A DNA stretch of 46,876 nt from the NCBI GenBank assembly GCA_937872085.1, contig CALMQK010000294.1:1-46876 (forward strand), given 5' to 3'. The notes beneath the pieces were generated by a model. That model saw only the letters and a list, made by a program, of their open reading frames with translations, made no database searches and had not been told where the DNA came from. This document shows positions 1 through 46,876 of the stretch, piece by piece (within the stretch, counting starts at the first letter, position 1; each line of letters opens with the position of its first letter). A program made the translations under genes and the position numbers. This DNA is from an uncultured euryarchaeote (GTDB lineage: Archaea > Thermoplasmatota > Thermoplasmata > UBA10834).

Positions 1-231
1 GATCCTCTTGTTCTTCAGGAACTCCACGAGGTCCAAGGTCGTGGATATCTCCACCTTGCCCAGGACGAGCGTCGCCTCAAGGGACAGGCCTGGTCCGTAC
101 ATCACAAGGCTGACTGGCTTGAGCTCGACGAGCATCGGCATGAAGTCCTTGAGGTTGGTCCATTCGGCGATGTACTCGAAGGCATCCTCGACCTTGCAGG
201 CCACGGGGGTGTTCCACTTGCAAACGGGCAT
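1..231 (-). CDS. Partial CDS (first 77 codons; runs off the window start), tentatively an SRPBCC/START-like protein
   Basis: Open frame from ATG (reverse complement of cat at 229-231) down to base 1 with no stop: MPVCKWNTPVACKVEDAFEYIAEWTNLKDFMPMLVELKPV... It is absent from the ORF track because it is truncated. The family call rests only on the N-terminal pattern. Confidence 0.35.
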   Translation of the reverse strand, partial: MPVCKWNTPVACKVEDAFEYIAEWTNLKDFMPMLVELKPVSLVMYGPGLSLEATLVLGKVEISTTLDLVEFLKNKRI

Positions 232-417
232 TCGATTTCCACATAGCATCCGTTTGGAGCATATTTATCAGTCGTCCCCCCGCGTCCGCGATGGAGGAGG
301 ACCTCGGCCCGTAGCACATATCCGTACGTTTCCAGTCTTGCGTTTCCAACAGATTCATATCTTGGTTGTCCTGTTCCCATTATTCTGGCCCTTTGGGGCC
401 GGAAGGCTGTGAGCTGG

Positions 418-1989
418 ATGAGGGTTCTCGTCGCTGATGACATCTCGAAGAGCGGCATCGAGATGCTTAAGGAACAGAAGTACGAAGTCGATGTCAGGAC
501 CGGACTCAAGGAGGATGAGCTGGTCAAGATCATCAAGGATTATGATGTGCTACTGGTCAGGAGCGCCACGAAGGCGACCAGGAGGGTCATAGAAGCGGCG
601 TCCAAACTCAAAGTGATTGGAAGGGCGGGCATCGGCGTCGACAACATCGACGTGGACGCCGCCACGGAGAGAGGCGTCCTGGTCATGAACGCCCCCTCGG
701 GGAACATCGTGTCCACGGCCGAGCTCACCATAGGTCTCATATTCGCGCTCTCGCGAAGGATCCCGCAAGCGGACGCATCGATGAAGAGGGGCGAGTGGAA
801 GCGGAAGGAGATGAAGGGCGTGCAGGTCCAGGGGAAGACCCTGGGCATAGTCGGACTCGGCCGCGTCGGCGCGGAGGTGGCCAAGAAGGCCTCCGCGCTC
901 GGAATGACCGTCGTCGCGTACGACCCGCTCGTGTCACCCGAGGTCGCCGCCAGGCTCCACGTTCGCCTGTTGACCCTGGACATGCTGCTGCAGGACTGCG
1001 ACATCATAACGCTTCACACGCCGCTCACGCCGCAGACGAAGGACATGATCGGCAAGGCCGAGCTCGAAAAGATGAAGAAAACTGCGATGATCATCAACTG
1101 CGCCCGAGGAGGGGTGGTGAACGAGGACGCCCTCCACGAGGCGCTAGCGACGAACAAGATCGCGTGCGCTGCGCTGGACGTCTACGGGAGCGAGCCCCCG
1201 ACGGGGTCCAAGCTCCCGGCGCTCCAGAACATCATCCTCACGCCTCACCTGGGCGCCACCACGAACGAGGCCCAGGAGGAGGTCGGCTCGGAGATCGCGG
1301 AACAGGTGATCGCCTTCCTGAGGGACAAGGTGCTCAAGAACGCCGTCAACCTGCCCGCCAAGCTCGACCCAGAGCTCGCACCCTACATGCCGCTCGCGGA
1401 GAAGCTCGGCACCTTCGCCTCACAACTGGGCCGAAGCAGTGCCGGCAGGATCGAGATAATGTGCATGGGCGAGCTCGCGAAGAAGGACATCAGGATAATC
1501 GCCGCCAGCGTAGTGACCGGACTGCTGAAGCCGCTGTCAGAGGAGTTCAACGTGAACTACATCAACGCCTTCTCGATCGCGAAGTCGAGGGGGATCGATG
1601 TGGTCTCTTCAACGTCCGAGGAATCCGGCCACTACGACAACCTGATCAGGGTATCGCTGAAGACGAACGGCGATTCGGTCTCGACCGCGGGGACGCTCAC
1701 GCTCAACAAGGGTCCGAGGATAGTCGAGGTGAACGGCAGTCCGGTGGACATAGAGCCCGAAGGTTACTTCCTCCTGATCGCTCACACGGACAAGCCGGGC
1801 ATGATCGGAAAGGTCGGTGGCATACTCGGCGACGCGGACGTGAACATCGCAAGTATGGAGGTCGCGAGGGCGAATCCAAGAGGGCCGGCGATGATGATAC
1901 TGGAGCTGGACGAGGATCTGCCGACGGAAGTGCTCAGGAAGGTCCGGCAGATAACGGACCTCAAGTCTGCGATCTCAATCAAATTATAA
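418..1989 (+). CDS. serA: D-3-phosphoglycerate dehydrogenase (long form with C-terminal ACT domain)
   Basis: Starts MRVLVADDIS, has the Rossmann motif GIVGLGRVG, and the 2-hydroxyacid dehydrogenase core (RGGVVNEDAL, TPHLGATT). C-terminal ACT-like region PGMIGKVGGILGDADVNIASMEV. I prefer ATG at 418 over the GTG at 409 used by the track, because GGAAGG lies about 12 nt upstream. Confidence 0.9.
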   Translation: MRVLVADDISKSGIEMLKEQKYEVDVRTGLKEDELVKIIKDYDVLLVRSATKATRRVIEAASKLKVIGRAGIGVDNIDVDAATERGVLVMNAPSGNIVSTAELTIGLIFALSRRIPQADASMKRGEWKRKEMKGVQVQGKTLGIVGLGRVGAEVAKKASALGMTVVAYDPLVSPEVAARLHVRLLTLDMLLQDCDIITLHTPLTPQTKDMIGKAELEKMKKTAMIINCARGGVVNEDALHEALATNKIACAALDVYGSEPPTGSKLPALQNIILTPHLGATTNEAQEEVGSEIAEQVIAFLRDKVLKNAVNLPAKLDPELAPYMPLAEKLGTFASQLGRSSAGRIEIMCMGELAKKDIRIIAASVVTGLLKPLSEEFNVNYINAFSIAKSRGIDVVSSTSEESGHYDNLIRVSLKTNGDSVSTAGTLTLNKGPRIVEVNGSPVDIEPEGYFLLIAHTDKPGMIGKVGGILGDADVNIASMEVARANPRGPAMMILELDEDLPTEVLRKVRQITDLKSAISIKL

Positions 1990-2032
1990 AGCTGACATCT
2001 GCATTTAGCTTTCACCACGAAGGAGACATACC

Positions 2033-2632
2033 GTGCAGGTCGAGAAGATTCTTATCAAGGTCCGAAATGCCACAGAAGATGACTTGGACGAGGTCGCGAA
2101 CCTCTGGGAGAAGCTTGCCAGTCATCATGCGGATCTCTCGGACGATTTTGCCCTTGCGTGGGACAGCAAGAGGCGCTGGACCAAGTACCTCCGCGAGAAG
2201 TTCGCCGAGATAAGCACGAAACTGATCGTCGCCGAGGAGGAGGATGAGATAGTTGGGTTCATGCTCTGCATGCTCTCTCCGAACGTCCCGATCTACAAGG
2301 AGAGGAAGCTCGGCATCATCTCGGACGCATATGTGCAAGAGGAGCGCCGGAAGAAAGGCGTGGCGAACAAGATGTTCGATGTCGCTCTGAAGTGGTTCAG
2401 GAAGAACAGAGTCAAGACGGTAGAGCTACGCGTCGCGATGATGAACCCCGAAGCGCAAGCGGTCTGGAAGGCGCTGGGCTTCGCGCCCTTCATCATCTAT
2501 GAGAGACTCTACCCTGACAAGCTGCCGCAGAGACCGGCGCCCAGAGTAAGGAAGAGGGTTGTCAGGAAGAAGAAAGTGGCGAAGAAAAAGGGGTTGACCC
2601 AGAGGATCAGATTTTCTCGAGGGTCCGCTTGA
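2033..2632 (+). CDS. GNAT-family N-acetyltransferase with a basic C-terminal tail
   Basis: GTG start preceded by AGGAGA at 2021-2026. GNAT motif A-like segment YVQEERRKKGVANKMF. Lys/Arg-rich tail RVRKRVVRKKKVAKKK. The 3' end overlaps the convergent aminotransferase by 26 nt. Confidence 0.75.
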   Translation: MQVEKILIKVRNATEDDLDEVANLWEKLASHHADLSDDFALAWDSKRRWTKYLREKFAEISTKLIVAEEEDEIVGFMLCMLSPNVPIYKERKLGIISDAYVQEERRKKGVANKMFDVALKWFRKNRVKTVELRVAMMNPEAQAVWKALGFAPFIIYERLYPDKLPQRPAPRVRKRVVRKKKVAKKKGLTQRIRFSRGSA

Positions 2633-3767
2633 GCCTCCCCATGCCTTCCTGGATGTTCTTCTTGTTCGTGGCGTAGGATATCCTCAGATGCTGCTCGCCT
2701 GCCGAACCGAAAGATGAGCCGCCGGTCAGAGCGACCTCGGCCTTGTCCATCAATAGCAGGGCGAGCTCCTCGGAGGGCATCTTCTGGTCGAACCTCGGGA
2801 AGATGTAGAACGCTCCCTTAGGCTTGTCGCAGTGCAGGCTCGGGATCTCCTTGATGAGCTTCATGATGAGGTCCCTCCGCTCCTCGAACTCCTTCACCAT
2901 CATCTTCACGGGCTCCTTCGGGCCGGTGAGCGCCGCGAGTCCGCCGTACTGGGCGAACGAGACGGCATGGGTTATCGAGTGCTGCTGGATCTTGTTGATG
3001 CCCTTGAAGATCGGCTTCGGGGCGACGAGCCAGCCAAGCCTCCAGCCGGTCATTGCGTAAGTCTTCGAAAACCCGCTGATGGTGATCGTGCGGTCGAACA
3101 TCCCCGGCTCGGCCGCGATGGAATGATGCTTCATGCCGTCGAAGATGATCTTCTCGTAGACCTCGTCGGAGAGCACCAGCAGGTCGTGGTCCTTCGCAAG
3201 ATCGGCCAAGCCCTTGATGTCCTCGTGCGTGGACACGGCCCCGCACGGGTTGGATGGCGAGTTGAGGAGTATCATCTTGGTCTTGTCGGTGATGAGCTCC
3301 GCGACCTTCTCCGGGAGTATCCTGAACTCGTGTTCGTCGGTCGTGACCACGGGCACGGCCTTGCCTCCGGCCAGCTGGACGCAGGGCTCGTAGGTGACCC
3401 AGGCGGGGTCAGGCATGATGACCTCCTCGCCCTCATTGATCGTCGCCAAGATCGTCTCGAAGATCGCCTGCTTGGTCGGCGTTATCAGGACATTGGACTT
3501 GTCGCAGGGGACGTTGTTGTCGTTCTTCTCCATGTTCGCGACGGCCTCCCTGAGCTCTGGCAGGCCAGGGGCGTCGAGATACCTCGTCTTCCCGTCATCG
3601 AGCGCCTTCTTCGCGGCCTCGACAATGTGCTTCGGAGTGTCGAAGTCGGGCTCGCCGACCGTGAAGGAGATTATGTTCTTCCCCTCGGCCTTCTTCTGCC
3701 CGGCAAGTTCCTTCATCCTCATGGTGCCAGATTCTTGTACGCGCTTCACTCGCTCCGAGATCATCAA
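2607..3767 (-). CDS. Class I/II PLP-dependent aminotransferase (aspartate aminotransferase-like)
   Basis: GEPDFDTP near the N-terminus, NPSNPCGAV, and the PLP-lysine context SGFSKTYAMTGWRLGW. Length of 386 aa is typical. Confidence 0.85.
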   Translation of the reverse strand: MMISERVKRVQESGTMRMKELAGQKKAEGKNIISFTVGEPDFDTPKHIVEAAKKALDDGKTRYLDAPGLPELREAVANMEKNDNNVPCDKSNVLITPTKQAIFETILATINEGEEVIMPDPAWVTYEPCVQLAGGKAVPVVTTDEHEFRILPEKVAELITDKTKMILLNSPSNPCGAVSTHEDIKGLADLAKDHDLLVLSDEVYEKIIFDGMKHHSIAAEPGMFDRTITISGFSKTYAMTGWRLGWLVAPKPIFKGINKIQQHSITHAVSFAQYGGLAALTGPKEPVKMMVKEFEERRDLIMKLIKEIPSLHCDKPKGAFYIFPRFDQKMPSEELALLLMDKAEVALTGGSSFGSAGEQHLRISYATNKKNIQEGMGRLKRTLEKI

Positions 3768-3797
3768 AGTCGCCTCTCACCCGCAAGGTCAGGGCAG

Positions 3798-3805
3798 ATA
3801 TAAAT
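3798..3805 (-). promoter_or_regulatory. Candidate TATA box for the aminotransferase gene
   Basis: ATTTATAT on the minus strand, about 31 nt upstream of the ATG at 3767. It is an isolated AT-rich octamer in GC-rich DNA. Confidence 0.3.
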
Positions 3806-3892
3806 CATTGACGTCCATGTTTCGACATTCCGCCCGCGCAGGCCAGCCTCCGGCAGAAACACTATTAGGCCAAGGAGGCTTTCGAAGGAGTC

Positions 3893-4897
3893 ATGGTACT
3901 CAGGACCGGAAAGCTGCCCCCGGAATTGCTCAAGAGGATATTGAGGAACCGAGGCGCGAAGGACCCGAGGGTGGTCACGGGTCCCGGGATCGGCGAGGAC
4001 GCAGCAGTGGTAAGGTTGGGAAAGATCCTGCTCGTGCTCAAGACTGACCCCGTCACCTATGCAGCCGACCTGATAGGTTGGTATGCGGTCAACATCAACG
4101 CGAACGACGTGGTCACGAGGGGAGCGATGCCCGCATGGTTCCAGGCGACTATACTGCTCCCACAGGGCTCCGAGATGAGCTTGGTGGAGGAGATCTCGAA
4201 ACAGATCTCCGATGCGGCGAAGGGACTAGGAATCGCGGTCACAGGAGGCCACACCGAGGTCTCCCCGGGGATCGACCACCCGATAGTGGTCGGGGACATG
4301 CACGGGATAGTCCAGACCCCACAGCCTGTGAGCACATCGGGCGCGAGAGCAGGCGACATGATAGTCATGACAAAGAGCGCGGGCATCGAGGGCACGGCCC
4401 TGATCGCGCGGGAAAGGAGGGACGAACTCCTGAAGACGATGGATGCGAGATTCGTGGACAAAGCTGCGAACTACCTCTTCGACCCTGGTCTATCGATCGT
4501 CCGCGAAGCGACGACGGCTTTGAAGTTCAATGTGAGCGCGATGCACGACCCGACGGAAGGTGGGGTCGCGATGGGAGCTGAAGAGATCGCGCAGGCATCC
4601 GGAAGACCGGTCGAGATCTGGCTCGACAAGGTGACCGTAAGAGAGGAAACTGCGATGATCTGCGAAAAGTTTGGACTCGATCCGCTAGGCCTGCTCGGTT
4701 CCGGCGCGTTGCTCGCGACTTTCAAGCCAGCGGACGCCGAGAGATACGTAGCGGCTCTCAGAAAGATGGGCATCCAGGCGGCAGTGATCGGGAAGGTGCT
4801 CACGGGGAAGGGCAGGTCCAGGTTGGTCTCCGGGAAAAAGGTCATTCCTCTTTCTTCTTCGGAGCGCGACGAGGTTTTGAAGGTTTTGTCGCCTTGA
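3893..4897 (+). CDS. AIR synthase-related (PurM/HypE/ThiL superfamily) protein
   Basis: N-terminal GEDAAVV..., DPVTY, NDVVTRGA and GGHTEV motifs are typical of the PurM-like ATP-binding superfamily. Specific function not assignable. Confidence 0.6.
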   Translation: MVLRTGKLPPELLKRILRNRGAKDPRVVTGPGIGEDAAVVRLGKILLVLKTDPVTYAADLIGWYAVNINANDVVTRGAMPAWFQATILLPQGSEMSLVEEISKQISDAAKGLGIAVTGGHTEVSPGIDHPIVVGDMHGIVQTPQPVSTSGARAGDMIVMTKSAGIEGTALIARERRDELLKTMDARFVDKAANYLFDPGLSIVREATTALKFNVSAMHDPTEGGVAMGAEEIAQASGRPVEIWLDKVTVREETAMICEKFGLDPLGLLGSGALLATFKPADAERYVAALRKMGIQAAVIGKVLTGKGRSRLVSGKKVIPLSSSERDEVLKVLSP

Positions 4898-5657
4898 CCT
4901 TCTCTTCGGGCGTTTTTCCCGCATCCTTGACCTTCGCCTCTGGCGCTTTTCCAGCATCCTTGACCTTCGCCTCTGGCGCTTTTCCCGCGTATTGGATCGC
5001 GGAGAACAATTTGTAGGTCACGGTCCACACCTTCTGCAGCCTCGGGCCGAGTGAGACTTTGGTGTGCTTGAACTTGCTCAGGTCGCTCCTGAAATCCCCC
5101 TTGGAGAAGCCTCCGATGATGACGACGACGCGTTCCACATCTTTCAACGGAGCGAAGATCTCCAAAAGCGGAGTCTGTAGCTCGGCCGGCGTGAGCACGA
5201 GTACCTCATCGGGCTTCAGGGCCTTCACGAGGACTTCAAGCGGGACTTCGTTCCTCAGCTCCAGGAGGGCGTTCTCCCTCGACGGCACCACCCGCTGCTC
5301 GTACAGCGACTCTATCAGGCCGACGAACCTCGGATAGTGCGGCGGAAGCCTGGTCTCCGGCTTGACCGCGATTACGTCGTTGTTCCTGGTGTGGACGAAG
5401 GCGTGCAGCTTGCCCTCGAGCGATAGATCGGAATCGATGCATAGCATCAGGAAGAAGTGGACGATGTCGGGCCTTCCTCGCCGCTCGGAATCCGGCAACC
5501 TTGCGAACGCGGGATGATGGTGAGATGCATCGAGCAACAGCTTCTCAGGCGCCTTGCCCCGTGCGCGCGCGTTGTTGAGGATGCTCCGTTCGTTGACTAT
5601 CTCCTTGGGGATGAGCTCCAGCTCCGAGTCCGCTAGGATGAAGAACCACTGCGTCAC
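4842..5657 (-). CDS. nep1: Ribosomal RNA small-subunit methyltransferase Nep1/Emg1 with a Lys/Ala/Pro/Glu-rich repeat tail
   Basis: LILADSELELIP..., LLDASHHHP and GRPDIVHFFL are characteristic of the archaeal/eukaryotic Nep1 SPOUT fold. An extra tail of about 48 aa reads AGKAPEAKVKDAGKAPEAKVKDAGKTPEEKVKATKPSKPRRAPKKKEE. Confidence 0.8.
   Translation of the reverse strand: MTQWFFILADSELELIPKEIVNERSILNNARARGKAPEKLLLDASHHHPAFARLPDSERRGRPDIVHFFLMLCIDSDLSLEGKLHAFVHTRNNDVIAVKPETRLPPHYPRFVGLIESLYEQRVVPSRENALLELRNEVPLEVLVKALKPDEVLVLTPAELQTPLLEIFAPLKDVERVVVIIGGFSKGDFRSDLSKFKHTKVSLGPRLQKVWTVTYKLFSAIQYAGKAPEAKVKDAGKAPEAKVKDAGKTPEEKVKATKPSKPRRAPKKKEE
4888..4986. repeat. 33-nt tandem repeat, 3 copies (two nearly identical, one degenerate), inside the nep1 3' end
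   Basis: 4921-4953 and 4954-4986 (gcatccttgaccttcgcctctggcgcttttcc[a/c]) differ only at the last base. 4888-4920 is a diverged copy. Each unit encodes 11 aa (KDAGKAPEAKV). Confidence 0.85.
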
Positions 5658-6724
5658 GACAAGACCTCCTTCAGCTGGTCATGTTCTTTCGCAAACTTGA
5701 TCTCCTGCGCGATCCTCCGGCCGGTCGAGACACCAGGCTCCAACAGGTCCGAGTACGGCGAACCGGATATGAACGGGTTCGTCCCCGCAACTATCCTCGA
5801 GGATATCTCGAAGACCTTCACCGCGAGGCTGTCGGTGACGATGCACTCGAGGCAGAACGGTCCTATCATGCCTCCGAACAGCTCCAAGGAGCGCTCGATC
5901 GCGCGCTCCCCCAGCTCCAGCAGTTTCGGGAGCAGGGACTCACGGACCACCACGGGCACGTTCCCCGTGACAACGAATGTCGGGTAGTGGCCGAGCTTCT
6001 TGAGCTCCTCCTGGCCTCCGAGCTTGTACATCTCATCGATGTTCGACTCGTCCCTCCTGTCCATGCTCATGAGTTCGAGCACTCCCTTGCTCAGGTGGTA
6101 CCCTTCCGTCCGGATCGGCGAGTAGAAGAAGTGTATGTAGTACCTAGTCCCCAGGATGTACTCCTGGATCGAGAACTTCTGATTATGGTCTATGCCCAGC
6201 TTGAAGTCCGGGTAGTCCTTCGCGATGAAGAACCCGCGCCCGCCCTTCGCGCCATCGTACTTGACCAGGACCGGACGGTCGATCATCTTCGGGTCCTCGA
6301 TCTTATGGGGCATCTCGAGACCCGCGCTAGTGAGCCACGTCCGCTCCTTGTCCCTGTCGCTCTCCCATTCGAGCACATGCCTGTTGCCGAATGTGGGGAC
6401 CTCAAGCGCCTCGAAGCTCTTGGGGGTCATGTACTCCACGAACGAGCCGTGGGGCACGAGGATCACGTTCTTCTTGATGAGCTCCTCCTCGCGGTCCAGT
6501 AGCTCAGTGTACGAGTCTACGAATAGGAACTCGTCAGGCTTCCCACGCGGAAAGGCGTCGTAGAATTTCGTCTTCTGGCTTATGGCTATGCCCAGCGTCT
6601 TGAAACCTTCCTTCCTCGCTCCGTTGAAAATCTGGAGGGAGGTATGTGAGCACGCCGTGGCGATGACAAGGTTGTCTTTGTCGTAGCCATCGATGATACG
6701 GTTTATCCTGTCCCGTGAGACCAT
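5654..6724 (-). CDS. purP: 5-formaminoimidazole-4-carboxamide ribonucleotide (FAICAR) synthetase, archaeal PurP
   Basis: IATACSHTSLQIFNGARKEGF, ILVPHGSFVEY, and an ATP-grasp-like C-terminal half. Start set at internal ATG 6724 (M31 of the track ORF), which begins MVSRDRINRIIDGYDKDNL. Confidence 0.85.
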   Translation of the reverse strand: MVSRDRINRIIDGYDKDNLVIATACSHTSLQIFNGARKEGFKTLGIAISQKTKFYDAFPRGKPDEFLFVDSYTELLDREEELIKKNVILVPHGSFVEYMTPKSFEALEVPTFGNRHVLEWESDRDKERTWLTSAGLEMPHKIEDPKMIDRPVLVKYDGAKGGRGFFIAKDYPDFKLGIDHNQKFSIQEYILGTRYYIHFFYSPIRTEGYHLSKGVLELMSMDRRDESNIDEMYKLGGQEELKKLGHYPTFVVTGNVPVVVRESLLPKLLELGERAIERSLELFGGMIGPFCLECIVTDSLAVKVFEISSRIVAGTNPFISGSPYSDLLEPGVSTGRRIAQEIKFAKEHDQLKEVLS

Positions 6725-6747
6725 TGTCGCGCATATCCAGTCATCCG

Positions 6748-6755
6748 ATTTAATA
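6748..6755 (-). promoter_or_regulatory. Candidate TATA box for purP (would give a leaderless or near-leaderless mRNA)
   Basis: TATTAAAT on the minus strand, ending about 24 nt upstream of the ATG at 6724. Confidence 0.3.
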
Positions 6756-6874
6756 CTTACCGTGCATCGGGAGGGCCCTGTTGACCAGAAAAGCGCCGCT
6801 TGTGCCCGTGGCACTCATCCGTGCACCGTGGACCGGTCCAGACTGAGCGGGCCGCATCTCCAGGCACCAGCCCG

Positions 6875-7342
6875 TTAGAGAGGCCCGATGTATGTTGTAT
6901 AGAAAATCCAGATGCCATAGATCATGGTGGCGACCCACAGCGCAACGAACACGGTCCCGACGATTCTGTGTCTCGCCCCTTTGGCATTCAGATAGAAGTT
7001 CTTCGACTTCCCGCTCTTGACCCTGTACCTGAAACCGAGCCAGATGTTGGCGATGCCGAGCGCTGCGGTGAGGATCGCAAGGGCAATGTGCGGCAACCCT
7101 GGAGTGTGCGGATAAGGAAACGATCCGAAGAAACCCTGGGACACCCTGTACATCATTAGCGGCTTCACGACCAACAGGTCGCCCAGGAAAGCGGCCAATA
7201 TCATCCAGTGATGGTTCCTGCCTTTGTGCATGTGGGCCATGACGATGGCAGCGGCGATCACGATGCCCACCAGCGCCTCACCGATCAAGACCGAGAGCGC
7301 GAGGTATGTCATTTTGACACCGAAGACGGTTATCAGGTCCAC
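6875..7342 (-). CDS. Small polytopic membrane protein, DUF420-like
   Basis: Four predicted hydrophobic helices. His-containing motifs (HIALAIL, HRIVGTVFVALWVATMIYGIWIF) resemble DUF420. The GTG at 7342 or the ATG at 7312 are both possible starts. Confidence 0.5.
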   Translation of the reverse strand: MDLITVFGVKMTYLALSVLIGEALVGIVIAAAIVMAHMHKGRNHHWMILAAFLGDLLVVKPLMMYRVSQGFFGSFPYPHTPGLPHIALAILTAALGIANIWLGFRYRVKSGKSKNFYLNAKGARHRIVGTVFVALWVATMIYGIWIFYTTYIGPL

Positions 7343-7431
7343 GGCGGGGGAATCCTGGTACGCTGGTAATATGGATTTCCCTGCCCCCGCTCGTCCCTCG
7401 TCGATCTGAAAGGATTATAGCATCGGATTGA

Positions 7432-8709
7432 ATGCGCATGCCTAGAGAAGCCGGGGTTCGACCGATGGCGTCCGGAGATCCACAGCGCAGGCACAGGAAA
7501 GCACTCCTTACTGGCATTGCGACGAACGTCCTCGTCTTGGGAGTGGTCAGCCTGCTCACGGACATGAGCAGTGAGATGATCTATCCCATCCTGCCCCTGT
7601 TCCTGACCGCCATTGGAGCCAGCGGCCTGGTCATCGGCCTGATCGAGGGGGCATCGGAGACTACGGCGTCCCTCGTCAAAGTGTTCTCCGGATGGTACTC
7701 CGACAGGCTCCCCAAGAGGAAGCCTTTCATCTCTGGCGGCTACACGCTCAGCACGGTGGTCAAACCGATCCTGGCAGTCGCGACCTCGCCCCTCCAGGTC
7801 CTGGGCATCAGGATCACCGAGCGCGTTGGGAAGGGCATTCGTAGCGCTCCGAGGGACGCGCTCATCGCGGACTCGACAGCACCGGAGTACCGCGGGAGGG
7901 CCTACGGGCTGCACAAGGCGTTCGATTCGTCGGGCGCGGTGATCGGGCCCATACTGGTGATTCCGATCCTGTTGGCGGCGAGCACGATTACGACCGGTAC
8001 ATTCAGACTTGTATTCCTGTTGTCCACTCTCCCTGCCCTGGCCGCAGTGTTGGTCTTGTTCCTGTTCGTCCGGGAGAAGGCAGTGGTAAGGACCGGACAG
8101 ACTGGGGCATTCCTGAAGGACATCGGCCGGCTCGGCAGACCTTTCTACATGCTCATGGCGGTGGTCTTGACCTTCTACATCGGGGAGATTAGTTACGCGT
8201 TCATGGTCCTCAGGGCGTACGAGGAGGGCATCGGGACGGTCAACACTATCCTGCTGTATGTCCTCTATAACGCGTTGTTCGTCCTGGTCGCGTTCCCCGC
8301 GGGAATCCTCTCGGACAATCGAGGGAGGAAGCCGGTGATAATCGGCTCCTTCCTGATATTCGCTGGCGCGGCAGCTGTGATGGCCGTCGCAAACTCGTGG
8401 TGGGTCCTGGCTATAAGCTTCGCGATGTTCGGGATATACAAAGGTACCTCGGAGGGCGTCTTCAAGGCCTTTGTGACGGACGTCGTGCCATCCAATCTTC
8501 GGGGCACGGCCCTGGGAGCATTCCACACGTCGGTGGGCCTCGTCATGCTTCCAGGCGGGATCTTCGCGGGGTATATGTGGGACAACGTCGGACACTGGGC
8601 GACTTTCGCCTATGGGTTCTTGACTGCGATCGTCGCGACCGTGCTTCTGCTCGTGGTGAGGACCTCGAAGAAGGTCACACCCGATAAACAGCCCGAGCGA
8701 TCCGCTTGA
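7432..8709 (+). CDS. MFS transporter
   Basis: About 12 hydrophobic segments. MFS loop motifs (GWYSDRLPKRKP, DNRGRKP) sit between TM2/3 and TM8/9. Confidence 0.8.
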   Translation: MRMPREAGVRPMASGDPQRRHRKALLTGIATNVLVLGVVSLLTDMSSEMIYPILPLFLTAIGASGLVIGLIEGASETTASLVKVFSGWYSDRLPKRKPFISGGYTLSTVVKPILAVATSPLQVLGIRITERVGKGIRSAPRDALIADSTAPEYRGRAYGLHKAFDSSGAVIGPILVIPILLAASTITTGTFRLVFLLSTLPALAAVLVLFLFVREKAVVRTGQTGAFLKDIGRLGRPFYMLMAVVLTFYIGEISYAFMVLRAYEEGIGTVNTILLYVLYNALFVLVAFPAGILSDNRGRKPVIIGSFLIFAGAAAVMAVANSWWVLAISFAMFGIYKGTSEGVFKAFVTDVVPSNLRGTALGAFHTSVGLVMLPGGIFAGYMWDNVGHWATFAYGFLTAIVATVLLLVVRTSKKVTPDKQPERSA

Positions 8710-9535
8710 ACAGCGCGGCAGCCATGTCTCGATAGATCAAGGCGGCCACAGCGAGCCAGTAGAGCAAGTACCCGGCAATCTCCGAGAGGGAAGGACTCCC
8801 GTCATATCCGAACAGGGCGGTGAGGACCTTCCCGAGGTCTCCTTGGTCGCTGACAATCCAGTTGGAGTTCCAAACATGGTCCACGAGCGGAGCGACATAG
8901 CCCGCCTCTTGGAACTCGAATATCCCTCGGGATACCAGGCCAGCAGCGAACATGATCAGAAGGATGCCCGTGACATTGAAGAAAGTCCTCATGTTCAGCC
9001 TGGCTGAATACTTGATTATTGCGATAGCCAGGACGAACGCGACCATGAGCCCGATGACCCCGCCGAGGATCACTTGTGCTCCAGTTGTGGTGAACGAGGT
9101 AGAGCCGAGAAAGAGCACGGTTTCCACCCCCTCACGGAAGATGCTCATGAACGCGAGCGAGGCCATCCCGAAGGTTCTCGTCTTGGTCAGCGCCTGTTCG
9201 ACTTTCTGCTTGAGCCCTTCCGAGTAGGCCTTGCTGTTCTCGTTCATCCAAATGATCATGGTCGTGAGGATCGCCATCGAGACGAACATTGTGGTCCCTT
9301 CGAAGACCATCTCCAGCTTCCCTTCGAACTCGACGGCCAAAACGGCAAACAGCGCGGCAACTGCAATGCTAGCCACGATCCCCAGGCCGATGCCGAGATA
9401 GAATGGTTTCTCGAGCGACTTCGCATCCACCTTCTTCAGGTAGCCAAGGATGATGCCGACAATGAGAGCGGCCTCTATGCCCTCTCTGAGCGTGATCAAG
9501 AAACTCGCGAACACCTCTTTTGCCCCCTTCTTCAT
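8675..9535 (-). CDS. FTR1/EfeU-family high-affinity iron permease
   Basis: Two RExxE motifs (REGIEAAL near the N-terminus, REGVETVLF mid-protein) within a 7-TM-like hydrophobic profile. Confidence 0.85.
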   Translation of the reverse strand: MKKGAKEVFASFLITLREGIEAALIVGIILGYLKKVDAKSLEKPFYLGIGLGIVASIAVAALFAVLAVEFEGKLEMVFEGTTMFVSMAILTTMIIWMNENSKAYSEGLKQKVEQALTKTRTFGMASLAFMSIFREGVETVLFLGSTSFTTTGAQVILGGVIGLMVAFVLAIAIIKYSARLNMRTFFNVTGILLIMFAAGLVSRGIFEFQEAGYVAPLVDHVWNSNWIVSDQGDLGKVLTALFGYDGSPSLSEIAGYLLYWLAVAALIYRDMAAALFKRIARAVYRV

Positions 9536-9546
9536 CGATTTATAGA

Positions 9547-9562
9547 TTTAGGTATACCTAAA
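9547..9562. promoter_or_regulatory. Perfect 16-bp palindrome TTTAGGTATACCTAAA, a candidate metal-repressor operator of the FTR1 gene
   Basis: Located 12-27 nt upstream of the FTR1 ATG (9535) and downstream of a minus-strand TATTTAT box (9575-9581). Half-sites TTAGGT/ACCTAA resemble DtxR/IdeR-box half-sites. Confidence 0.4.
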
Positions 9563-9631
9563 CCTTTGTGCCTGATAAATAGCAGTCACAGCAGATGGCG
9601 GAGAAGGAAAGAGGTTCGATCGGACCAGAAT

Positions 9632-10105
9632 CTACAGCTTCCTGCGGACCATCATCAATCCGAGCGCAATCACGAGCATTCCTACGACAACGACGAAGGA
9701 ACTCGAGAACTCAGGCACTGCGGTCGACACGATTATCGCACCCCACATGCTGTTATGAAGCCCGAAGTGGAACGAGCAGATGTATGTGTAGTTCCCAGGT
9801 GTCATAGGCATGACAGTCGCAGCGGAGTCCAGGCCAGAAGTCACTGTGACCTCGAGCCAGGCGGTAGTGTTGGATGTGGCTGTGTGAGGAGCTATTCCGG
9901 AATTGTGCCATGTGACAGTGTCTCCTGGAGCTACTGTCGTGAACTGTGGAAGGAAGTAGTACTCATGCATTTCGACGACATGGTTCGTCACGGCCCTGGC
10001 CGGCATCAAGGGAGCTAGCACGGCGATGCCGATTACGATTGCCAGGATGATCAGTACCACCGCTGACACCAACTCTCTTCGCGCACGCTCTGAGTACTTT
10101 TTCAT
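9632..10105 (-). CDS. Membrane-anchored type-1 copper (cupredoxin/plastocyanin-like) protein with a PEF-CTERM-like tail
   Basis: Candidate Cu ligands: H in HNSGIAPH, then C-x2-H-x6-M in YICSFHFGLHNSM. N-terminal signal/anchor helix. The C-terminus, PEF followed by a hydrophobic helix and RRK, is an archaeosortase-type sorting signal. Start set at ATG 10105 (MKKYSER...). Confidence 0.7.
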   Translation of the reverse strand: MKKYSERARRELVSAVVLIILAIVIGIAVLAPLMPARAVTNHVVEMHEYYFLPQFTTVAPGDTVTWHNSGIAPHTATSNTTAWLEVTVTSGLDSAATVMPMTPGNYTYICSFHFGLHNSMWGAIIVSTAVPEFSSSFVVVVGMLVIALGLMMVRRKL

Positions 10106-10253
10106 TAGAGTCCTCCCAAGGACGGTCATCTGGACTTGTGGCAAGATTCGTGGCTTTGGTCATAACCCTGCCCCCGCACAGGTGCTGGTCGGACACGGAT
10201 AGGTTCATCCTGAGGCCTGTCATACACCCCTTGCCGCGTGGGGGCCTGAACGG

Positions 10254-11174
10254 TTGAAGATATCCAAGAAGACCGCGTATGGAATGATGGCATTCGCCGC
10301 GATCATGTGGGCCACCTCGGGCACTCTGACCATACTCGCCATCAACGAGGGGGCGGATGCCCTCCAGGTCACAGTGCTAACCTACCTGTTCTCGTCGGCC
10401 ATATTGCTGCCCGCGTTGGTCATCCTCGACCCGAAATCGCTGAGGGTTGAGAGGAAGGATTTCCTGCCACTGCTCGCATTCAGCATGGTGACGGGGACCT
10501 TCTTTTCGCTAGCCTGGTTCATCTGCGTCGAGCTCACCGGCGTTGCCACGGCGGTCACGCTTCTCTACGCCTACCCGAGCATAGTCACGATCGCCTCCAT
10601 ATTCCTCCTCGGGGAGAGACTGACTATGCAGAAGGCCTTGGCCTTGCCGCTCACGTTCGTCGGGGCAGTCCTTGTGGCCACTGCCGGCTTCAAGGAGGGA
10701 CTCTCTTTCAACCTGCTCGGAGTCGCATTGGGCATCTACACGGCCATCGCGGCGTCGGCGTACTACCTGTGGGGCAAGAAGTTCCTGGACCGGTACTCCG
10801 CCAACACGATCATACTCTACATGACCGTGCTCTCCGTCCCAGGTCTCCTGGCGATAGCCCTTCCATTTGCCCCGTTCAGCCGCCCAATAACAGGGGAGGC
10901 CTGGCTCTGGATATCCCTCCTTGCGCTCGTCCCGAGCACGATAGGCTTCGTCGTCTCAATGTTCGCGCTGAGGTACGTCGAGGCGAGCAAGGCGAGCATA
11001 GTCGCCAGCATCGAGCCGGTCGCGGCCGTCGTCATCGCATTCCTGGTCCTATCAGAGACGATCAACGAATGGCAGGGCATCGGCGTTGCGCTGGTGTTCG
11101 TCGGAGTGCTGCTCCTGCGCTTGAGGGCTCCGGGACCGCAAGACAGGCCGGAAGAGGTCGTGTTCGACCGCTGA
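10254..11174 (+). CDS. EamA/DMT-family transporter
   Basis: 10-TM profile made of two EamA-like halves. TTG start in the track; an ATG 9-10 codons downstream is also possible. Confidence 0.75.
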   Translation: MKISKKTAYGMMAFAAIMWATSGTLTILAINEGADALQVTVLTYLFSSAILLPALVILDPKSLRVERKDFLPLLAFSMVTGTFFSLAWFICVELTGVATAVTLLYAYPSIVTIASIFLLGERLTMQKALALPLTFVGAVLVATAGFKEGLSFNLLGVALGIYTAIAASAYYLWGKKFLDRYSANTIILYMTVLSVPGLLAIALPFAPFSRPITGEAWLWISLLALVPSTIGFVVSMFALRYVEASKASIVASIEPVAAVVIAFLVLSETINEWQGIGVALVFVGVLLLRLRAPGPQDRPEEVVFDR

Positions 11175-11184
11175 AGTCGAGCAC

Positions 11185-11979
11185 ATGAGTAAAGAGCTTA
11201 TATCGACTGGGCCAATCCCTCGATGCATGATAGTCGCCCGTACACCCAGCGGGATCCCTGGCCTGGACGCTTTGATCCAGGGCGGGATCCCAACCAACTC
11301 CACGATAGCCCTCCGGGCAGAACCATGCAACGCCACGGAGTATTTTCAGCAACAGTTCATCGCTGAGGGACTCAAGCAGGGTCATCCGGCGATATACTGC
11401 TGCCTTTCCAGGCCAGCGGCGACTGTGATCAACGGCCTCAAGCACCAGGGGTTCGACGTCCTGGAGCAGATCGCGAACGATCAGCTCGTGCTGCTGGATT
11501 GCTACTCGATGCATACAAGGACCTCGACGATGGGCGTGGATCAGGCGGTCCAGAAGAAGATCATCTCCGTGACGGACGTGGATGATGAGGGCAAGCTTCA
11601 GGACGGCCTGGCGACCGCCGTCGAGAGATTGAGCAACCTCAAGAGCCTGAGGACGGTCTGCGAGAACGTCGCTGGGACCCTGACCTCCAGGAGCGCGATC
11701 GAGGTGATGCGATGGGGAAGGAGGGCTTTCGCGGACCTGCGAGCGTTCGAGACGCTGAACCTCCACACGTTCCCATCAGGAGTGCGGGAAGACCTGTTCA
11801 ACGTGATGGCCCATGATTTCGATGCCGTGCTCGAGATCAAGGCGGACCAATCGTCCGAAAGGATCCGCTACTTCCTGAACATTTTGAAGATGCGCATGAC
11901 CGCGATCCCGCACAAGGTGTTCGAGCTGGATACGGATTCCAGACTCCTGTCTATAAGAACGGTCCAGAAGATCACTTGA
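11185..11979 (+). CDS. KaiC/RecA-superfamily ATPase-like protein with a degenerate Walker A motif
   Basis: SGIPGLDALIQGGIPTNSTIAL matches the KaiC/RadA-like N-terminal motif. Where GxxGxGKT is expected the sequence reads RAEPCNATEYF. Confidence 0.55.
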   Translation: MSKELISTGPIPRCMIVARTPSGIPGLDALIQGGIPTNSTIALRAEPCNATEYFQQQFIAEGLKQGHPAIYCCLSRPAATVINGLKHQGFDVLEQIANDQLVLLDCYSMHTRTSTMGVDQAVQKKIISVTDVDDEGKLQDGLATAVERLSNLKSLRTVCENVAGTLTSRSAIEVMRWGRRAFADLRAFETLNLHTFPSGVREDLFNVMAHDFDAVLEIKADQSSERIRYFLNILKMRMTAIPHKVFELDTDSRLLSIRTVQKIT

Positions 11980-11982
11980 TGC

Positions 11983-12342
11983 TCAGTCGCTCACCCAGTG
12001 GGAGACGAGATCGTCGCACTCGTGAGTCGGGATCGGGACGAGGTCCTCATCGACGCACCGGTCTATGTTGATCGTGTAGCTCATCTGGCCTCGGCCCTTG
12101 TCCACCTTGATCACCATTTCGTTATTGACGCGCTTGTATCTCAGCTTCAGCGGGCGCCCGCCTCTCATCTCGTACTCGGCCTCGTAGTGGCCGTCGACGC
12201 CATCGGACCTCTGAGAATCCAGCAGGAACTTCAGCGTGATTGGCTTCGCGCCGTGCTTCCTGACGAGTGACTCGTGGAACGCCACCACAAGTATGAGCTC
12301 CTTGTCTATCGGCAGGCCGGCTACCGGAGCTTTGACTTCCAT
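11983..12342 (-). CDS. Hypothetical protein (119 aa)
   Basis: Internal ATG of track ORF 11983-12657. The upstream part of that ORF overlaps the neighbouring membrane-protein gene and is Arg/His-rich. No recognisable motifs. Confidence 0.4.
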   Translation of the reverse strand: MEVKAPVAGLPIDKELILVVAFHESLVRKHGAKPITLKFLLDSQRSDGVDGHYEAEYEMRGGRPLKLRYKRVNNEMVIKVDKGRGQMSYTINIDRCVDEDLVPIPTHECDDLVSHWVSD

Positions 12343-12404
12343 CTTCGAACCCTCGATGTCGATATCAAGGAGGTCAACTGTTTTAAAGCTTTCCGGGCTG
12401 GCTC

Positions 12405-12920
12405 TCAGAAAAGTGTCAGACCAAAGTGGCGGAGCGCGATGAGGATGATCGACGCGCGAGTTGTCCCGGCCAGGACGTTCACGAGCGCGAACCAGCGCAG
12501 TCTCAGGAGCTTCCCCTCCTTGTTCAGCAAAGAGAAGATGTAGAGCGTGACCGTGTCCAGCATGAAGGGAATGACGAGAATGGCGAAGAGCGCGAAGTAC
12601 CCGTACCTCCGCACGAACGACTCGCTCTTGTCCAGGAGCCACTTGAACCAGCCCCACTTGCCGAACTGGAGGACGGCCTTCTCCACTTTGGCGCCGATGA
12701 AGAACACGGCAATCGCGCCGACCCCCTTCCCCAGGCCCACAGCCAACGCAGGTATGATGAACGGCATCTCCTCTGGTACCGCTACGAGGGCGGACTCCAC
12801 CGGGATCGGGAGGATGATGGCCGCGCCCATGGAGAACACGAATAGCGTCAGGAGGTAGGTCGCCGGATCTCCCGAGTGAGCGGTCAGGAAATCTGTCAGC
12901 TGGTCCCAGATGGAAGCCAT
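12405..12920 (-). CDS. YqaA/DedA-related small membrane protein
   Basis: Four to five hydrophobic helices. The LPIPVE ... GKGVGAIAVFFIG pattern resembles the YqaA (SNARE-associated/VTT-like) family. Confidence 0.55.
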   Translation of the reverse strand: MASIWDQLTDFLTAHSGDPATYLLTLFVFSMGAAIILPIPVESALVAVPEEMPFIIPALAVGLGKGVGAIAVFFIGAKVEKAVLQFGKWGWFKWLLDKSESFVRRYGYFALFAILVIPFMLDTVTLYIFSLLNKEGKLLRLRWFALVNVLAGTTRASIILIALRHFGLTLF

Positions 12921-13084
12921 ATTATCAAACGTCAGGGTCTTTTGTTACATCTAGATTGCTGTCGGATGCTTCTGTAACATCATCGGGCGCTGCTGTGGGA
13001 TGGCGTCACGCGCGCGTACGAGGACAGCGTTGAAAATGGGGGGAGCCAGAAAATTAGAAGACGATTCAAATAAATACCAAAGGC

Positions 13085-13091
13085 TTATATT
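13085..13091 (+). promoter_or_regulatory. Candidate TATA box for the 13126 gene
   Basis: TTATATT preceded by CCAAAGG (BRE-like). It ends 35 nt upstream of the ATG at 13126. Confidence 0.35.
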
Positions 13092-13125
13092 CGTGTAATC
13101 TCATCCCCTCTCACTGGGATGTACT

Positions 13126-13743
13126 ATGCCTAAGGCCGAAGGGAAGGACGATTCCGATTGGTTCACCCAGCTCGACGAGGAGCTGGAGAAGAAGACCGTG
13201 CAGATCACAGACAATCTAGCCGAGCAGAGTACGCAGAAGGATGTGATCAACAGGTCGCTTGTCGAGGACCTCTTCAGGATCTGGATCAGGTTCAACAAGA
13301 TCAACGTGCATTTCTCCATGGTCCCAGACCCACAGGCAGCAACGTTCCCAGCACAGTTCGTCGTCTTCCCCGAGCAATGGAGCTTCAAACCCGATTTCCC
13401 GTTCGGGGACCTGGACAATACCGCGCTCACGGACAGGACCCAGGGCAGGGTCGGAGACTCCCTCAAGGCCTGGTACTATAGCGTCGAGAGCCTGATGCAC
13501 TTCAGGATGGTATTCGAGTTCTGCGAGGGCGAGCACTACTACAAGTACGCAGGATGGAAGAGGATCTTCACCCAGTACGTGCTGCTAGACCTACCGGTGA
13601 CCAAGTTCGAGGAGAAGAAGTACCACGAGGTCCTCGGCGACGTGATCAAGGTCTGGTACGAATCGCACCTGAGGCGAGACCGCGAGATAGTCCTGAAGCA
13701 CATCAGGGAGAAATACGAGAAGGGCGAGACCTTCACGCAGTGA
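13126..13743 (+). CDS. Hypothetical cytoplasmic protein (205 aa), no family recognised
   Basis: Clean ATG ORF with genome-typical codon usage, an acidic coiled N-terminus and an aromatic-rich core (WYYSVESLMHFRMVFEFCEGEHYYKYAGW). Its own TATA lies upstream and a T6 run lies downstream. Confidence 0.6.
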   Translation: MPKAEGKDDSDWFTQLDEELEKKTVQITDNLAEQSTQKDVINRSLVEDLFRIWIRFNKINVHFSMVPDPQAATFPAQFVVFPEQWSFKPDFPFGDLDNTALTDRTQGRVGDSLKAWYYSVESLMHFRMVFEFCEGEHYYKYAGWKRIFTQYVLLDLPVTKFEEKKYHEVLGDVIKVWYESHLRRDREIVLKHIREKYEKGETFTQ

Positions 13744-13760
13744 GTGGCCAGTGGTTTTTT
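13744..13760 (+). terminator. Candidate oligo-T terminator
   Basis: A T6 run at 13755-13760 lies shortly after the stop codon, preceded by the self-complementary tggcca. It sits between convergent genes. Confidence 0.3.
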
Positions 13761-13777
13761 CGAGATGATCCCTCAGC

Positions 13778-14416
13778 TCAAGTCCTCTCGAGCTTGGTCA
13801 GCCACCGGCAGAGCGTGGCTCCCACGACAGATATGTCCTCGGTCGGGAGGATCTTGCCGGCGTTCGCATCGAAGAGGACATTCGCGGAAGTGGGGACCTC
13901 CTCGTCCCCCAGCCATATGACGACGACGACCGGCATCTTGGGGAAGAAATAGGTCTTGAAGCTCACATCCCCCATGTGCATGGGCTCTGCCCGGATCGCG
14001 TCACCGATCTGTCTCAGCACTTCGATCTTCTGACCGAAAGCGCGCGCCAGGAAATCGATGGTCCTTGTCCTGAATGCGCTGTAGTACTGCGCTCCCCCCA
14101 CGAACTCCCGGAAGGTCACGAGCTTGTTCGCGAGCTGCGCATTGCCGGAGCCCTCGAGATAGTGCTGAATCAGTATCCGAAGGTCGCCTCTCACCGGACC
14201 TTGGTCGCTGCGCACATAGGAGATCGTTCTCTCCTCGAGGTCGATGACGCAGTCCTTGTCAAGGACCCTTAGCACGATCTGCTTGGACCCCGGCCTGAGG
14301 CTTCCTCCGGAGTCTGCAGCCAGTCCGGCAAGATCTTTCTTCAATAACCCGGCCCAAGCCACGTCGGCTGCATCTTTGTGAGGATCTCTACCTTCAGGCA
14401 TCGAAGCCACCTTCAC
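13778..14416 (-). CDS. DUF3786-like protein (a family commonly linked to acs clusters)
   Basis: Patterns ILIQHYL, LVTFREFVGGAQYYSAF, VVVIWLGDEEVP and VLFDANA...PTEDI match my recollection of DUF3786. The GTG start overlaps the acsE stop (GTGA). Confidence 0.55.
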   Translation of the reverse strand: MKVASMPEGRDPHKDAADVAWAGLLKKDLAGLAADSGGSLRPGSKQIVLRVLDKDCVIDLEERTISYVRSDQGPVRGDLRILIQHYLEGSGNAQLANKLVTFREFVGGAQYYSAFRTRTIDFLARAFGQKIEVLRQIGDAIRAEPMHMGDVSFKTYFFPKMPVVVVIWLGDEEVPTSANVLFDANAGKILPTEDISVVGATLCRWLTKLERT

Positions 14417-15195
14417 GCCCTCAGGAATGAGTGAGCATATAGTTTCTGGTTGAGGAGGACGTCGGAGGCTTTCGCGATTTGCATCAAACCCTCGTCGTTC
14501 GGATCCACGATCGCAGCATCGACCCCTCTCCCGCGCAGCATCGCAAGGTAGGTCCTGTTCAGCAGGCTCTTCTCCTCAGCTCCGCTCGACACGTTGCTCA
14601 GGCCTACGAGCGTCTTCGGCGGCGGCGAGCTAAGCGCCCGGAGAGCGGTGATTGTCTCTAGCAAGACAGGGCATTGGTCCTGAGCAGCTGTGATGGGGAG
14701 CACGACGCCATCCAGGTAGATCTTCTCCTGGCTGATCCCCTGGTCCATGGCGGTGGTCAGGAGCATCATGGCCAACTCCGTCCTTCCCTCCACGGTATTT
14801 GGGATGCCCTTCTCGTTGATTGTCAGGCACACGATCTCGGCATTGTGCTCCTTGGCGAGCGGTAGGAATTTCTCCATCCGCTTCTGCTCGGCGGTCGTTG
14901 AATTGATGAGCGCCTCGTGCCTGCACTCCTTCAGCCCCGCCTGCTGTGCCTTGAAGCTGGGAGAGTCCAGCGACAACCGAGCGTCGACGCCATCCTGGAT
15001 CGTCCTCACCAGCCAGACCATGTCACCGGCCGGATCATCCCTGCCGGGCCCCGTGTTCACGTCGAGGAGGTCGGCGCCCGCGTCCAATTGCATCCTAGCG
15101 AGTTCCTGTATGAATTTCTCATTTCTCCCGTCGATGGCCTGCGCCACCTGCGGAAACTGGCCGTTGATCCTCTCTCCTATGACTATCGTTCGCAA
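14413..15195 (-). CDS. acsE: Methyltetrahydrofolate:corrinoid/iron-sulfur protein methyltransferase (pterin-binding TIM barrel)
   Basis: IGERING start, LDVNTGPG, and the GLSNVS pterin-binding barrel signature. TTG start directly preceded by GGGGGA. Confidence 0.85.
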   Translation of the reverse strand: MRTIVIGERINGQFPQVAQAIDGRNEKFIQELARMQLDAGADLLDVNTGPGRDDPAGDMVWLVRTIQDGVDARLSLDSPSFKAQQAGLKECRHEALINSTTAEQKRMEKFLPLAKEHNAEIVCLTINEKGIPNTVEGRTELAMMLLTTAMDQGISQEKIYLDGVVLPITAAQDQCPVLLETITALRALSSPPPKTLVGLSNVSSGAEEKSLLNRTYLAMLRGRGVDAAIVDPNDEGLMQIAKASDVLLNQKLYAHSFLRA

Positions 15196-15300
15196 TCCCC
15201 CTAAGGTGGTAAGGTACTCCCTTTCGAGTAATCAAATATTCCGCTGATTCCACTAGCCGAACGCCAAAACGACCATCCATGACAACACAACTGTTAAACA

Positions 15301-17244
15301 TTGACACGTTGTACTCTTCCGGGTTGGTGCCAGGTGGCTAGAGAAGCCAAGCGTAGGTTCAAAGTCACGTTCCCCTCGGACGAAGTGTCGGTCGAAGTTG
15401 CCGAGGGCACGACCCTGCTCGATGCTTGCAGGCTCGCGGAGATAGCCATCGATGCGGTATGCGGCGGAGAGGGCAAGTGCGGAAGGTGCAAGATGAGGCC
15501 GAATGGCTCCTTCAAAGCGACCCCTTCGTCGTTCATCACCGAGGCCGAGGCCTCGGAGGGCATCGTCCTCGGCTGCCAATGCTATGTTCACGGCGACCTC
15601 ACGGTGGAGATCCTGCCGCGCTCAAGGATAGGTAGGCACCAGATACTCACCAAGAGCGTCGCGGAGATACCACACCCGATCCAGCCTTGGGTCTACAAAC
15701 GATTCGTCGAGCTGCCACCGGCGACGATCAACGACAACATCGCCGACTTCGAACGGCTGACCCGGGGGCTCGGGACCATGGGCCTCTGTGCCCCGCTGGA
15801 GACGCTCAACGAGCTCTCGGGTGCGCTGAGGGCCAGCGGTTGGAAGGTCACCGCGACCATATCCAAGATCGAGCCCGTCAACGAGGTCACGCGGGTTGAG
15901 CCTCTCGACAGGGCTGGCACGCTCCTCGGCATCGCGGTCGACATAGGGACCACGACCATGGTAGTGGACCTCGTCGACCTGCACTTCGGAAGCGTCATCG
16001 CGACCGCATCGGACTACAACAGGCAGACTTCGCGAGGGGAGGATGTGATCTCTCGGATGATGTACGGCGAGGAGAAGGGTGGGGACGAACTCAGGGTCCT
16101 CGCCAGGGATACCATCAACGAGCTGATCTCGAGAGTCCTCAGATCGGCCACCATCAAGCTGGGCAAGCGACCCTCTGCGGGGGACGTGGTCGCGGCATCG
16201 ATAGCCGGTAACACGATCATGACCCACTTCTTCCTCGGGCTTGACACCAGACGGATCCGCCTGGAGCCCTATGTTCCCGTCGCATATCATATGCCCTGCC
16301 TGAAAGGGCGGGAGGTCGACCTTGGAATCAACCCGAGGGCGAGAGCGTTCATATTCCCATCGCGCGCGGGTTACGTGGGAGGGGATGTCATCGCGGACGT
16401 GCTCGCGAGCGGGATGCACAGGTCGAATGATCTCACGCTCCTGATCGATGTCGGTACCAACGGAGAGATAGTCCTCGGAGGAAAGGATTGGCTGGCATCT
16501 TGCTCCTGTTCCGCGGGACCCGCGTTCGAAGGGGGAGAGGTCTCGTGCGGCATGAGGGCCATGGAAGGCGCGATCGACAAGATCCGGATCAACGACGACC
16601 TTACATCATCATACCACGTGATCGGCGGGGCTCCCCCCGTCGGGATATGTGGCTCTGGTCTGATCGACCTCGTCGCGGAGATGTACGCATCCGGGATCAT
16701 AGACCGGAAGGCCAGGATCCAGGAGTCCGGGTCCAAGAGGACAAGAGCCTCCGAAAGCGGTCTCGAGTACGTCATCGAGACGAAGGGTAGATTGGGCAAG
16801 GGCGCTTCGGCGGACCTTGTCGTTACGGACGCGGACCTGCAGAACCTCCTGCGGACGAAAGCAGCGGTATTCGCCGCGTGCTCGACTCTTCTGAAGAAGA
16901 CAGACGAGTCGCTCGACGGGATGGCAGGCGTGGTCATCGCAGGTGGGTTCGGATTCCACATCGACATCGCCCGTGCGATATCGATCGGGATGTTCCCCGA
17001 CCTGCCCCAGGAGAAGTACAGGTTCATAGGCAACGGCTCGCTCGGGGGGGCGAGATTGGCCCTGATTTCGGCGAAAAGAAGGAGAGAGGTCGAGGACATA
17101 TTCGAGAAGATGACCTACTTCGAGCTGAGCGTCGATAACGACTTCTACAACGAATTCTCGTCGTCGCTGTTCATCCCTCACACGGACCTGAGCAGGTTCC
17201 CGAGCGTCGCAAGGAACAGGGCTGGCAGGAGGGGGGCGAGATGA
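15301..17244 (+). CDS. Reductive activator of the corrinoid Fe-S protein (RACo/AcsV-like): 2Fe-2S ferredoxin domain plus ASKHA ATPase domain
   Basis: CGGEGKCGRCK plant-type 2Fe-2S motif, then actin-like ATPase motifs (AVDIGTTT, IDVGTNGE, GICGSG). Start is uncertain: TTG at 15301 or in-frame GTG at 15334. Confidence 0.85.
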   Translation: MTRCTLPGWCQVAREAKRRFKVTFPSDEVSVEVAEGTTLLDACRLAEIAIDAVCGGEGKCGRCKMRPNGSFKATPSSFITEAEASEGIVLGCQCYVHGDLTVEILPRSRIGRHQILTKSVAEIPHPIQPWVYKRFVELPPATINDNIADFERLTRGLGTMGLCAPLETLNELSGALRASGWKVTATISKIEPVNEVTRVEPLDRAGTLLGIAVDIGTTTMVVDLVDLHFGSVIATASDYNRQTSRGEDVISRMMYGEEKGGDELRVLARDTINELISRVLRSATIKLGKRPSAGDVVAASIAGNTIMTHFFLGLDTRRIRLEPYVPVAYHMPCLKGREVDLGINPRARAFIFPSRAGYVGGDVIADVLASGMHRSNDLTLLIDVGTNGEIVLGGKDWLASCSCSAGPAFEGGEVSCGMRAMEGAIDKIRINDDLTSSYHVIGGAPPVGICGSGLIDLVAEMYASGIIDRKARIQESGSKRTRASESGLEYVIETKGRLGKGASADLVVTDADLQNLLRTKAAVFAACSTLLKKTDESLDGMAGVVIAGGFGFHIDIARAISIGMFPDLPQEKYRFIGNGSLGGARLALISAKRRREVEDIFEKMTYFELSVDNDFYNEFSSSLFIPHTDLSRFPSVARNRAGRRGAR

Positions 17245-17996
17245 CCTACGTGATCGCGGTCGCCGGAAAGGGTGGAGTGGGCAAGACGACCTTCGCGGCC
17301 TTGGCGGTCCGCCATCTGTGCGATGCGACCGGGGACGTCGTGCTCGCAGTGGATGCGGACCCGAACTCCAACCTGGGAGAGAAGCTCGGGACACCCCCTG
17401 GAAGGACCTTGGGAGATATCAGGGAGGAGATGCTGGTCAACGGAGACGAGCTGCCCAAGGGCGTGTCGAAGCAGGAACACATCGACTACCAGATCAGGCT
17501 CGCGCTGAAGGAAGGGCACGAGTTCGACCTCCTCACGATGGGGAGGCAGGAGGGGCCGGGCTGCTATTGCTACGTCAACAACATGCTGAGGACCATCGTG
17601 GATTCGTTGGCGGACAGATACAAGTACGTGGTGATAGACAACGAGGCTGGCATGGAGCACCTGAGCAGGAGGACGACGAAGAGATCCGATGTCCTCTTCG
17701 TCCTCCACGACGGGTCGAAGGCATCACTCGAAGCCTCCCGGAGGATCTCGGCCCTCGCCGACGAGATGAAGATCAAGATCGGTCGAAAGGCGCTCGTATG
17801 CAATCTCCTGAGCTCCGGTTCGGAGGCCCTCTCGATCCCCGAGCTTCCAGGCTTCGATGCGGCCTACGGAATCAGGAGATCGAGCAAGATACAGGCCAAG
17901 ATGGTCGAGATGGAATCCCTCATGGACATCCCGAAGACCGACCCAGCGTTCTCGGACGTGGCCAGAGTCGTGGATGCGGAGCGGAAGAGGAACTGA
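17241..17996 (+). CDS. CooC/AcsF-type Ni-insertion NTPase
   Basis: Deviant Walker A GKGGVGKT at the N-terminus and the CXC metal-binding motif (GPGCYCYV). The ATG overlaps the RACo stop (ATGA). Confidence 0.85.
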   Translation: MTYVIAVAGKGGVGKTTFAALAVRHLCDATGDVVLAVDADPNSNLGEKLGTPPGRTLGDIREEMLVNGDELPKGVSKQEHIDYQIRLALKEGHEFDLLTMGRQEGPGCYCYVNNMLRTIVDSLADRYKYVVIDNEAGMEHLSRRTTKRSDVLFVLHDGSKASLEASRRISALADEMKIKIGRKALVCNLLSSGSEALSIPELPGFDAAYGIRRSSKIQAKMVEMESLMDIPKTDPAFSDVARVVDAERKRN

Positions 17997-17998
17997 GC

Positions 17999-19327
17999 TC
18001 AGACGGACATCGCTTTCAGAACCTTCGGCAGCCCCGAGGACTCCCTCGGCCCGACGACGACCTTCATGTTCGTCAGCTCGTTGAGCTTCCCGCTCATCCT
18101 GCTGACCTGACCCGGGATCATAAGCTCGTTCCTCGTGTTCTTCTCCTTGACCTTCTCGGCCTCGATGGCCTTGGCCACGGATTCCGGTGTCAGCTTACCC
18201 GCAGCGAACGCGGTCATGACGGACTGACCGTCCGTGTCGACGACGAGCAGCCAGACGGGCAACTTGCTCTTCTCTATGTCCGCCCTGACCGTGAAATATG
18301 TCAGCGAGAAGTTGCTCGTGAAGAGCACTGGCGATTTGTCGGTCGGCTCACCGACTTTGTAGAGGCCGGCCTTGACCTGGATCGGGACCTGTGGATCCGT
18401 GAATATGTTCTGCCTCAAGGCCATGAGCGGGTAGATGAACTCTCTGGACACGTCCTCCATCAACACCATCGACGAGTACTTCATCACACCAAGCGCGGCC
18501 TTGATCTCATCTCGGGGCGATTTCCCAAGGACCGTCACTGTCGGGTATCCCAGCGGCCTGAACTTCTTCTTTATGGCCGCCCTTCGAATCGTAGTCAACT
18601 TCTCCAGCATATCGTTCGCGGTCGACCCGGACGGCTCGAGGACGAGGTCCACCACGCCTGCTTTCTTCGCCTTCTCGGTGAGCGACGACAGTTCCTCGGC
18701 GCTCGCAGTGCCTCCGATCACCAAGGGGAAGGCGCATGCTTTCGCGACGGTGATCATATCGTCGAAGTTCTGCGGGGTCGCACGATACAGGAGCGGCCTC
18801 CCCGGCGCGCACAGCGCAAGAGCCTCCGCCATGAGTTTGGGGTCTTCGGTCATGATGGTGACGGGAAGCCCGATCCCAGCCGCATACCTGACCGCGTCGA
18901 GGAATTCCTGAGGCGTGCCCGTGGAGTGCCTGACGGCCACGGAGTCAACACGGATGATCTGTCCCACTCTCTCGAATGAGAGGGATCTCGCAGTCTCCAG
19001 CTTGGCCTTGACCATGTCGATTCCCTCGGCATCGTCCGCGATGATCCCCAGGACCGTCGGGTGGAAGAACGCCTTGTCGTGCCTGAAGAGCTGTGTCTCG
19101 TCCCCGATCTTGGCAGCGGCATCCGCAGTGCCGAACGTGACCAGCTTGATGGGGGGCGCTCCGCTCTCTTCGAGCGCGACCTTCGCTTCGGGGCTCACGT
19201 ACGGGCATGCGGCCAGCGCGACCTTCTGGTTAGCCAGCTGCATCGCGAACGCGAGGCATGTCGGGAACTTACACTCGCCGCAGTTCTTCTTCGGAAGCAA
19301 CTTGTAAATCTCCATGGCCGTCGGCAT
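17999..19327 (-). CDS. acsC: Corrinoid iron-sulfur protein, large subunit
   Basis: N-terminal 4Fe-4S motif CGECKFPTCLAF...ACPY, followed by TIM-barrel and corrinoid-binding regions. 442 aa. Confidence 0.9.
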   Translation of the reverse strand: MPTAMEIYKLLPKKNCGECKFPTCLAFAMQLANQKVALAACPYVSPEAKVALEESGAPPIKLVTFGTADAAAKIGDETQLFRHDKAFFHPTVLGIIADDAEGIDMVKAKLETARSLSFERVGQIIRVDSVAVRHSTGTPQEFLDAVRYAAGIGLPVTIMTEDPKLMAEALALCAPGRPLLYRATPQNFDDMITVAKACAFPLVIGGTASAEELSSLTEKAKKAGVVDLVLEPSGSTANDMLEKLTTIRRAAIKKKFRPLGYPTVTVLGKSPRDEIKAALGVMKYSSMVLMEDVSREFIYPLMALRQNIFTDPQVPIQVKAGLYKVGEPTDKSPVLFTSNFSLTYFTVRADIEKSKLPVWLLVVDTDGQSVMTAFAAGKLTPESVAKAIEAEKVKEKNTRNELMIPGQVSRMSGKLNELTNMKVVVGPRESSGLPKVLKAMSV

Positions 19328-19329
19328 TC

Positions 19330-20292
19330 CTAAACGCCTCCCATCAGGTCAGCAAGGGCGTCCTTGAGTCCTGCCACCGCCTTCGGATGGCGCATCACGA
19401 CCATGTCCGCTCCAGCGACGAGCGCGGAGTACGCAGTGATCTTCTCCCAGTTCTGGCCCCTCAGCTCCGACCTCCCCTTATCCAGGCTCTCTTCCACCGC
19501 GTCCGGAACGGTCCAGGCACAAGAGCAGTCGCAAAGCATCGGCATCTGCAGGACCGGGTCCCCAGAAAGCGCGCTCTGCCTCAGCCGCTCGATCACCGAA
19601 TACGAGTACTCCAGCCCCATCCCCAGGGCCGCCATGAGAGGGTCCATGATGATGTTCTCGGGCTTCATGCCGAAGTCCAGCAACAGGATGTTCATCTGCT
19701 TCGCGAGGTTGATGTCAAGGTTGGAGAACGCGACGATCCCGTGGCCGTTTGCCATCGCGGCGGCGGTGATGGACTTGTACGCCTTCTCCTCTGCCTGTCC
19801 GAGAAACAGCTTCTCACCCTTCGCGGCGTTCGAGACGGCCTCCATGAGCTTGGCATCCTTCTCCTCGGATCCGCAGCCGTAGACGATGAGCGGCAGGGAT
19901 ACCGATTTCAGAACCTTCTGGACGAGCGACACGCACTCCTCCACCGGCCTGTTCTCCTCATCCGGGTTGGCGGAAAGAAGCCTCAGGAGCAGGACATCCG
20001 CGCCCCATTCGCTCTCGCACTTCCTCGCCCACTCGACTGGATCTTTGACGACGGGGCCCATCGAACTGACCAACTGATCAGGAACGACGCGCATCGTGTC
20101 GACTACGTCCATGGCCACGAGCGGCTTGTGAGGCATCTCGCTCTCGAATCTGTGGAAGGGTAGCCCGTTCGAGCCGCCCAGTACAAGTCTGACACTCCTG
20201 GTGCCACCCTGTTCCTTGGTGGCGCCTATCGCTACTTCCCGTATCCTTCCTTGAAATTTCTCTTTCGGCACTTCAAAGGCCATTCCCGTCAC
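19330..20292 (-). CDS. acsD: Corrinoid iron-sulfur protein, small subunit
   Basis: 320-aa TIM-barrel protein starting ...FQGRIREVAIGA..GGTR. It sits 2 nt upstream of acsC and 9 nt downstream of the CODH/ACS ORF. Confidence 0.85.
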   Translation of the reverse strand: MTGMAFEVPKEKFQGRIREVAIGATKEQGGTRSVRLVLGGSNGLPFHRFESEMPHKPLVAMDVVDTMRVVPDQLVSSMGPVVKDPVEWARKCESEWGADVLLLRLLSANPDEENRPVEECVSLVQKVLKSVSLPLIVYGCGSEEKDAKLMEAVSNAAKGEKLFLGQAEEKAYKSITAAAMANGHGIVAFSNLDINLAKQMNILLLDFGMKPENIIMDPLMAALGMGLEYSYSVIERLRQSALSGDPVLQMPMLCDCSCAWTVPDAVEESLDKGRSELRGQNWEKITAYSALVAGADMVVMRHPKAVAGLKDALADLMGGV

Positions 20293-20301
20293 CTCTGGTC
20301 T

Positions 20302-23300
20302 TCAAGTCATCATAGGAGGCATCCTCAGGGCTGGATGGTCCACTTTCACCAGCCAGTTGCTGAGCTCCTCAGGGGTCTTGGCGACCGTCTCATCGGCGAT
20401 CTTGCTCACAAAGTCTGGCACGCCTGCCTCTGCGGCCCTCTTGTTGAGCTCCTCCTTCATCGCCTCTTTCAGGTCCTTTGGCATCCAGACGATGCGCAGG
20501 AAGCCGCCGTCCGCGCTGATGAACTTCTTGCTAACAATGTATCTTCTCCCGACTCCGATGAAGCCGGGCATCTGCACCCCGCCCCCGATCGAGCCAGCGA
20601 GAGTCGAGAACGACATTCCGAGCGGGGTCATGCCGGAGTGCTCCCTGTTGACCACAACAACGCCCTGAAGATCCGGGGACACTCCGACGATGCACTCGAA
20701 GCATCCGCACGACGTCATCGGGTCCTCCATCATCGTGTATGCGCTGAACTTCTGCAACTTGCCGTGAGTCTTCTCTACAACGACCTCGTTCACGCCGCTC
20801 CACTGTCCCTTGACCGGGTCGATGGTCTCCTTCTTCGGGACCGGGTTGTTCGGGCCCGTCGGCGCGATCTGGAACGATGCTTTCGCGTCCAACCAGTTGA
20901 TGGCTCCGCAGAGGCCCAGCCGCTCGGGCGTGACTATGCACAGGTGGCCGGGCGCGAAGCTCTGGCAGAGCGAGCAGGTGTAGAACGTATCGACTCTCTC
21001 GTCGGTGAGGTCCGCGATCCTGGCGTCTCTCTCGGCATAAGACACCTTCGCCTCGTCGACATGCTTGCGCAGCTCTGCCTCATCTGTGATGATCGTGACT
21101 TCGATCTTCGAGACGATCGCGCCGAACTCCTGCTTCATCTTCGTGACGAGGATGTCCCCGAAGTGCTTCAGCCGCAATCCGGCCTTCACGGAGTTCTTGC
21201 TCAGCCTGATCCACAACAGGTTCCTCTGGCCCGTATGCCACGCGCCCTCGGCGAAGTTGGTGAACTGGTGTATCCTCCGCTCCAGGACCGACTCGAAGTC
21301 CTTCTGCATGTTCTTGCCGTAGACATTGACGAATATCCCCAGATGGATCGATGCCCCCTCCGCCATCTGGTCCACGTCCTTGCCAATGAGCGTGATCTTC
21401 CCGTCGTTGACCTCCTCTGCGTTCCTCATCTTGAGCAGTTCGAACGCGAGCGTCTTGGACGGACCGCCCGCCTCGATGTACATGTCCGGCCTGCGTATGG
21501 TCTCGCCCTCGAAAGCTGGCCCGTACGGGACTGGCAGGTCGATGGCTCCCAGCTTTATGTGGCAGCCCCTGACCTCGATCGCCGTGGAGATCATCTCGTC
21601 GAGGTTCTTCTGCACGACGTACTTGTCGGGGATGGGCTCAACATCTTGGTCGGTGATCGTCGGCGAGCCGTTGAACATCACAGCGAACTCGGCGGCCACC
21701 TTGATGTCATCGAGCGGCCCGAGCTGGAGGACGAACACCTTCGGCCTCTTCAAGAGATACTTGAGCAATCCCTCGCGGTCCCCCTTCTGGACTCCGCCGA
21801 ACGAGAGCGCCGCCCTGATCGCGAAATTCAGACCGTGTATTATCTGAGTGAACTCTCCGACGGGGTACAGCATCCGGTCGAGCCCCATCGCGATCTTCTC
21901 ATCCTTCAGCTGCTGGATTATGTCGTAGGTGGCGATGATGAGCATGCCCTTGTTCTGGCAGTCCCGGATCATCTTCGCCAGCTTCTTCGGGTCGCTCGCC
22001 TTGCCGACGAAGACGGCGGCGCCCGGGATCGTGTCGTCGACGAATGCGATCCCCAGCTGCCTCAGGATCCTGTCGGGGATGAAACCGCAGTACGGGGTGC
22101 CCTCGTATGGAGTCGGGGTCTCGATGTACTTCAGCGCCTCGACGACTTCCGCGGCTATCATCGTCGCCTCACCGGAGGCAATCGCCGACTCGAGCGTCGG
22201 AACCTCGTCGATCTTGCCCCTTGCTTCACCCATCAGCCTCGGCAGGTCCCCTAGCTTCGTGATGTCCTTGCCAAGCCACGCGAACAGGCTCGGCAGCTGG
22301 TAACCGGTTTCCGGGAACTCCACCTTCTTGTCAGGACCGTACTTCCGCAACGCCTTGTTCAAGAGGATGTCCGCATAACCAGTCGCGATGATGGACCCCT
22401 CGATGGCCATCTTGAATAGCTTCTCTTTCGGGATCCTGTCCTTCTGTGGAACGTACGATGATGCGCGCTCAAGCTCGGGGTCAGTGATGCCCAGCTTCCA
22501 CCGCCTGTACTCGATCGCTGAGTAGAGCCTCTTCGCAGCCTCCTTCGGGTCCGGTTCGAAGATGAAGTAGCCACCGTAGACGTCCCTCGCGGTGTTCTCC
22601 AGTACTTCCGTCACGAGGGTGCTTCCGTAAATGTAGTTGATCGTTCCGACGTGGACTGGAAAGCCCATCGCGACGGCCCATGTGCCGATCGAGACCGCCT
22701 TCTCGTGCATGGCCTCGGGCGCGATCGCGACGAACGGTATCTTGTCGATGTCTACGCCCATCCTGTTCGCAATCTCCGTCGCGAGGTTGGAGAATCTGGG
22801 ATTGTCGACGCAGGAGCCGATGTGCCAGACGCAGGGCAGGCCGCTCTTGATCCCGGCAGCCTCGCTGAGCTCGGTGAGGAAGGACTGGAGACCTTCTCCA
22901 GCCAACTCAGAGGTCTTCCCGGGGTCCATGAAGCCCGCCTTGGCCAACTCGATCGCGTTGCAGCCCGTCGCGAGGCAAAGCACGCCGTGCTTCGCGAGCT
23001 CCCGCGCGATCGTGAGCACGCCCTCATCGTCCTTGGCCCTGGTGCTCTTGCAGCCGGCGAAAAGTGCGACTCCCCTGACACGTCCGTTCACGAGGTTGTC
23101 GACCAGGAACTGGAATGGGTCGTCCTTGTTCTTCTTGGAGAAGAGCTCCTTGATCTGCTCAAGGCTGAATCCCGCGACGACCCTCGATGTCTTCACCGTG
23201 GGCAGGAGTTTGGTCTTCCCGCGGTGCTTGAAGGCCTCCGCGGCCATCAGCAAGATCTCCTTGGCCGACGCTCTGGCCCTGTCGGGCGTGAATTCGATGT

Positions 23301-24456
23301 GGGTGTCTCCGACAAGCCTCGCCGCTTCCTCGGTCGAGATCAATTTCGTGTGTGTGCAACGGGCGAGAGTGGACAGGGACGGCATGAAACACTGGTAGTC
23401 CAGGACCATCGCGTCAAGGAGCCCGCTCAAAAGCACAAGCTCCTGGTTGAGGACGTTTGCGGCGATCGGGACACCTTTGCGCATGAGGATCTCATTCCCC
23501 GTGCAACACACGCCGACGATGTTGAATCGGTCCGCGCCGACCTTCTTCGCTTCATCCTTCATCTCACGAGAGACATCGACCAGAATGTCGCTCAAGAGCG
23601 GGTTGTGGCCGTGGACCGCGACGTTGATCGACTTCTCGTCGAGCACCCCCAGGTTCGCCTCGCTGAGGACGAGCTTCGGCGTGCCGAAGAGGACATCGCT
23701 CAGGTCCGAGGATATCTGCGCACCCGCGTAGTCCGACAGAGCGCACTTTATCCCGCCGAAGAGAATCGGAATCGGGTCTGCGTCGACCCCCATCGAGGTC
23801 CGGTGCATGACATCCGAGATCGAGGTCTCGATGTTGGAAGGAAGGACCGCGTGTGTGTCCCAGAGGAGAAGCCTCCCCTTGGTCACCGTGGACTTCAGAA
23901 ACGAGAGCGGTTCGTCCGTGTATCTAGAGTAATCCTCGAGGGCCTCTATGGACACAAGTTCGGCGAGGTTCCCCTTTCCCTGGATCCCCAGGCGCTTGGC
24001 GATCGCCTCGAGCTTCTGGCTGTCCGTGACCTTGTAGTCCTTCGCCTCACCCTTGCTGACCGCGTGAAGGACATGTGCTATCTCCTTGCCGTGGGCGGAG
24101 TGCGCCGCAGCCCCGGCGGCGATCATCCGGTCGATGTTCCTCGAGACTATCGTGTAATCTCTTGCGCCGCACAATCCCGTCGTCGGCTCCTTGCCCATGG
24201 GATTGATCCTGCACGGACCCTGAAGGCAGATCCTGCAGCAGAGACCGAGCTCTCCGAACCTGCACTGCGCTCCCTGGTTCGTAATCCTGTCAGCATAAGT
24301 ATGGATGCCCGAGTCGTGAAGGCTTGTGAGCATGGAAGCGCAGCTGCTGTCCCAGCAGTCGCAAGCGAGTCCCTTCTTGGCCTCACCCTTGACCGGGGCG
24401 GACTTTGTCTTGGTGACCACTTCTGATTCCAAACTATACCACCTTGAGATGCCCAC
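20302..24456 (-). CDS. Fused Ni-CO dehydrogenase (AcsA/CooS-type) and acetyl-CoA synthase (full-length bacterial AcsB-type), 1384 aa
   Basis: N-terminal half: CRFGELGLCCRICLQGPCRI (B/D clusters) and C-cluster contexts HGHNP, VCCTGNE, GSCVDN. C-terminal half: AcsB N-domain (GYADILLNKALRKYGPDKKVEFPETGYQLP) and A-cluster motifs CSLCQSFAPGHLC...LCG and SCGCFEC. One uninterrupted frame. GTG start at 24456, or possibly the GTG at 24420. Confidence 0.9.
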   Translation of the reverse strand: MGISRWYSLESEVVTKTKSAPVKGEAKKGLACDCWDSSCASMLTSLHDSGIHTYADRITNQGAQCRFGELGLCCRICLQGPCRINPMGKEPTTGLCGARDYTIVSRNIDRMIAAGAAAHSAHGKEIAHVLHAVSKGEAKDYKVTDSQKLEAIAKRLGIQGKGNLAELVSIEALEDYSRYTDEPLSFLKSTVTKGRLLLWDTHAVLPSNIETSISDVMHRTSMGVDADPIPILFGGIKCALSDYAGAQISSDLSDVLFGTPKLVLSEANLGVLDEKSINVAVHGHNPLLSDILVDVSREMKDEAKKVGADRFNIVGVCCTGNEILMRKGVPIAANVLNQELVLLSGLLDAMVLDYQCFMPSLSTLARCTHTKLISTEEAARLVGDTHIEFTPDRARASAKEILLMAAEAFKHRGKTKLLPTVKTSRVVAGFSLEQIKELFSKKNKDDPFQFLVDNLVNGRVRGVALFAGCKSTRAKDDEGVLTIARELAKHGVLCLATGCNAIELAKAGFMDPGKTSELAGEGLQSFLTELSEAAGIKSGLPCVWHIGSCVDNPRFSNLATEIANRMGVDIDKIPFVAIAPEAMHEKAVSIGTWAVAMGFPVHVGTINYIYGSTLVTEVLENTARDVYGGYFIFEPDPKEAAKRLYSAIEYRRWKLGITDPELERASSYVPQKDRIPKEKLFKMAIEGSIIATGYADILLNKALRKYGPDKKVEFPETGYQLPSLFAWLGKDITKLGDLPRLMGEARGKIDEVPTLESAIASGEATMIAAEVVEALKYIETPTPYEGTPYCGFIPDRILRQLGIAFVDDTIPGAAVFVGKASDPKKLAKMIRDCQNKGMLIIATYDIIQQLKDEKIAMGLDRMLYPVGEFTQIIHGLNFAIRAALSFGGVQKGDREGLLKYLLKRPKVFVLQLGPLDDIKVAAEFAVMFNGSPTITDQDVEPIPDKYVVQKNLDEMISTAIEVRGCHIKLGAIDLPVPYGPAFEGETIRRPDMYIEAGGPSKTLAFELLKMRNAEEVNDGKITLIGKDVDQMAEGASIHLGIFVNVYGKNMQKDFESVLERRIHQFTNFAEGAWHTGQRNLLWIRLSKNSVKAGLRLKHFGDILVTKMKQEFGAIVSKIEVTIITDEAELRKHVDEAKVSYAERDARIADLTDERVDTFYTCSLCQSFAPGHLCIVTPERLGLCGAINWLDAKASFQIAPTGPNNPVPKKETIDPVKGQWSGVNEVVVEKTHGKLQKFSAYTMMEDPMTSCGCFECIVGVSPDLQGVVVVNREHSGMTPLGMSFSTLAGSIGGGVQMPGFIGVGRRYIVSKKFISADGGFLRIVWMPKDLKEAMKEELNKRAAEAGVPDFVSKIADETVAKTPEELSNWLVKVDHPALRMPPMMT

Positions 24457-24812
24457 GTACTCTACTGAGGCCCAGTGGAGTTTCCCGCGTCCTCGAAGCC
24501 CGAACTACTATGAGAAAGTGTTGAATGTCGTTCAAGTCAATCGTCGATATCGGGTCCCCGACATGGGAATCAAACGAGCACACCTCCTGTGCATGCGCGT
24601 AGGGATGACTGCACGCGCAACATCCGCAACGAACTTGGGTGGAAACCCCCACTGCATTACCGAACATCTGGCTTACCGGTGACGCCCGCTTTCGAGGTCG
24701 ACATCTGACGAATAGACATGACGATACTAATACGTTGTTGTAACTCCACTTTCGGCGTATGACGAATAACTGGTCAAATGACGGCCGCAAGGAGGCGCCT
24801 GGCCTGCCGGGT

Positions 24813-25646
24813 TCAAGTAGCGGATATCTTTGAAATCTTTTCCGAAAGCTGTCTGACGGACGCAAGCCACCTTTCCGACCCGCTCACCGCAAAGGGTGAC
24901 ACACCAAGCAGCTCAGCCTTTGCCACGGCCGGAGAATACGGAACCGCATGCGTGAGCTCGAGCCCGCGCGCCTGGAGCATGCGGACGATCGCATCTCGCT
25001 CTGCTGGATTCCTCACCCTGTTCGCCACGAGAGCGGTCTTCCTCACGCCCATTTCCACTGACAGCTCGGTGATCCTGGAGGCGGTCTCGATGGACTTGAG
25101 GCCAGGCTCCACTACCACCAGCATCAGGTTGACGCCACGGCAAGTCGACCGCCCGAATTGCTCAAGACCGGCTTCCATGTCCACGATAACGGCCTCGTCC
25201 TTCTCGAGAATCATATGCTCGAGCAAGCTGCGAAGAATGGCGTTCTCAGGACAGAAACAGCCGCTGCCCACAGACCTGATCGTCCCCAGCACGAGCAGCC
25301 TGACCCCGTCTGCCCCGACCCTCGAGTATTTCTCGGGGATGTCGTCCACCTTGGGGTTGAGCCTGAAGAAGGGACCTGATTGCGCGCCAGGTCTGGCACC
25401 CGTTCTCTCCTCGATCAGGTCAAGCTCTGAGGAGATGGGCAGTGGGACCGACCCCGTTGGAATCTCGAGAACCGTGTGGAGGTGCGCGGCAGGATCCGCG
25501 TCCACGGCGATCACCTTCAGGCCGTCCCTCGCCCAGAGACGGGCCAGCGCCCCTACGATGGTGGTCTTGCCGACGCCACCCTTGCCCGCCACAGCTACCT
25601 TGAGACCCACTAGATCAGCTCTATACCGGTTTGAGAATGATCTCAT
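24813..25646 (-). CDS. cooC: CooC-type Ni-insertion NTPase
   Basis: GKGGVGKT plus the CXC motif (GSGCFCPEN). The track start overlaps cooT by 26 nt. An in-frame GTG at 25610 (VGLKVAVAGKGG...) is an alternative start 10 nt past the cooT stop. Confidence 0.85.
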   Translation of the reverse strand: MRSFSNRYRADLVGLKVAVAGKGGVGKTTIVGALARLWARDGLKVIAVDADPAAHLHTVLEIPTGSVPLPISSELDLIEERTGARPGAQSGPFFRLNPKVDDIPEKYSRVGADGVRLLVLGTIRSVGSGCFCPENAILRSLLEHMILEKDEAVIVDMEAGLEQFGRSTCRGVNLMLVVVEPGLKSIETASRITELSVEMGVRKTALVANRVRNPAERDAIVRMLQARGLELTHAVPYSPAVAKAELLGVSPFAVSGSERWLASVRQLSEKISKISAT

Positions 25647-25812
25647 GGTTTAACAGGTTTGCCTCGGCCATCCTCGCGTCTTTTACCACGTGACGTTCTC
25701 CGAGAGCATCCATGCAGGTGACGCTGGTCCCGTTCACTATTATCCGGGCGGCCTCTGACATGACCAGTATCTTCTCCGAGCCTTTCAGCAAGTACACCGT
25801 CGATTCACACAC
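25621..25812 (-). CDS. cooT: CooT-like small nickel-binding protein (63 aa)
   Basis: Starts MC (the Cys2 that binds Ni in characterised CooT). Size and beta-rich sequence resemble CooT. It lies immediately upstream of cooC. Confidence 0.55.
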   Translation of the reverse strand: MCESTVYLLKGSEKILVMSEAARIIVNGTSVTCMDALGERHVVKDARMAEANLLNHEIILKPV

Positions 25813-25847
25813 CTAGATCACCCATGAATGCAGAATCCACCAGGCGG

Positions 25848-26252
25848 TCAGTCACACGAGCAATCAGCGATCTGACAAGCGACCTTCTTGGCCTTATCGT
25901 AGTCGTTGACCACGAAGACGAATCTCATCTTCGCCCCGTTCTGTCCGAGGAGATAAGAGCCCTCGAGCTCGACCCCGGCATTGGTCATCTGACTTGCAGC
26001 CCTGAACCACTGCCCGGGCCTGTTGATCATCTCGATGACGAGGACCTTCCTCTCGCTGTACGTTAGGTCGGCCTTCATGAATGTCCGCCTGCACTCCTCC
26101 TCGAGGGCGGTGACGAACCTCAAGACATATTTGTCCCCGACCTTCCGCGCGGCTATGGTATCTAGATTGATGTTGTGCTCCGAAAGCACGGACACGGCAT
26201 CCAGCAAACTCCTAGACGTTCCCGGGACGTATAGCTCGAACTCGGTTGTCAT
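25848..26252 (-). CDS. Tandem ACT-domain protein (134 aa)
   Basis: Two beta-alpha-beta-beta-alpha-beta-like repeats (ELYVPGTSRSLLDAVSVLSEHNINLDTI... and VIEMINRPGQWFRAASQMTNAGVELEG...). GGGGGAG SD-like element 8 nt upstream of the ATG. Confidence 0.5.
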   Translation of the reverse strand: MTTEFELYVPGTSRSLLDAVSVLSEHNINLDTIAARKVGDKYVLRFVTALEEECRRTFMKADLTYSERKVLVIEMINRPGQWFRAASQMTNAGVELEGSYLLGQNGAKMRFVFVVNDYDKAKKVACQIADCSCD

Positions 26253-26294
26253 CGCACGACTCCCCCTATGACCTGAGCATAGTAATCACGCTGC

Positions 26295-26301
26295 AATATA
26301 A
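26295..26301 (-). promoter_or_regulatory. Candidate TATA box for the ACT-cooT-cooC unit
   Basis: TTATATT on the minus strand, 43 nt upstream of the ATG at 26252, in a 240-bp AT-rich spacer. A purine-rich BRE-like AGGATAG lies just upstream. Confidence 0.4.
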
Positions 26302-26493
26302 CTATCCTACCCCAGCTTTTTTTCGAGTATGGACAAAGACCTGGCTCGAAAATGTTTCAAACGCGTCTTGCATTACCTGACAATCGTTAGCATGTCAAGC
26401 GGAGTCAATTGAATGATTTTTGAATTGTCGGACAAAAGGAGGAATAGAAAATGGTTTTGGAAATGATTTTGGTGACCCCCCCTTGGACACTCA

Positions 26494-27744
26494 CTACTTG
26501 TTGCCGTAGTACGCCATGAGACAGTCGTTCCAGGACGACTCTGCGATTAGGTCAAGCCCCACCTGAGTGTACACGAACTGCGCCTCCCAGGGGTAGCTGA
26601 CGCTGTTGTACTGCGCGAGCGAGGGCGGGAAGTTGATGTTTAGGCCGTGCACGCTGTCGCCGTACTTCTTGCTGTGGTCCTCCGCCAACAGCGCCGCGCT
26701 GAAGGTCGCCTCCCACTCCGTGATGGCCGCATCGAGCGCTCCGTCAATGCCTCTCAACCCGTCGAAGAAGGTCCACGCGTCCGGGCCCCACTCATAGCTC
26801 GCCATGTTGGTCCATGTCCCGACCAGCGCGTACCCTCTCGCGGCCGCTACCTGTTTCTTGTGGGCCTGTATCAGCGGTTCCAGCAGCGCCGTCATCTTGG
26901 CGAATGCGGGGCCCATGGCCGCGGTCTTGGACAAATCGAAGGCGGACATTGTCGCAAAGTCCTGTTGGTAGTTGTAGATGTGCTCGAAGTCCCACTTCGA
27001 GCCATAGTACGTTACGTAGTCATGCACGATCGTGGCCGACAGTTCCGTCGGGGTCATCCCCGGGTTGGCCATAAGCTTGGTTATCATCATCTGGTACGGG
27101 AACCCGTCGTACGGCACTGTGGTCTCCGAGGCGAGGAATATCGGCGCGACGTTCCTCAGCTCGTACGCCATCTCGACCGAGGCCATGTTACAGGCGTCGC
27201 ACGAGATTATGTCCACTCCCTTGCCCTTGTTCACCGTCTTGATGTCCGTCAGGGCTTGGGCGATCTGGTGGAGCGACATCAGCGTGTCTCCATTGGTCTC
27301 ATCCTCCAAAATGCCCCTCCACGAGTATCCATGGTCCTGGAGATCGAGCATGGTCTTCTTGGCCGGGAACTTGTCCATGCAGAACTGGACGAACTTCTGG
27401 AGCACCAATGGATCCGACGTGTTCATCTCGGGCCATGTCGCGACCAGCTTCCTCGCGCCACCCTCGAAATCGTATATCCACGTGCCATCGACGGACTTCA
27501 GGTCGATCAGCGCGACGATGTTCACGTTCGCGTTCGAGCTAAGGCTCTTCTCCCACGTGGACATCGCGAACTCGGTCGTGAACTCGAGGCTGTTGTCCGC
27601 GTCCCAGTACATCATCAAGGTCCATTCCTTGACCTGACTGGTCTTCCCACCGGGTCCCCCACCCATGACTCCTACGGGCAAGGCCAAGGCCACCGCGATC
27701 AACGCACATAGCGCACACTGTAACTTGCTCAATCTCAAACTCAT
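26494..27744 (-). CDS. Secreted clostripain-family (C11) cysteine peptidase
   Basis: Signal peptide MSLRLSKLQCALCALIAVALALPVGVMG. Catalytic-dyad contexts DLQDHGYSWRG (His) and IISCDACNMASVE (Cys). Start set at ATG 27744, preceded by GGGGAGGAAG. Confidence 0.8.
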   Translation of the reverse strand: MSLRLSKLQCALCALIAVALALPVGVMGGGPGGKTSQVKEWTLMMYWDADNSLEFTTEFAMSTWEKSLSSNANVNIVALIDLKSVDGTWIYDFEGGARKLVATWPEMNTSDPLVLQKFVQFCMDKFPAKKTMLDLQDHGYSWRGILEDETNGDTLMSLHQIAQALTDIKTVNKGKGVDIISCDACNMASVEMAYELRNVAPIFLASETTVPYDGFPYQMMITKLMANPGMTPTELSATIVHDYVTYYGSKWDFEHIYNYQQDFATMSAFDLSKTAAMGPAFAKMTALLEPLIQAHKKQVAAARGYALVGTWTNMASYEWGPDAWTFFDGLRGIDGALDAAITEWEATFSAALLAEDHSKKYGDSVHGLNINFPPSLAQYNSVSYPWEAQFVYTQVGLDLIAESSWNDCLMAYYGNK

Positions 27745-27855
27745 CTTCCTCCCCAGGGCTGGCGGGTGTATCGCGAGAAAGATGGATAATTCTTTCTCCC
27801 GGCAGCCGGGCCGCAACAGAATTATCCATGGAGGACATCCGATGAGCTGCGGTAC

Positions 27856-28632
27856 ATGACGGACTCACTGTCTTTCGACCGGATAGCGGACAAGTTCGAC
27901 GCGACCAGGTCGTACCCCGACGAGACCTGGAACGCGGTCATCGAGGCGATCGCGGGAGCGCTCGACAAGGACAAGCGGATCCTCGAGGCCGGCGTGGGAA
28001 CGGGACGGTTCGCCGGGCCGCTGCAGGCAAAAGGCTTCAACATCATGGGCGTCGACATCTCGGCCAGGATGCTCGAGAAGGCGAGGGAGAAGAAGGTCGA
28101 GAACCTGCTCGAGGCGGACCTGTGCGCGCTGCCTTTCAGGGACCATGTGTTCGCGCAGACGATAAGCGTTCATGTGCTGCACCTGATCAAGAGATGGAAG
28201 TGTGCCCTCGCGGAAATAGCGAGGGTGACGACGGACAAGTTCGTGTCCGTGGGCTTCATGAAAGAGGAATCTCCTGCCGAGGAGGTCCGTGACCTGTACG
28301 ACGAGGCATGCAAGCAGCTTGGATTCGCGGTCCACCACCCGGGCGTGCACGAGAGGGAACTGCCTGAGCTTCTTCCTCCCGATTCTGAGAAGCTGATAGC
28401 CACCCTGGAAAGACCGGTCGATGTCCAGAAGCTCATAGAAGATTACGAATCGAGGACTTACTCGCTCCAATGGTCCGTGCCGGATGACATCCACGCACAG
28501 GCGATCCAGGCCATGCGGGAGGCGTGCGAAGGTGTTGAGACAGTAATGGGGAAGGAGAGGATCGTCCTGCTCGTGTGGGACATGAAGCGCATCAGAAAAT
28601 TCTCGAAGGGTGAGGAGCCTTATCGGACTTGA
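27856..28632 (+). CDS. Class I SAM-dependent methyltransferase
   Basis: Motif I ILEAGVGTGRF followed by GVDIS, and motif post-II LPFRDHVFAQTISVHVLH. Confidence 0.8.
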   Translation: MTDSLSFDRIADKFDATRSYPDETWNAVIEAIAGALDKDKRILEAGVGTGRFAGPLQAKGFNIMGVDISARMLEKAREKKVENLLEADLCALPFRDHVFAQTISVHVLHLIKRWKCALAEIARVTTDKFVSVGFMKEESPAEEVRDLYDEACKQLGFAVHHPGVHERELPELLPPDSEKLIATLERPVDVQKLIEDYESRTYSLQWSVPDDIHAQAIQAMREACEGVETVMGKERIVLLVWDMKRIRKFSKGEEPYRT

Positions 28633-28729
28633 CCCTACTTTCGCCTGCCCGTAGCGCATCCATTTATATGCCGAGTGAGAATTGCCAGACAAGCAGCACA
28701 GAAGGGAAACGGCTGCGGAGGGGCTTATC

Positions 28730-30049
28730 ATGGAAATTGAAAAGCTAGCGCCCCATATCGAAGAGATCTCCAGGGCGCTCGGGGGTAAGTTGTCGGATGA
28801 ACAGATAGCTGAGGAGCTTCAGAAGTACGTCGATGTCTACAAGCTCAGCATACCGGTGGCCAAGAAGACCATCGTCAAGAAGCACGGAGGGGACGCGAGC
28901 GAGGTCTCGGCTGGTTTCCAGAGGAAGCTGGTGGAGCTGAGACCGAGCGACCCGAACGTGGACTTCGTCGCGAAGGTCCTATCGGCGAACACCAAGGAGA
29001 TCACGGTGAAGGGGGAGAAGAAGAGCATCATCTACGGGTTCCTGGGCGATGACACCACCACTCTGCCGTACACGGCATGGGAGATCGAGGACCTCACACT
29101 CCAGAAGGGCGAGGTGATCTCCGTGCGGGGAGCGTACACGAAGGAGTATCAGGGCAGGGTCCAGGTGAACTTCGGGAACAGGGTCTCGATAAAGAAGGAG
29201 GATCCCTCCGTCATCGGGGACATACAGATCGCTCAGGGGCCTCCGAAAATCGTCACCGTGAGCCAGCTCAGGGAATCGATGGGCTTCGTGGAGATCAAGG
29301 GACGCATCCTGTCCGTCGACTCGCGCGAGGTCAGCGTCCAAGGGCAGGCGAAGAACGTGTGGTCCGGCATCATCGCTGACGAGACGGGGAAGGCCCAGTT
29401 CAGCGCTTGGTCGGATTTCAAGCTCAAACCGGGCGATGTCGTCAGGATCTCCAAGGCCACCGTGAAGGCATGGCGCGGCATCCCCCAGCTGACGTTCGAT
29501 GACCGTGCGGATCTCACGAAGGTCATGGAGAAGTTCCCATCGGCGGAAGAGCTCCAACAGACCGGCGTCAGCATGGTCTCGGAGATCGCGGCCATGGGAG
29601 GTGCAGCCGATGTCACCGTCCGGGGCGTGCTCGTGGAGATCAGGGAAGGCTCCGGACTCATCATGCGCTGCCCGGAGTGCAAGCGCGCGCTCCAGAAAGG
29701 CACCTGCAAGATACACGGACGGGTGGAGGGATTCCCGGACCTGAGGATCAAGGCCATGCTCGATGACGGGAGCGGGGCGGTCGGCGTGGTGATGAACCGC
29801 GAGCTGACCGAGAGATTGATGAACATCACCCTGGACGAATCTATGCAGAAGGCGAAGGAGTCGATGAACTTCGACGTCGTCAAGGACGCGATGGACGACT
29901 CGCTCACGCTCAAGCTCGTGACCGCTTCGGGATCCATCACTTCGGACCAGTACGGCCTCTCGATGATCGTCAAGGACGCTCAGATGGCCAAGGTGGACGT
30001 GAAGGAGGAGGCCGAGAGGGTCCTGGTGGAGCTGGAGGCGCAGGAATGA
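28730..30049 (+). CDS. rpa: Replication protein A (archaeal ssDNA-binding protein; multiple OB folds plus a zinc finger)
   Basis: Repeated OB-fold-like segments and the Zn motif CPECKRALQKGTCKIHG. ATG at 28730 with GGAGGGG 6 nt upstream. Confidence 0.8.
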   Translation: MEIEKLAPHIEEISRALGGKLSDEQIAEELQKYVDVYKLSIPVAKKTIVKKHGGDASEVSAGFQRKLVELRPSDPNVDFVAKVLSANTKEITVKGEKKSIIYGFLGDDTTTLPYTAWEIEDLTLQKGEVISVRGAYTKEYQGRVQVNFGNRVSIKKEDPSVIGDIQIAQGPPKIVTVSQLRESMGFVEIKGRILSVDSREVSVQGQAKNVWSGIIADETGKAQFSAWSDFKLKPGDVVRISKATVKAWRGIPQLTFDDRADLTKVMEKFPSAEELQQTGVSMVSEIAAMGGAADVTVRGVLVEIREGSGLIMRCPECKRALQKGTCKIHGRVEGFPDLRIKAMLDDGSGAVGVVMNRELTERLMNITLDESMQKAKESMNFDVVKDAMDDSLTLKLVTASGSITSDQYGLSMIVKDAQMAKVDVKEEAERVLVELEAQE

Positions 30050-30981
30050 ACGTCCGGGAAGTGGCCTGGAGGGTCTTCGCCGAGGAGTACAACTCCTCCA
30101 TGCTGGAACATTCCGGAGAGGGCGAGAAACCCGTCTCATACATCATCACGCCCCTTGGCGCCAAGGTGAACCGTATGCTCGTGGTCGGCGTGGTCACGGA
30201 CATCGAGGACATAGGCGAGGAGGGGAAACAGAGATACAGGGCGAGGATTACGGACCCCACCGGCATGTTCTACGTGTCCGCGGGCGAGTACCAGCCCTCA
30301 GCTGCGATTTCCCTATCCAAGATGTCCCCACCCGCTTTCGCGGCGGTGGTCGGCAAGAGCAGGGCCTACACGCCCGAGGAGGGCGTCACGTACCTCAGCA
30401 TCAGGCCCGAGAGGATCCGCGAGGTGGATGCCGAGGCGAGGGACTACTGGATCCTGGAGACTGCGAAGAGCACGCTGCTCAGGATCGAGGCCGTCGAGGA
30501 AGGGCTGAACATGTCCCCACCGACGGTCGGTGGCCTGATGAAGCTGGGCTATCCTGAGAACCTTGCGGACGGCGTCGTCCGCGCGATAGATTTCTACAAG
30601 GACATCGACACGGACCGCTTCCGGGGTGCCGTCAGGGACGCGCTGAGGTCCATCCTGCCCGAGACGAAGGAGAGGCCTCGAGCGGAAAAGGCACCGTTGA
30701 AGTCGAAGTCGAAGAAGGCTAGGGCTGCCCCGAAGGAGGAACCCCGGGAGACGAAGGAGGAGGAGCTCCACGAGGTCGGCGTCGGAACGGACGAAGAGGA
30801 CATGGTGCTCAAGCTCATGGAATCCCTCGATTCGGGCGCTAGGGGGACGCCCTGGGACAAGATCGTGGAGGCCGCCAAGGCGAAGAAGATCGACAAGGTC
30901 CGGCTCGAGGAGATCATGGCCAAGCTGCTGGACAAGGGAGAGATATACGAGCCAGAGCTAGGCATGATGAAGAGGATCTGA
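30046..30981 (+). CDS. RPA-associated OB-fold protein (COG3390-like) with an acidic/basic linker and a winged-helix-like C-terminus
   Basis: The ATG overlaps the rpa stop (ATGA). N-terminal pattern FAEEYN...YIITPLGAKVNRMLVVGVVTD...YRARITDPTG is typical of archaeal Rpa-associated proteins. Confidence 0.65.
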   Translation: MNVREVAWRVFAEEYNSSMLEHSGEGEKPVSYIITPLGAKVNRMLVVGVVTDIEDIGEEGKQRYRARITDPTGMFYVSAGEYQPSAAISLSKMSPPAFAAVVGKSRAYTPEEGVTYLSIRPERIREVDAEARDYWILETAKSTLLRIEAVEEGLNMSPPTVGGLMKLGYPENLADGVVRAIDFYKDIDTDRFRGAVRDALRSILPETKERPRAEKAPLKSKSKKARAAPKEEPRETKEEELHEVGVGTDEEDMVLKLMESLDSGARGTPWDKIVEAAKAKKIDKVRLEEIMAKLLDKGEIYEPELGMMKRI

Positions 30982-31023
30982 GAGAAAAGAACCAAGGGAA
31001 AGGGTTTATTCAAGCCGAGTCGT

Positions 31024-31464
31024 TCAGTTGGTGAACTCGTCCTTCGACACCGCGATCAGTATCAGTCCGATCAGCCCAAGGATTGATGGAACGGTGAATA
31101 TCCCACCTATGAGGGCAAGTGCGAAGTTCTTCCTTTGGATGGCGAATATTCCCCCTAGGAGGGCTATTATGCCCAGGACCAAGATGATGGCGCCACAAGC
31201 CACTCCAAAGCCTCCCCCAAATCCCATGAAGAACGAGCTCCCGGCAGCTATGACCCCTCCGGCTATTAGATAGAGGATGCCGACGATCAGCACCAGCACT
31301 CCGCCGATGACTGGCATCGCTGATTCCTTCTTCTGCTGTTGCTGCGGCCCCATCATCGCCACTCGGTAGTCATGGCCACAGTACGGGCAGACGTTCGCAT
31401 CCCACGAGAAGGCTCTCCCGCAGGAAACGCAGTTCCTCGTGCTTTGGGCTCCTGAAGATTGCAT
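31024..31464 (-). CDS. Zinc-ribbon membrane protein (paralog 1)
   Basis: N-terminal CVSCGRAFSWDANVCPYCGHDY zinc ribbon, followed by 3-4 Gly-rich TM helices. Confidence 0.6.
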   Translation of the reverse strand: MQSSGAQSTRNCVSCGRAFSWDANVCPYCGHDYRVAMMGPQQQQKKESAMPVIGGVLVLIVGILYLIAGGVIAAGSSFFMGFGGGFGVACGAIILVLGIIALLGGIFAIQRKNFALALIGGIFTVPSILGLIGLILIAVSKDEFTN

Positions 31465-31602
31465 CCTTTACATCTCCTCTTCTTGGCCGGTGACCCCGGC
31501 CCCCGAGCGATATGGGGCTAAGCATTGAAAATGATTGCCATCTTGGATACATAAATGAAGATGAGAAATGGTTTCAGGGGTTTCCGCAAGGCTCGAGCGA
31601 GC

Positions 31603-32097
31603 TCAGTCGAAGTCCTTCTTCGCGACGGCGACCAGGATCAAGCCAACCAAGGCGAGCAGGCTTGCCAACCCATACGGTCCGATTGTGAACAGCCCAAGCA
31701 CGCCGCCAAGTATGACGAGGCCGAAGTGTTGCCGTCTTACCCCAAAGTACCCGCCCACGACTGCGATCAGCCCGAGGATGATGAATATCGCTCCGCAGAC
31801 CATCAGTATGTTGTGGATGGTATCCCCCACGCCACTGATGGAACCTAGACCAAACTGGTCTAAGTCGCTCGTGTTTATGGCCAGGAGTAGTCCGCCGATC
31901 GCTAGTCCTGTTATCCCGGAGATGAGTATCATTATGCCGCCCACCAACGACAGCATCCCCTTCTCATGTGGAGCCGCTGCCGGGCCCGCCATAACGGCCC
32001 TGTAGTCGTGCCCGCAGTACGGGCACACGTTCGCATCGAAGGCTATCGATCTTCCACACTTCACACAATTCCTAGTAGTCCCACCTGCGCTTGTCAT
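31603..32097 (-). CDS. Zinc-ribbon membrane protein (paralog 2)
   Basis: CVKCGRSIAFDANVCPYCGHDY plus Gly-rich TM helices. Same architecture as 31024-31464. Confidence 0.6.
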   Translation of the reverse strand: MTSAGGTTRNCVKCGRSIAFDANVCPYCGHDYRAVMAGPAAAPHEKGMLSLVGGIMILISGITGLAIGGLLLAINTSDLDQFGLGSISGVGDTIHNILMVCGAIFIILGLIAVVGGYFGVRRQHFGLVILGGVLGLFTIGPYGLASLLALVGLILVAVAKKDFD

Positions 32098-32227
32098 CTT
32101 ACACCTTCCGCTAGGGAGAAGAGAGAGCTACGCATTCCAGCGCCCATCCCTTCTGCTGCATACTGAATGGGCTGGTCATATTATTTAACATTCTGTATTT
32201 TTGACGCTTCCGGCCAGCAAAACGGCC

Positions 32228-32815
32228 TCAGACCACGCTTTTCTCGGGTATTGGCAGGGCGGGGGTGGGCTTGGGTCTGGGCTTGTCGTCCTTGAAAGCG
32301 AATATGAAATGAGCCAGGAGCATGGCGCACACTACTCCAGCTATGATGCCCGTTGCGAATCGGAGAGGGTTGTTCGATTCGTAGCTCGTGACGAGCTGCA
32401 GCCCGCCATCGATCCCGATGGGGACGAGGCCCAGGACCGCGAGCACGGGGTGTATCTTGTAGCGCACGAACAGGAGCGCTCCGAATCCCAGAACCAAGCC
32501 GAGGAACAACCCGGCGTCTCTCGAGCAGAATGGCATCTCATTGCCGTTGATGTAGTAGCTCCTCTCGGCTATCTGATGGCACTCTCCATCTCCGATCCAG
32601 TAGACCGCGTGCGGCAATGGGGACAAGCTCGCGAACTGGGCGTCGTTATCGTGGTAACCGACCCTGCCCGAAAGGTCCAGAAGTGTGTGAGAAGGCACCA
32701 TTAGAGGCGCGGTCACTACGAGCGCGAACCAGACGAGGCTGAAAACGAAGGCTATGAGGATCCCGTAGGAGGTGAGCTTCGGCAGGTTCATCGCCCACTG
32801 GAGCGAGGCTGGCAT
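32228..32815 (-). CDS. DUF2085-like membrane protein
   Basis: ECHQIAERS....MPFCSRDAGLFLG pattern with 4-5 TM helices. Start set at ATG 32815, just after the upstream gene's stop. Confidence 0.55.
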   Translation of the reverse strand: MPASLQWAMNLPKLTSYGILIAFVFSLVWFALVVTAPLMVPSHTLLDLSGRVGYHDNDAQFASLSPLPHAVYWIGDGECHQIAERSYYINGNEMPFCSRDAGLFLGLVLGFGALLFVRYKIHPVLAVLGLVPIGIDGGLQLVTSYESNNPLRFATGIIAGVVCAMLLAHFIFAFKDDKPRPKPTPALPIPEKSVV

Positions 32816-32820
32816 TAAAG

Positions 32821-33648
32821 TCACTTCCCTATTACAACGGCGGCGTAGCCCACAACTTCGCGCATGGGGGACACATCCCCGGATGTGGCATACTTGAGCA
32901 AGGTGGCAGTGCCACCAAGACATGCGGTTATCGTCACGATGACCGGACCGTGCCCGCACATAGAGATGTTGTTCTCCTCGACTGCCCTGAAGACCGACTT
33001 CGCATCCATCGCCTTGATCGCGTCCAGCACCATCGCGTCTTTCTTCTTCGCTACGTCCTTAGGGACGTAGTGCGAGAGATCTGTCGACGCGATGACGACC
33101 ACGTCCTTTCCCTTTATCGCGCCCTTGATCGTCTTGCCCAATGAGACCGCGGAATCGTAATCCTGGAAGCCCATGCAGATGGGCACGAGCTTGAAATCGT
33201 TGGAGAAGTACTGAAGGAACGGGAGCTGTACCTCGATCGAGTGCTCGTATCGATGCGCCTCCGCGTCCTCGTCCACGATATCCCGCCGCACCTCCTTGGC
33301 GAGCTCACGGTCGACATGCACGATCCCGAGGGGGGTCTGAAAATCATCGGTAGCGATTGCGAGACCTGAACCTCTACCAGTATGATTCGGTCCGATGATG
33401 ATGAAGGTCTTGGGAAAGCCGTCCTCCGCGAGTCGCCCGTACAGATTGGCTGCCACCGCCCCGGAGTACATGTACCCTGCGTGCGGGACCACCCCACCGA
33501 GTATCGACCGCCTCCCTTTGGCAAGGGCGGGTAACTTCCCTGGTCCGAGCGGGTCCATGAAGCATTTCTCTATCTGGCCTCTCAAGGCCGCCTCATCGGC
33601 GGCATAGAACTGACCTGCGACCGTAGGATGTCTCATTGGCTTCCGCAC
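32821..33648 (-). CDS. MEMO1-family protein (AmmeMemoRadiSam system protein B)
   Basis: HPTVAGQFY N-terminus, VPHAGYMYSG, GPNHTG and DLSHY motifs. Confidence 0.85.
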   Translation of the reverse strand: MRKPMRHPTVAGQFYAADEAALRGQIEKCFMDPLGPGKLPALAKGRRSILGGVVPHAGYMYSGAVAANLYGRLAEDGFPKTFIIIGPNHTGRGSGLAIATDDFQTPLGIVHVDRELAKEVRRDIVDEDAEAHRYEHSIEVQLPFLQYFSNDFKLVPICMGFQDYDSAVSLGKTIKGAIKGKDVVVIASTDLSHYVPKDVAKKKDAMVLDAIKAMDAKSVFRAVEENNISMCGHGPVIVTITACLGGTATLLKYATSGDVSPMREVVGYAAVVIGK

Positions 33649-33717
33649 CCTAGGCTGCGCATGTCAATCGATAAGCAATAGCCTTTCGGAGGGACGGTTT
33701 TACGCCGGCGCTCACGA

Positions 33718-34353
33718 CTAGAGTGATGCCTCGAACTCGTCGACGGTCATCTTGAAGTCCTCGTCCGATGCCAGCTGACCTCTCGCTTTCAGGACCTCCC
33801 TGGTGAGGAGCCAGTAGATGGTCGCGAGCGCGCGCCTGCCCTTGTTGTTTGATGGTATGACGAGGTCGACGTACTTCGTCTCGTTGTTGGCGTCGCAGAT
33901 GCCGATGATAGGTATCCCCACATTCTGCCCTTCCCTGAGCGCCTGCTCGTCGGCCGCGGGATCCGTGACGATGAGCAGCTCCGGTTCGGTGAACTTCGGA
34001 AGGATCGGATTGGTCAGCGAACCAGGGACGAACCTGCCCGCGACAACCATCGCGCCTATGCTCTTTCCGAAGACCTTCGCCGGCTTCTGGCCGTACTGCC
34101 TGGCGGAGACGATGAGTATCTTCGGGGGATCGAACCTCGCGATGAACTTCGCTGCGATGCGAATCCTCTCGTCGGTCTTCTTCACATCCAGGACATAGAG
34201 TCCGTCCGTCCTGACCTTGAAAATGAACTCCTTCATGTCGGCGCTCTTCTGCTGAGTGCCGATGTGTACTCCGGATGTGAGGTAGATGTCCTCTGGGATA
34301 AGTAGTCCGGAACCCGGCTCGGTCCGCGTTTGTGTGTCAATCGCCTCGTCCAT
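33718..34353 (-). CDS. rps2: 30S ribosomal protein uS2 (archaeal type)
   Basis: [32 protein letters not shown] and IPIIGICD motifs. Confidence 0.9.
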
Positions 34354-34362
34354 CTGTACCCC

Positions 34363-34620
34363 TCAGGTTTCTCTCTTGACTGTCATCGGGATGACGCCCT
34401 TCTCGTACTCCATTATGGAGATGGTGATCGGGTCGATGATGTCCTCGGAGGCCTCGATGAGTATGGGGGCGCCGAGGCTTATCTGAAGCGCTCGCGCGCC
34501 TATGATCCTAGCCTTCTCAAAGCGAGTGTACTTCAAATCCGCATCCTCTCTGTCGTGGAGGTATCCCCTAAAATGTGGCCCCTTTATATACGTTTGGGGC
34601 GCGGACGCGATCTTCTCCAT
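34363..34620 (-). CDS. rpoK: DNA-directed RNA polymerase subunit K (Rpo6)
   Basis: YTRFEKARIIGARALQISLGAP core motif. ATG at 34620 preferred over the TTG at 34638. Directly upstream of rps2, as in many archaea. Confidence 0.8.
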   Translation of the reverse strand: MEKIASAPQTYIKGPHFRGYLHDREDADLKYTRFEKARIIGARALQISLGAPILIEASEDIIDPITISIMEYEKGVIPMTVKRET

Positions 34621-34661
34621 CGGAGATTCGCGCAGCAATGAAAGGCTTCAGTCGCTCCCAA

Positions 34662-34669
34662 CATATATT
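34662..34669 (-). promoter_or_regulatory. Candidate TATA box for rpoK-rps2
   Basis: AATATATG on the minus strand, 42-49 nt upstream of the ATG at 34620. It is part of a strongly AT-rich divergent spacer (34660-34700) that also carries TTAAATATATAATTATAA on the plus strand. Confidence 0.35.
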
Positions 34670-34876
34670 CACGCGTTAAATATATAATTATAACCATATG
34701 TTGTTCTAGATTGCGTGAGCTCATGCCGAGCTGAGATGCCGGAACCCCCCGCGGCCAGTAATTCCTATCCGGTTATCGTACCTGCATGTTCGAAATCGGC
34801 CTATTTCGGGACCGAAGATCACCGTTCTTCCACAACTGATTTATCGCGATGTTGCTTCTCGAATGACCACAGAGGG

Positions 34877-36226
34877 ATGAAGATGCCCAAAGTTCCGAAC
34901 ATCAGAGTGGAGCCTCCGGGCCCGGAGGCCAAGAAGATCGTCGCAAAGGATGACGAGTACATTGTGAAGGCTACAAAGACCGCGCCTCTTGTCTTCAAGA
35001 AGGCGGAGGGATCAGTGATCGAAGACGTCGATGGAAACACCTACCTCGACTTCTATGCTGGGGTCGGCGTGCTCAACGTCGGCGCGAGGCATCCGAGGGT
35101 CGTAGCAGCCGTCAGCGACCAGCTCGGCAAGTACATGCACATAGCGGGGACGGATTTCTATGAGCCGCTCCAGGCTAGACTCGCTGAGAGACTAGCCAAG
35201 ACCGCGCCGGGCAATAACAAGAAGATGGTGTTCTTCTCAAACACGGGCGCGGAATCGGTAGAGGCCGCGATCAAGATCGCCAAGAGAGGAACTGGCAAGC
35301 AGTGCTTCCTGGACTTCCTCGGGGCGTTCCATGGGAGGACCACCGGGGCCATGACGCTCACCGCGAGCAAGTGGGTACAGAGGGAAGGTTACACCGCTAC
35401 GCTCATGCCGGGCGTCTTCCACGTGCCGTACGCCTATTGCTACAGGTGCATATACAAGATGGAGTACCCGAGCTGCGGAACATACTGCGCCAAGGTCATC
35501 GAAGAAGTCTACTTCGAGACCCAGATCCCGCCGAACGACCTCGCAGCGATCTGCATGGAGGTCGTGCAGGGAGAAGGCGGGTACGTCGTGCCGCCAAAGA
35601 CCTTCGTGAAGATGGTCTTCGACCTCACGAGGAAGTACAAGTGCCTGTTCATCGACGACGAGGTGCAATCTGGCATGGGCAGAACGGGGAAGATGTGGGC
35701 CGCGGAGCACTTCGACATCGCGCCTGACATCATCTGTTCTGCGAAGTCGCTCGGTGGCGGACTCCCGCTCGGAGCCACGATCGTGGATGCCAAGCTGAAC
35801 TTCGACAGGTATGGCCGGCATTCGAACACCTTCGGTGGGGTCTCGCTCGCGCACGCGGCCGCCCTCGCAACTCTTGATGTCATAGAGGATGAGAAACTCC
35901 TGGACCGCGGGACGAAGGTCGGGAAGGAGACCAAGAAGCGCCTCGAGGAGATGATGGAGAAGTACGACATCATCGGCGACACGCGTGGCCTCGGCATGAT
36001 GCTGGCGCAAGAGTTCGTGCAGGACAGGAAGACCAGGAAGCACGCCGCGAAGAGCCGGGACAAGATCGCGGACATGGCATTCAAGAAGGGCCTGATGCTC
36101 CTGCCCTGCGGAAAATCCGTCATCCGATACATACCCCCGCTCAACATACCGCAGGACCAACTGGATTCGGGCCTCGAGATCCTTGAGGACTGCATCAAGA
36201 CCGTGAACAGGAACAGGGCTGACTGA
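34877..36226 (+). CDS. Class III PLP-dependent aminotransferase (4-aminobutyrate/ornithine/acetylornithine aminotransferase family)
   Basis: PGPEAKK N-terminus, SNTGAESVEAAIK, DEVQSGMGRTGKMWA, and the Lys context CSAKSLGGGLP. Start set at ATG 34877 (MKMPKV). The 54-codon upstream extension in the track has no family counterpart. Confidence 0.85.
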   Translation: MKMPKVPNIRVEPPGPEAKKIVAKDDEYIVKATKTAPLVFKKAEGSVIEDVDGNTYLDFYAGVGVLNVGARHPRVVAAVSDQLGKYMHIAGTDFYEPLQARLAERLAKTAPGNNKKMVFFSNTGAESVEAAIKIAKRGTGKQCFLDFLGAFHGRTTGAMTLTASKWVQREGYTATLMPGVFHVPYAYCYRCIYKMEYPSCGTYCAKVIEEVYFETQIPPNDLAAICMEVVQGEGGYVVPPKTFVKMVFDLTRKYKCLFIDDEVQSGMGRTGKMWAAEHFDIAPDIICSAKSLGGGLPLGATIVDAKLNFDRYGRHSNTFGGVSLAHAAALATLDVIEDEKLLDRGTKVGKETKKRLEEMMEKYDIIGDTRGLGMMLAQEFVQDRKTRKHAAKSRDKIADMAFKKGLMLLPCGKSVIRYIPPLNIPQDQLDSGLEILEDCIKTVNRNRAD

Positions 36227-36252
36227 GCTCAAACTCTAGGGACTGACCGGCT

Positions 36253-36296
36253 GGGTTCGGATGTCCTCCGAACTCCAGCGGTCTTATCTTATTATC
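36253..36296 (+). terminator. Candidate terminator: hairpin plus T-rich tract
   Basis: 7-bp stem gttcgga/tccgaac (36255-36261 / 36267-36273) with a 5-nt loop, followed by tcttatcttattatct. It begins 27 nt after the aminotransferase stop. Confidence 0.35.
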
Positions 36297-36320
36297 TCGC
36301 GAACTGATTCTTCCCACATA

Positions 36321-36509
36321 ATGACGAACAGGCGAACGCAAGATGACAAGCTCGGCAGACTGGCGGAGATTGCTGTGCGTAACAGATACGACCCTGAGAG
36401 ATTGGCAGCCGTGAAACGGGTAATCTCTGGGAAAACAAGGTGCCCCGAGTGCGACGAATCGAACGGAGCCGATCAGGAGTACTGCAATCACTGCGGCGCG
36501 AGATTGTAA
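36321..36509 (+). CDS. Small zinc-ribbon protein (62 aa)
   Basis: C-terminal CPECDESNGADQEYCNHCGARL. The shorter start (ATG 36321) is chosen because the longer ORF overlaps the putative terminator hairpin. Confidence 0.4.
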   Translation: MTNRRTQDDKLGRLAEIAVRNRYDPERLAAVKRVISGKTRCPECDESNGADQEYCNHCGARL

Positions 36510-36556
36510 CCAGGGCATCGTGACAAGAAGAATATCTGAGGGATCCGAACAGAACG

Positions 36557-38719
36557 CTAGCGGCTTCGACTCTCCTTGAACTTCTTCAGCTCTTCCTCCA
36601 CCAGCGCCTCGTAGTCTTGAGTCTTGGCTGGAGGTGGAGCGACCTCCTTCTTCCGGTCTGGCGTACCCGTTCTCGCATCGATCTCCTTCGGCTCCTGTTG
36701 CCAGACCGCTGTCCTTATCGCGAGACCAATTACCAGCAGACCGAATCCGCCCCACAACGCGTTCATCATCGGAACGACTTTCATCTGCACCAGGGCCGTC
36801 GTGTTGCTCATCCACTGGAAGTCCAGATAGAGGTCGTTTGCCAGGGACTTGTAGACGTAGACCTCGGCGTCGACGACCTGGGTCTCCACACCTCTGATCA
36901 GGTAGAGGTCCGTCAGTACAAGGCCGGAACGGAGGGCGTGGCCGGACTTCATTACATCCATCGTGCCCTCTCGAACGGCATTCACGCTCGTCGCTCCCGA
37001 ACCTGAACTCACGTCGCTGGCAGTCAGTGCCACCAGCCGCACCGTGTAGTCACCGACCTTCGCCTCTTGGCCGAGAGACATCTCGATCGAGGTCGTGCCG
37101 CTCACGAGATTAGAAGGGAAGGACTGCATGTTCGTGGATATGATGAAACTCACAAGGACCATGGCGACGCCCAGGTGGATGAGGTGTGGGCTTGCTTTCT
37201 GAAACGTCTTCCTGGCGGAGCCCACGACCCGCGATCTCGCAAGCTTCACTATCGAGACCCCGAGCGCGACCGCATAGGCTGGAAGGCTGAAGGCGACGAG
37301 AGCATCGATCCAGCCGGTCACGGCGCCAACGACCCCTGCCGCGATCGATGCCACGATCAACCCCGAACCAAGATAGAACGCGATCTCCTTGCCGGTGAAC
37401 TTCCAGACCAGGCATATGCTCATGGTCGTCATCAATCCCACGAAGAATATGGACAACTTCTGGTTGAACTCCGCGTAGTTGGACCCCTGTGATGCGTTCA
37501 AGTTCTTGAACATGAGCAGCACCATCACAGCACTCGTGATGACGAGCAACATGACCGTCAACATCGTGTTGTTCTTGTCGCTGATGTACTCGCTCAGCTT
37601 CTCCGGCTCGGGTTGCTCTTCTGGTCTTTCCATGGTCCTGTACCGCGAATACGCCAAGAACACGGTCAGGGCGAACAGTGTCAACATGAGAGAGAAGATG
37701 CCAAGAATAGTGCCATCGTTCTGGAGCAGGTACGAAAGCCTCGCGCTGCCGCTGGTCCCTACCGAGCTCCCGAAATTGTGCACCGACTGGGCCCACACGC
37801 TGCCTGCGCGGGTGGCGAACGTTGCGAAGATGACCGCGACGAACGAAAGCATGCCCAGCACCGGGGACCAGAGCTTGTACTCCCCCTTCCTCGAATGTCT
37901 TACGACTGTGTGCAGGAAGGCGCTGGTAATCAGCCATGGCAGCAACGAGGCCGTCTCGACCGGGTCCCAGGCCCAGTATCCACCCCAACCGAGCACGTAA
38001 TATGCCCATATGGCTCCGACACCGATACCCAATGTGAGGAAGATCCAGCCAAGCCTGGACCATGGGAGCGATATCTTGAACCAATTCGGATCGTCCGAGA
38101 CAAGATAGGCGAGCGCTGCCGCGAAGGCGGCGACGCAGAAGGCGTACCCGGCGAACACCACTGGAGGGTGGAGCACCATCTCTGGGGTCTGAAGCAAGAG
38201 ATTCATCCCGTATCCGTTGGGCAACCATGTCTGATTGAAGCTGCCGGTCCTGGCGAAGAGGTCCATCTGCCAAAGCAGGATCATGAAGAGAGATATGATC
38301 GCCGCTACGGTCGCCTGGAACGCGCCATGGAACTTGCTGCCAAGGTACTTCCTCTTCGGCTCCAAAAGGACCTCGACCACGAGCACCAGGGCCATGAACC
38401 ATATCCAGAGCAGGAACGAGCCTTCCGCGCCCGCCCACACACCGGAGAGCTTGTACACCGCGCTCAGGTCCGTAGATGAGTTCGACCAGACGTAAAGGTA
38501 ATCCATGTTCGACGACAGGAAATAATCCGTTAGCAGCAGCAGAGCCGCGCTGATGGAGACGAATGTGAGGACGGATAGCACGACCGAGGCCTCCGTCAAG
38601 AGCCTGTCCTTGCGGCCCATGGCAAGCGTCCTAGCAAGAGCCGCGCCGATCGCGGCCAATGTTCCGATGACGATGAGGGATTCACCAGCGTCCATGTCTT
38701 CAGCCTCCGCTCGACTCAT
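36557..38719 (-). CDS. ccmF: Cytochrome c-type biogenesis protein CcmF (haem lyase component)
   Basis: WWD motif WGGYWAWDPVETASLLPWL. About 15 TM segments over 720 aa. Confidence 0.9.
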   Translation of the reverse strand: MSRAEAEDMDAGESLIVIGTLAAIGAALARTLAMGRKDRLLTEASVVLSVLTFVSISAALLLLTDYFLSSNMDYLYVWSNSSTDLSAVYKLSGVWAGAEGSFLLWIWFMALVLVVEVLLEPKRKYLGSKFHGAFQATVAAIISLFMILLWQMDLFARTGSFNQTWLPNGYGMNLLLQTPEMVLHPPVVFAGYAFCVAAFAAALAYLVSDDPNWFKISLPWSRLGWIFLTLGIGVGAIWAYYVLGWGGYWAWDPVETASLLPWLITSAFLHTVVRHSRKGEYKLWSPVLGMLSFVAVIFATFATRAGSVWAQSVHNFGSSVGTSGSARLSYLLQNDGTILGIFSLMLTLFALTVFLAYSRYRTMERPEEQPEPEKLSEYISDKNNTMLTVMLLVITSAVMVLLMFKNLNASQGSNYAEFNQKLSIFFVGLMTTMSICLVWKFTGKEIAFYLGSGLIVASIAAGVVGAVTGWIDALVAFSLPAYAVALGVSIVKLARSRVVGSARKTFQKASPHLIHLGVAMVLVSFIISTNMQSFPSNLVSGTTSIEMSLGQEAKVGDYTVRLVALTASDVSSGSGATSVNAVREGTMDVMKSGHALRSGLVLTDLYLIRGVETQVVDAEVYVYKSLANDLYLDFQWMSNTTALVQMKVVPMMNALWGGFGLLVIGLAIRTAVWQQEPKEIDARTGTPDRKKEVAPPPAKTQDYEALVEEELKKFKESRSR

Positions 38720-38847
38720 CGATGCGCTTCATTGCCCGCTAGCTCCTTCTTGTACGAGGCGCTGAGATTCCCGCAGACCTTGGCGTCGACCTTCCCCTTC
38801 TCCAGCGCCCTGTCGAGGGCGACGATGGCGTCCATCAGTTTGCTCAC
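38716..38847 (-). CDS. Candidate 43-aa ORF between ccmE and ccmF
   Basis: GTG at 38847 preceded by GGAGGG with 5-nt spacing. Its stop overlaps the ccmF ATG (ATGA). Translation: VSKLMDAIVALDRALEKGKVDAKVCGNLSASYKKELAGNEAHR. Too short for the ORF track. Confidence 0.3.
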   Translation of the reverse strand: MSKLMDAIVALDRALEKGKVDAKVCGNLSASYKKELAGNEAHR

Positions 38848-38892
38848 TGATACCCTCCTTGACAGACTGTCTTGAAATCGGATCACCGTCAC

Positions 38893-39282
38893 CTAGTACT
38901 TCGACGCGCAGCCAACGGTGAGATCGGTCGCGATCATGTGCAGGGACGGCACGTCATCGAGCTGCCCCTTCGCCCCGACGGTCTTGCCGTTCTCGAAACC
39001 CGATGGCAACGGCCCGGTCATCGTCACGTTGATGTTGCCACCCGAAGCCGCATTCGTATCGAACAGCGTGAAGTTCCTGCTCCCGGGGTCTCCGTTCCAG
39101 TCAGCAACAACCCCCCTGACCTCGATCGGTTTACCCGAGTATTGTGAAGGGCTGTGGACGACGTCGCTCACGGACAGGTAGTTCTGTCCACCAGTCGAGC
39201 TCCAGCCCCAGAAGACGACGACCAGGGCAGCCGCGATCACAACAAGGGCAACGATGACCTTCCTCTTGCGACGCCTCGACAT
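38893..39282 (-). CDS. ccmE: Haem chaperone CcmE, CXXXY variant
   Basis: N-terminal membrane anchor, OB-fold-like core (IEVRGVV...FTLFD), and a C-terminal CASKY in place of the HXXXY haem-binding motif. Confidence 0.8.
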   Translation of the reverse strand: MSRRRKRKVIVALVVIAAALVVVFWGWSSTGGQNYLSVSDVVHSPSQYSGKPIEVRGVVADWNGDPGSRNFTLFDTNAASGGNINVTMTGPLPSGFENGKTVGAKGQLDDVPSLHMIATDLTVGCASKY

Positions 39283-39322
39283 CGGTCGGGGCGGGCTGGG
39301 AAGTTCTGGGTTCGGGGGCGAA

Positions 39323-39475
39323 TCACTTGCCGTGCTTCGACACCTCCTCCTTGAGCATCTTGATGTCCTTGTCTATCCTGCGCTGCCTCAGGTACATGTA
39401 CCCGAGGAAGGAGAACAGGCCGAGCCAAACGATCGAATAAGCGACATACAACGCCGTCCACGAATCCGACATCAT
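39323..39475 (-). CDS. ccmD: Haem exporter protein CcmD (50 aa)
   Basis: Hand-translated: MMSDSWTALYVAYSIVWLGLFSFLGYMYLRQRRIDKDIKMLKEEVSKHGK. One TM helix followed by a basic tail. The ATG overlaps the ccmC stop (ATGA). Position between ccmC and ccmE is canonical. Confidence 0.6.
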   Translation of the reverse strand: MMSDSWTALYVAYSIVWLGLFSFLGYMYLRQRRIDKDIKMLKEEVSKHGK

Positions 39476-40596
39476 TCTTCATCTCCTATCTTACGCTTGA
39501 GTTCTTCCAATTCTTCTTCAGCTTCCGCAATCTCCACTCTCTTTATTAGCATTGTTATGAACAGGACCGTGAACGCGACGACCGCTATGCCTATGGTCAT
39601 GCCGGCCTGCGGGGACAGACTGCCGCTGCTGGTCGCGATGACCTGTGGATGGCTGGATTGCAGCAGCGGGGCCACTCTCGAGGACAGGAAACTCATCGGC
39701 ACGGTGATGAAGCTGAGTATCCCATAGACCGCGCTCACCCTGGCCTTCGCGCTCGGTTCGCTGATCGCGGCTCTCAAAGACAGATAGCCAATATAGACGA
39801 GCCAAAGGACGAAGGTCGTGACCAGCTTCATGTCGTCCCAGCGCCAATAGACCCCCCACTCCTGCCTAGCCCAGACTGGTCCGGTCGTGATGGCGATTGT
39901 AGCGAAGACTATACCAATCTCTGCAGAGGAATACGCCACTCTGTCGTACTTGTGATCTCTAGTCCTTAGAAAGAGGGCGCTTCCGACCAGTGTGACCCCA
40001 AATGAGAGGTAGCACGCCCACGCGGACGGCATGTGGAAGTAGAATATCTTCTGGGCGACAGGGGCGGTCATGAGCCCGAAGCTTCCCACCGAGCCAAATG
40101 TAATGTCATTTCCGCTTCCGCTTGAAAGCGAGAAGCCTGTCACGTTAGAATTCGGGGCAATCGTGTTTGAGGTGACGATGCCGTCCATTGACAGATTGGC
40201 ACCAACCACAATTACACCACCCAGGTTTGGACCCATGCGGGGATTCAAGCCTCCTGAGATTGACTTGATATCTATCGGTCGTACTGTCCACCATTGTTGA
40301 TTCAGACTATGGGTTGCATTGGCCTGCAGATATCGCCCGTAGTCACGGAAATCTGCAAGCGAGAAGATTACCTCATCTGGCCCGTCCAGCATACCGAAAT
40401 GGATAGAGTAGACAGCGGACACGAATCCCGCAACTTTGAGCTTTGATCCTTCCACCGAAGACAAAATCTCGCCTGCCGATTTCACGCCGGTTTGGGGCAG
40501 AGGAGCGAAAAAGACTGCAAGATAGACCGTCATCAGGATCAAGACGACGGAGACCACCACCAGAATCGTTCCCAGTTTCTTCCTGTCCATCCTCAT
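39472..40596 (-). CDS. ccmC: Haem exporter/haem-handling protein CcmC with a large inserted extracytoplasmic domain
   Basis: QKIFYFHMPSAW (first His loop) and WWD motif WARQEWGVYWRWDDMKL. At 374 aa it exceeds the usual ~250 aa because about 140 residues are inserted after TM1. Confidence 0.85.
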   Translation of the reverse strand: MRMDRKKLGTILVVVSVVLILMTVYLAVFFAPLPQTGVKSAGEILSSVEGSKLKVAGFVSAVYSIHFGMLDGPDEVIFSLADFRDYGRYLQANATHSLNQQWWTVRPIDIKSISGGLNPRMGPNLGGVIVVGANLSMDGIVTSNTIAPNSNVTGFSLSSGSGNDITFGSVGSFGLMTAPVAQKIFYFHMPSAWACYLSFGVTLVGSALFLRTRDHKYDRVAYSSAEIGIVFATIAITTGPVWARQEWGVYWRWDDMKLVTTFVLWLVYIGYLSLRAAISEPSAKARVSAVYGILSFITVPMSFLSSRVAPLLQSSHPQVIATSSGSLSPQAGMTIGIAVVAFTVLFITMLIKRVEIAEAEEELEELKRKIGDEE

Positions 40597-40597
40597 A

Positions 40598-41278
40598 TCA
40601 TCCCTCTAGCACGAAATCAAATGTCAGGTATCCGAGCACGGCGAAGATGGCGGCAAAGGCCGCCACGGATTCGATCTGCTGAACGGAGTCTCCAATCCCT
40701 CCCACCATTGCGTTCTTGGTCGCGGTGACAGAGGGCACGATCACGCTGAATGCGATCAATGGGATCAGCAGGATGGGCAGCAGGGCCTCGCGGGCGCGGG
40801 TGTTGACGGATATCGCCGCGACGAGCGTGCCAACGAGAACGAGTGTGACGCTCCCAAGCAATGCGAGCGCCACTACCGCGAGGGCTTGTCCACCATAGTC
40901 GAATGAGAAGAACAGCGCGAAGAACGCAATCGACAACAAGTCGACGAAGAAGACGACGATAAGATTGGACAGCGCCTTTCCGAGATACAAGTCGCTCCTG
41001 TCCACAGGCGCGAGCAATAGCCCATCAAGCGTCTCCCGGTCCTTCTCCTTGGCAAACGAGGTATACATCCCCAGGATCGCCGCGAACGAGAAACATATCC
41101 ATAGAGCGGAGGATGCCAGCTCTGGAAGCCCCACGGCTCCGGAATTCACAGCGTTTGAGAACCCGAACCTGAACGCAAGGACGATCAGGAGCGAGAACAG
41201 GAACATCGCGCTCAGCATCTCCTTCGACCTGAGCTCGACCTTCAGGTCCTTCGCCGCGATGATCAGAGCAGCCCTCAC
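40598..41278 (-). CDS. ccmB: Haem exporter permease CcmB
   Basis: Six-TM profile and the N-terminal AAKDLKVELRSKEML pattern typical of CcmB. It overlaps the ccmA stop by 4 nt. Confidence 0.8.
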   Translation of the reverse strand: MRAALIIAAKDLKVELRSKEMLSAMFLFSLLIVLAFRFGFSNAVNSGAVGLPELASSALWICFSFAAILGMYTSFAKEKDRETLDGLLLAPVDRSDLYLGKALSNLIVVFFVDLLSIAFFALFFSFDYGGQALAVVALALLGSVTLVLVGTLVAAISVNTRAREALLPILLIPLIAFSVIVPSVTATKNAMVGGIGDSVQQIESVAAFAAIFAVLGYLTFDFVLEG

Positions 41279-41988
41279 ACGATCCCCCCATCGGAGGAGG
41301 CTCGGTAGCCCGCTTCGAGCTCGCCCCTGGCGATGGACGCTCGATCGAATGACCGTTCGATCTTTCCACGGACAAGCACTTCGGCTCGATCGGCCAGCGA
41401 TGAAATCCTCTGAACATCATGCGTCACAATGAGAATGGAACAGCCCCTCGATCGCTCCTCCGCCAATATCTGCGCGAGCACCTCGTTCCCCTTCTCATCC
41501 AGGGAGGAGAAGGGCTCGTCGAGAAGGAGCACCTTGGGAGAATGGAGGATGGCTCTTGCTATCGCGAGCCTCTGACGCATCCCTTTGGAGAATACGGCGA
41601 CGCGGTCGTTCATCCTGTGGGACAGCCCAACGCGCTGAAGGAGCGCCTTGCCCGCGGCCTCGAATTCCTTTCGAGGCATGCCGTACAATGACCAGAAGAA
41701 CCTCAAGTTCTCGAGTGCCGTGAGGTCGTCGTACGTGTAGGTCGAGTGCCCCACCACCCCGATCGATCTCCTGGATATCACGGGATCATCGTACACGCTC
41801 TTGCCGTCGAGCAACACATCGCCCCGGGTAGGCTCGGCGAGCGTCGACATGATGCGCAGCAAGGTGGTCTTTCCCGCACCATTGGGTCCCATCAACGCGA
41901 TGATCTCGCCGTCGCCGATTTTCAGGTCGAGGCCGTTCAGGACAATGCGTCGTCCGAATCGCTTTGTCACGGTCATGGCATCTATCAC
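41275..41988 (-). CDS. ccmA: ABC ATPase CcmA
   Basis: Walker A GPNGAGKTT, signature-like FSKGMRQRLAIA, and Walker B LLLDEP. Confidence 0.9.
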   Translation of the reverse strand: MIDAMTVTKRFGRRIVLNGLDLKIGDGEIIALMGPNGAGKTTLLRIMSTLAEPTRGDVLLDGKSVYDDPVISRRSIGVVGHSTYTYDDLTALENLRFFWSLYGMPRKEFEAAGKALLQRVGLSHRMNDRVAVFSKGMRQRLAIARAILHSPKVLLLDEPFSSLDEKGNEVLAQILAEERSRGCSILIVTHDVQRISSLADRAEVLVRGKIERSFDRASIARGELEAGYRASSDGGIV

Positions 41989-42191
41989 TGATTGCCTCCC
42001 CTGGCTAGACCCTGAGAATCTAACTGCCGGTATATCATCCCTTTCAACCTCTTATGGTTAGGACCGAAATACAAGAGGGGGGAAGCGACCGCTAGCGATG
42101 TTGAAGAATGAAAGAAAGAGGGATGCTCAACCCTCCTTACCATTTCCCCCGGAGGGTACCGAGGCTTGAGGCCCGGGGGGCTATCACGGCG

Positions 42192-42215
42192 TTATATACC
42201 TGATGACTCATCAGG
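42192..42215 (+). promoter_or_regulatory. TATA box (TTATATA) immediately followed by a perfect 17-nt palindrome CCTGATGACTCATCAGG
   Basis: TTATATA at 42192-42198 and the palindrome at 42199-42215, within the 420-bp divergent spacer between ccmA and the CX3CH protein gene. The layout is TATA followed by an operator. Confidence 0.35.
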
Positions 42216-42410
42216 GCTAGGGCGCACGTGGAAACAACATGAAGACATTGTTTCGGCTGACCGCACGAAATGGACGGCCTTAGGCGGATTCGGATTCATT
42301 GCGTGCGAAGTGCAAACCGAATGCGGAGAAAGAGTAATAACGATGCAAGCAACTCGGTGGGCCGCGCAGTATAAGGACCGGTTTCAGAAGGAATTTGGGG
42401 AGTAAAGGAC

Positions 42411-43346
42411 ATGCGCTCGAAAGGAAGAATTGCATTTCTGACTATCATCTGCTTGTCACTCGTGACCGTCACGCTCGTCCCGTCGCTCTTGGCATCACCT
42501 GGCGGTGTAACGATCAAGAACCAGGAGTACTGCGGAGTATCTTGTCACAGCCAACCGAGCACTGCATCGCTAACGATGTGGGCGTCCGCGCAACAGGTCG
42601 CCCCTGGCGACCCATTGGAGGTCATTGTCAATGTCTCGGGAGGGCAGGCTGTCGGCATCCTCGGCGTGATGATCGTGTCGGTAAGAAGCCCAGTCGCTGC
42701 GAGCGTCCCGACGGCCAACGGATGGGTAATCACATCGGACCCTGGCGGAACCACCTTCAACTACTACGAGACCGCGACATACTCGGGATCAGCATCCATG
42801 CATTGGCAGCTGAACGCGCCGACGATCACAGGCTCCTACACATTGTATGCAAGGACGATGCACGGCGACGGCAGCGGAGACGCATTCTCGGCTGATTACT
42901 CAGCTGGCGTCACGTTCCTCGTCGCAAGCATAAGCACTGCTGGCCCGACCGTGTTCGTGACTGCTCCGGCGACTGGATCCACGGTGAAAGGTCTCGTCTC
43001 CGTCGAGGCGACCATCCTGGACAACGCCTCGATAACTTACGCCGTGCTGAAGCTTGACGGGGTGGAGATCGCGAACAAGACAACTGGACCGTTCACCTGG
43101 TCTCTCGAATCCACCATCTACAAGGATGGCGAGCACACGCTGAATGTGACCGCCGTGGATGTCAATGGGAAGGTCGGATATCACCAGATAACCATCACAA
43201 TAGGCAACGCCGCGCTCAAGAGCGGGTTGCTCCCTTGGATCTGGACGATGGCCGCAGGAACCGTTGCCATACTAGCTTGGGTCGGAGTCTTGATGGTCGT
43301 CGCACTCATGATACGCAAGAGACACATAGAAGGGGGGCTGAAGTAA
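42411..43346 (+). CDS. Secreted, C-terminally anchored protein with a single CX3CH motif and an Ig-like domain; candidate atypical c-type cytochrome
   Basis: Sec-type signal MRSKGRIAFLTIICLSLVTVTLVPSLLASP, then YCGVSCHS (C-x3-C-H) 12 residues after the predicted cleavage region. Beta-rich region, Ig-like repeat (VFVTAPATGSTVKGLVSVEA...HTLNVTAVDVNGKVG...ITITIGN), and a C-terminal TM helix followed by RKRH. Confidence 0.55.
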   Translation: MRSKGRIAFLTIICLSLVTVTLVPSLLASPGGVTIKNQEYCGVSCHSQPSTASLTMWASAQQVAPGDPLEVIVNVSGGQAVGILGVMIVSVRSPVAASVPTANGWVITSDPGGTTFNYYETATYSGSASMHWQLNAPTITGSYTLYARTMHGDGSGDAFSADYSAGVTFLVASISTAGPTVFVTAPATGSTVKGLVSVEATILDNASITYAVLKLDGVEIANKTTGPFTWSLESTIYKDGEHTLNVTAVDVNGKVGYHQITITIGNAALKSGLLPWIWTMAAGTVAILAWVGVLMVVALMIRKRHIEGGLK

Positions 43347-44030
43347 ATGGTGACGATGGCTGCTCTGCATGCGCTGACCGCCGAATTGCACGGTGGGATG
43401 CTGACTCTAGCGTTCTTCGCCATCGCGACCGTGGCATTGGCACAGATCACCGTGCGATTGAAGGACCATATGCCCAAGAGGCTCGTCAAGGCGGCGATTC
43501 AGGTTAGGGGGTACACGGAGGCGACGGGATACGTCGCCACGATTGGAGGTCTGGTGGGGCTGCTGCTATCTTCTTACACGGGAATGTACGCATGGCCGCA
43601 AGATGCCCTCATCAACGACCCTGTCGTCCAGAACAAGATTCTGCTGACGGCTTTCTCGACCGCCCTCTGGATCGGAGTGGCGATCATCAGGACGAGGTTC
43701 GGAAGGGGGTTATGGACATGCCCGGCGATGGCGACGCTCTACACAGCGCTCGCGATCGCTGCATTCGGCGTGGTCGGTCTGACTGGATCCCTTGGGGCAC
43801 ACCTCACCAAGGGAGGCAGCCTCCTGGATCCTTTCTGGGATTTCCTGCACATCGATGTCGCCGAGACCATGAGCCTCGCACCTGTGGCCGCTGTGCTTGT
43901 CGCGATGGGGAGCATGGTGGCCTTCGTCGTATCCTTGGCGATCGCTAGAAGATACGAGCTTTTCGGTGTCAAGCTCGAAGCGGAGACCTGCGGGAAGTAC
44001 TTCAAATGGGACGAGCCGAGGATCCCGTGA
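43347..44030 (+). CDS. Polytopic membrane protein (5-6 TM; His-containing, DUF2231-like pattern), translationally coupled to the CX3CH protein
   Basis: The ATG directly abuts the upstream TAA (TAAATG), with GGGGGG 9 nt upstream. Motifs LHALTAELHGGMLTLAFF and GSLGAHLTKGG lie in or near TM helices. Confidence 0.5.
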   Translation: MVTMAALHALTAELHGGMLTLAFFAIATVALAQITVRLKDHMPKRLVKAAIQVRGYTEATGYVATIGGLVGLLLSSYTGMYAWPQDALINDPVVQNKILLTAFSTALWIGVAIIRTRFGRGLWTCPAMATLYTALAIAAFGVVGLTGSLGAHLTKGGSLLDPFWDFLHIDVAETMSLAPVAAVLVAMGSMVAFVVSLAIARRYELFGVKLEAETCGKYFKWDEPRIP

Positions 44031-44246
44031 AGGGCATGTTCTAGGAAGCCGATCAAAGGTATGTCGCCCCGGTTGCCCCCATACCAGGCGGACCCAGCGG
44101 TCAGCTGACGGAATATCGACATCAGAGCCTGGCTCAGTAAAGAACCGGACGGAGGGCTGATCGTGGCACCACATGTACCACCCGATGACGTTACAGAACC
44201 ATGGGCTCACAAAGGATTTCTACCCGCCAACTCTACCGGAACTAGC

Positions 44247-45215
44247 ATGCCGAACCTGAACGTTGCAGTCCTCGGATCTCCGGAATACGCAAAAGGGCTC
44301 GGGAAGATATCGACGGCTTCCGACATTACCTTCTACGACATGAAGCAGGGCGAAGTGACGGTCTCCCTCGTCGAGCCCACGAAGTACCCCGAGAAACTCG
44401 CCCCGCTCTTCTACTCGACTTCGCTCGCGGACGTCGCCATCGTCGTCGTCGACGAGCTGGGCCCGGCCTTCGGTGAGACCGCGATCATGCTCGACTGCGT
44501 GGGCGTGAAGAAAGGATATTTGGTCCTCAGGAACTACATCGCGCCCGAGCAGATAGCCCCGTTGACGAAAGGCACCGTCCTCGAGGGGTACATCACAGTG
44601 AACGATGATCCCCTCACTCTCAGAGAGACCCTCCTCTCGGAGGCTAGGAAGTTGGTCCCGGAAGAGCCAGATGCGAAGAACCACGCAGGTTCCGTACCCG
44701 TGGACCACTACTTCGATGTGAAGGGTGTCGGAACCGTCGTCCTGGGATGCGTTGCAGAGGGGACGATAAGAAAACACGATTCCGTCAAGGTCCTGCCTTC
44801 GGATAAGCAGGCGGAGATAAGGTCCGTCCAGAAGCACGATGACGATTTCGATTGGGCGGTCCAAGGCGACCGGGTCGGGTTCGCGCTCAAGGGAGTCTCG
44901 ATCGAGGACCTCGACCGTGGGACTGTCCTGACGAACAACGGAGCCATCATCTCCCGCAGGACCATAACCGGACGGGCAGAGCTGGTGAAGTACTGGTCGA
45001 AACCCTTGGCCGTGGGTATGGTTGTGCATCTCGGACATTGGATGCAGTTCGAACCTGCTAGGATAGAATCCGTGGACGTTGGGGATGACTGGAGGGCGCC
45101 CATGCTCACGCTGTCTCTCCAGAAGGACCTCGTGTACATCCCGGGCTCGAAGGCGGTCGTCACCCACCTTGAGGGATCGAAGCTCCGTGTAGCCGCGACC
45201 ATCACGCTGCAGTGA
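44247..45215 (+). CDS. EF-Tu/SelB-like translational-GTPase-fold protein with degenerate G motifs
   Basis: Domain II/III-like beta-barrels (VDHYFDVKGVGTVVLGCVAEGTIRKHD, VGFALKGV..DLDRGTVL). The P-loop position reads GSPEYAKGLGK and no NKxD is seen. Start at ATG 44247. Confidence 0.65.
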   Translation: MPNLNVAVLGSPEYAKGLGKISTASDITFYDMKQGEVTVSLVEPTKYPEKLAPLFYSTSLADVAIVVVDELGPAFGETAIMLDCVGVKKGYLVLRNYIAPEQIAPLTKGTVLEGYITVNDDPLTLRETLLSEARKLVPEEPDAKNHAGSVPVDHYFDVKGVGTVVLGCVAEGTIRKHDSVKVLPSDKQAEIRSVQKHDDDFDWAVQGDRVGFALKGVSIEDLDRGTVLTNNGAIISRRTITGRAELVKYWSKPLAVGMVVHLGHWMQFEPARIESVDVGDDWRAPMLTLSLQKDLVYIPGSKAVVTHLEGSKLRVAATITLQ

Positions 45216-45364
45216 AACGTGATAGGGTCGGGAGATCCACTCTCGAGCCAGCGTCCAGCCCGCTGAATTGAGCAACCCCCACGAAAACGCCTTATAGCGC
45301 ACAGTCGCTCAATCATCGTTCATCTCTGCTCCTGTACGGAACAGGTGGACTAGGAGGAACGGGC

Positions 45365-46876
45365 ATGGGGGAATCCGCCAATCATCGACTTAGGGCCTTA
45401 TTGTGTGTTTCAGTGGCCATCGTCATGGTCCTGACTGTTCTGCCATCGATGCAATCATCATTCAGTGACGATAAGGAGAGGAGCGCGGAGATCCTCGCGA
45501 ACGGGTCCAGGACACTCAACGTAGGCATAGTTGACCTCGTTGGATCAGTGTCGACATTGAATCCCTTCGTGTATACAATGTCCGCAGAGTTTGACATCAT
45601 ATGGCCTTGCTACAGCACGATGCTCACCTACGATATCAATGCGAGATTGACAGGCGACCTCGCCACATCGTGGAGCCTTGCGCCGGACAATGTCACCTGG
45701 AACTTCAAGCTGGCCCAGAATGCTTACTTCATCGATCCTGCCAATCCTACATCGATTGCCCGCCTCGTCACAGCTGCAGATGTCATGTGGACGTTCTGGG
45801 AGCTGAACAACGACACCAAGAACCACCTTTCATCCTACTTCAACAACGGCGGCGTTAGAATCATAGACTCCATGTGGACAGGAGCGAACCAGTGGGATCT
45901 ATACGTTAAGATGAAGATGCCCTATGCCCCGTTCCTGGGCGCCTTGACCGTGATCCCAATCGTGCCGGAGTACATCTGGGGTCATCTGACCGGTGGGATG
46001 ACCCCCATTACGTACAGGAACATCCCACCGATCGGGTCCGGAGCGTTCTACTACGCCACGGTCGGATTGCCGACCGCCGGAGTGGCGGTCATGAAGAGGA
46101 ACCCGCATTGGTTCCAGGAAGCAAACAGGGGTTGGCAAATCCACATTGACACTCTGCAATACAAGAACGAGATGACCACGACTTTGGCCTGGAATCAGTT
46201 GACGATGAGCCCGCCCCAGATAGACATCTATCTCAATGTCGCTCGGGATCAATACTTCAACATCACGACCCCGGGGATAATCAGATGGGCTCAGAGCACG
46301 GGATTCATGTACGAGTATCAACTCAACCAGTTGAGCCTTGCGCAGCGCGCCGCGCTTGGCATGACAAATGGCTACAACAACCAGCTGCTCCTCAACCAGA
46401 CGGTGAAGATGGCGATGGCCATGTGCGTGAACAAGCAGGCTTTCATCGATCAGGTCCTCATGGGACTCGGTAGCGTTGCTGATTCGCTGGTGCCCGACGT
46501 CAACCCGTGGCATTACACCTACCCGAACCCGGTACAGTACGACCCATCGGCCGCTAGGGCCCTCCTCATGGAGGCGGGTTGGGACCACGATTCGGTCGGG
46601 AACCCCGCGACTAGCACTACTGTCCCCTTGTACAAGTACGGAGCGGTGAACCATACCGTGTATCAACCGCTCTCCTTCCGTTTGATGACCTTGACCACGA
46701 GCGCTGACTGGGTAATTGGCGGCGGTCTGCTCAAGCAGTGGGCGGCGCTTGGAGGTGTCGAGCTGAGGCTCGAACTGGTCTCAGTGGGCCAGGCGAACAG
46801 TGCCTGGTATGCCGGCAACTATGACACATGGCTCTGGGACTGGGTGTTCACACCCACCTCAGATCCGTCCACGGAC
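45365..46876 (+). CDS. Partial CDS: extracellular solute-binding protein, family 5 (peptide/nickel ABC transporter), runs off the window end
   Basis: ATG at 45365 with GGAGG 8 nt upstream and an N-terminal signal/anchor (LRALLCVSVAIVMVLTVL). Family-5 patterns DLATSW.....VTWNFKL, IGSGAFYY and GNYDTWLWDW. Open frame of 504 codons to the window end; absent from the ORF track because no stop is reached. Confidence 0.8.
   Translation, partial: MGESANHRLRALLCVSVAIVMVLTVLPSMQSSFSDDKERSAEILANGSRTLNVGIVDLVGSVSTLNPFVYTMSAEFDIIWPCYSTMLTYDINARLTGDLATSWSLAPDNVTWNFKLAQNAYFIDPANPTSIARLVTAADVMWTFWELNNDTKNHLSSYFNNGGVRIIDSMWTGANQWDLYVKMKMPYAPFLGALTVIPIVPEYIWGHLTGGMTPITYRNIPPIGSGAFYYATVGLPTAGVAVMKRNPHWFQEANRGWQIHIDTLQYKNEMTTTLAWNQLTMSPPQIDIYLNVARDQYFNITTPGIIRWAQSTGFMYEYQLNQLSLAQRAALGMTNGYNNQLLLNQTVKMAMAMCVNKQAFIDQVLMGLGSVADSLVPDVNPWHYTYPNPVQYDPSAARALLMEAGWDHDSVGNPATSTTVPLYKYGAVNHTVYQPLSFRLMTLTTSADWVIGGGLLKQWAALGGVELRLELVSVGQANSAWYAGNYDTWLWDWVFTPTSDPSTD

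Follow-up and report, generated by a model that had tools for sequence, protein, structure and literature searches.

The Wood-Ljungdahl pathway centres on CO dehydrogenase/acetyl-CoA synthase (CODH/ACS), an enzyme whose two subunits are a textbook example of substrate channelling. The locus considered here lies within a 46,876-nt stretch of DNA from an uncultured euryarchaeote (GCA_937872085.1, CALMQK010000294.1:1-46876; hereafter the window), and raises the question of whether both subunits can be encoded by one gene as a single polypeptide, as a first-pass annotation of the sequence had proposed. Judging from sequence, we consider it probable (about 0.8) that the gene is genuine, belongs to an archaeon of the Thermoplasmata lineage, and encodes a single-chain bifunctional CODH/ACS.

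The proposed single uninterrupted minus-strand frame is present in the ORF listing, where a GTG at 24456 opens a frame of 1384 codons that closes with the stop codon at 20302-20304 (Table 1). However, the real start is probably an alternative TTG at 24432, yielding a product of 1376 aa, since the N-termini of homologues align to residue 9 of the window protein and an AGGTGG lies 6 nt upstream of this TTG. Each of the CooS/AcsA and AcsB motifs quoted in the first-pass annotation occurs in the translation, and the junction, which had been placed at about 22420-22500, corresponds to a linker of 22 residues whose DNA contains no stop codon and only homopolymers of 4 nt or fewer.

Table 1 Features of the fused gene and of the surrounding acs operon, with positions counted from the first nucleotide of the window
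Feature	Position	Strand	Basis or remark
Fused acsA::acsB ORF	20302..24456	-	Single open frame, 1384 codons
N-terminal CxCx4C motif (Cys32, Cys34, Cys39), upstream of CODH core	24340..24363	-	Alignment
Ni,Fe-CODH (AcsA/CooS) module, residues 36-657	22486..24351	-	Pfam, NCBIfam, PDB sequence alignment
Linker, residues 658-679, TDPELERASSYVPQKDRIPKEK	22420..22485	-	CODH natural C-terminus to first ACS-homologous residue
ACS domain A1, residues 680-966, CODH-docking, tunnel-bearing N-terminal domain	21559..22419	-	PF18537; Moorella ACS alignment
ACS domain A2, residues 967-1133	21058..21558	-	PF03598 (CdhC); Moorella ACS alignment
ACS domain A3, residues 1134-1384, A-cluster ligands	20305..21057	-	PF19436; Moorella ACS alignment
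cooC-type Ni-insertion ATPase	24813..25646	-	Directly upstream of fusion, 356-nt spacer
acsD-like small subunit of corrinoid Fe-S protein	19330..20292	-	PF03599; 9 nt downstream of fusion
acsC-like large subunit of corrinoid Fe-S protein	17999..19327	-	FeS domain and CdhD domain
Second CooC/AcsF-type P-loop ATPase	17241..17996	+	Gene neighbourhood annotation, synteny
RACo, reductive activator of corrinoid protein	15301..17244	+	PF14574, PF17651, PF17650, Fer2
acsE-like pterin-binding methyltransferase	14413..15195	-	PF00809
DUF3786 protein, co-located with acs genes	13778..14416	-	PF12654

When the two halves are compared separately with NCBIfam models, each matches its own family. The first is a complete, clade-F-type Ni,Fe-CODH: TIGR01702 (CODH catalytic subunit; cutoff 478 bits) scores 659 bits on residues 36-657 and is covered from model position 3 to its last, 621, Pfam places a Prismane/CODH domain (PF03063) at residues 72-638 with 486 bits, and in a PDB sequence search residues 36-657 align with CODH-II of Carboxydothermus hydrogenoformans as far as its natural C-terminus. 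In pairwise alignment to CODH-II, every ligand of the D-, B- and C-clusters is present, as are both catalytic residues, His and Lys (CODH-II positions C39, C47, C48, C51, C56, C70, H261, C295, C333, C446, C476, C526, H93 and K563); across 121 sequences, conservation at these positions is complete or no lower than 93 %, the exceptions being N-terminal truncations. An AlphaFold model compared with CODH-II in Foldseek gives a TM-score of 0.95 and an rmsd of 1.8 Å over about 628 columns. Upstream of this core, the CxCx4C motif is confined in our alignment to the subclade of the window protein, and is variable even there; a 'Cys3 motif at the N-terminus' has been remarked upon for fused RBG proteins (Inoue et al. 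2019, Supplementary Table 1).

The second half is a complete bacterial-type ACS with all three domains. NF040764 (bacterial ACS; cutoff 800 bits) scores 967 bits on residues 685-1383 and is covered over its whole length (1-705 of 705), Pfam recognises CODH_A_N (PF18537) at 698-778, CdhC (PF03598) at 974-1128 and ACS_CODH_B_C (PF19436) at 1140-1383, and in a PDB sequence search residues 679-1383 align with Moorella ACS 20-729, domain A1 corresponding to Moorella residues 20-312. Cys1161, 1164, 1173 and 1183 provide the [4Fe-4S] cubane ligands and Cys1250-Gly-Cys1252 the Ni-Ni site; the equivalent A-cluster ligands of Moorella (C506, C509, C518, C528, C595-G-C597) are invariant in 121 out of 121 sequences. 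Furthermore, the window protein is identical to Moorella ACS at A110, A222, A265 and F512 (the last being Phe1167 here), which we take from mutagenesis and xenon studies to be tunnel-lining and gating residues, and these positions are invariant or nearly so across the homologue alignment. Together with the PDB sequence searches, these profile matches confirm the proposed AcsA::AcsB fusion, with a complete CODH and a bacterial-type ACS that includes the docking domain, joined by a short linker.

A simple explanation for such an arrangement would be an assembly or sequencing artefact, in which an indel or mis-called base merged adjacent acsA and acsB genes in the contig. The window is one unverified sequence, and in its nearest unfused relative the two genes are separated by so few nucleotides (16) that a single error could merge them. 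However, when fused homologues are grouped at 90 % identity they form at least 120 protein clusters, drawn from four sources (ENA, JGI, NCBI and Logan assemblies) and 57-97 % identical to the window protein; the best 120 of these clusters are about 1360-1390 aa in length, possess all four Pfam domains, and all read through the junction in frame. The same fusion was found in related genomes, as had been suggested for follow-up: a scan of species-representative genomes recovered 228 relatives, and the best 80 of these 228 all span the junction as one segment, including the closed chromosomes CP070748, CP070732 and OY969924. In about 56 of these 80 loci the frame is complete from stop to stop, spans 1328-1896 codons and includes CODH as well as ACS motifs, while most of the remainder are cut by contig ends; in six of the 80 the frame is shorter or one of the two motif sets is missing (L019, L043, L056, L062, L064 and L074), which may be errors in metagenome-assembled genomes (MAGs) or could be real disruptions. 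The linker itself also behaves as coding sequence. Its length (16-30 residues) and sequence are specific to subclades, with length differences of whole codons, and although it is the most variable and least constrained segment of the protein, its nucleotide diversity at the three codon positions (0.35/0.24/0.48; flanks 0.12/0.04/0.41) is relaxed yet still of a coding type. Given additionally that the junction contains neither a homopolymer run nor a stop, that CODH homology reaches its natural C-terminus, and that ACS homology begins where the ACS of Clostridium autoethanogenum begins, we regard an artefact as extremely improbable.

At 50 % identity the fused family collapses to one full-length representative, and in neighbour-joining trees built from each half separately the fused set, including the window protein, forms one clade in 30 out of 30 bootstraps, with matching subclades. 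Because both halves yield the same single clade, the fusion has a single origin. Its carriers are nearly all archaea (Thermoplasmata, Methanomassiliicoccales and relatives): the contigs of related loci bear archaeal names, and the window itself contains the archaeal host markers Nep1/EMG1, PurP and KaiC-like genes, an archaeal origin that had escaped the first-pass annotation. The sister to the fused clade is P0129 in the CODH tree and P0124, a Methanomassiliicoccaceae AcsB from locus L081, in the ACS tree. P0129 is the acsA product of L083, the nearest unfused operon, which shares the gene order cooC-acsA-acsB with fused loci but retains a stop codon and a spacer of 16 nt between acsA (672 aa) and acsB (726 aa), whereas L081 shares the downstream arrangement acsD-acsC-cooC(-)-RACo(-) but has no CODH gene beside acsB. 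Since L083 combines the same gene order with so short a spacer, the fusion may have originated through loss of the stop codon and spacer between neighbouring acsA and acsB genes.

The surroundings of the fused gene constitute a full bacterial-type acs operon, with cooC, acsAB, acsD, acsC, RACo, a second cooC/acsF-type gene and acsE all within 11 kb. An upstream cooC is kept in L001-L031, an acsD-like gene lies directly downstream of the fusion in 63 related loci, the acsC-like gene is conserved in 59, and the order fusion-acsD-acsC is kept in about 60.

What the fusion may mean for the working enzyme can be approached through its predicted structure. An AlphaFold monomer of residues 30-985, comprising CODH and the ACS docking domain, has a pTM of 0.90, and the linker that joins them is ordered in the model (pLDDT 85-94) and includes a short helix. 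The suggestion that a covalent 1:1 fusion fixes both stoichiometry and tunnel geometry is plausible, and this model is compatible with it. Dimerisation through the CODH module would give a covalent (alpha-beta)2 counterpart of the Moorella alpha2beta2 enzyme, in which CO2 would be reduced to CO at the C-cluster, and CO would pass along the conserved hydrophobic tunnel in the chain's own domain A1 and so reach the A-cluster, where it would be combined with CoA and a methyl group from the AcsCD corrinoid protein to form acetyl-CoA; the reverse reaction would be equally possible. The tether would fix a 1:1 stoichiometry and guarantee co-assembly, leaving the chemistry unchanged.

Two alternatives accept the fused gene but differ as to its product. 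One chain might be translated yet yield two working parts in a non-covalent alpha2beta2 enzyme, either by cleavage of the linker after folding or by additional ACS made from an internal start. Proteolytic processing is conceivable because the linker is the least constrained segment, and the window has an ATG just past it (Met683, in LFKMAIEG). However, this methionine is not a conserved residue, several subclades reading LFKKAIDG here, no Shine-Dalgarno-like motif precedes its codon, the confidence with which the linker is modelled is unlike that of a typical protease-accessible loop, and there would be no need to maintain the open frame in 80 or more species were separate products the functional form; we therefore think such a two-part product unlikely. 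Slightly less probable again is a quaternary architecture unlike that of Moorella, with A1 docked on the partner protomer in a domain swap, or in the position seen in C. autoethanogenum (PDB 6ytt), and the gas channel rerouted. The latter enzyme reportedly represents a second CODH-ACS docking geometry, so that two are known, and a linker of 16-30 residues could suit several geometries. Yet the ACS module matches Moorella and C. hydrogenoformans at about 825 and 810 bits and the CODH module matches their AcsA at about 625-636, compared with 697 (ACS) and 422 bits (AcsA) for C. autoethanogenum, the Moorella tunnel positions are conserved, and the single-chain model is a confident one.

The fusion is not entirely absent from the existing record. 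Supplementary Table 1 of Inoue et al. (2019) has, under 'others', two clade-F Ni-CODHs described as 'fused with ACDS beta subunit', OGS41472.1 (RBG_16_62_10) and OGS44063.1 (RBG_13_57_23), one of them partial. These are table rows only, and neither the distribution and origin of the fusion nor its linker and function are analysed there. RBG_13_57_23 is the same MAG as locus L008, which is 83 % identical to the window across the junction, and JGI annotation gives such fused proteins a dual product name covering both functions. By the test that the first-pass annotation itself had set, its impression that the fusion was undescribed fails, as the arrangement is common, tabulated and dually named; a search of literature text, as far as this is searchable, nevertheless found neither discussion nor biochemical characterisation of it. 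What emerges is a genuine and conserved variation on the architecture of a well-known enzyme, as yet uncharacterised. For a broader history we would put the odds only a little above even. In this history, acsA and acsB would have fused once, within the bacterial-type acs operon of an ancestor of a large Thermoplasmata/Methanomassiliicoccales-related group, and the fusion would later have reached a few archaeal lineages outside it. The product would be unique in nature as a single-polypeptide bifunctional CODH/ACS, an obligate covalent (alpha-beta)2 enzyme whose linker is structured and whose CO channel is purely intramolecular, and it would be undescribed apart from those two supplementary-table lines.

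A covalent fusion kept for so long in evolution offers independent evidence that the 1:1 contact between CODH and A1 is the functional unit. It also means that heterologous expression requires half as many catalytic genes, and offers structural biology a complex that is unable to dissociate; if the single-chain (alpha-beta)2 reading is true, this would be the simplest natural scaffold in which to express or image the whole CO2-to-acetyl-CoA catalytic unit. Additionally, the fusion is a clean synapomorphy for following the spread of the bacterial-type acs operon in archaea, and marker-gene surveys of Thermoplasmatota can overlook acsA or acsB owing to the annotation of fused proteins.

Among known systems, the closest counterpart is the alpha2beta2 CODH/ACS of Moorella thermoacetica and C. 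hydrogenoformans (PDB 1MJG, 1OAO, 7ZKJ). Both modules are full length here too, the match to AcsA being about 46 % identical across 630 residues and that to AcsB reaching 825 bits over residues 20-729, and the systems have in common all ligands of the A-, B-, C- and D-clusters, the ACS domains A1, A2 and A3, the tunnel residues, and neighbouring acsC, acsD, acsE, cooC and RACo genes. They differ in that separate AcsA and AcsB genes are replaced by one polypeptide with a 22-residue linker, in the archaeal host, and in the extra N-terminal CxCx4C motif of the window's subclade. With the archaeal ACDS (CdhA-E; PDB 9C0S, 3CF4) the fused enzyme shares the overall chemistry and the host domain, and CdhC is homologous to its A2/A3 core (TIGR00316, 455 bits, residues 973-1378). 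Membership of this CdhA/CdhC type is nevertheless rejected: the CODH module is not of CdhA type (TIGR00314 scores 47 bits, its cutoff being 781), cdhC models cover only residues 973-1378, and domain A1, which CdhC lacks, is present; moreover, there is no CdhB, and the corrinoid Fe-S protein genes are acsC/acsD-like. Components of the CODH/ACS pathway are fused in other combinations elsewhere: Desulfomonile tiedjei WP_014808137.1 joins CODH to the ACDS delta subunit, and P0128, P0131 and P0133 are ACS proteins with a C-terminal extension of ~550 aa. Partners and order are different in these proteins, and in none of them are both catalytic subunits combined.

The acsA::acsB gene is an uninterrupted minus-strand frame, as the first-pass annotation had described it, and both halves match the families to which that annotation had assigned them, namely carbon monoxide dehydrogenase (CODH, AcsA) and acetyl-CoA synthase (ACS, AcsB). 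The NCBIfam model for the anaerobic CODH catalytic subunit (TIGR01702) aligns over its entire length to residues 36-657 (659 bits, cutoff 478), and that for bacterial ACS (NF040764) aligns, again in full, to residues 685-1383 (967 bits, cutoff 800); the archaeal cdhA model, whose cutoff is 781, reaches just 47 bits. Pfam domains comprise Prismane/CODH (72-638), CODH_A_N (698-778), CdhC (974-1128) and ACS_CODH_B_C (1140-1383). In searches of PDB sequences, C. hydrogenoformans CODH-II aligned to residues 36-657, through its natural C-terminus, Moorella ACS residues 20-729 aligned to window residues 679-1383, and the alignment of C. autoethanogenum ACS began at its residue 3. The junction is therefore a short linker, lying where the first-pass annotation had put it (about 22420-22500), and its DNA contains neither a stop codon nor any homopolymer of more than 4 nt. 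Although the longest ORF opens at GTG 24456, the N-termini of homologs align at residue 9 of the window protein, and AGGTGG lies upstream of a TTG at 24432, separated from it by 6 nt; the true start is therefore probably this TTG, with a product of 1376 aa. It is improbable that the fused protein is processed after translation or initiated internally; Met683, which was considered as an internal start, is missing in several subclades and is without a Shine-Dalgarno motif, and was rejected.

Coordinates of the fused gene and of other features discussed in the text
Feature	Sequence	Position	Strand	Description
acsA::acsB ORF	window	20302..24456	-	1384 codons; listed as one frame by ORF scan
Linker	window	22420-22485	-	residues 658-679; 22 residues between CODH and ACS homology
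CxCWDxxC motif	window	24340-24363	-	residues 32-39; ahead of D-cluster
Spacer between cooC and fused gene	window	24457-24812		non-coding; 356 nt, unusually long
Terminator-like hairpin	window	24578-24596	-	single hairpin within the spacer
Small ACT-domain protein	window	25848-26252	-	directly upstream of cooC; same position in 29 related loci
System-I cytochrome c maturation cluster	window	36557-41988	-	CcmF-like (720 aa), second Cytochrom_C_asm protein (374 aa), CcmB, ABC ATPase
Intein-bearing fused locus	L036	4294-9981		Methanomassiliicoccales MAG SMAG_U14898

The same architecture recurs widely. A search of 5.8 billion proteins (E <= 1e-50) returned 167 matches, and the best 120 of these are clusters at 57-97 % identity, nearly all of 1,350-1,390 aa, drawn from ENA, JGI, NCBI and Logan assemblies, with all four Pfam domains present in every one. 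In a MAFFT alignment of these best 120 clusters, all 120 read the junction in frame, and linker sequence and length vary between subclades, from a short type ('...LGLDHKYV--RESR...') through that of the window ('ITDPELERASSY--VPQK') to longer types ('...DVVYWDGTT..DER' and '...ELDGGVTYWNGTTPD...'). The fusion was likewise found in related genomes: when GTDB, with each species represented by a single genome, was scanned with an alignment that spanned the junction, 228 relatives were found, and in every one of the best 80, which were kept, query residues 1-181 matched as a single segment, closed MAG chromosomes included. In approximately 56 of the 80, the frame is complete from stop to stop, measures 1328-1896 codons and contains the motifs of CODH as well as those of ACS; 11 are cut by contig ends, and 7 were missed by the motif regular expression only. 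In six further loci (L019, L043, L056, L062, L064 and L074) the frame is shorter or one motif set is absent for reasons other than contig ends, and these may represent MAG sequencing errors or real pseudogenisation. Across the window and 30 loci with identical linker length, nucleotide diversity at the three codon positions is 0.35/0.24/0.48 in the linker and 0.12/0.04/0.41 in its flanks, a pattern that is relaxed yet coding-type. Given this pattern and the recurrence of the in-frame junction, an assembly artefact is ruled out at the level of the family and is very unlikely in this contig, and as an account of the fusion it retains next to no probability.

An exhaustive HMMER representative search (query residues 110-1309, clustering at 50 % identity) yielded one full-length fused representative (P0112) plus fragments, followed by unfused ACS (~730 aa, <=51 % identity) and unfused CODH (~670 aa, <=46 %). 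In neighbour-joining (NJ) trees of the ACS and CODH halves, fused sequences form one clade in 30 of 30 bootstraps each, and its internal subclades agree between the two trees, which indicates that fusion took place once and that the two halves have co-evolved since. P0129, the sister CODH, is encoded in an operon of bacterial appearance, cooC-acsA(672 aa)-16 nt-acsB(726 aa)-acsC-RACo-cooC-acsD-acsE, in which the order and orientation of cooC-acsA-acsB agree with cooC-[acsA::acsB] in the window. Loss of a stop codon and read-through of such a short acsA-acsB spacer would be a sufficient mechanism of fusion. Adjacent operon partners often become fused in evolution, and here the chemistry would be unchanged. 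The closest unfused AcsB is the sister ACS P0124 of Methanomassiliicoccaceae (L081/L082, 8001-10193), whose downstream synteny is that of the fusion loci (acsD-acsC-cooC(-)-RACo(-)), with an ACT-domain gene upstream and no CODH gene next to acsB. Secondary loss of its CODH half was considered and rejected, because the NJ tree places P0124 as sister to, and outside, the fused clade; fused sequences and P0124 formed a clade in 0 of 30 bootstraps.

The catalytic apparatus appears intact in both modules. Over 121 sequences, the ligands of the D-, B- and C-clusters of CODH and equivalents of its catalytic His and Lys are invariant or nearly so, as are the A-cluster ligands of ACS (Cys1161, 1164, 1173, 1183 and Cys1250-Gly-Cys1252). 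The window protein is also identical to Moorella ACS at A110, A222, A265 and F512, which we take to be tunnel-lining or gating positions. An AlphaFold2 model of residues 30-985 (CODH, linker and A1, the tunnel-bearing N-terminal ACS domain that docks to CODH), built from an alignment of 102 fused homologs, has a mean pLDDT of 86.4 and a pTM of 0.90. The linker (model residues 628-650; pLDDT ~85-94) contains a short helix, and the prediction is of an ordered, packed segment rather than a flexible tether. Confidence is low only at the N-terminal extension, the cut C-terminus and around the D-/B-cluster cysteines, a region that needs the dimer and its clusters.

Dimerisation via the CODH module would yield an (alpha-beta)2 enzyme that corresponds to alpha2beta2 of Moorella but is covalently joined. 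CO produced at the C-cluster would reach the A-cluster by way of the A1 tunnel within its own chain and be condensed there with CoA and a methyl group supplied by the corrinoid protein AcsCD, the reverse direction being equally possible; the tether would impose stoichiometry and co-assembly. We assign this entire chain, taken jointly, a probability of roughly 0.8. A Foldseek comparison with CODH-II (TM 0.95, rmsd 1.8 A) bears out the CODH fold, and since Foldseek found no PDB chain covering both modules (maximum query-normalised TM 0.64), this search is no test of the inter-domain interface; we infer that CODH and A1 meet as in 1OAO or 7ZKJ, and a docking geometry other than that of Moorella seems a shade less probable even than processing or internal initiation. 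A further feature of the N-terminus is a CxCWDxxC motif, found only in the window's own subclade (>= ~78 % identity), and variable there too, which Inoue et al. (2019) recorded as the 'Cys3 motif'; an additional metal or cluster could be bound there.

Archaeal hallmark genes in the window include Nep1/EMG1, PurP (DUF1246/DUF1297) and a KaiC-like ATPase, and named relatives, RBG_13_57_23 and UBA10834 among them, are nearly all Thermoplasmata, Thermoplasmatota, Methanomassiliicoccales or unclassified Euryarchaeota MAGs; the order UBA10834 has been reported as 'Ca. Gimiplasmatales' (PMC9239135). A few fusion carriers are labelled Halobacteriota, Methanomicrobia or Bathyarchaeia. Two fusion-bearing contigs with outlying bin labels, L050 (DASPRZ010000008.1, 9.3 kb; 'Candidatus Acidiferrales bacterium') and L063 ('Bathyarchaeia'), were either misbinned or received the fused gene by lateral transfer, misbinning being probable for L050. 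The fused gene belongs to a complete acs cluster of the bacterial type, which comprises cooC, the fusion itself, acsD, acsC, another ATPase of CooC/AcsF type, RACo, acsE and DUF3786; the order fusion-acsD-acsC is kept in ~60 related loci, and an upstream ACT-cooC pair is conserved within the window's subclade. Given its conserved position, the ACT-domain protein is a candidate regulatory partner of the operon. The spacer between cooC and the fused gene has no Rfam match, and Rfam, tRNA and promoter/terminator scans of the operon region were uninformative. Elsewhere in the window, a system-I cytochrome c maturation cluster hints at c-type cytochromes in the same Thermoplasmata-type archaeon.

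The first-pass annotation had known of no description of the fusion, and its claim of novelty does not hold. Two such proteins, OGS41472.1 (RBG_16_62_10, 1275 aa) and OGS44063.1 (RBG_13_57_23, partial), already appear in Supplementary Table 1 of Inoue et al. (2019), there recorded as fused to the beta subunit of ACDS. The main text of that paper says of fused CODHs only that they 'were also manually searched', and JGI product names of many homologs join both functions. Consequently, the architecture has been sighted before, yet is unanalysed and uncharacterised. Beyond that supplement, no explicit discussion of a CODH-ACS fusion was found in the literature searched, which did not cover Adam, Borrel & Gribaldo 2018 (PNAS): it is undiscussed in the texts of Zinke 2020, Loh 2020, Adam 2022, the Yaplasmales, Slate River, Methanoperedens CO, Asgard wetland and syngas microbiome studies, the 2026 ACDS preprint and the 2025/26 CODH-context preprint, and a 2026 ACS-phylogeny preprint reports AcsB in these archaeal groups without mention of the fusion.

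Two fused homologs, P0083 and P0108 (1894 and 1896 aa), additionally contain an intein of 538 aa that has LAGLIDADG and splicing domains. Its insertion point in the A-cluster motif lies between the residues that correspond to Leu1163 and Cys1164 (FYTCxL|intein|CQSF), so that the +1 extein residue is one of the cysteine ligands of the [4Fe-4S] cluster. The HMMER representative search recovered further unusual architectures (P0128, P0131, P0133, P0136, P0143, P0152 and P0156), among them an N-terminal ACS followed by ~550 extra residues and CODHs with N-terminal extensions of ~300 or ~550 residues. Biochemically and structurally characterised CODH/ACS enzymes found by PDB sequence search all have separate subunits, and the CODHs with the ~550-residue extension resemble the 'ACDS delta-CODH' fusion of Desulfomonile in the table of Inoue et al. 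(2019).

Follow-up and report, generated by a model that had tools for sequence, protein, structure and literature searches.

The question raised by this locus is whether an exported protein with a single Cys-x3-Cys-His site, encoded together with a membrane protein beside the cytochrome c maturation (ccm) genes of an archaeon, is a haem protein, and what the membrane protein contributes to it. The DNA analysed (the window) is the whole 46,876-nucleotide stretch of contig CALMQK010000294.1 (GCA_937872085.1, positions 1-46,876 of the forward strand) from an uncultured member of Thermoplasmata (UBA10834). A first-pass annotation had proposed that the two proteins form a surface monohaem and membrane electron-transfer unit. 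Conservation of the motif and of the pair, as well as linkage to ccm, agree with such a unit, and the part of the proposal that placed haem b in the membrane protein was not supported. We consider that the first gene (ORF1) probably encodes a new Ig-like monohaem c-type cytochrome and the second (ORF2) its remote DUF2231-like partner.

Architecture of the gene pair

The pair and its parts are located as follows.
42411-43346, + strand: ORF1, 311 aa, predicted to be exported and C-terminally anchored
42411-42494, + strand: signal-peptide-like N-terminus of ORF1 (residues 1-28), judged from the sequence and from an AlphaFold2 helix at residues 4-26
42495-42935, + strand: N-terminal domain of ORF1 (residues 29-175), comprising the motif arm and an Ig-like beta-sandwich
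42531-42548, + strand: C41-G-V-S-C45-H46, candidate covalent haem-attachment site
42861-42863, + strand: His151, candidate distal ligand, invariant in the clade and present in 65% of the wider family
42945-43202, + strand: bacterial Ig-like domain Big_7 (PF17957)
43209-43310, + strand: C-terminal TM helix of ORF1, with W276, M280, G283, A286, and I287 invariant
43344-43349, + strand: TAAATG stop/start junction (ORF1 TAA at 43344-43346, ORF2 ATG at 43347-43349)
43347-44030, + strand: ORF2, 227 aa, membrane protein with five TM helices
43368-43370 and 43389-43391, + strand: H8 and H15 of the N-terminal LHxLTAE(L/M)HxG segment of ORF2, which also contains E13 and is predicted to be extracytoplasmic

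ORF1 had been described as a protein with a Sec signal followed by Cys-x3-Cys-His near the mature N-terminus, and this description holds, with the site at residues 41-46. Judged from the sequence, the protein starts with MRSKGR, a 20-residue hydrophobic stretch, and a probable cleavage site between LLA and SPGG; CGVSCH lies about 13 residues past this signal-peptide-like N-terminus and is predicted to be extracytoplasmic. The beta-rich region, Ig-like domain, and C-terminal TM anchor expected downstream were recovered by Pfam and by the AlphaFold2 model, in which beta strands span residues 47-171 and 180-264, a helix covers residues 267-308, and the motif arm has a pLDDT below 50. The order of parts is signal peptide, CX3CH arm, beta-sandwich, Big_7 Ig domain, and TM helix.

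Profile and structure searches assigned the second of these domains to Big_7 (47.7 bits over residues 179-246 of ORF1, cut-off 24.1), the nearest PDB match of this region being the FnIII-like modules of CbhA. The N-terminal domain aligned to positions 4-139 of the 150 positions of NF041895 (choice-of-anchor V) with an E-value of 1.7e-8 and 34.7 bits, i.e., under the curated cut-off of 42, and 15 of 21 homologues matched the same profile (best E 8.4e-12). NF041895 and NF041894 (the MXAN_6652 family) are the closest named domains, and ORF1 of the window is a related but sub-threshold branch of the former, which NCBI names only 'choice-of-anchor V', to which no function is assigned, and for which literature searches turned up no paper. 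The wider N-domain family occurs in many architectures and with different anchors (PEF-CTERM, PGF-CTERM, and T9SS), the T9SS-anchored members being found in bacteria. The same searches yielded no cytochrome family and no solved cytochrome: ORF1 had no match to cytochrome families in Pfam, NCBIfam, the PDB sequence search, or Foldseek, the full ORF1 model retrieved only generic two-domain Ig/FnIII structures from the PDB by Foldseek (RbmA, CbhA modules, and Fabs), and PDB sequence and profile searches with ORF1, its N-domain, and ORF2 found nothing except the Ig domain. No multihaem domain was found fused to family members, and no description of the ORF1 family turned up in the literature searched on choice-of-anchor domains, MXAN_6652, DUF2231, archaeal CX3CH sites, Thermoplasmata ccm, or Poseidoniales ccmF.

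The second gene was correctly reported to begin at the base that follows the stop codon of the first (43346/43347). Because the ORF1 TAA directly abuts the ORF2 ATG, translational coupling is indicated, and a purine-rich sequence, GAAGGGGGG, is read a few bases 5' of this ATG. The two genes abut or overlap in most related loci, with a gap of no more than 9 bases in all, and they are an obligate, translationally coupled pair at every Thermoplasmatota locus examined; an apparent ORF1-ORF2 fusion in L017 is spurious and stems from a masked stretch of N. Both the coupling of the ORFs and the strong conservation of the ORF1 TM helix speak for a functional pair, in which this helix would pack against ORF2.

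For ORF2, five or six TM segments had been predicted, and its model (mean pLDDT 86) contains five long helices (residues 4-37, 44-82, 92-124, 126-154, and 179-202) as well as a conserved KWDEP tail, which is predicted to be cytoplasmic. Two His-bearing segments had been pointed out. H8 and H15 of LHALTAELHGG are the sole invariant histidines in the aligned homologues (H15 is replaced by Thr in marine group II), and the His of GAHLTKGG varies, being replaced in P0119, P0128, P0133, and P0140. The suggestion of haem b in ORF2 was not borne out, given that the invariant histidines are confined to one helix, the third is variable, and Foldseek and PDB sequence searches gave no significant match (best Foldseek matches STEAP1, designed porphyrin binders, FdnI, and CcsBA, with E >0.3 throughout). 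H8 and H15 share an N-terminal helix at a spacing of seven residues and so cannot hold the same haem between them, and conserved histidines on two different TM helices, the signature of bis-His haem b, were not found in ORF2. A haem might be held at a dimer interface or at the ORF1-ORF2 interface. No match of ORF2 to transporter or sensor domains was found among Pfam and NCBIfam profiles. DUF2231 (PF09990) was not matched by ORF2 of the window and only weakly by six of 27 relatives (best 18.8 bits, E 0.0018), all scores lying below the gathering cut-off of 26.4 bits and hence outside formal membership. The alignment of these relatives is colinear, with residues 8-151 facing positions 5-129 of the 139-position profile, i.e., from the N-terminal His to TM4; compared with DUF2231, a predicted four-helix membrane domain, ORF2 has an additional fifth helix and the KWDEP tail. 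These comparisons suggest that ORF2 is a remote DUF2231-like protein.

Conservation and variation of the Cys/His site

C45 and H46 are identical in 21 of 21 aligned homologues, and they are present in every ORF1 homologue read at related loci, down to 40% identity. Since this dipeptide is kept in 21 homologues down to 41% identity, the motif is more than a chance occurrence. C41 is nearly invariant and was lost in three lineages (L011, L002/L003, and L019), which have a single Cys. A search with an N-domain profile gave 172 clusters, and motif spacing was tallied among 136 near-full-length domains: CX3CH was the most frequent (67), followed by CXXCH (19), CX5CH (10), CX1CH (9), CX4CH (8), and a single CH (6), and about ten clusters have C-x-x-H without CH. 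At the family level, conservation reaches 94% for the His, 85% for C45, and 73% for C41, the His immediately follows a Cys in 85%, the motif cysteines are normally the only cysteines of the domain (median 2), and the N-domain almost always starts straight after the signal peptide. L026, a separate lineage with other flanking genes in which the pair is divergent from ccmA, has the canonical CSNCH. For the motif, the conservation check that the first-pass annotation had proposed showed C45-H46 to be invariant in the aligned homologues and CXXCH to occur at the same position within the family. The Cys/His site is, by sequence comparison, a conserved functional site, and the comparative evidence (CX1-5CH spacings, including CXXCH, at one position) favours covalent haem at this site.

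With regard to a distal ligand, a conserved Met could not be confirmed: across the wider family, position 56 holds Met in no more than about 40% and Leu, Ile, or Val in the rest, and Met56 was rejected as a candidate. Position 151 is His in 65% and Tyr in 15% of the family, with no distal ligand conserved throughout, and His151 appears to be the better candidate.

A six-frame scan of the window for CX2-4CH motifs found no further CXXCH-type site in a credible gene, in agreement with the earlier claim that no other protein of the window has one. The remaining matches lie in shadow frames or in short ORFs without a family match. Shadow-frame matches occur opposite the FTR1 and cupredoxin-like genes and opposite RACo, and others overlap ccmF (a 206-aa ORF at 36195-36815, on the strand of ccmF in a different frame) and the aminotransferase gene on its opposite strand.

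The ccm neighbourhood

Upstream of ORF1, the following features were assigned.
36557-41988, - strand: variant System I operon, divergent from ORF1, with intact ccm genes
41989-42410: divergent intergenic region, with a breakpoint near 42123 (blastn colinearity with L005)
41275-41988, - strand: ccmA
40598-41278, - strand: ccmB
39472-40596, - strand: ccmC
39323-39475, - strand: ccmD(alt)
38893-39282, - strand: ccmE of the CXXXY type, ending in GCASKY
38716-38892, - strand: gene remnant of 58 aa
36557-38719, - strand: ccmF

The GCASKY terminus of CcmE supports the earlier description of this Ccm system as a variant type, and with its six genes (ccmA to ccmF, ccmD in the alternative form) intact, a maturation system is present in the genome of ORF1 itself. 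Among about 19 informative loci, the divergent neighbour of the pair is a ccm operon, full or partial, at nine and a lone ccmF at six; at the level of loci, the pair and ccm genes are linked far more often than not. The full operon adjoins the pair in the window, L005, L008, L011, L015, and L022; ccmABCDE does so in L026, and L006 and L014 offer partial views of a ccm operon. An intact ccmF that retains the WWD motif adjoins the pair in L004, L009, L010, L017, L018, and L023, and in these six genomes ccmABCDE and the multihaem gene are locally absent. No ccm gene was found within 10 kb of the pair in L001 (a 1.4-Mb chromosome) or in L020 of marine group II, and none in the shorter flanks of L002 and L019; L027 has a ccm locus without the pair.

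All seven relatives whose upstream ccm genes extend beyond a lone ccmF carry an 8-9-haem cytochrome c gene between ccmA and ORF1; in the window this gene was lost near 42123 and all ccm genes are intact. In addition, a conserved synteny block from the aminotransferase gene to an EF-Tu-like gene includes part of the ccm/pair neighbourhood, and part of the ccm adjacency may be historical via this block. The proposal that the pair is the client of the adjacent Ccm system is weakened because these seven ccm-bearing relatives have a multihaem cytochrome there; it is favoured by the mostly ccm-linked position of the pair and disfavoured, besides this cytochrome, by the partial synteny block and by the ccm-less loci. 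Outside Thermoplasmatota, family members lie 1-7 kb from multihaem cytochromes (L021 and L024).

A possible c-type cytochrome and its alternatives

If ORF1 is a cytochrome, Sec export and signal cleavage would leave a short N-terminal arm bearing Cys41-x3-Cys45-His46, and the neighbouring variant System I (CcmABC, CcmD-alt, CcmE, and CcmF) would join haem to this arm through thioethers. The haem would be bound proximally by His46 and, probably, distally by His151 of the Ig-like sandwich, with the Big_7 domain as a spacer and the conserved TM helix as the anchor. ORF2, translated in coupling, would pair with this helix and expose His8, Glu13, and His15 on the outer side of the membrane, with its conserved tail in the cytoplasm. 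The pair would form a membrane-anchored extracytoplasmic redox module of an anaerobic Thermoplasmata archaeon with the Wood-Ljungdahl pathway. The sequences show the structure of the genes, the conservation of motif and pair, the motif variants with CXXCH among them, and the linkage to ccm; from these we infer haem attachment, the identity of the ligands, physical contact between ORF1 and ORF2, and the role and direction of electron transfer.

Haem at this site is supported by the retention of all ccm genes in the window though the neighbouring multihaem client is gone, by motif variants that include CXXCH, with the canonical CSNCH of L026 beside ccmA, and by the proximity of members outside Thermoplasmatota to multihaem cytochromes. 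It is opposed by the lack of a match to solved cytochromes and to the cytochrome families of Pfam and NCBIfam, by the low pLDDT of the motif arm, by the want of a distal ligand conserved throughout the family, by the possibly historical part of the ccm adjacency, by the CX1CH (nine clusters), C-x-x-H (about ten), and single-Cys (L011, L002/L003, and L019) forms, and by pairs without nearby ccm (L001 and L020, and L002 and L019 in shorter flanks). According to work from the Allen and Ferguson laboratory, the E. coli Ccm system accepts the spacings CX3CH and CX4CH, and System I is considered poor at single-Cys sites. We know of no precedent for a whole family with CX3CH as the default spacing.

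Several other readings have to be weighed against this one. ORF1 may lack haem altogether, with C41, C45, H46, and H151 binding Cu, Fe, or Zn, or with the cysteines forming a disulphide, and ORF2 serving as an anchor or transport partner. The fold is a generic sandwich of the Ig, CARDB, or MG2-like kind, known from adhesins and metal chaperones, and would suit such a role, as would the fact that NCBI names the related domain only 'choice-of-anchor V', the C-x-x-H and CX1CH variants, and the pairs found without nearby ccm; the two Cys, two His, and Met are reminiscent of CuA and Sco sites. However, a His right after the Cys in 85% of the family is the signature of haem c, neither a Cys-Cys spacing of 1-5 nor the loss of C41 is compatible with a fixed binuclear or chelate site, position 56 lacks a conserved Met, orthologous pairs adjoining ccm have canonical CXXCH, and cupredoxin and metallochaperone profiles gave no match, which together make a non-haem site unlikely. 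A CuA or cupredoxin site in particular, which needs a fixed C-x3-C-x3-H-x2-M, an upstream His, and a cupredoxin fold, was rejected because the spacing in ORF1 is a different one (CX3CH...M56), the Cys spacing varies, M56 is Met in only about 40%, and no cupredoxin profile was matched. Alternatively, ORF1 may bind haem, covalently or not, for capture, storage, or sensing, with ORF2 as a haem/iron transporter or signal transducer. Ig-like haem binders are known, such as NEAT domains with Tyr ligation; Tyr at position 151 in 15% of the family would be compatible with this, and the conserved charged cytoplasmic residues and KWDEP tail of ORF2 could signal or gate. The neighbouring genes, on the other hand, are those of cytochrome maturation and multihaem cytochromes rather than of uptake systems, and ORF2 matches no transporter or sensor domain, and we accord this reading little probability.

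The pair may also belong to the maturation machinery rather than being its client. CcmH and CcmI are missing from the System I of archaea, and what makes up for them is an open question (PMC9084895); ORF1-ORF2 might stand in for them or act as a haem-handling partner of CcmF, as suggested by the six genomes in which ccmF, with its WWD motif kept, and the pair lie side by side. Nevertheless, C41 is lost in L011 despite the complete adjacent ccm operon, which indicates that there is no conserved redox dithiol, and a CcmH-like thiol-disulphide role was rejected in view of the absence of C41 in L011, L002/L003, and L019 and the spacing of 1-5. The N-domain is also found in proteins of varied architecture and anchoring (PEF-CTERM, PGF-CTERM, and T9SS) without ORF2 or ccm nearby, the pair is missing from the ccm locus L027, and Methanosarcina CcmABCEF is sufficient after transfer to another host (PMC9084895). 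A maturation role is, on this evidence, very unlikely. There is similarly only a slim chance that CcmF works with ORF1 and ORF2 as a conserved triad, as their staying together in the six genomes might suggest. The pair would then be a partner of the haem lyase CcmF that is specific to archaea, in which, for instance, the outer-face His/Glu/His of ORF2 could pass haem or electrons to CcmF, replacing CcmH/CcmI; or else the triad could be a minimal self-contained system that matures its own Ig-like cytochrome.

If ORF1 is instead a monohaem c-type cytochrome, as we favour, it would share with known non-canonical c-type cytochromes a Cys-xn-Cys-His site on an exported protein and an adjacent System I operon. 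CX3CH or CX4CH haems occur in some multihaem cytochromes and CX15CH in MccA; they are rare and concern a single haem in a protein that is helical or multihaem, whereas in the ORF1 family CX3CH is the default, the protein is a monohaem beta-sandwich, and cytochrome families are matched neither in sequence nor in fold. Cyc2 and cytochrome f carry haem on a short N-terminal segment packed on a beta-rich body, and we take the ORF1 layout (signal peptide, motif within about 15-25 residues of the mature N-terminus, and all-beta domain) to be comparable. The body of Cyc2, a fused monohaem cytochrome-porin, is an outer-membrane barrel, whereas that of ORF1 is an Ig-like sandwich followed by a TM anchor, and cytochrome f uses its N-terminal amine as a ligand, unlike our model for ORF1; neither has detectable homology to ORF1. 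Cytochrome b558/566 of Sulfolobus (CbsA-CbsB), an archaeal operon for an extracellular, C-terminally anchored monohaem protein and a polytopic membrane protein, offers a working analogy. CbsA, however, binds non-covalent haem b without a Ccm system, and the resemblance of ORF1-ORF2 to it is one of architecture.

If ORF1 does bind haem covalently, it would define a new class of c-type cytochromes in which an Ig-like sandwich bears the haem on an N-terminal arm, the otherwise rare CX3CH is the norm, and CX1-5CH and single-Cys variants occur naturally side by side; with such variants at hand, one could readily test which substrates archaeal System I accepts. The obligate partnership with ORF1 would also be the first functional clue for DUF2231-like membrane proteins. 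Members of the family occur in many uncultured Thermoplasmatota, among them the abundant marine group II (Poseidoniales), as well as in bacteria with T9SS anchors, and cytochrome censuses based on CXXCH would miss most of it, so that the extracellular redox capacity of archaea would be underestimated.

The exported Cys-His protein and its domain family

The first-pass annotation had described two abutting genes, for an exported Ig-like protein (ORF1) and a membrane partner (ORF2), and both were recovered as it had placed them:

42411-43346, plus strand: ORF1, 311 aa
42531-42548, plus strand: C41-G-V-S-C45-H46 motif of ORF1, after a signal-peptide-like segment
43347-44030, plus strand: ORF2, 227 aa

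The ORF2 ATG directly follows the ORF1 TAA, with the purine-rich GAAGGGGGG shortly 5' of it. The N-terminus of ORF1 is signal-peptide-like (MRSKGR, about 20 hydrophobic residues, then LLA|SP), and its AlphaFold2 model (mean pLDDT 78, input of 21 homologues) comprises two beta-sandwiches, spanning residues 47-171 and 180-264, the latter corresponding to Pfam Big_7 (47.7 bits), and a helix at 267-308; the motif arm is of low confidence. A six-frame scan upheld the earlier statement that no other protein in the window has a CXXCH-type site, as the remaining CX2-4CH strings were shadow frames or short ORFs without a family match. One 314-aa plus-strand ORF with a CX4CH string is a shadow frame of an FTR1-family iron permease gene and the adjoining gene for a small cupredoxin-like protein (8675-10144, minus strand).

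Only 31 relatives of ORF1 were found among 5.8 billion proteins, about 27 of which span most of it, the remainder matching the Ig domain only; the few named ones are Thermoplasmata. Conservation of the motif and the candidate distal ligands, to which the annotation had pointed, holds in part. An alignment of 21 sequences, with identities as low as 41%, shows no substitution at C41, C45, H46, M56 or H151 and an unusual degree of conservation in the TM helix as well (W276, M280, G283, A286, I287), but among more distant homologues from the related genomic loci compared with the window (L-numbers) C45-H46 alone is truly fixed. Three lineages have one Cys, namely L011 (YDNGQPSCH), L002/L003 and L019 (GA(T/A)SCH in both), and the motif is CX4CH in L017 and CX5CH in the homologous protein P0009.

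The N-terminal domain of ORF1 matched no Pfam family, giving at most weak Ig, CARDB or MG2-type matches, and is related at a score below the cut-off (34.7 against 42 bits) to NCBIfam NF041895 'choice-of-anchor V', which 15 of the 21 homologues matched (best E 8.4e-12). When its profile was compared with 1.84 billion representative proteins, 172 clusters were obtained at E <= 1e-3, in almost all of which the domain starts at residue 25-40, right behind the signal peptide, with differing anchors (TM helix, PEF-CTERM, PGF-CTERM, T9SS).

Motif census at the aligned site in 136 near-full-length domains
CX3CH: 67 clusters
CXXCH: 19 clusters
CX5CH: 10 clusters
CxxH (no CH): 10 clusters
CX1CH: 9 clusters
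CX4CH: 8 clusters
Other motif: 7 clusters
Single CH: 6 clusters

Across the family, His46 is conserved in 94%, Cys45 in 85% and Cys41 in 73%; position 151 is His in 65% and Tyr in 15%, and position 56 is Met in about 40% and otherwise hydrophobic. The median domain contains two cysteines, so those of the motif are normally the sole ones, and no extra CXXCH domains were found in family members. As read from these alignments, a His fixed beside a Cys, preceded by another Cys whose distance varies and is often that of CXXCH, is the pattern of a covalent haem site and is unlike a fixed metal chelate or redox dithiol.

Linkage to cytochrome c maturation genes

Upstream context was scored over about 19 informative distinct loci. 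A full or partial ccm operon is divergent from the pair at nine (the window, L005, L008, L011, L015, L022 and L026, plus contig-end views L006 and L014) and a lone ccmF at six (L004/L016, L009, L010, L017, L018, L023). At the other four, ccm genes were not found within 10 kb of flank (L001/L012, L020) or within the only 1-2 kb upstream (L002/L003, L019). The lone CcmF proteins retain the WWD motif and the next His, and ccmABCDE and the multihaem gene are absent from the available sequence (up to 10 kb) at these six loci. Much of the linkage forms one recurrent synteny block (aminotransferase-ccmF...pair-EF-Tu-like gene), so part of the adjacency may reflect inheritance and not selection. The flanks of L026 differ (Mbh/Mrp-like genes), yet there, too, the pair is divergent from ccmA, with canonical C-S-N-C-H in ORF1; in our view, this pair is the strongest single evidence for the putative haem site. 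Family members at L021 (CXXCH) and L024 (T9SS anchor, CX5CH) have multihaem cytochromes 1-7 kb away. The EF-Tu/SelB-like gene is a conserved downstream neighbour in many loci; the only domain identified in the window product (44163-45215, plus strand) is domain 2, with no match reported to a GTPase-domain family.

The complete ccm operon of the window (36557-41988, minus strand) is of a variant type because its CcmE ends in GCASKY. Compared with L005 (81-88% identical), blastn colinearity reveals two clean gene-sized losses:

38716-38892, minus strand: in-frame 58-aa remnant, between ccmF and ccmE, of a gene for a 598-aa membrane-anchored protein whose interior (L005 2121-3730) is lost
~42123: breakpoint, between ccmA and ORF1, of a lost 8-haem cytochrome c gene (L005 7023-8776)

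An 8-9-haem cytochrome occupies the latter position in all seven relatives with ccm genes other than lone ccmF upstream of the pair (L005, L006, L008, L011, L014, L015, L022). The two inspected in detail (L005, L022) have an fn3 domain, and the 8-haem protein of L005 has a C-terminal TM anchor. L022, too, has a gene at each of these positions, which makes it likely that the losses occurred in the lineage of the window. The annotation had named the pair, as a possible electron-transfer unit, the likely client of the adjacent ccm genes; all of them are intact, but the operon's obvious local client was the multihaem cytochrome lost here. ORF1 as a remaining client is compatible with the data, and clients may also lie elsewhere in the genome.

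Between ccmC and ccmE lies a 50-aa single-TM ORF (39323-39475, minus strand), conserved in L005, L008, L011 and L015, with a 49-aa gene in L022 and a 44-aa gene in L026 called at the corresponding site. Scores of 31.5-41.2 bits against NCBIfam TIGR04391 'CcmD family protein' exceed the cut-off of 24, and the ORF looks like an archaeal CcmD; CcmD has been stated to be absent from all sequenced archaea (PMC9084895). CcmC (39472-40596, minus strand, 374 aa) has about 140 extra residues after its first TM helix, a long extracytoplasmic insert conserved in L005, and only its residues 181-308 match the Cytochrom_C_asm profile.

The membrane partner and the pair across genomes

The ORF2 model has five long TM helices (mean pLDDT 86), and the positive-inside rule suggests an outward N-terminus (LHALTAELHGG) and a cytoplasmic KWDEP tail. 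No Pfam domain was detected among its 135 relatives, of which the named ones are all Thermoplasmata, Thermoplasmatota, Methanomassiliicoccales or 'Methanobacteriota' MAGs. Among the invariant residues are H8, E13, H15, Q33, R54-G55-Y56, E58, W83, K97, R115, G119-R120, W123, P126 and W221-E223-P224. DUF2231 gave weak matches in 6 of 27 members (best E 0.0018), colinear with the profile in the three with printed residue ranges (residues 8-151 against positions 5-129 of 139 in one); a PDB sequence search gave no match and Foldseek no significant one. The suggestion that ORF2 binds haem b is unsupported, because H8 and H15, spaced by seven residues along the same helix, cannot serve together as ligands of a single haem, and the GAHL His is variable; an interface cofactor is conceivable.

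In every readable Thermoplasmatota locus the gene immediately 5' of the ORF2 homologue encodes an ORF1 homologue, and the two mostly abut or overlap. This holds for L020 of marine group II (Ca. Poseidonia alphae; ORF1 motif QCGGACH), whose 185-aa ORF2 homologue has H8 and E13 and lacks H15. Outside this phylum the domain has different partners (L021, L025). L015 has a second, much longer ORF1 paralogue (14283-16763, plus strand, about 826 aa, CGSSCH) about 4 kb downstream of its primary pair. In the Methanomassiliicoccales-like MAGs of L002/L003 (L002 3728-4742, L003 3663-4713), the single-Cys (GATSCH) pair has a TauE-family gene upstream and two AhpC/TSA-redoxin genes downstream, neighbours which may point to a thiol-redox context.

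A possible extracytoplasmic redox module

The window also has a Wood-Ljungdahl gene cluster (15301-24456), which including CODH/ACS indicates an anaerobic host:

15301-17244, plus strand: RACo, corrinoid activator
17999-19327, minus strand: CdhD with N-terminal Fe-S motif
20302-24456, minus strand: CODH (Prismane)-ACS beta fusion, 1384 aa

Neither the sequence nor the fold of ORF1 matched a known family of cytochromes, and no paper describing its family was found in the literature. The nearest named families, choice-of-anchor V (ORF1) and DUF2231 (ORF2), are both sub-threshold and without assigned function. Cyc2 and cytochrome f are possible architectural analogies for ORF1, and Sulfolobus CbsAB for the pair.

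From comparative evidence, we propose, with somewhat more confidence than doubt, that ORF1 functions in the manner of a c-type cytochrome. Exported by Sec, it would be matured by the variant System I as a monohaem protein with His46 and probably His151 as ligands, and its conserved TM helix would dock to the DUF2231-like ORF2. We moderately favor this reading of a monohaem cytochrome on an Ig-like scaffold, forming with ORF2 a membrane-bound extracytoplasmic redox module. A non-haem metal site or disulphide appears unlikely, given the variable Cys spacing and the existence of CXXCH orthologues. That the pair belongs to the maturation machinery or is a CcmF partner, as the ccmF-pair triads could suggest, is quite improbable, considering that C41 is lost beside a full ccm operon, that the domain occurs in many ccm-free contexts and that CcmABCEF is sufficient in Methanosarcina (PMC9084895); haem capture or sensing is equally improbable. 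The comparative case for a haem site in ORF1 is coherent, and the family that would share it is widespread.
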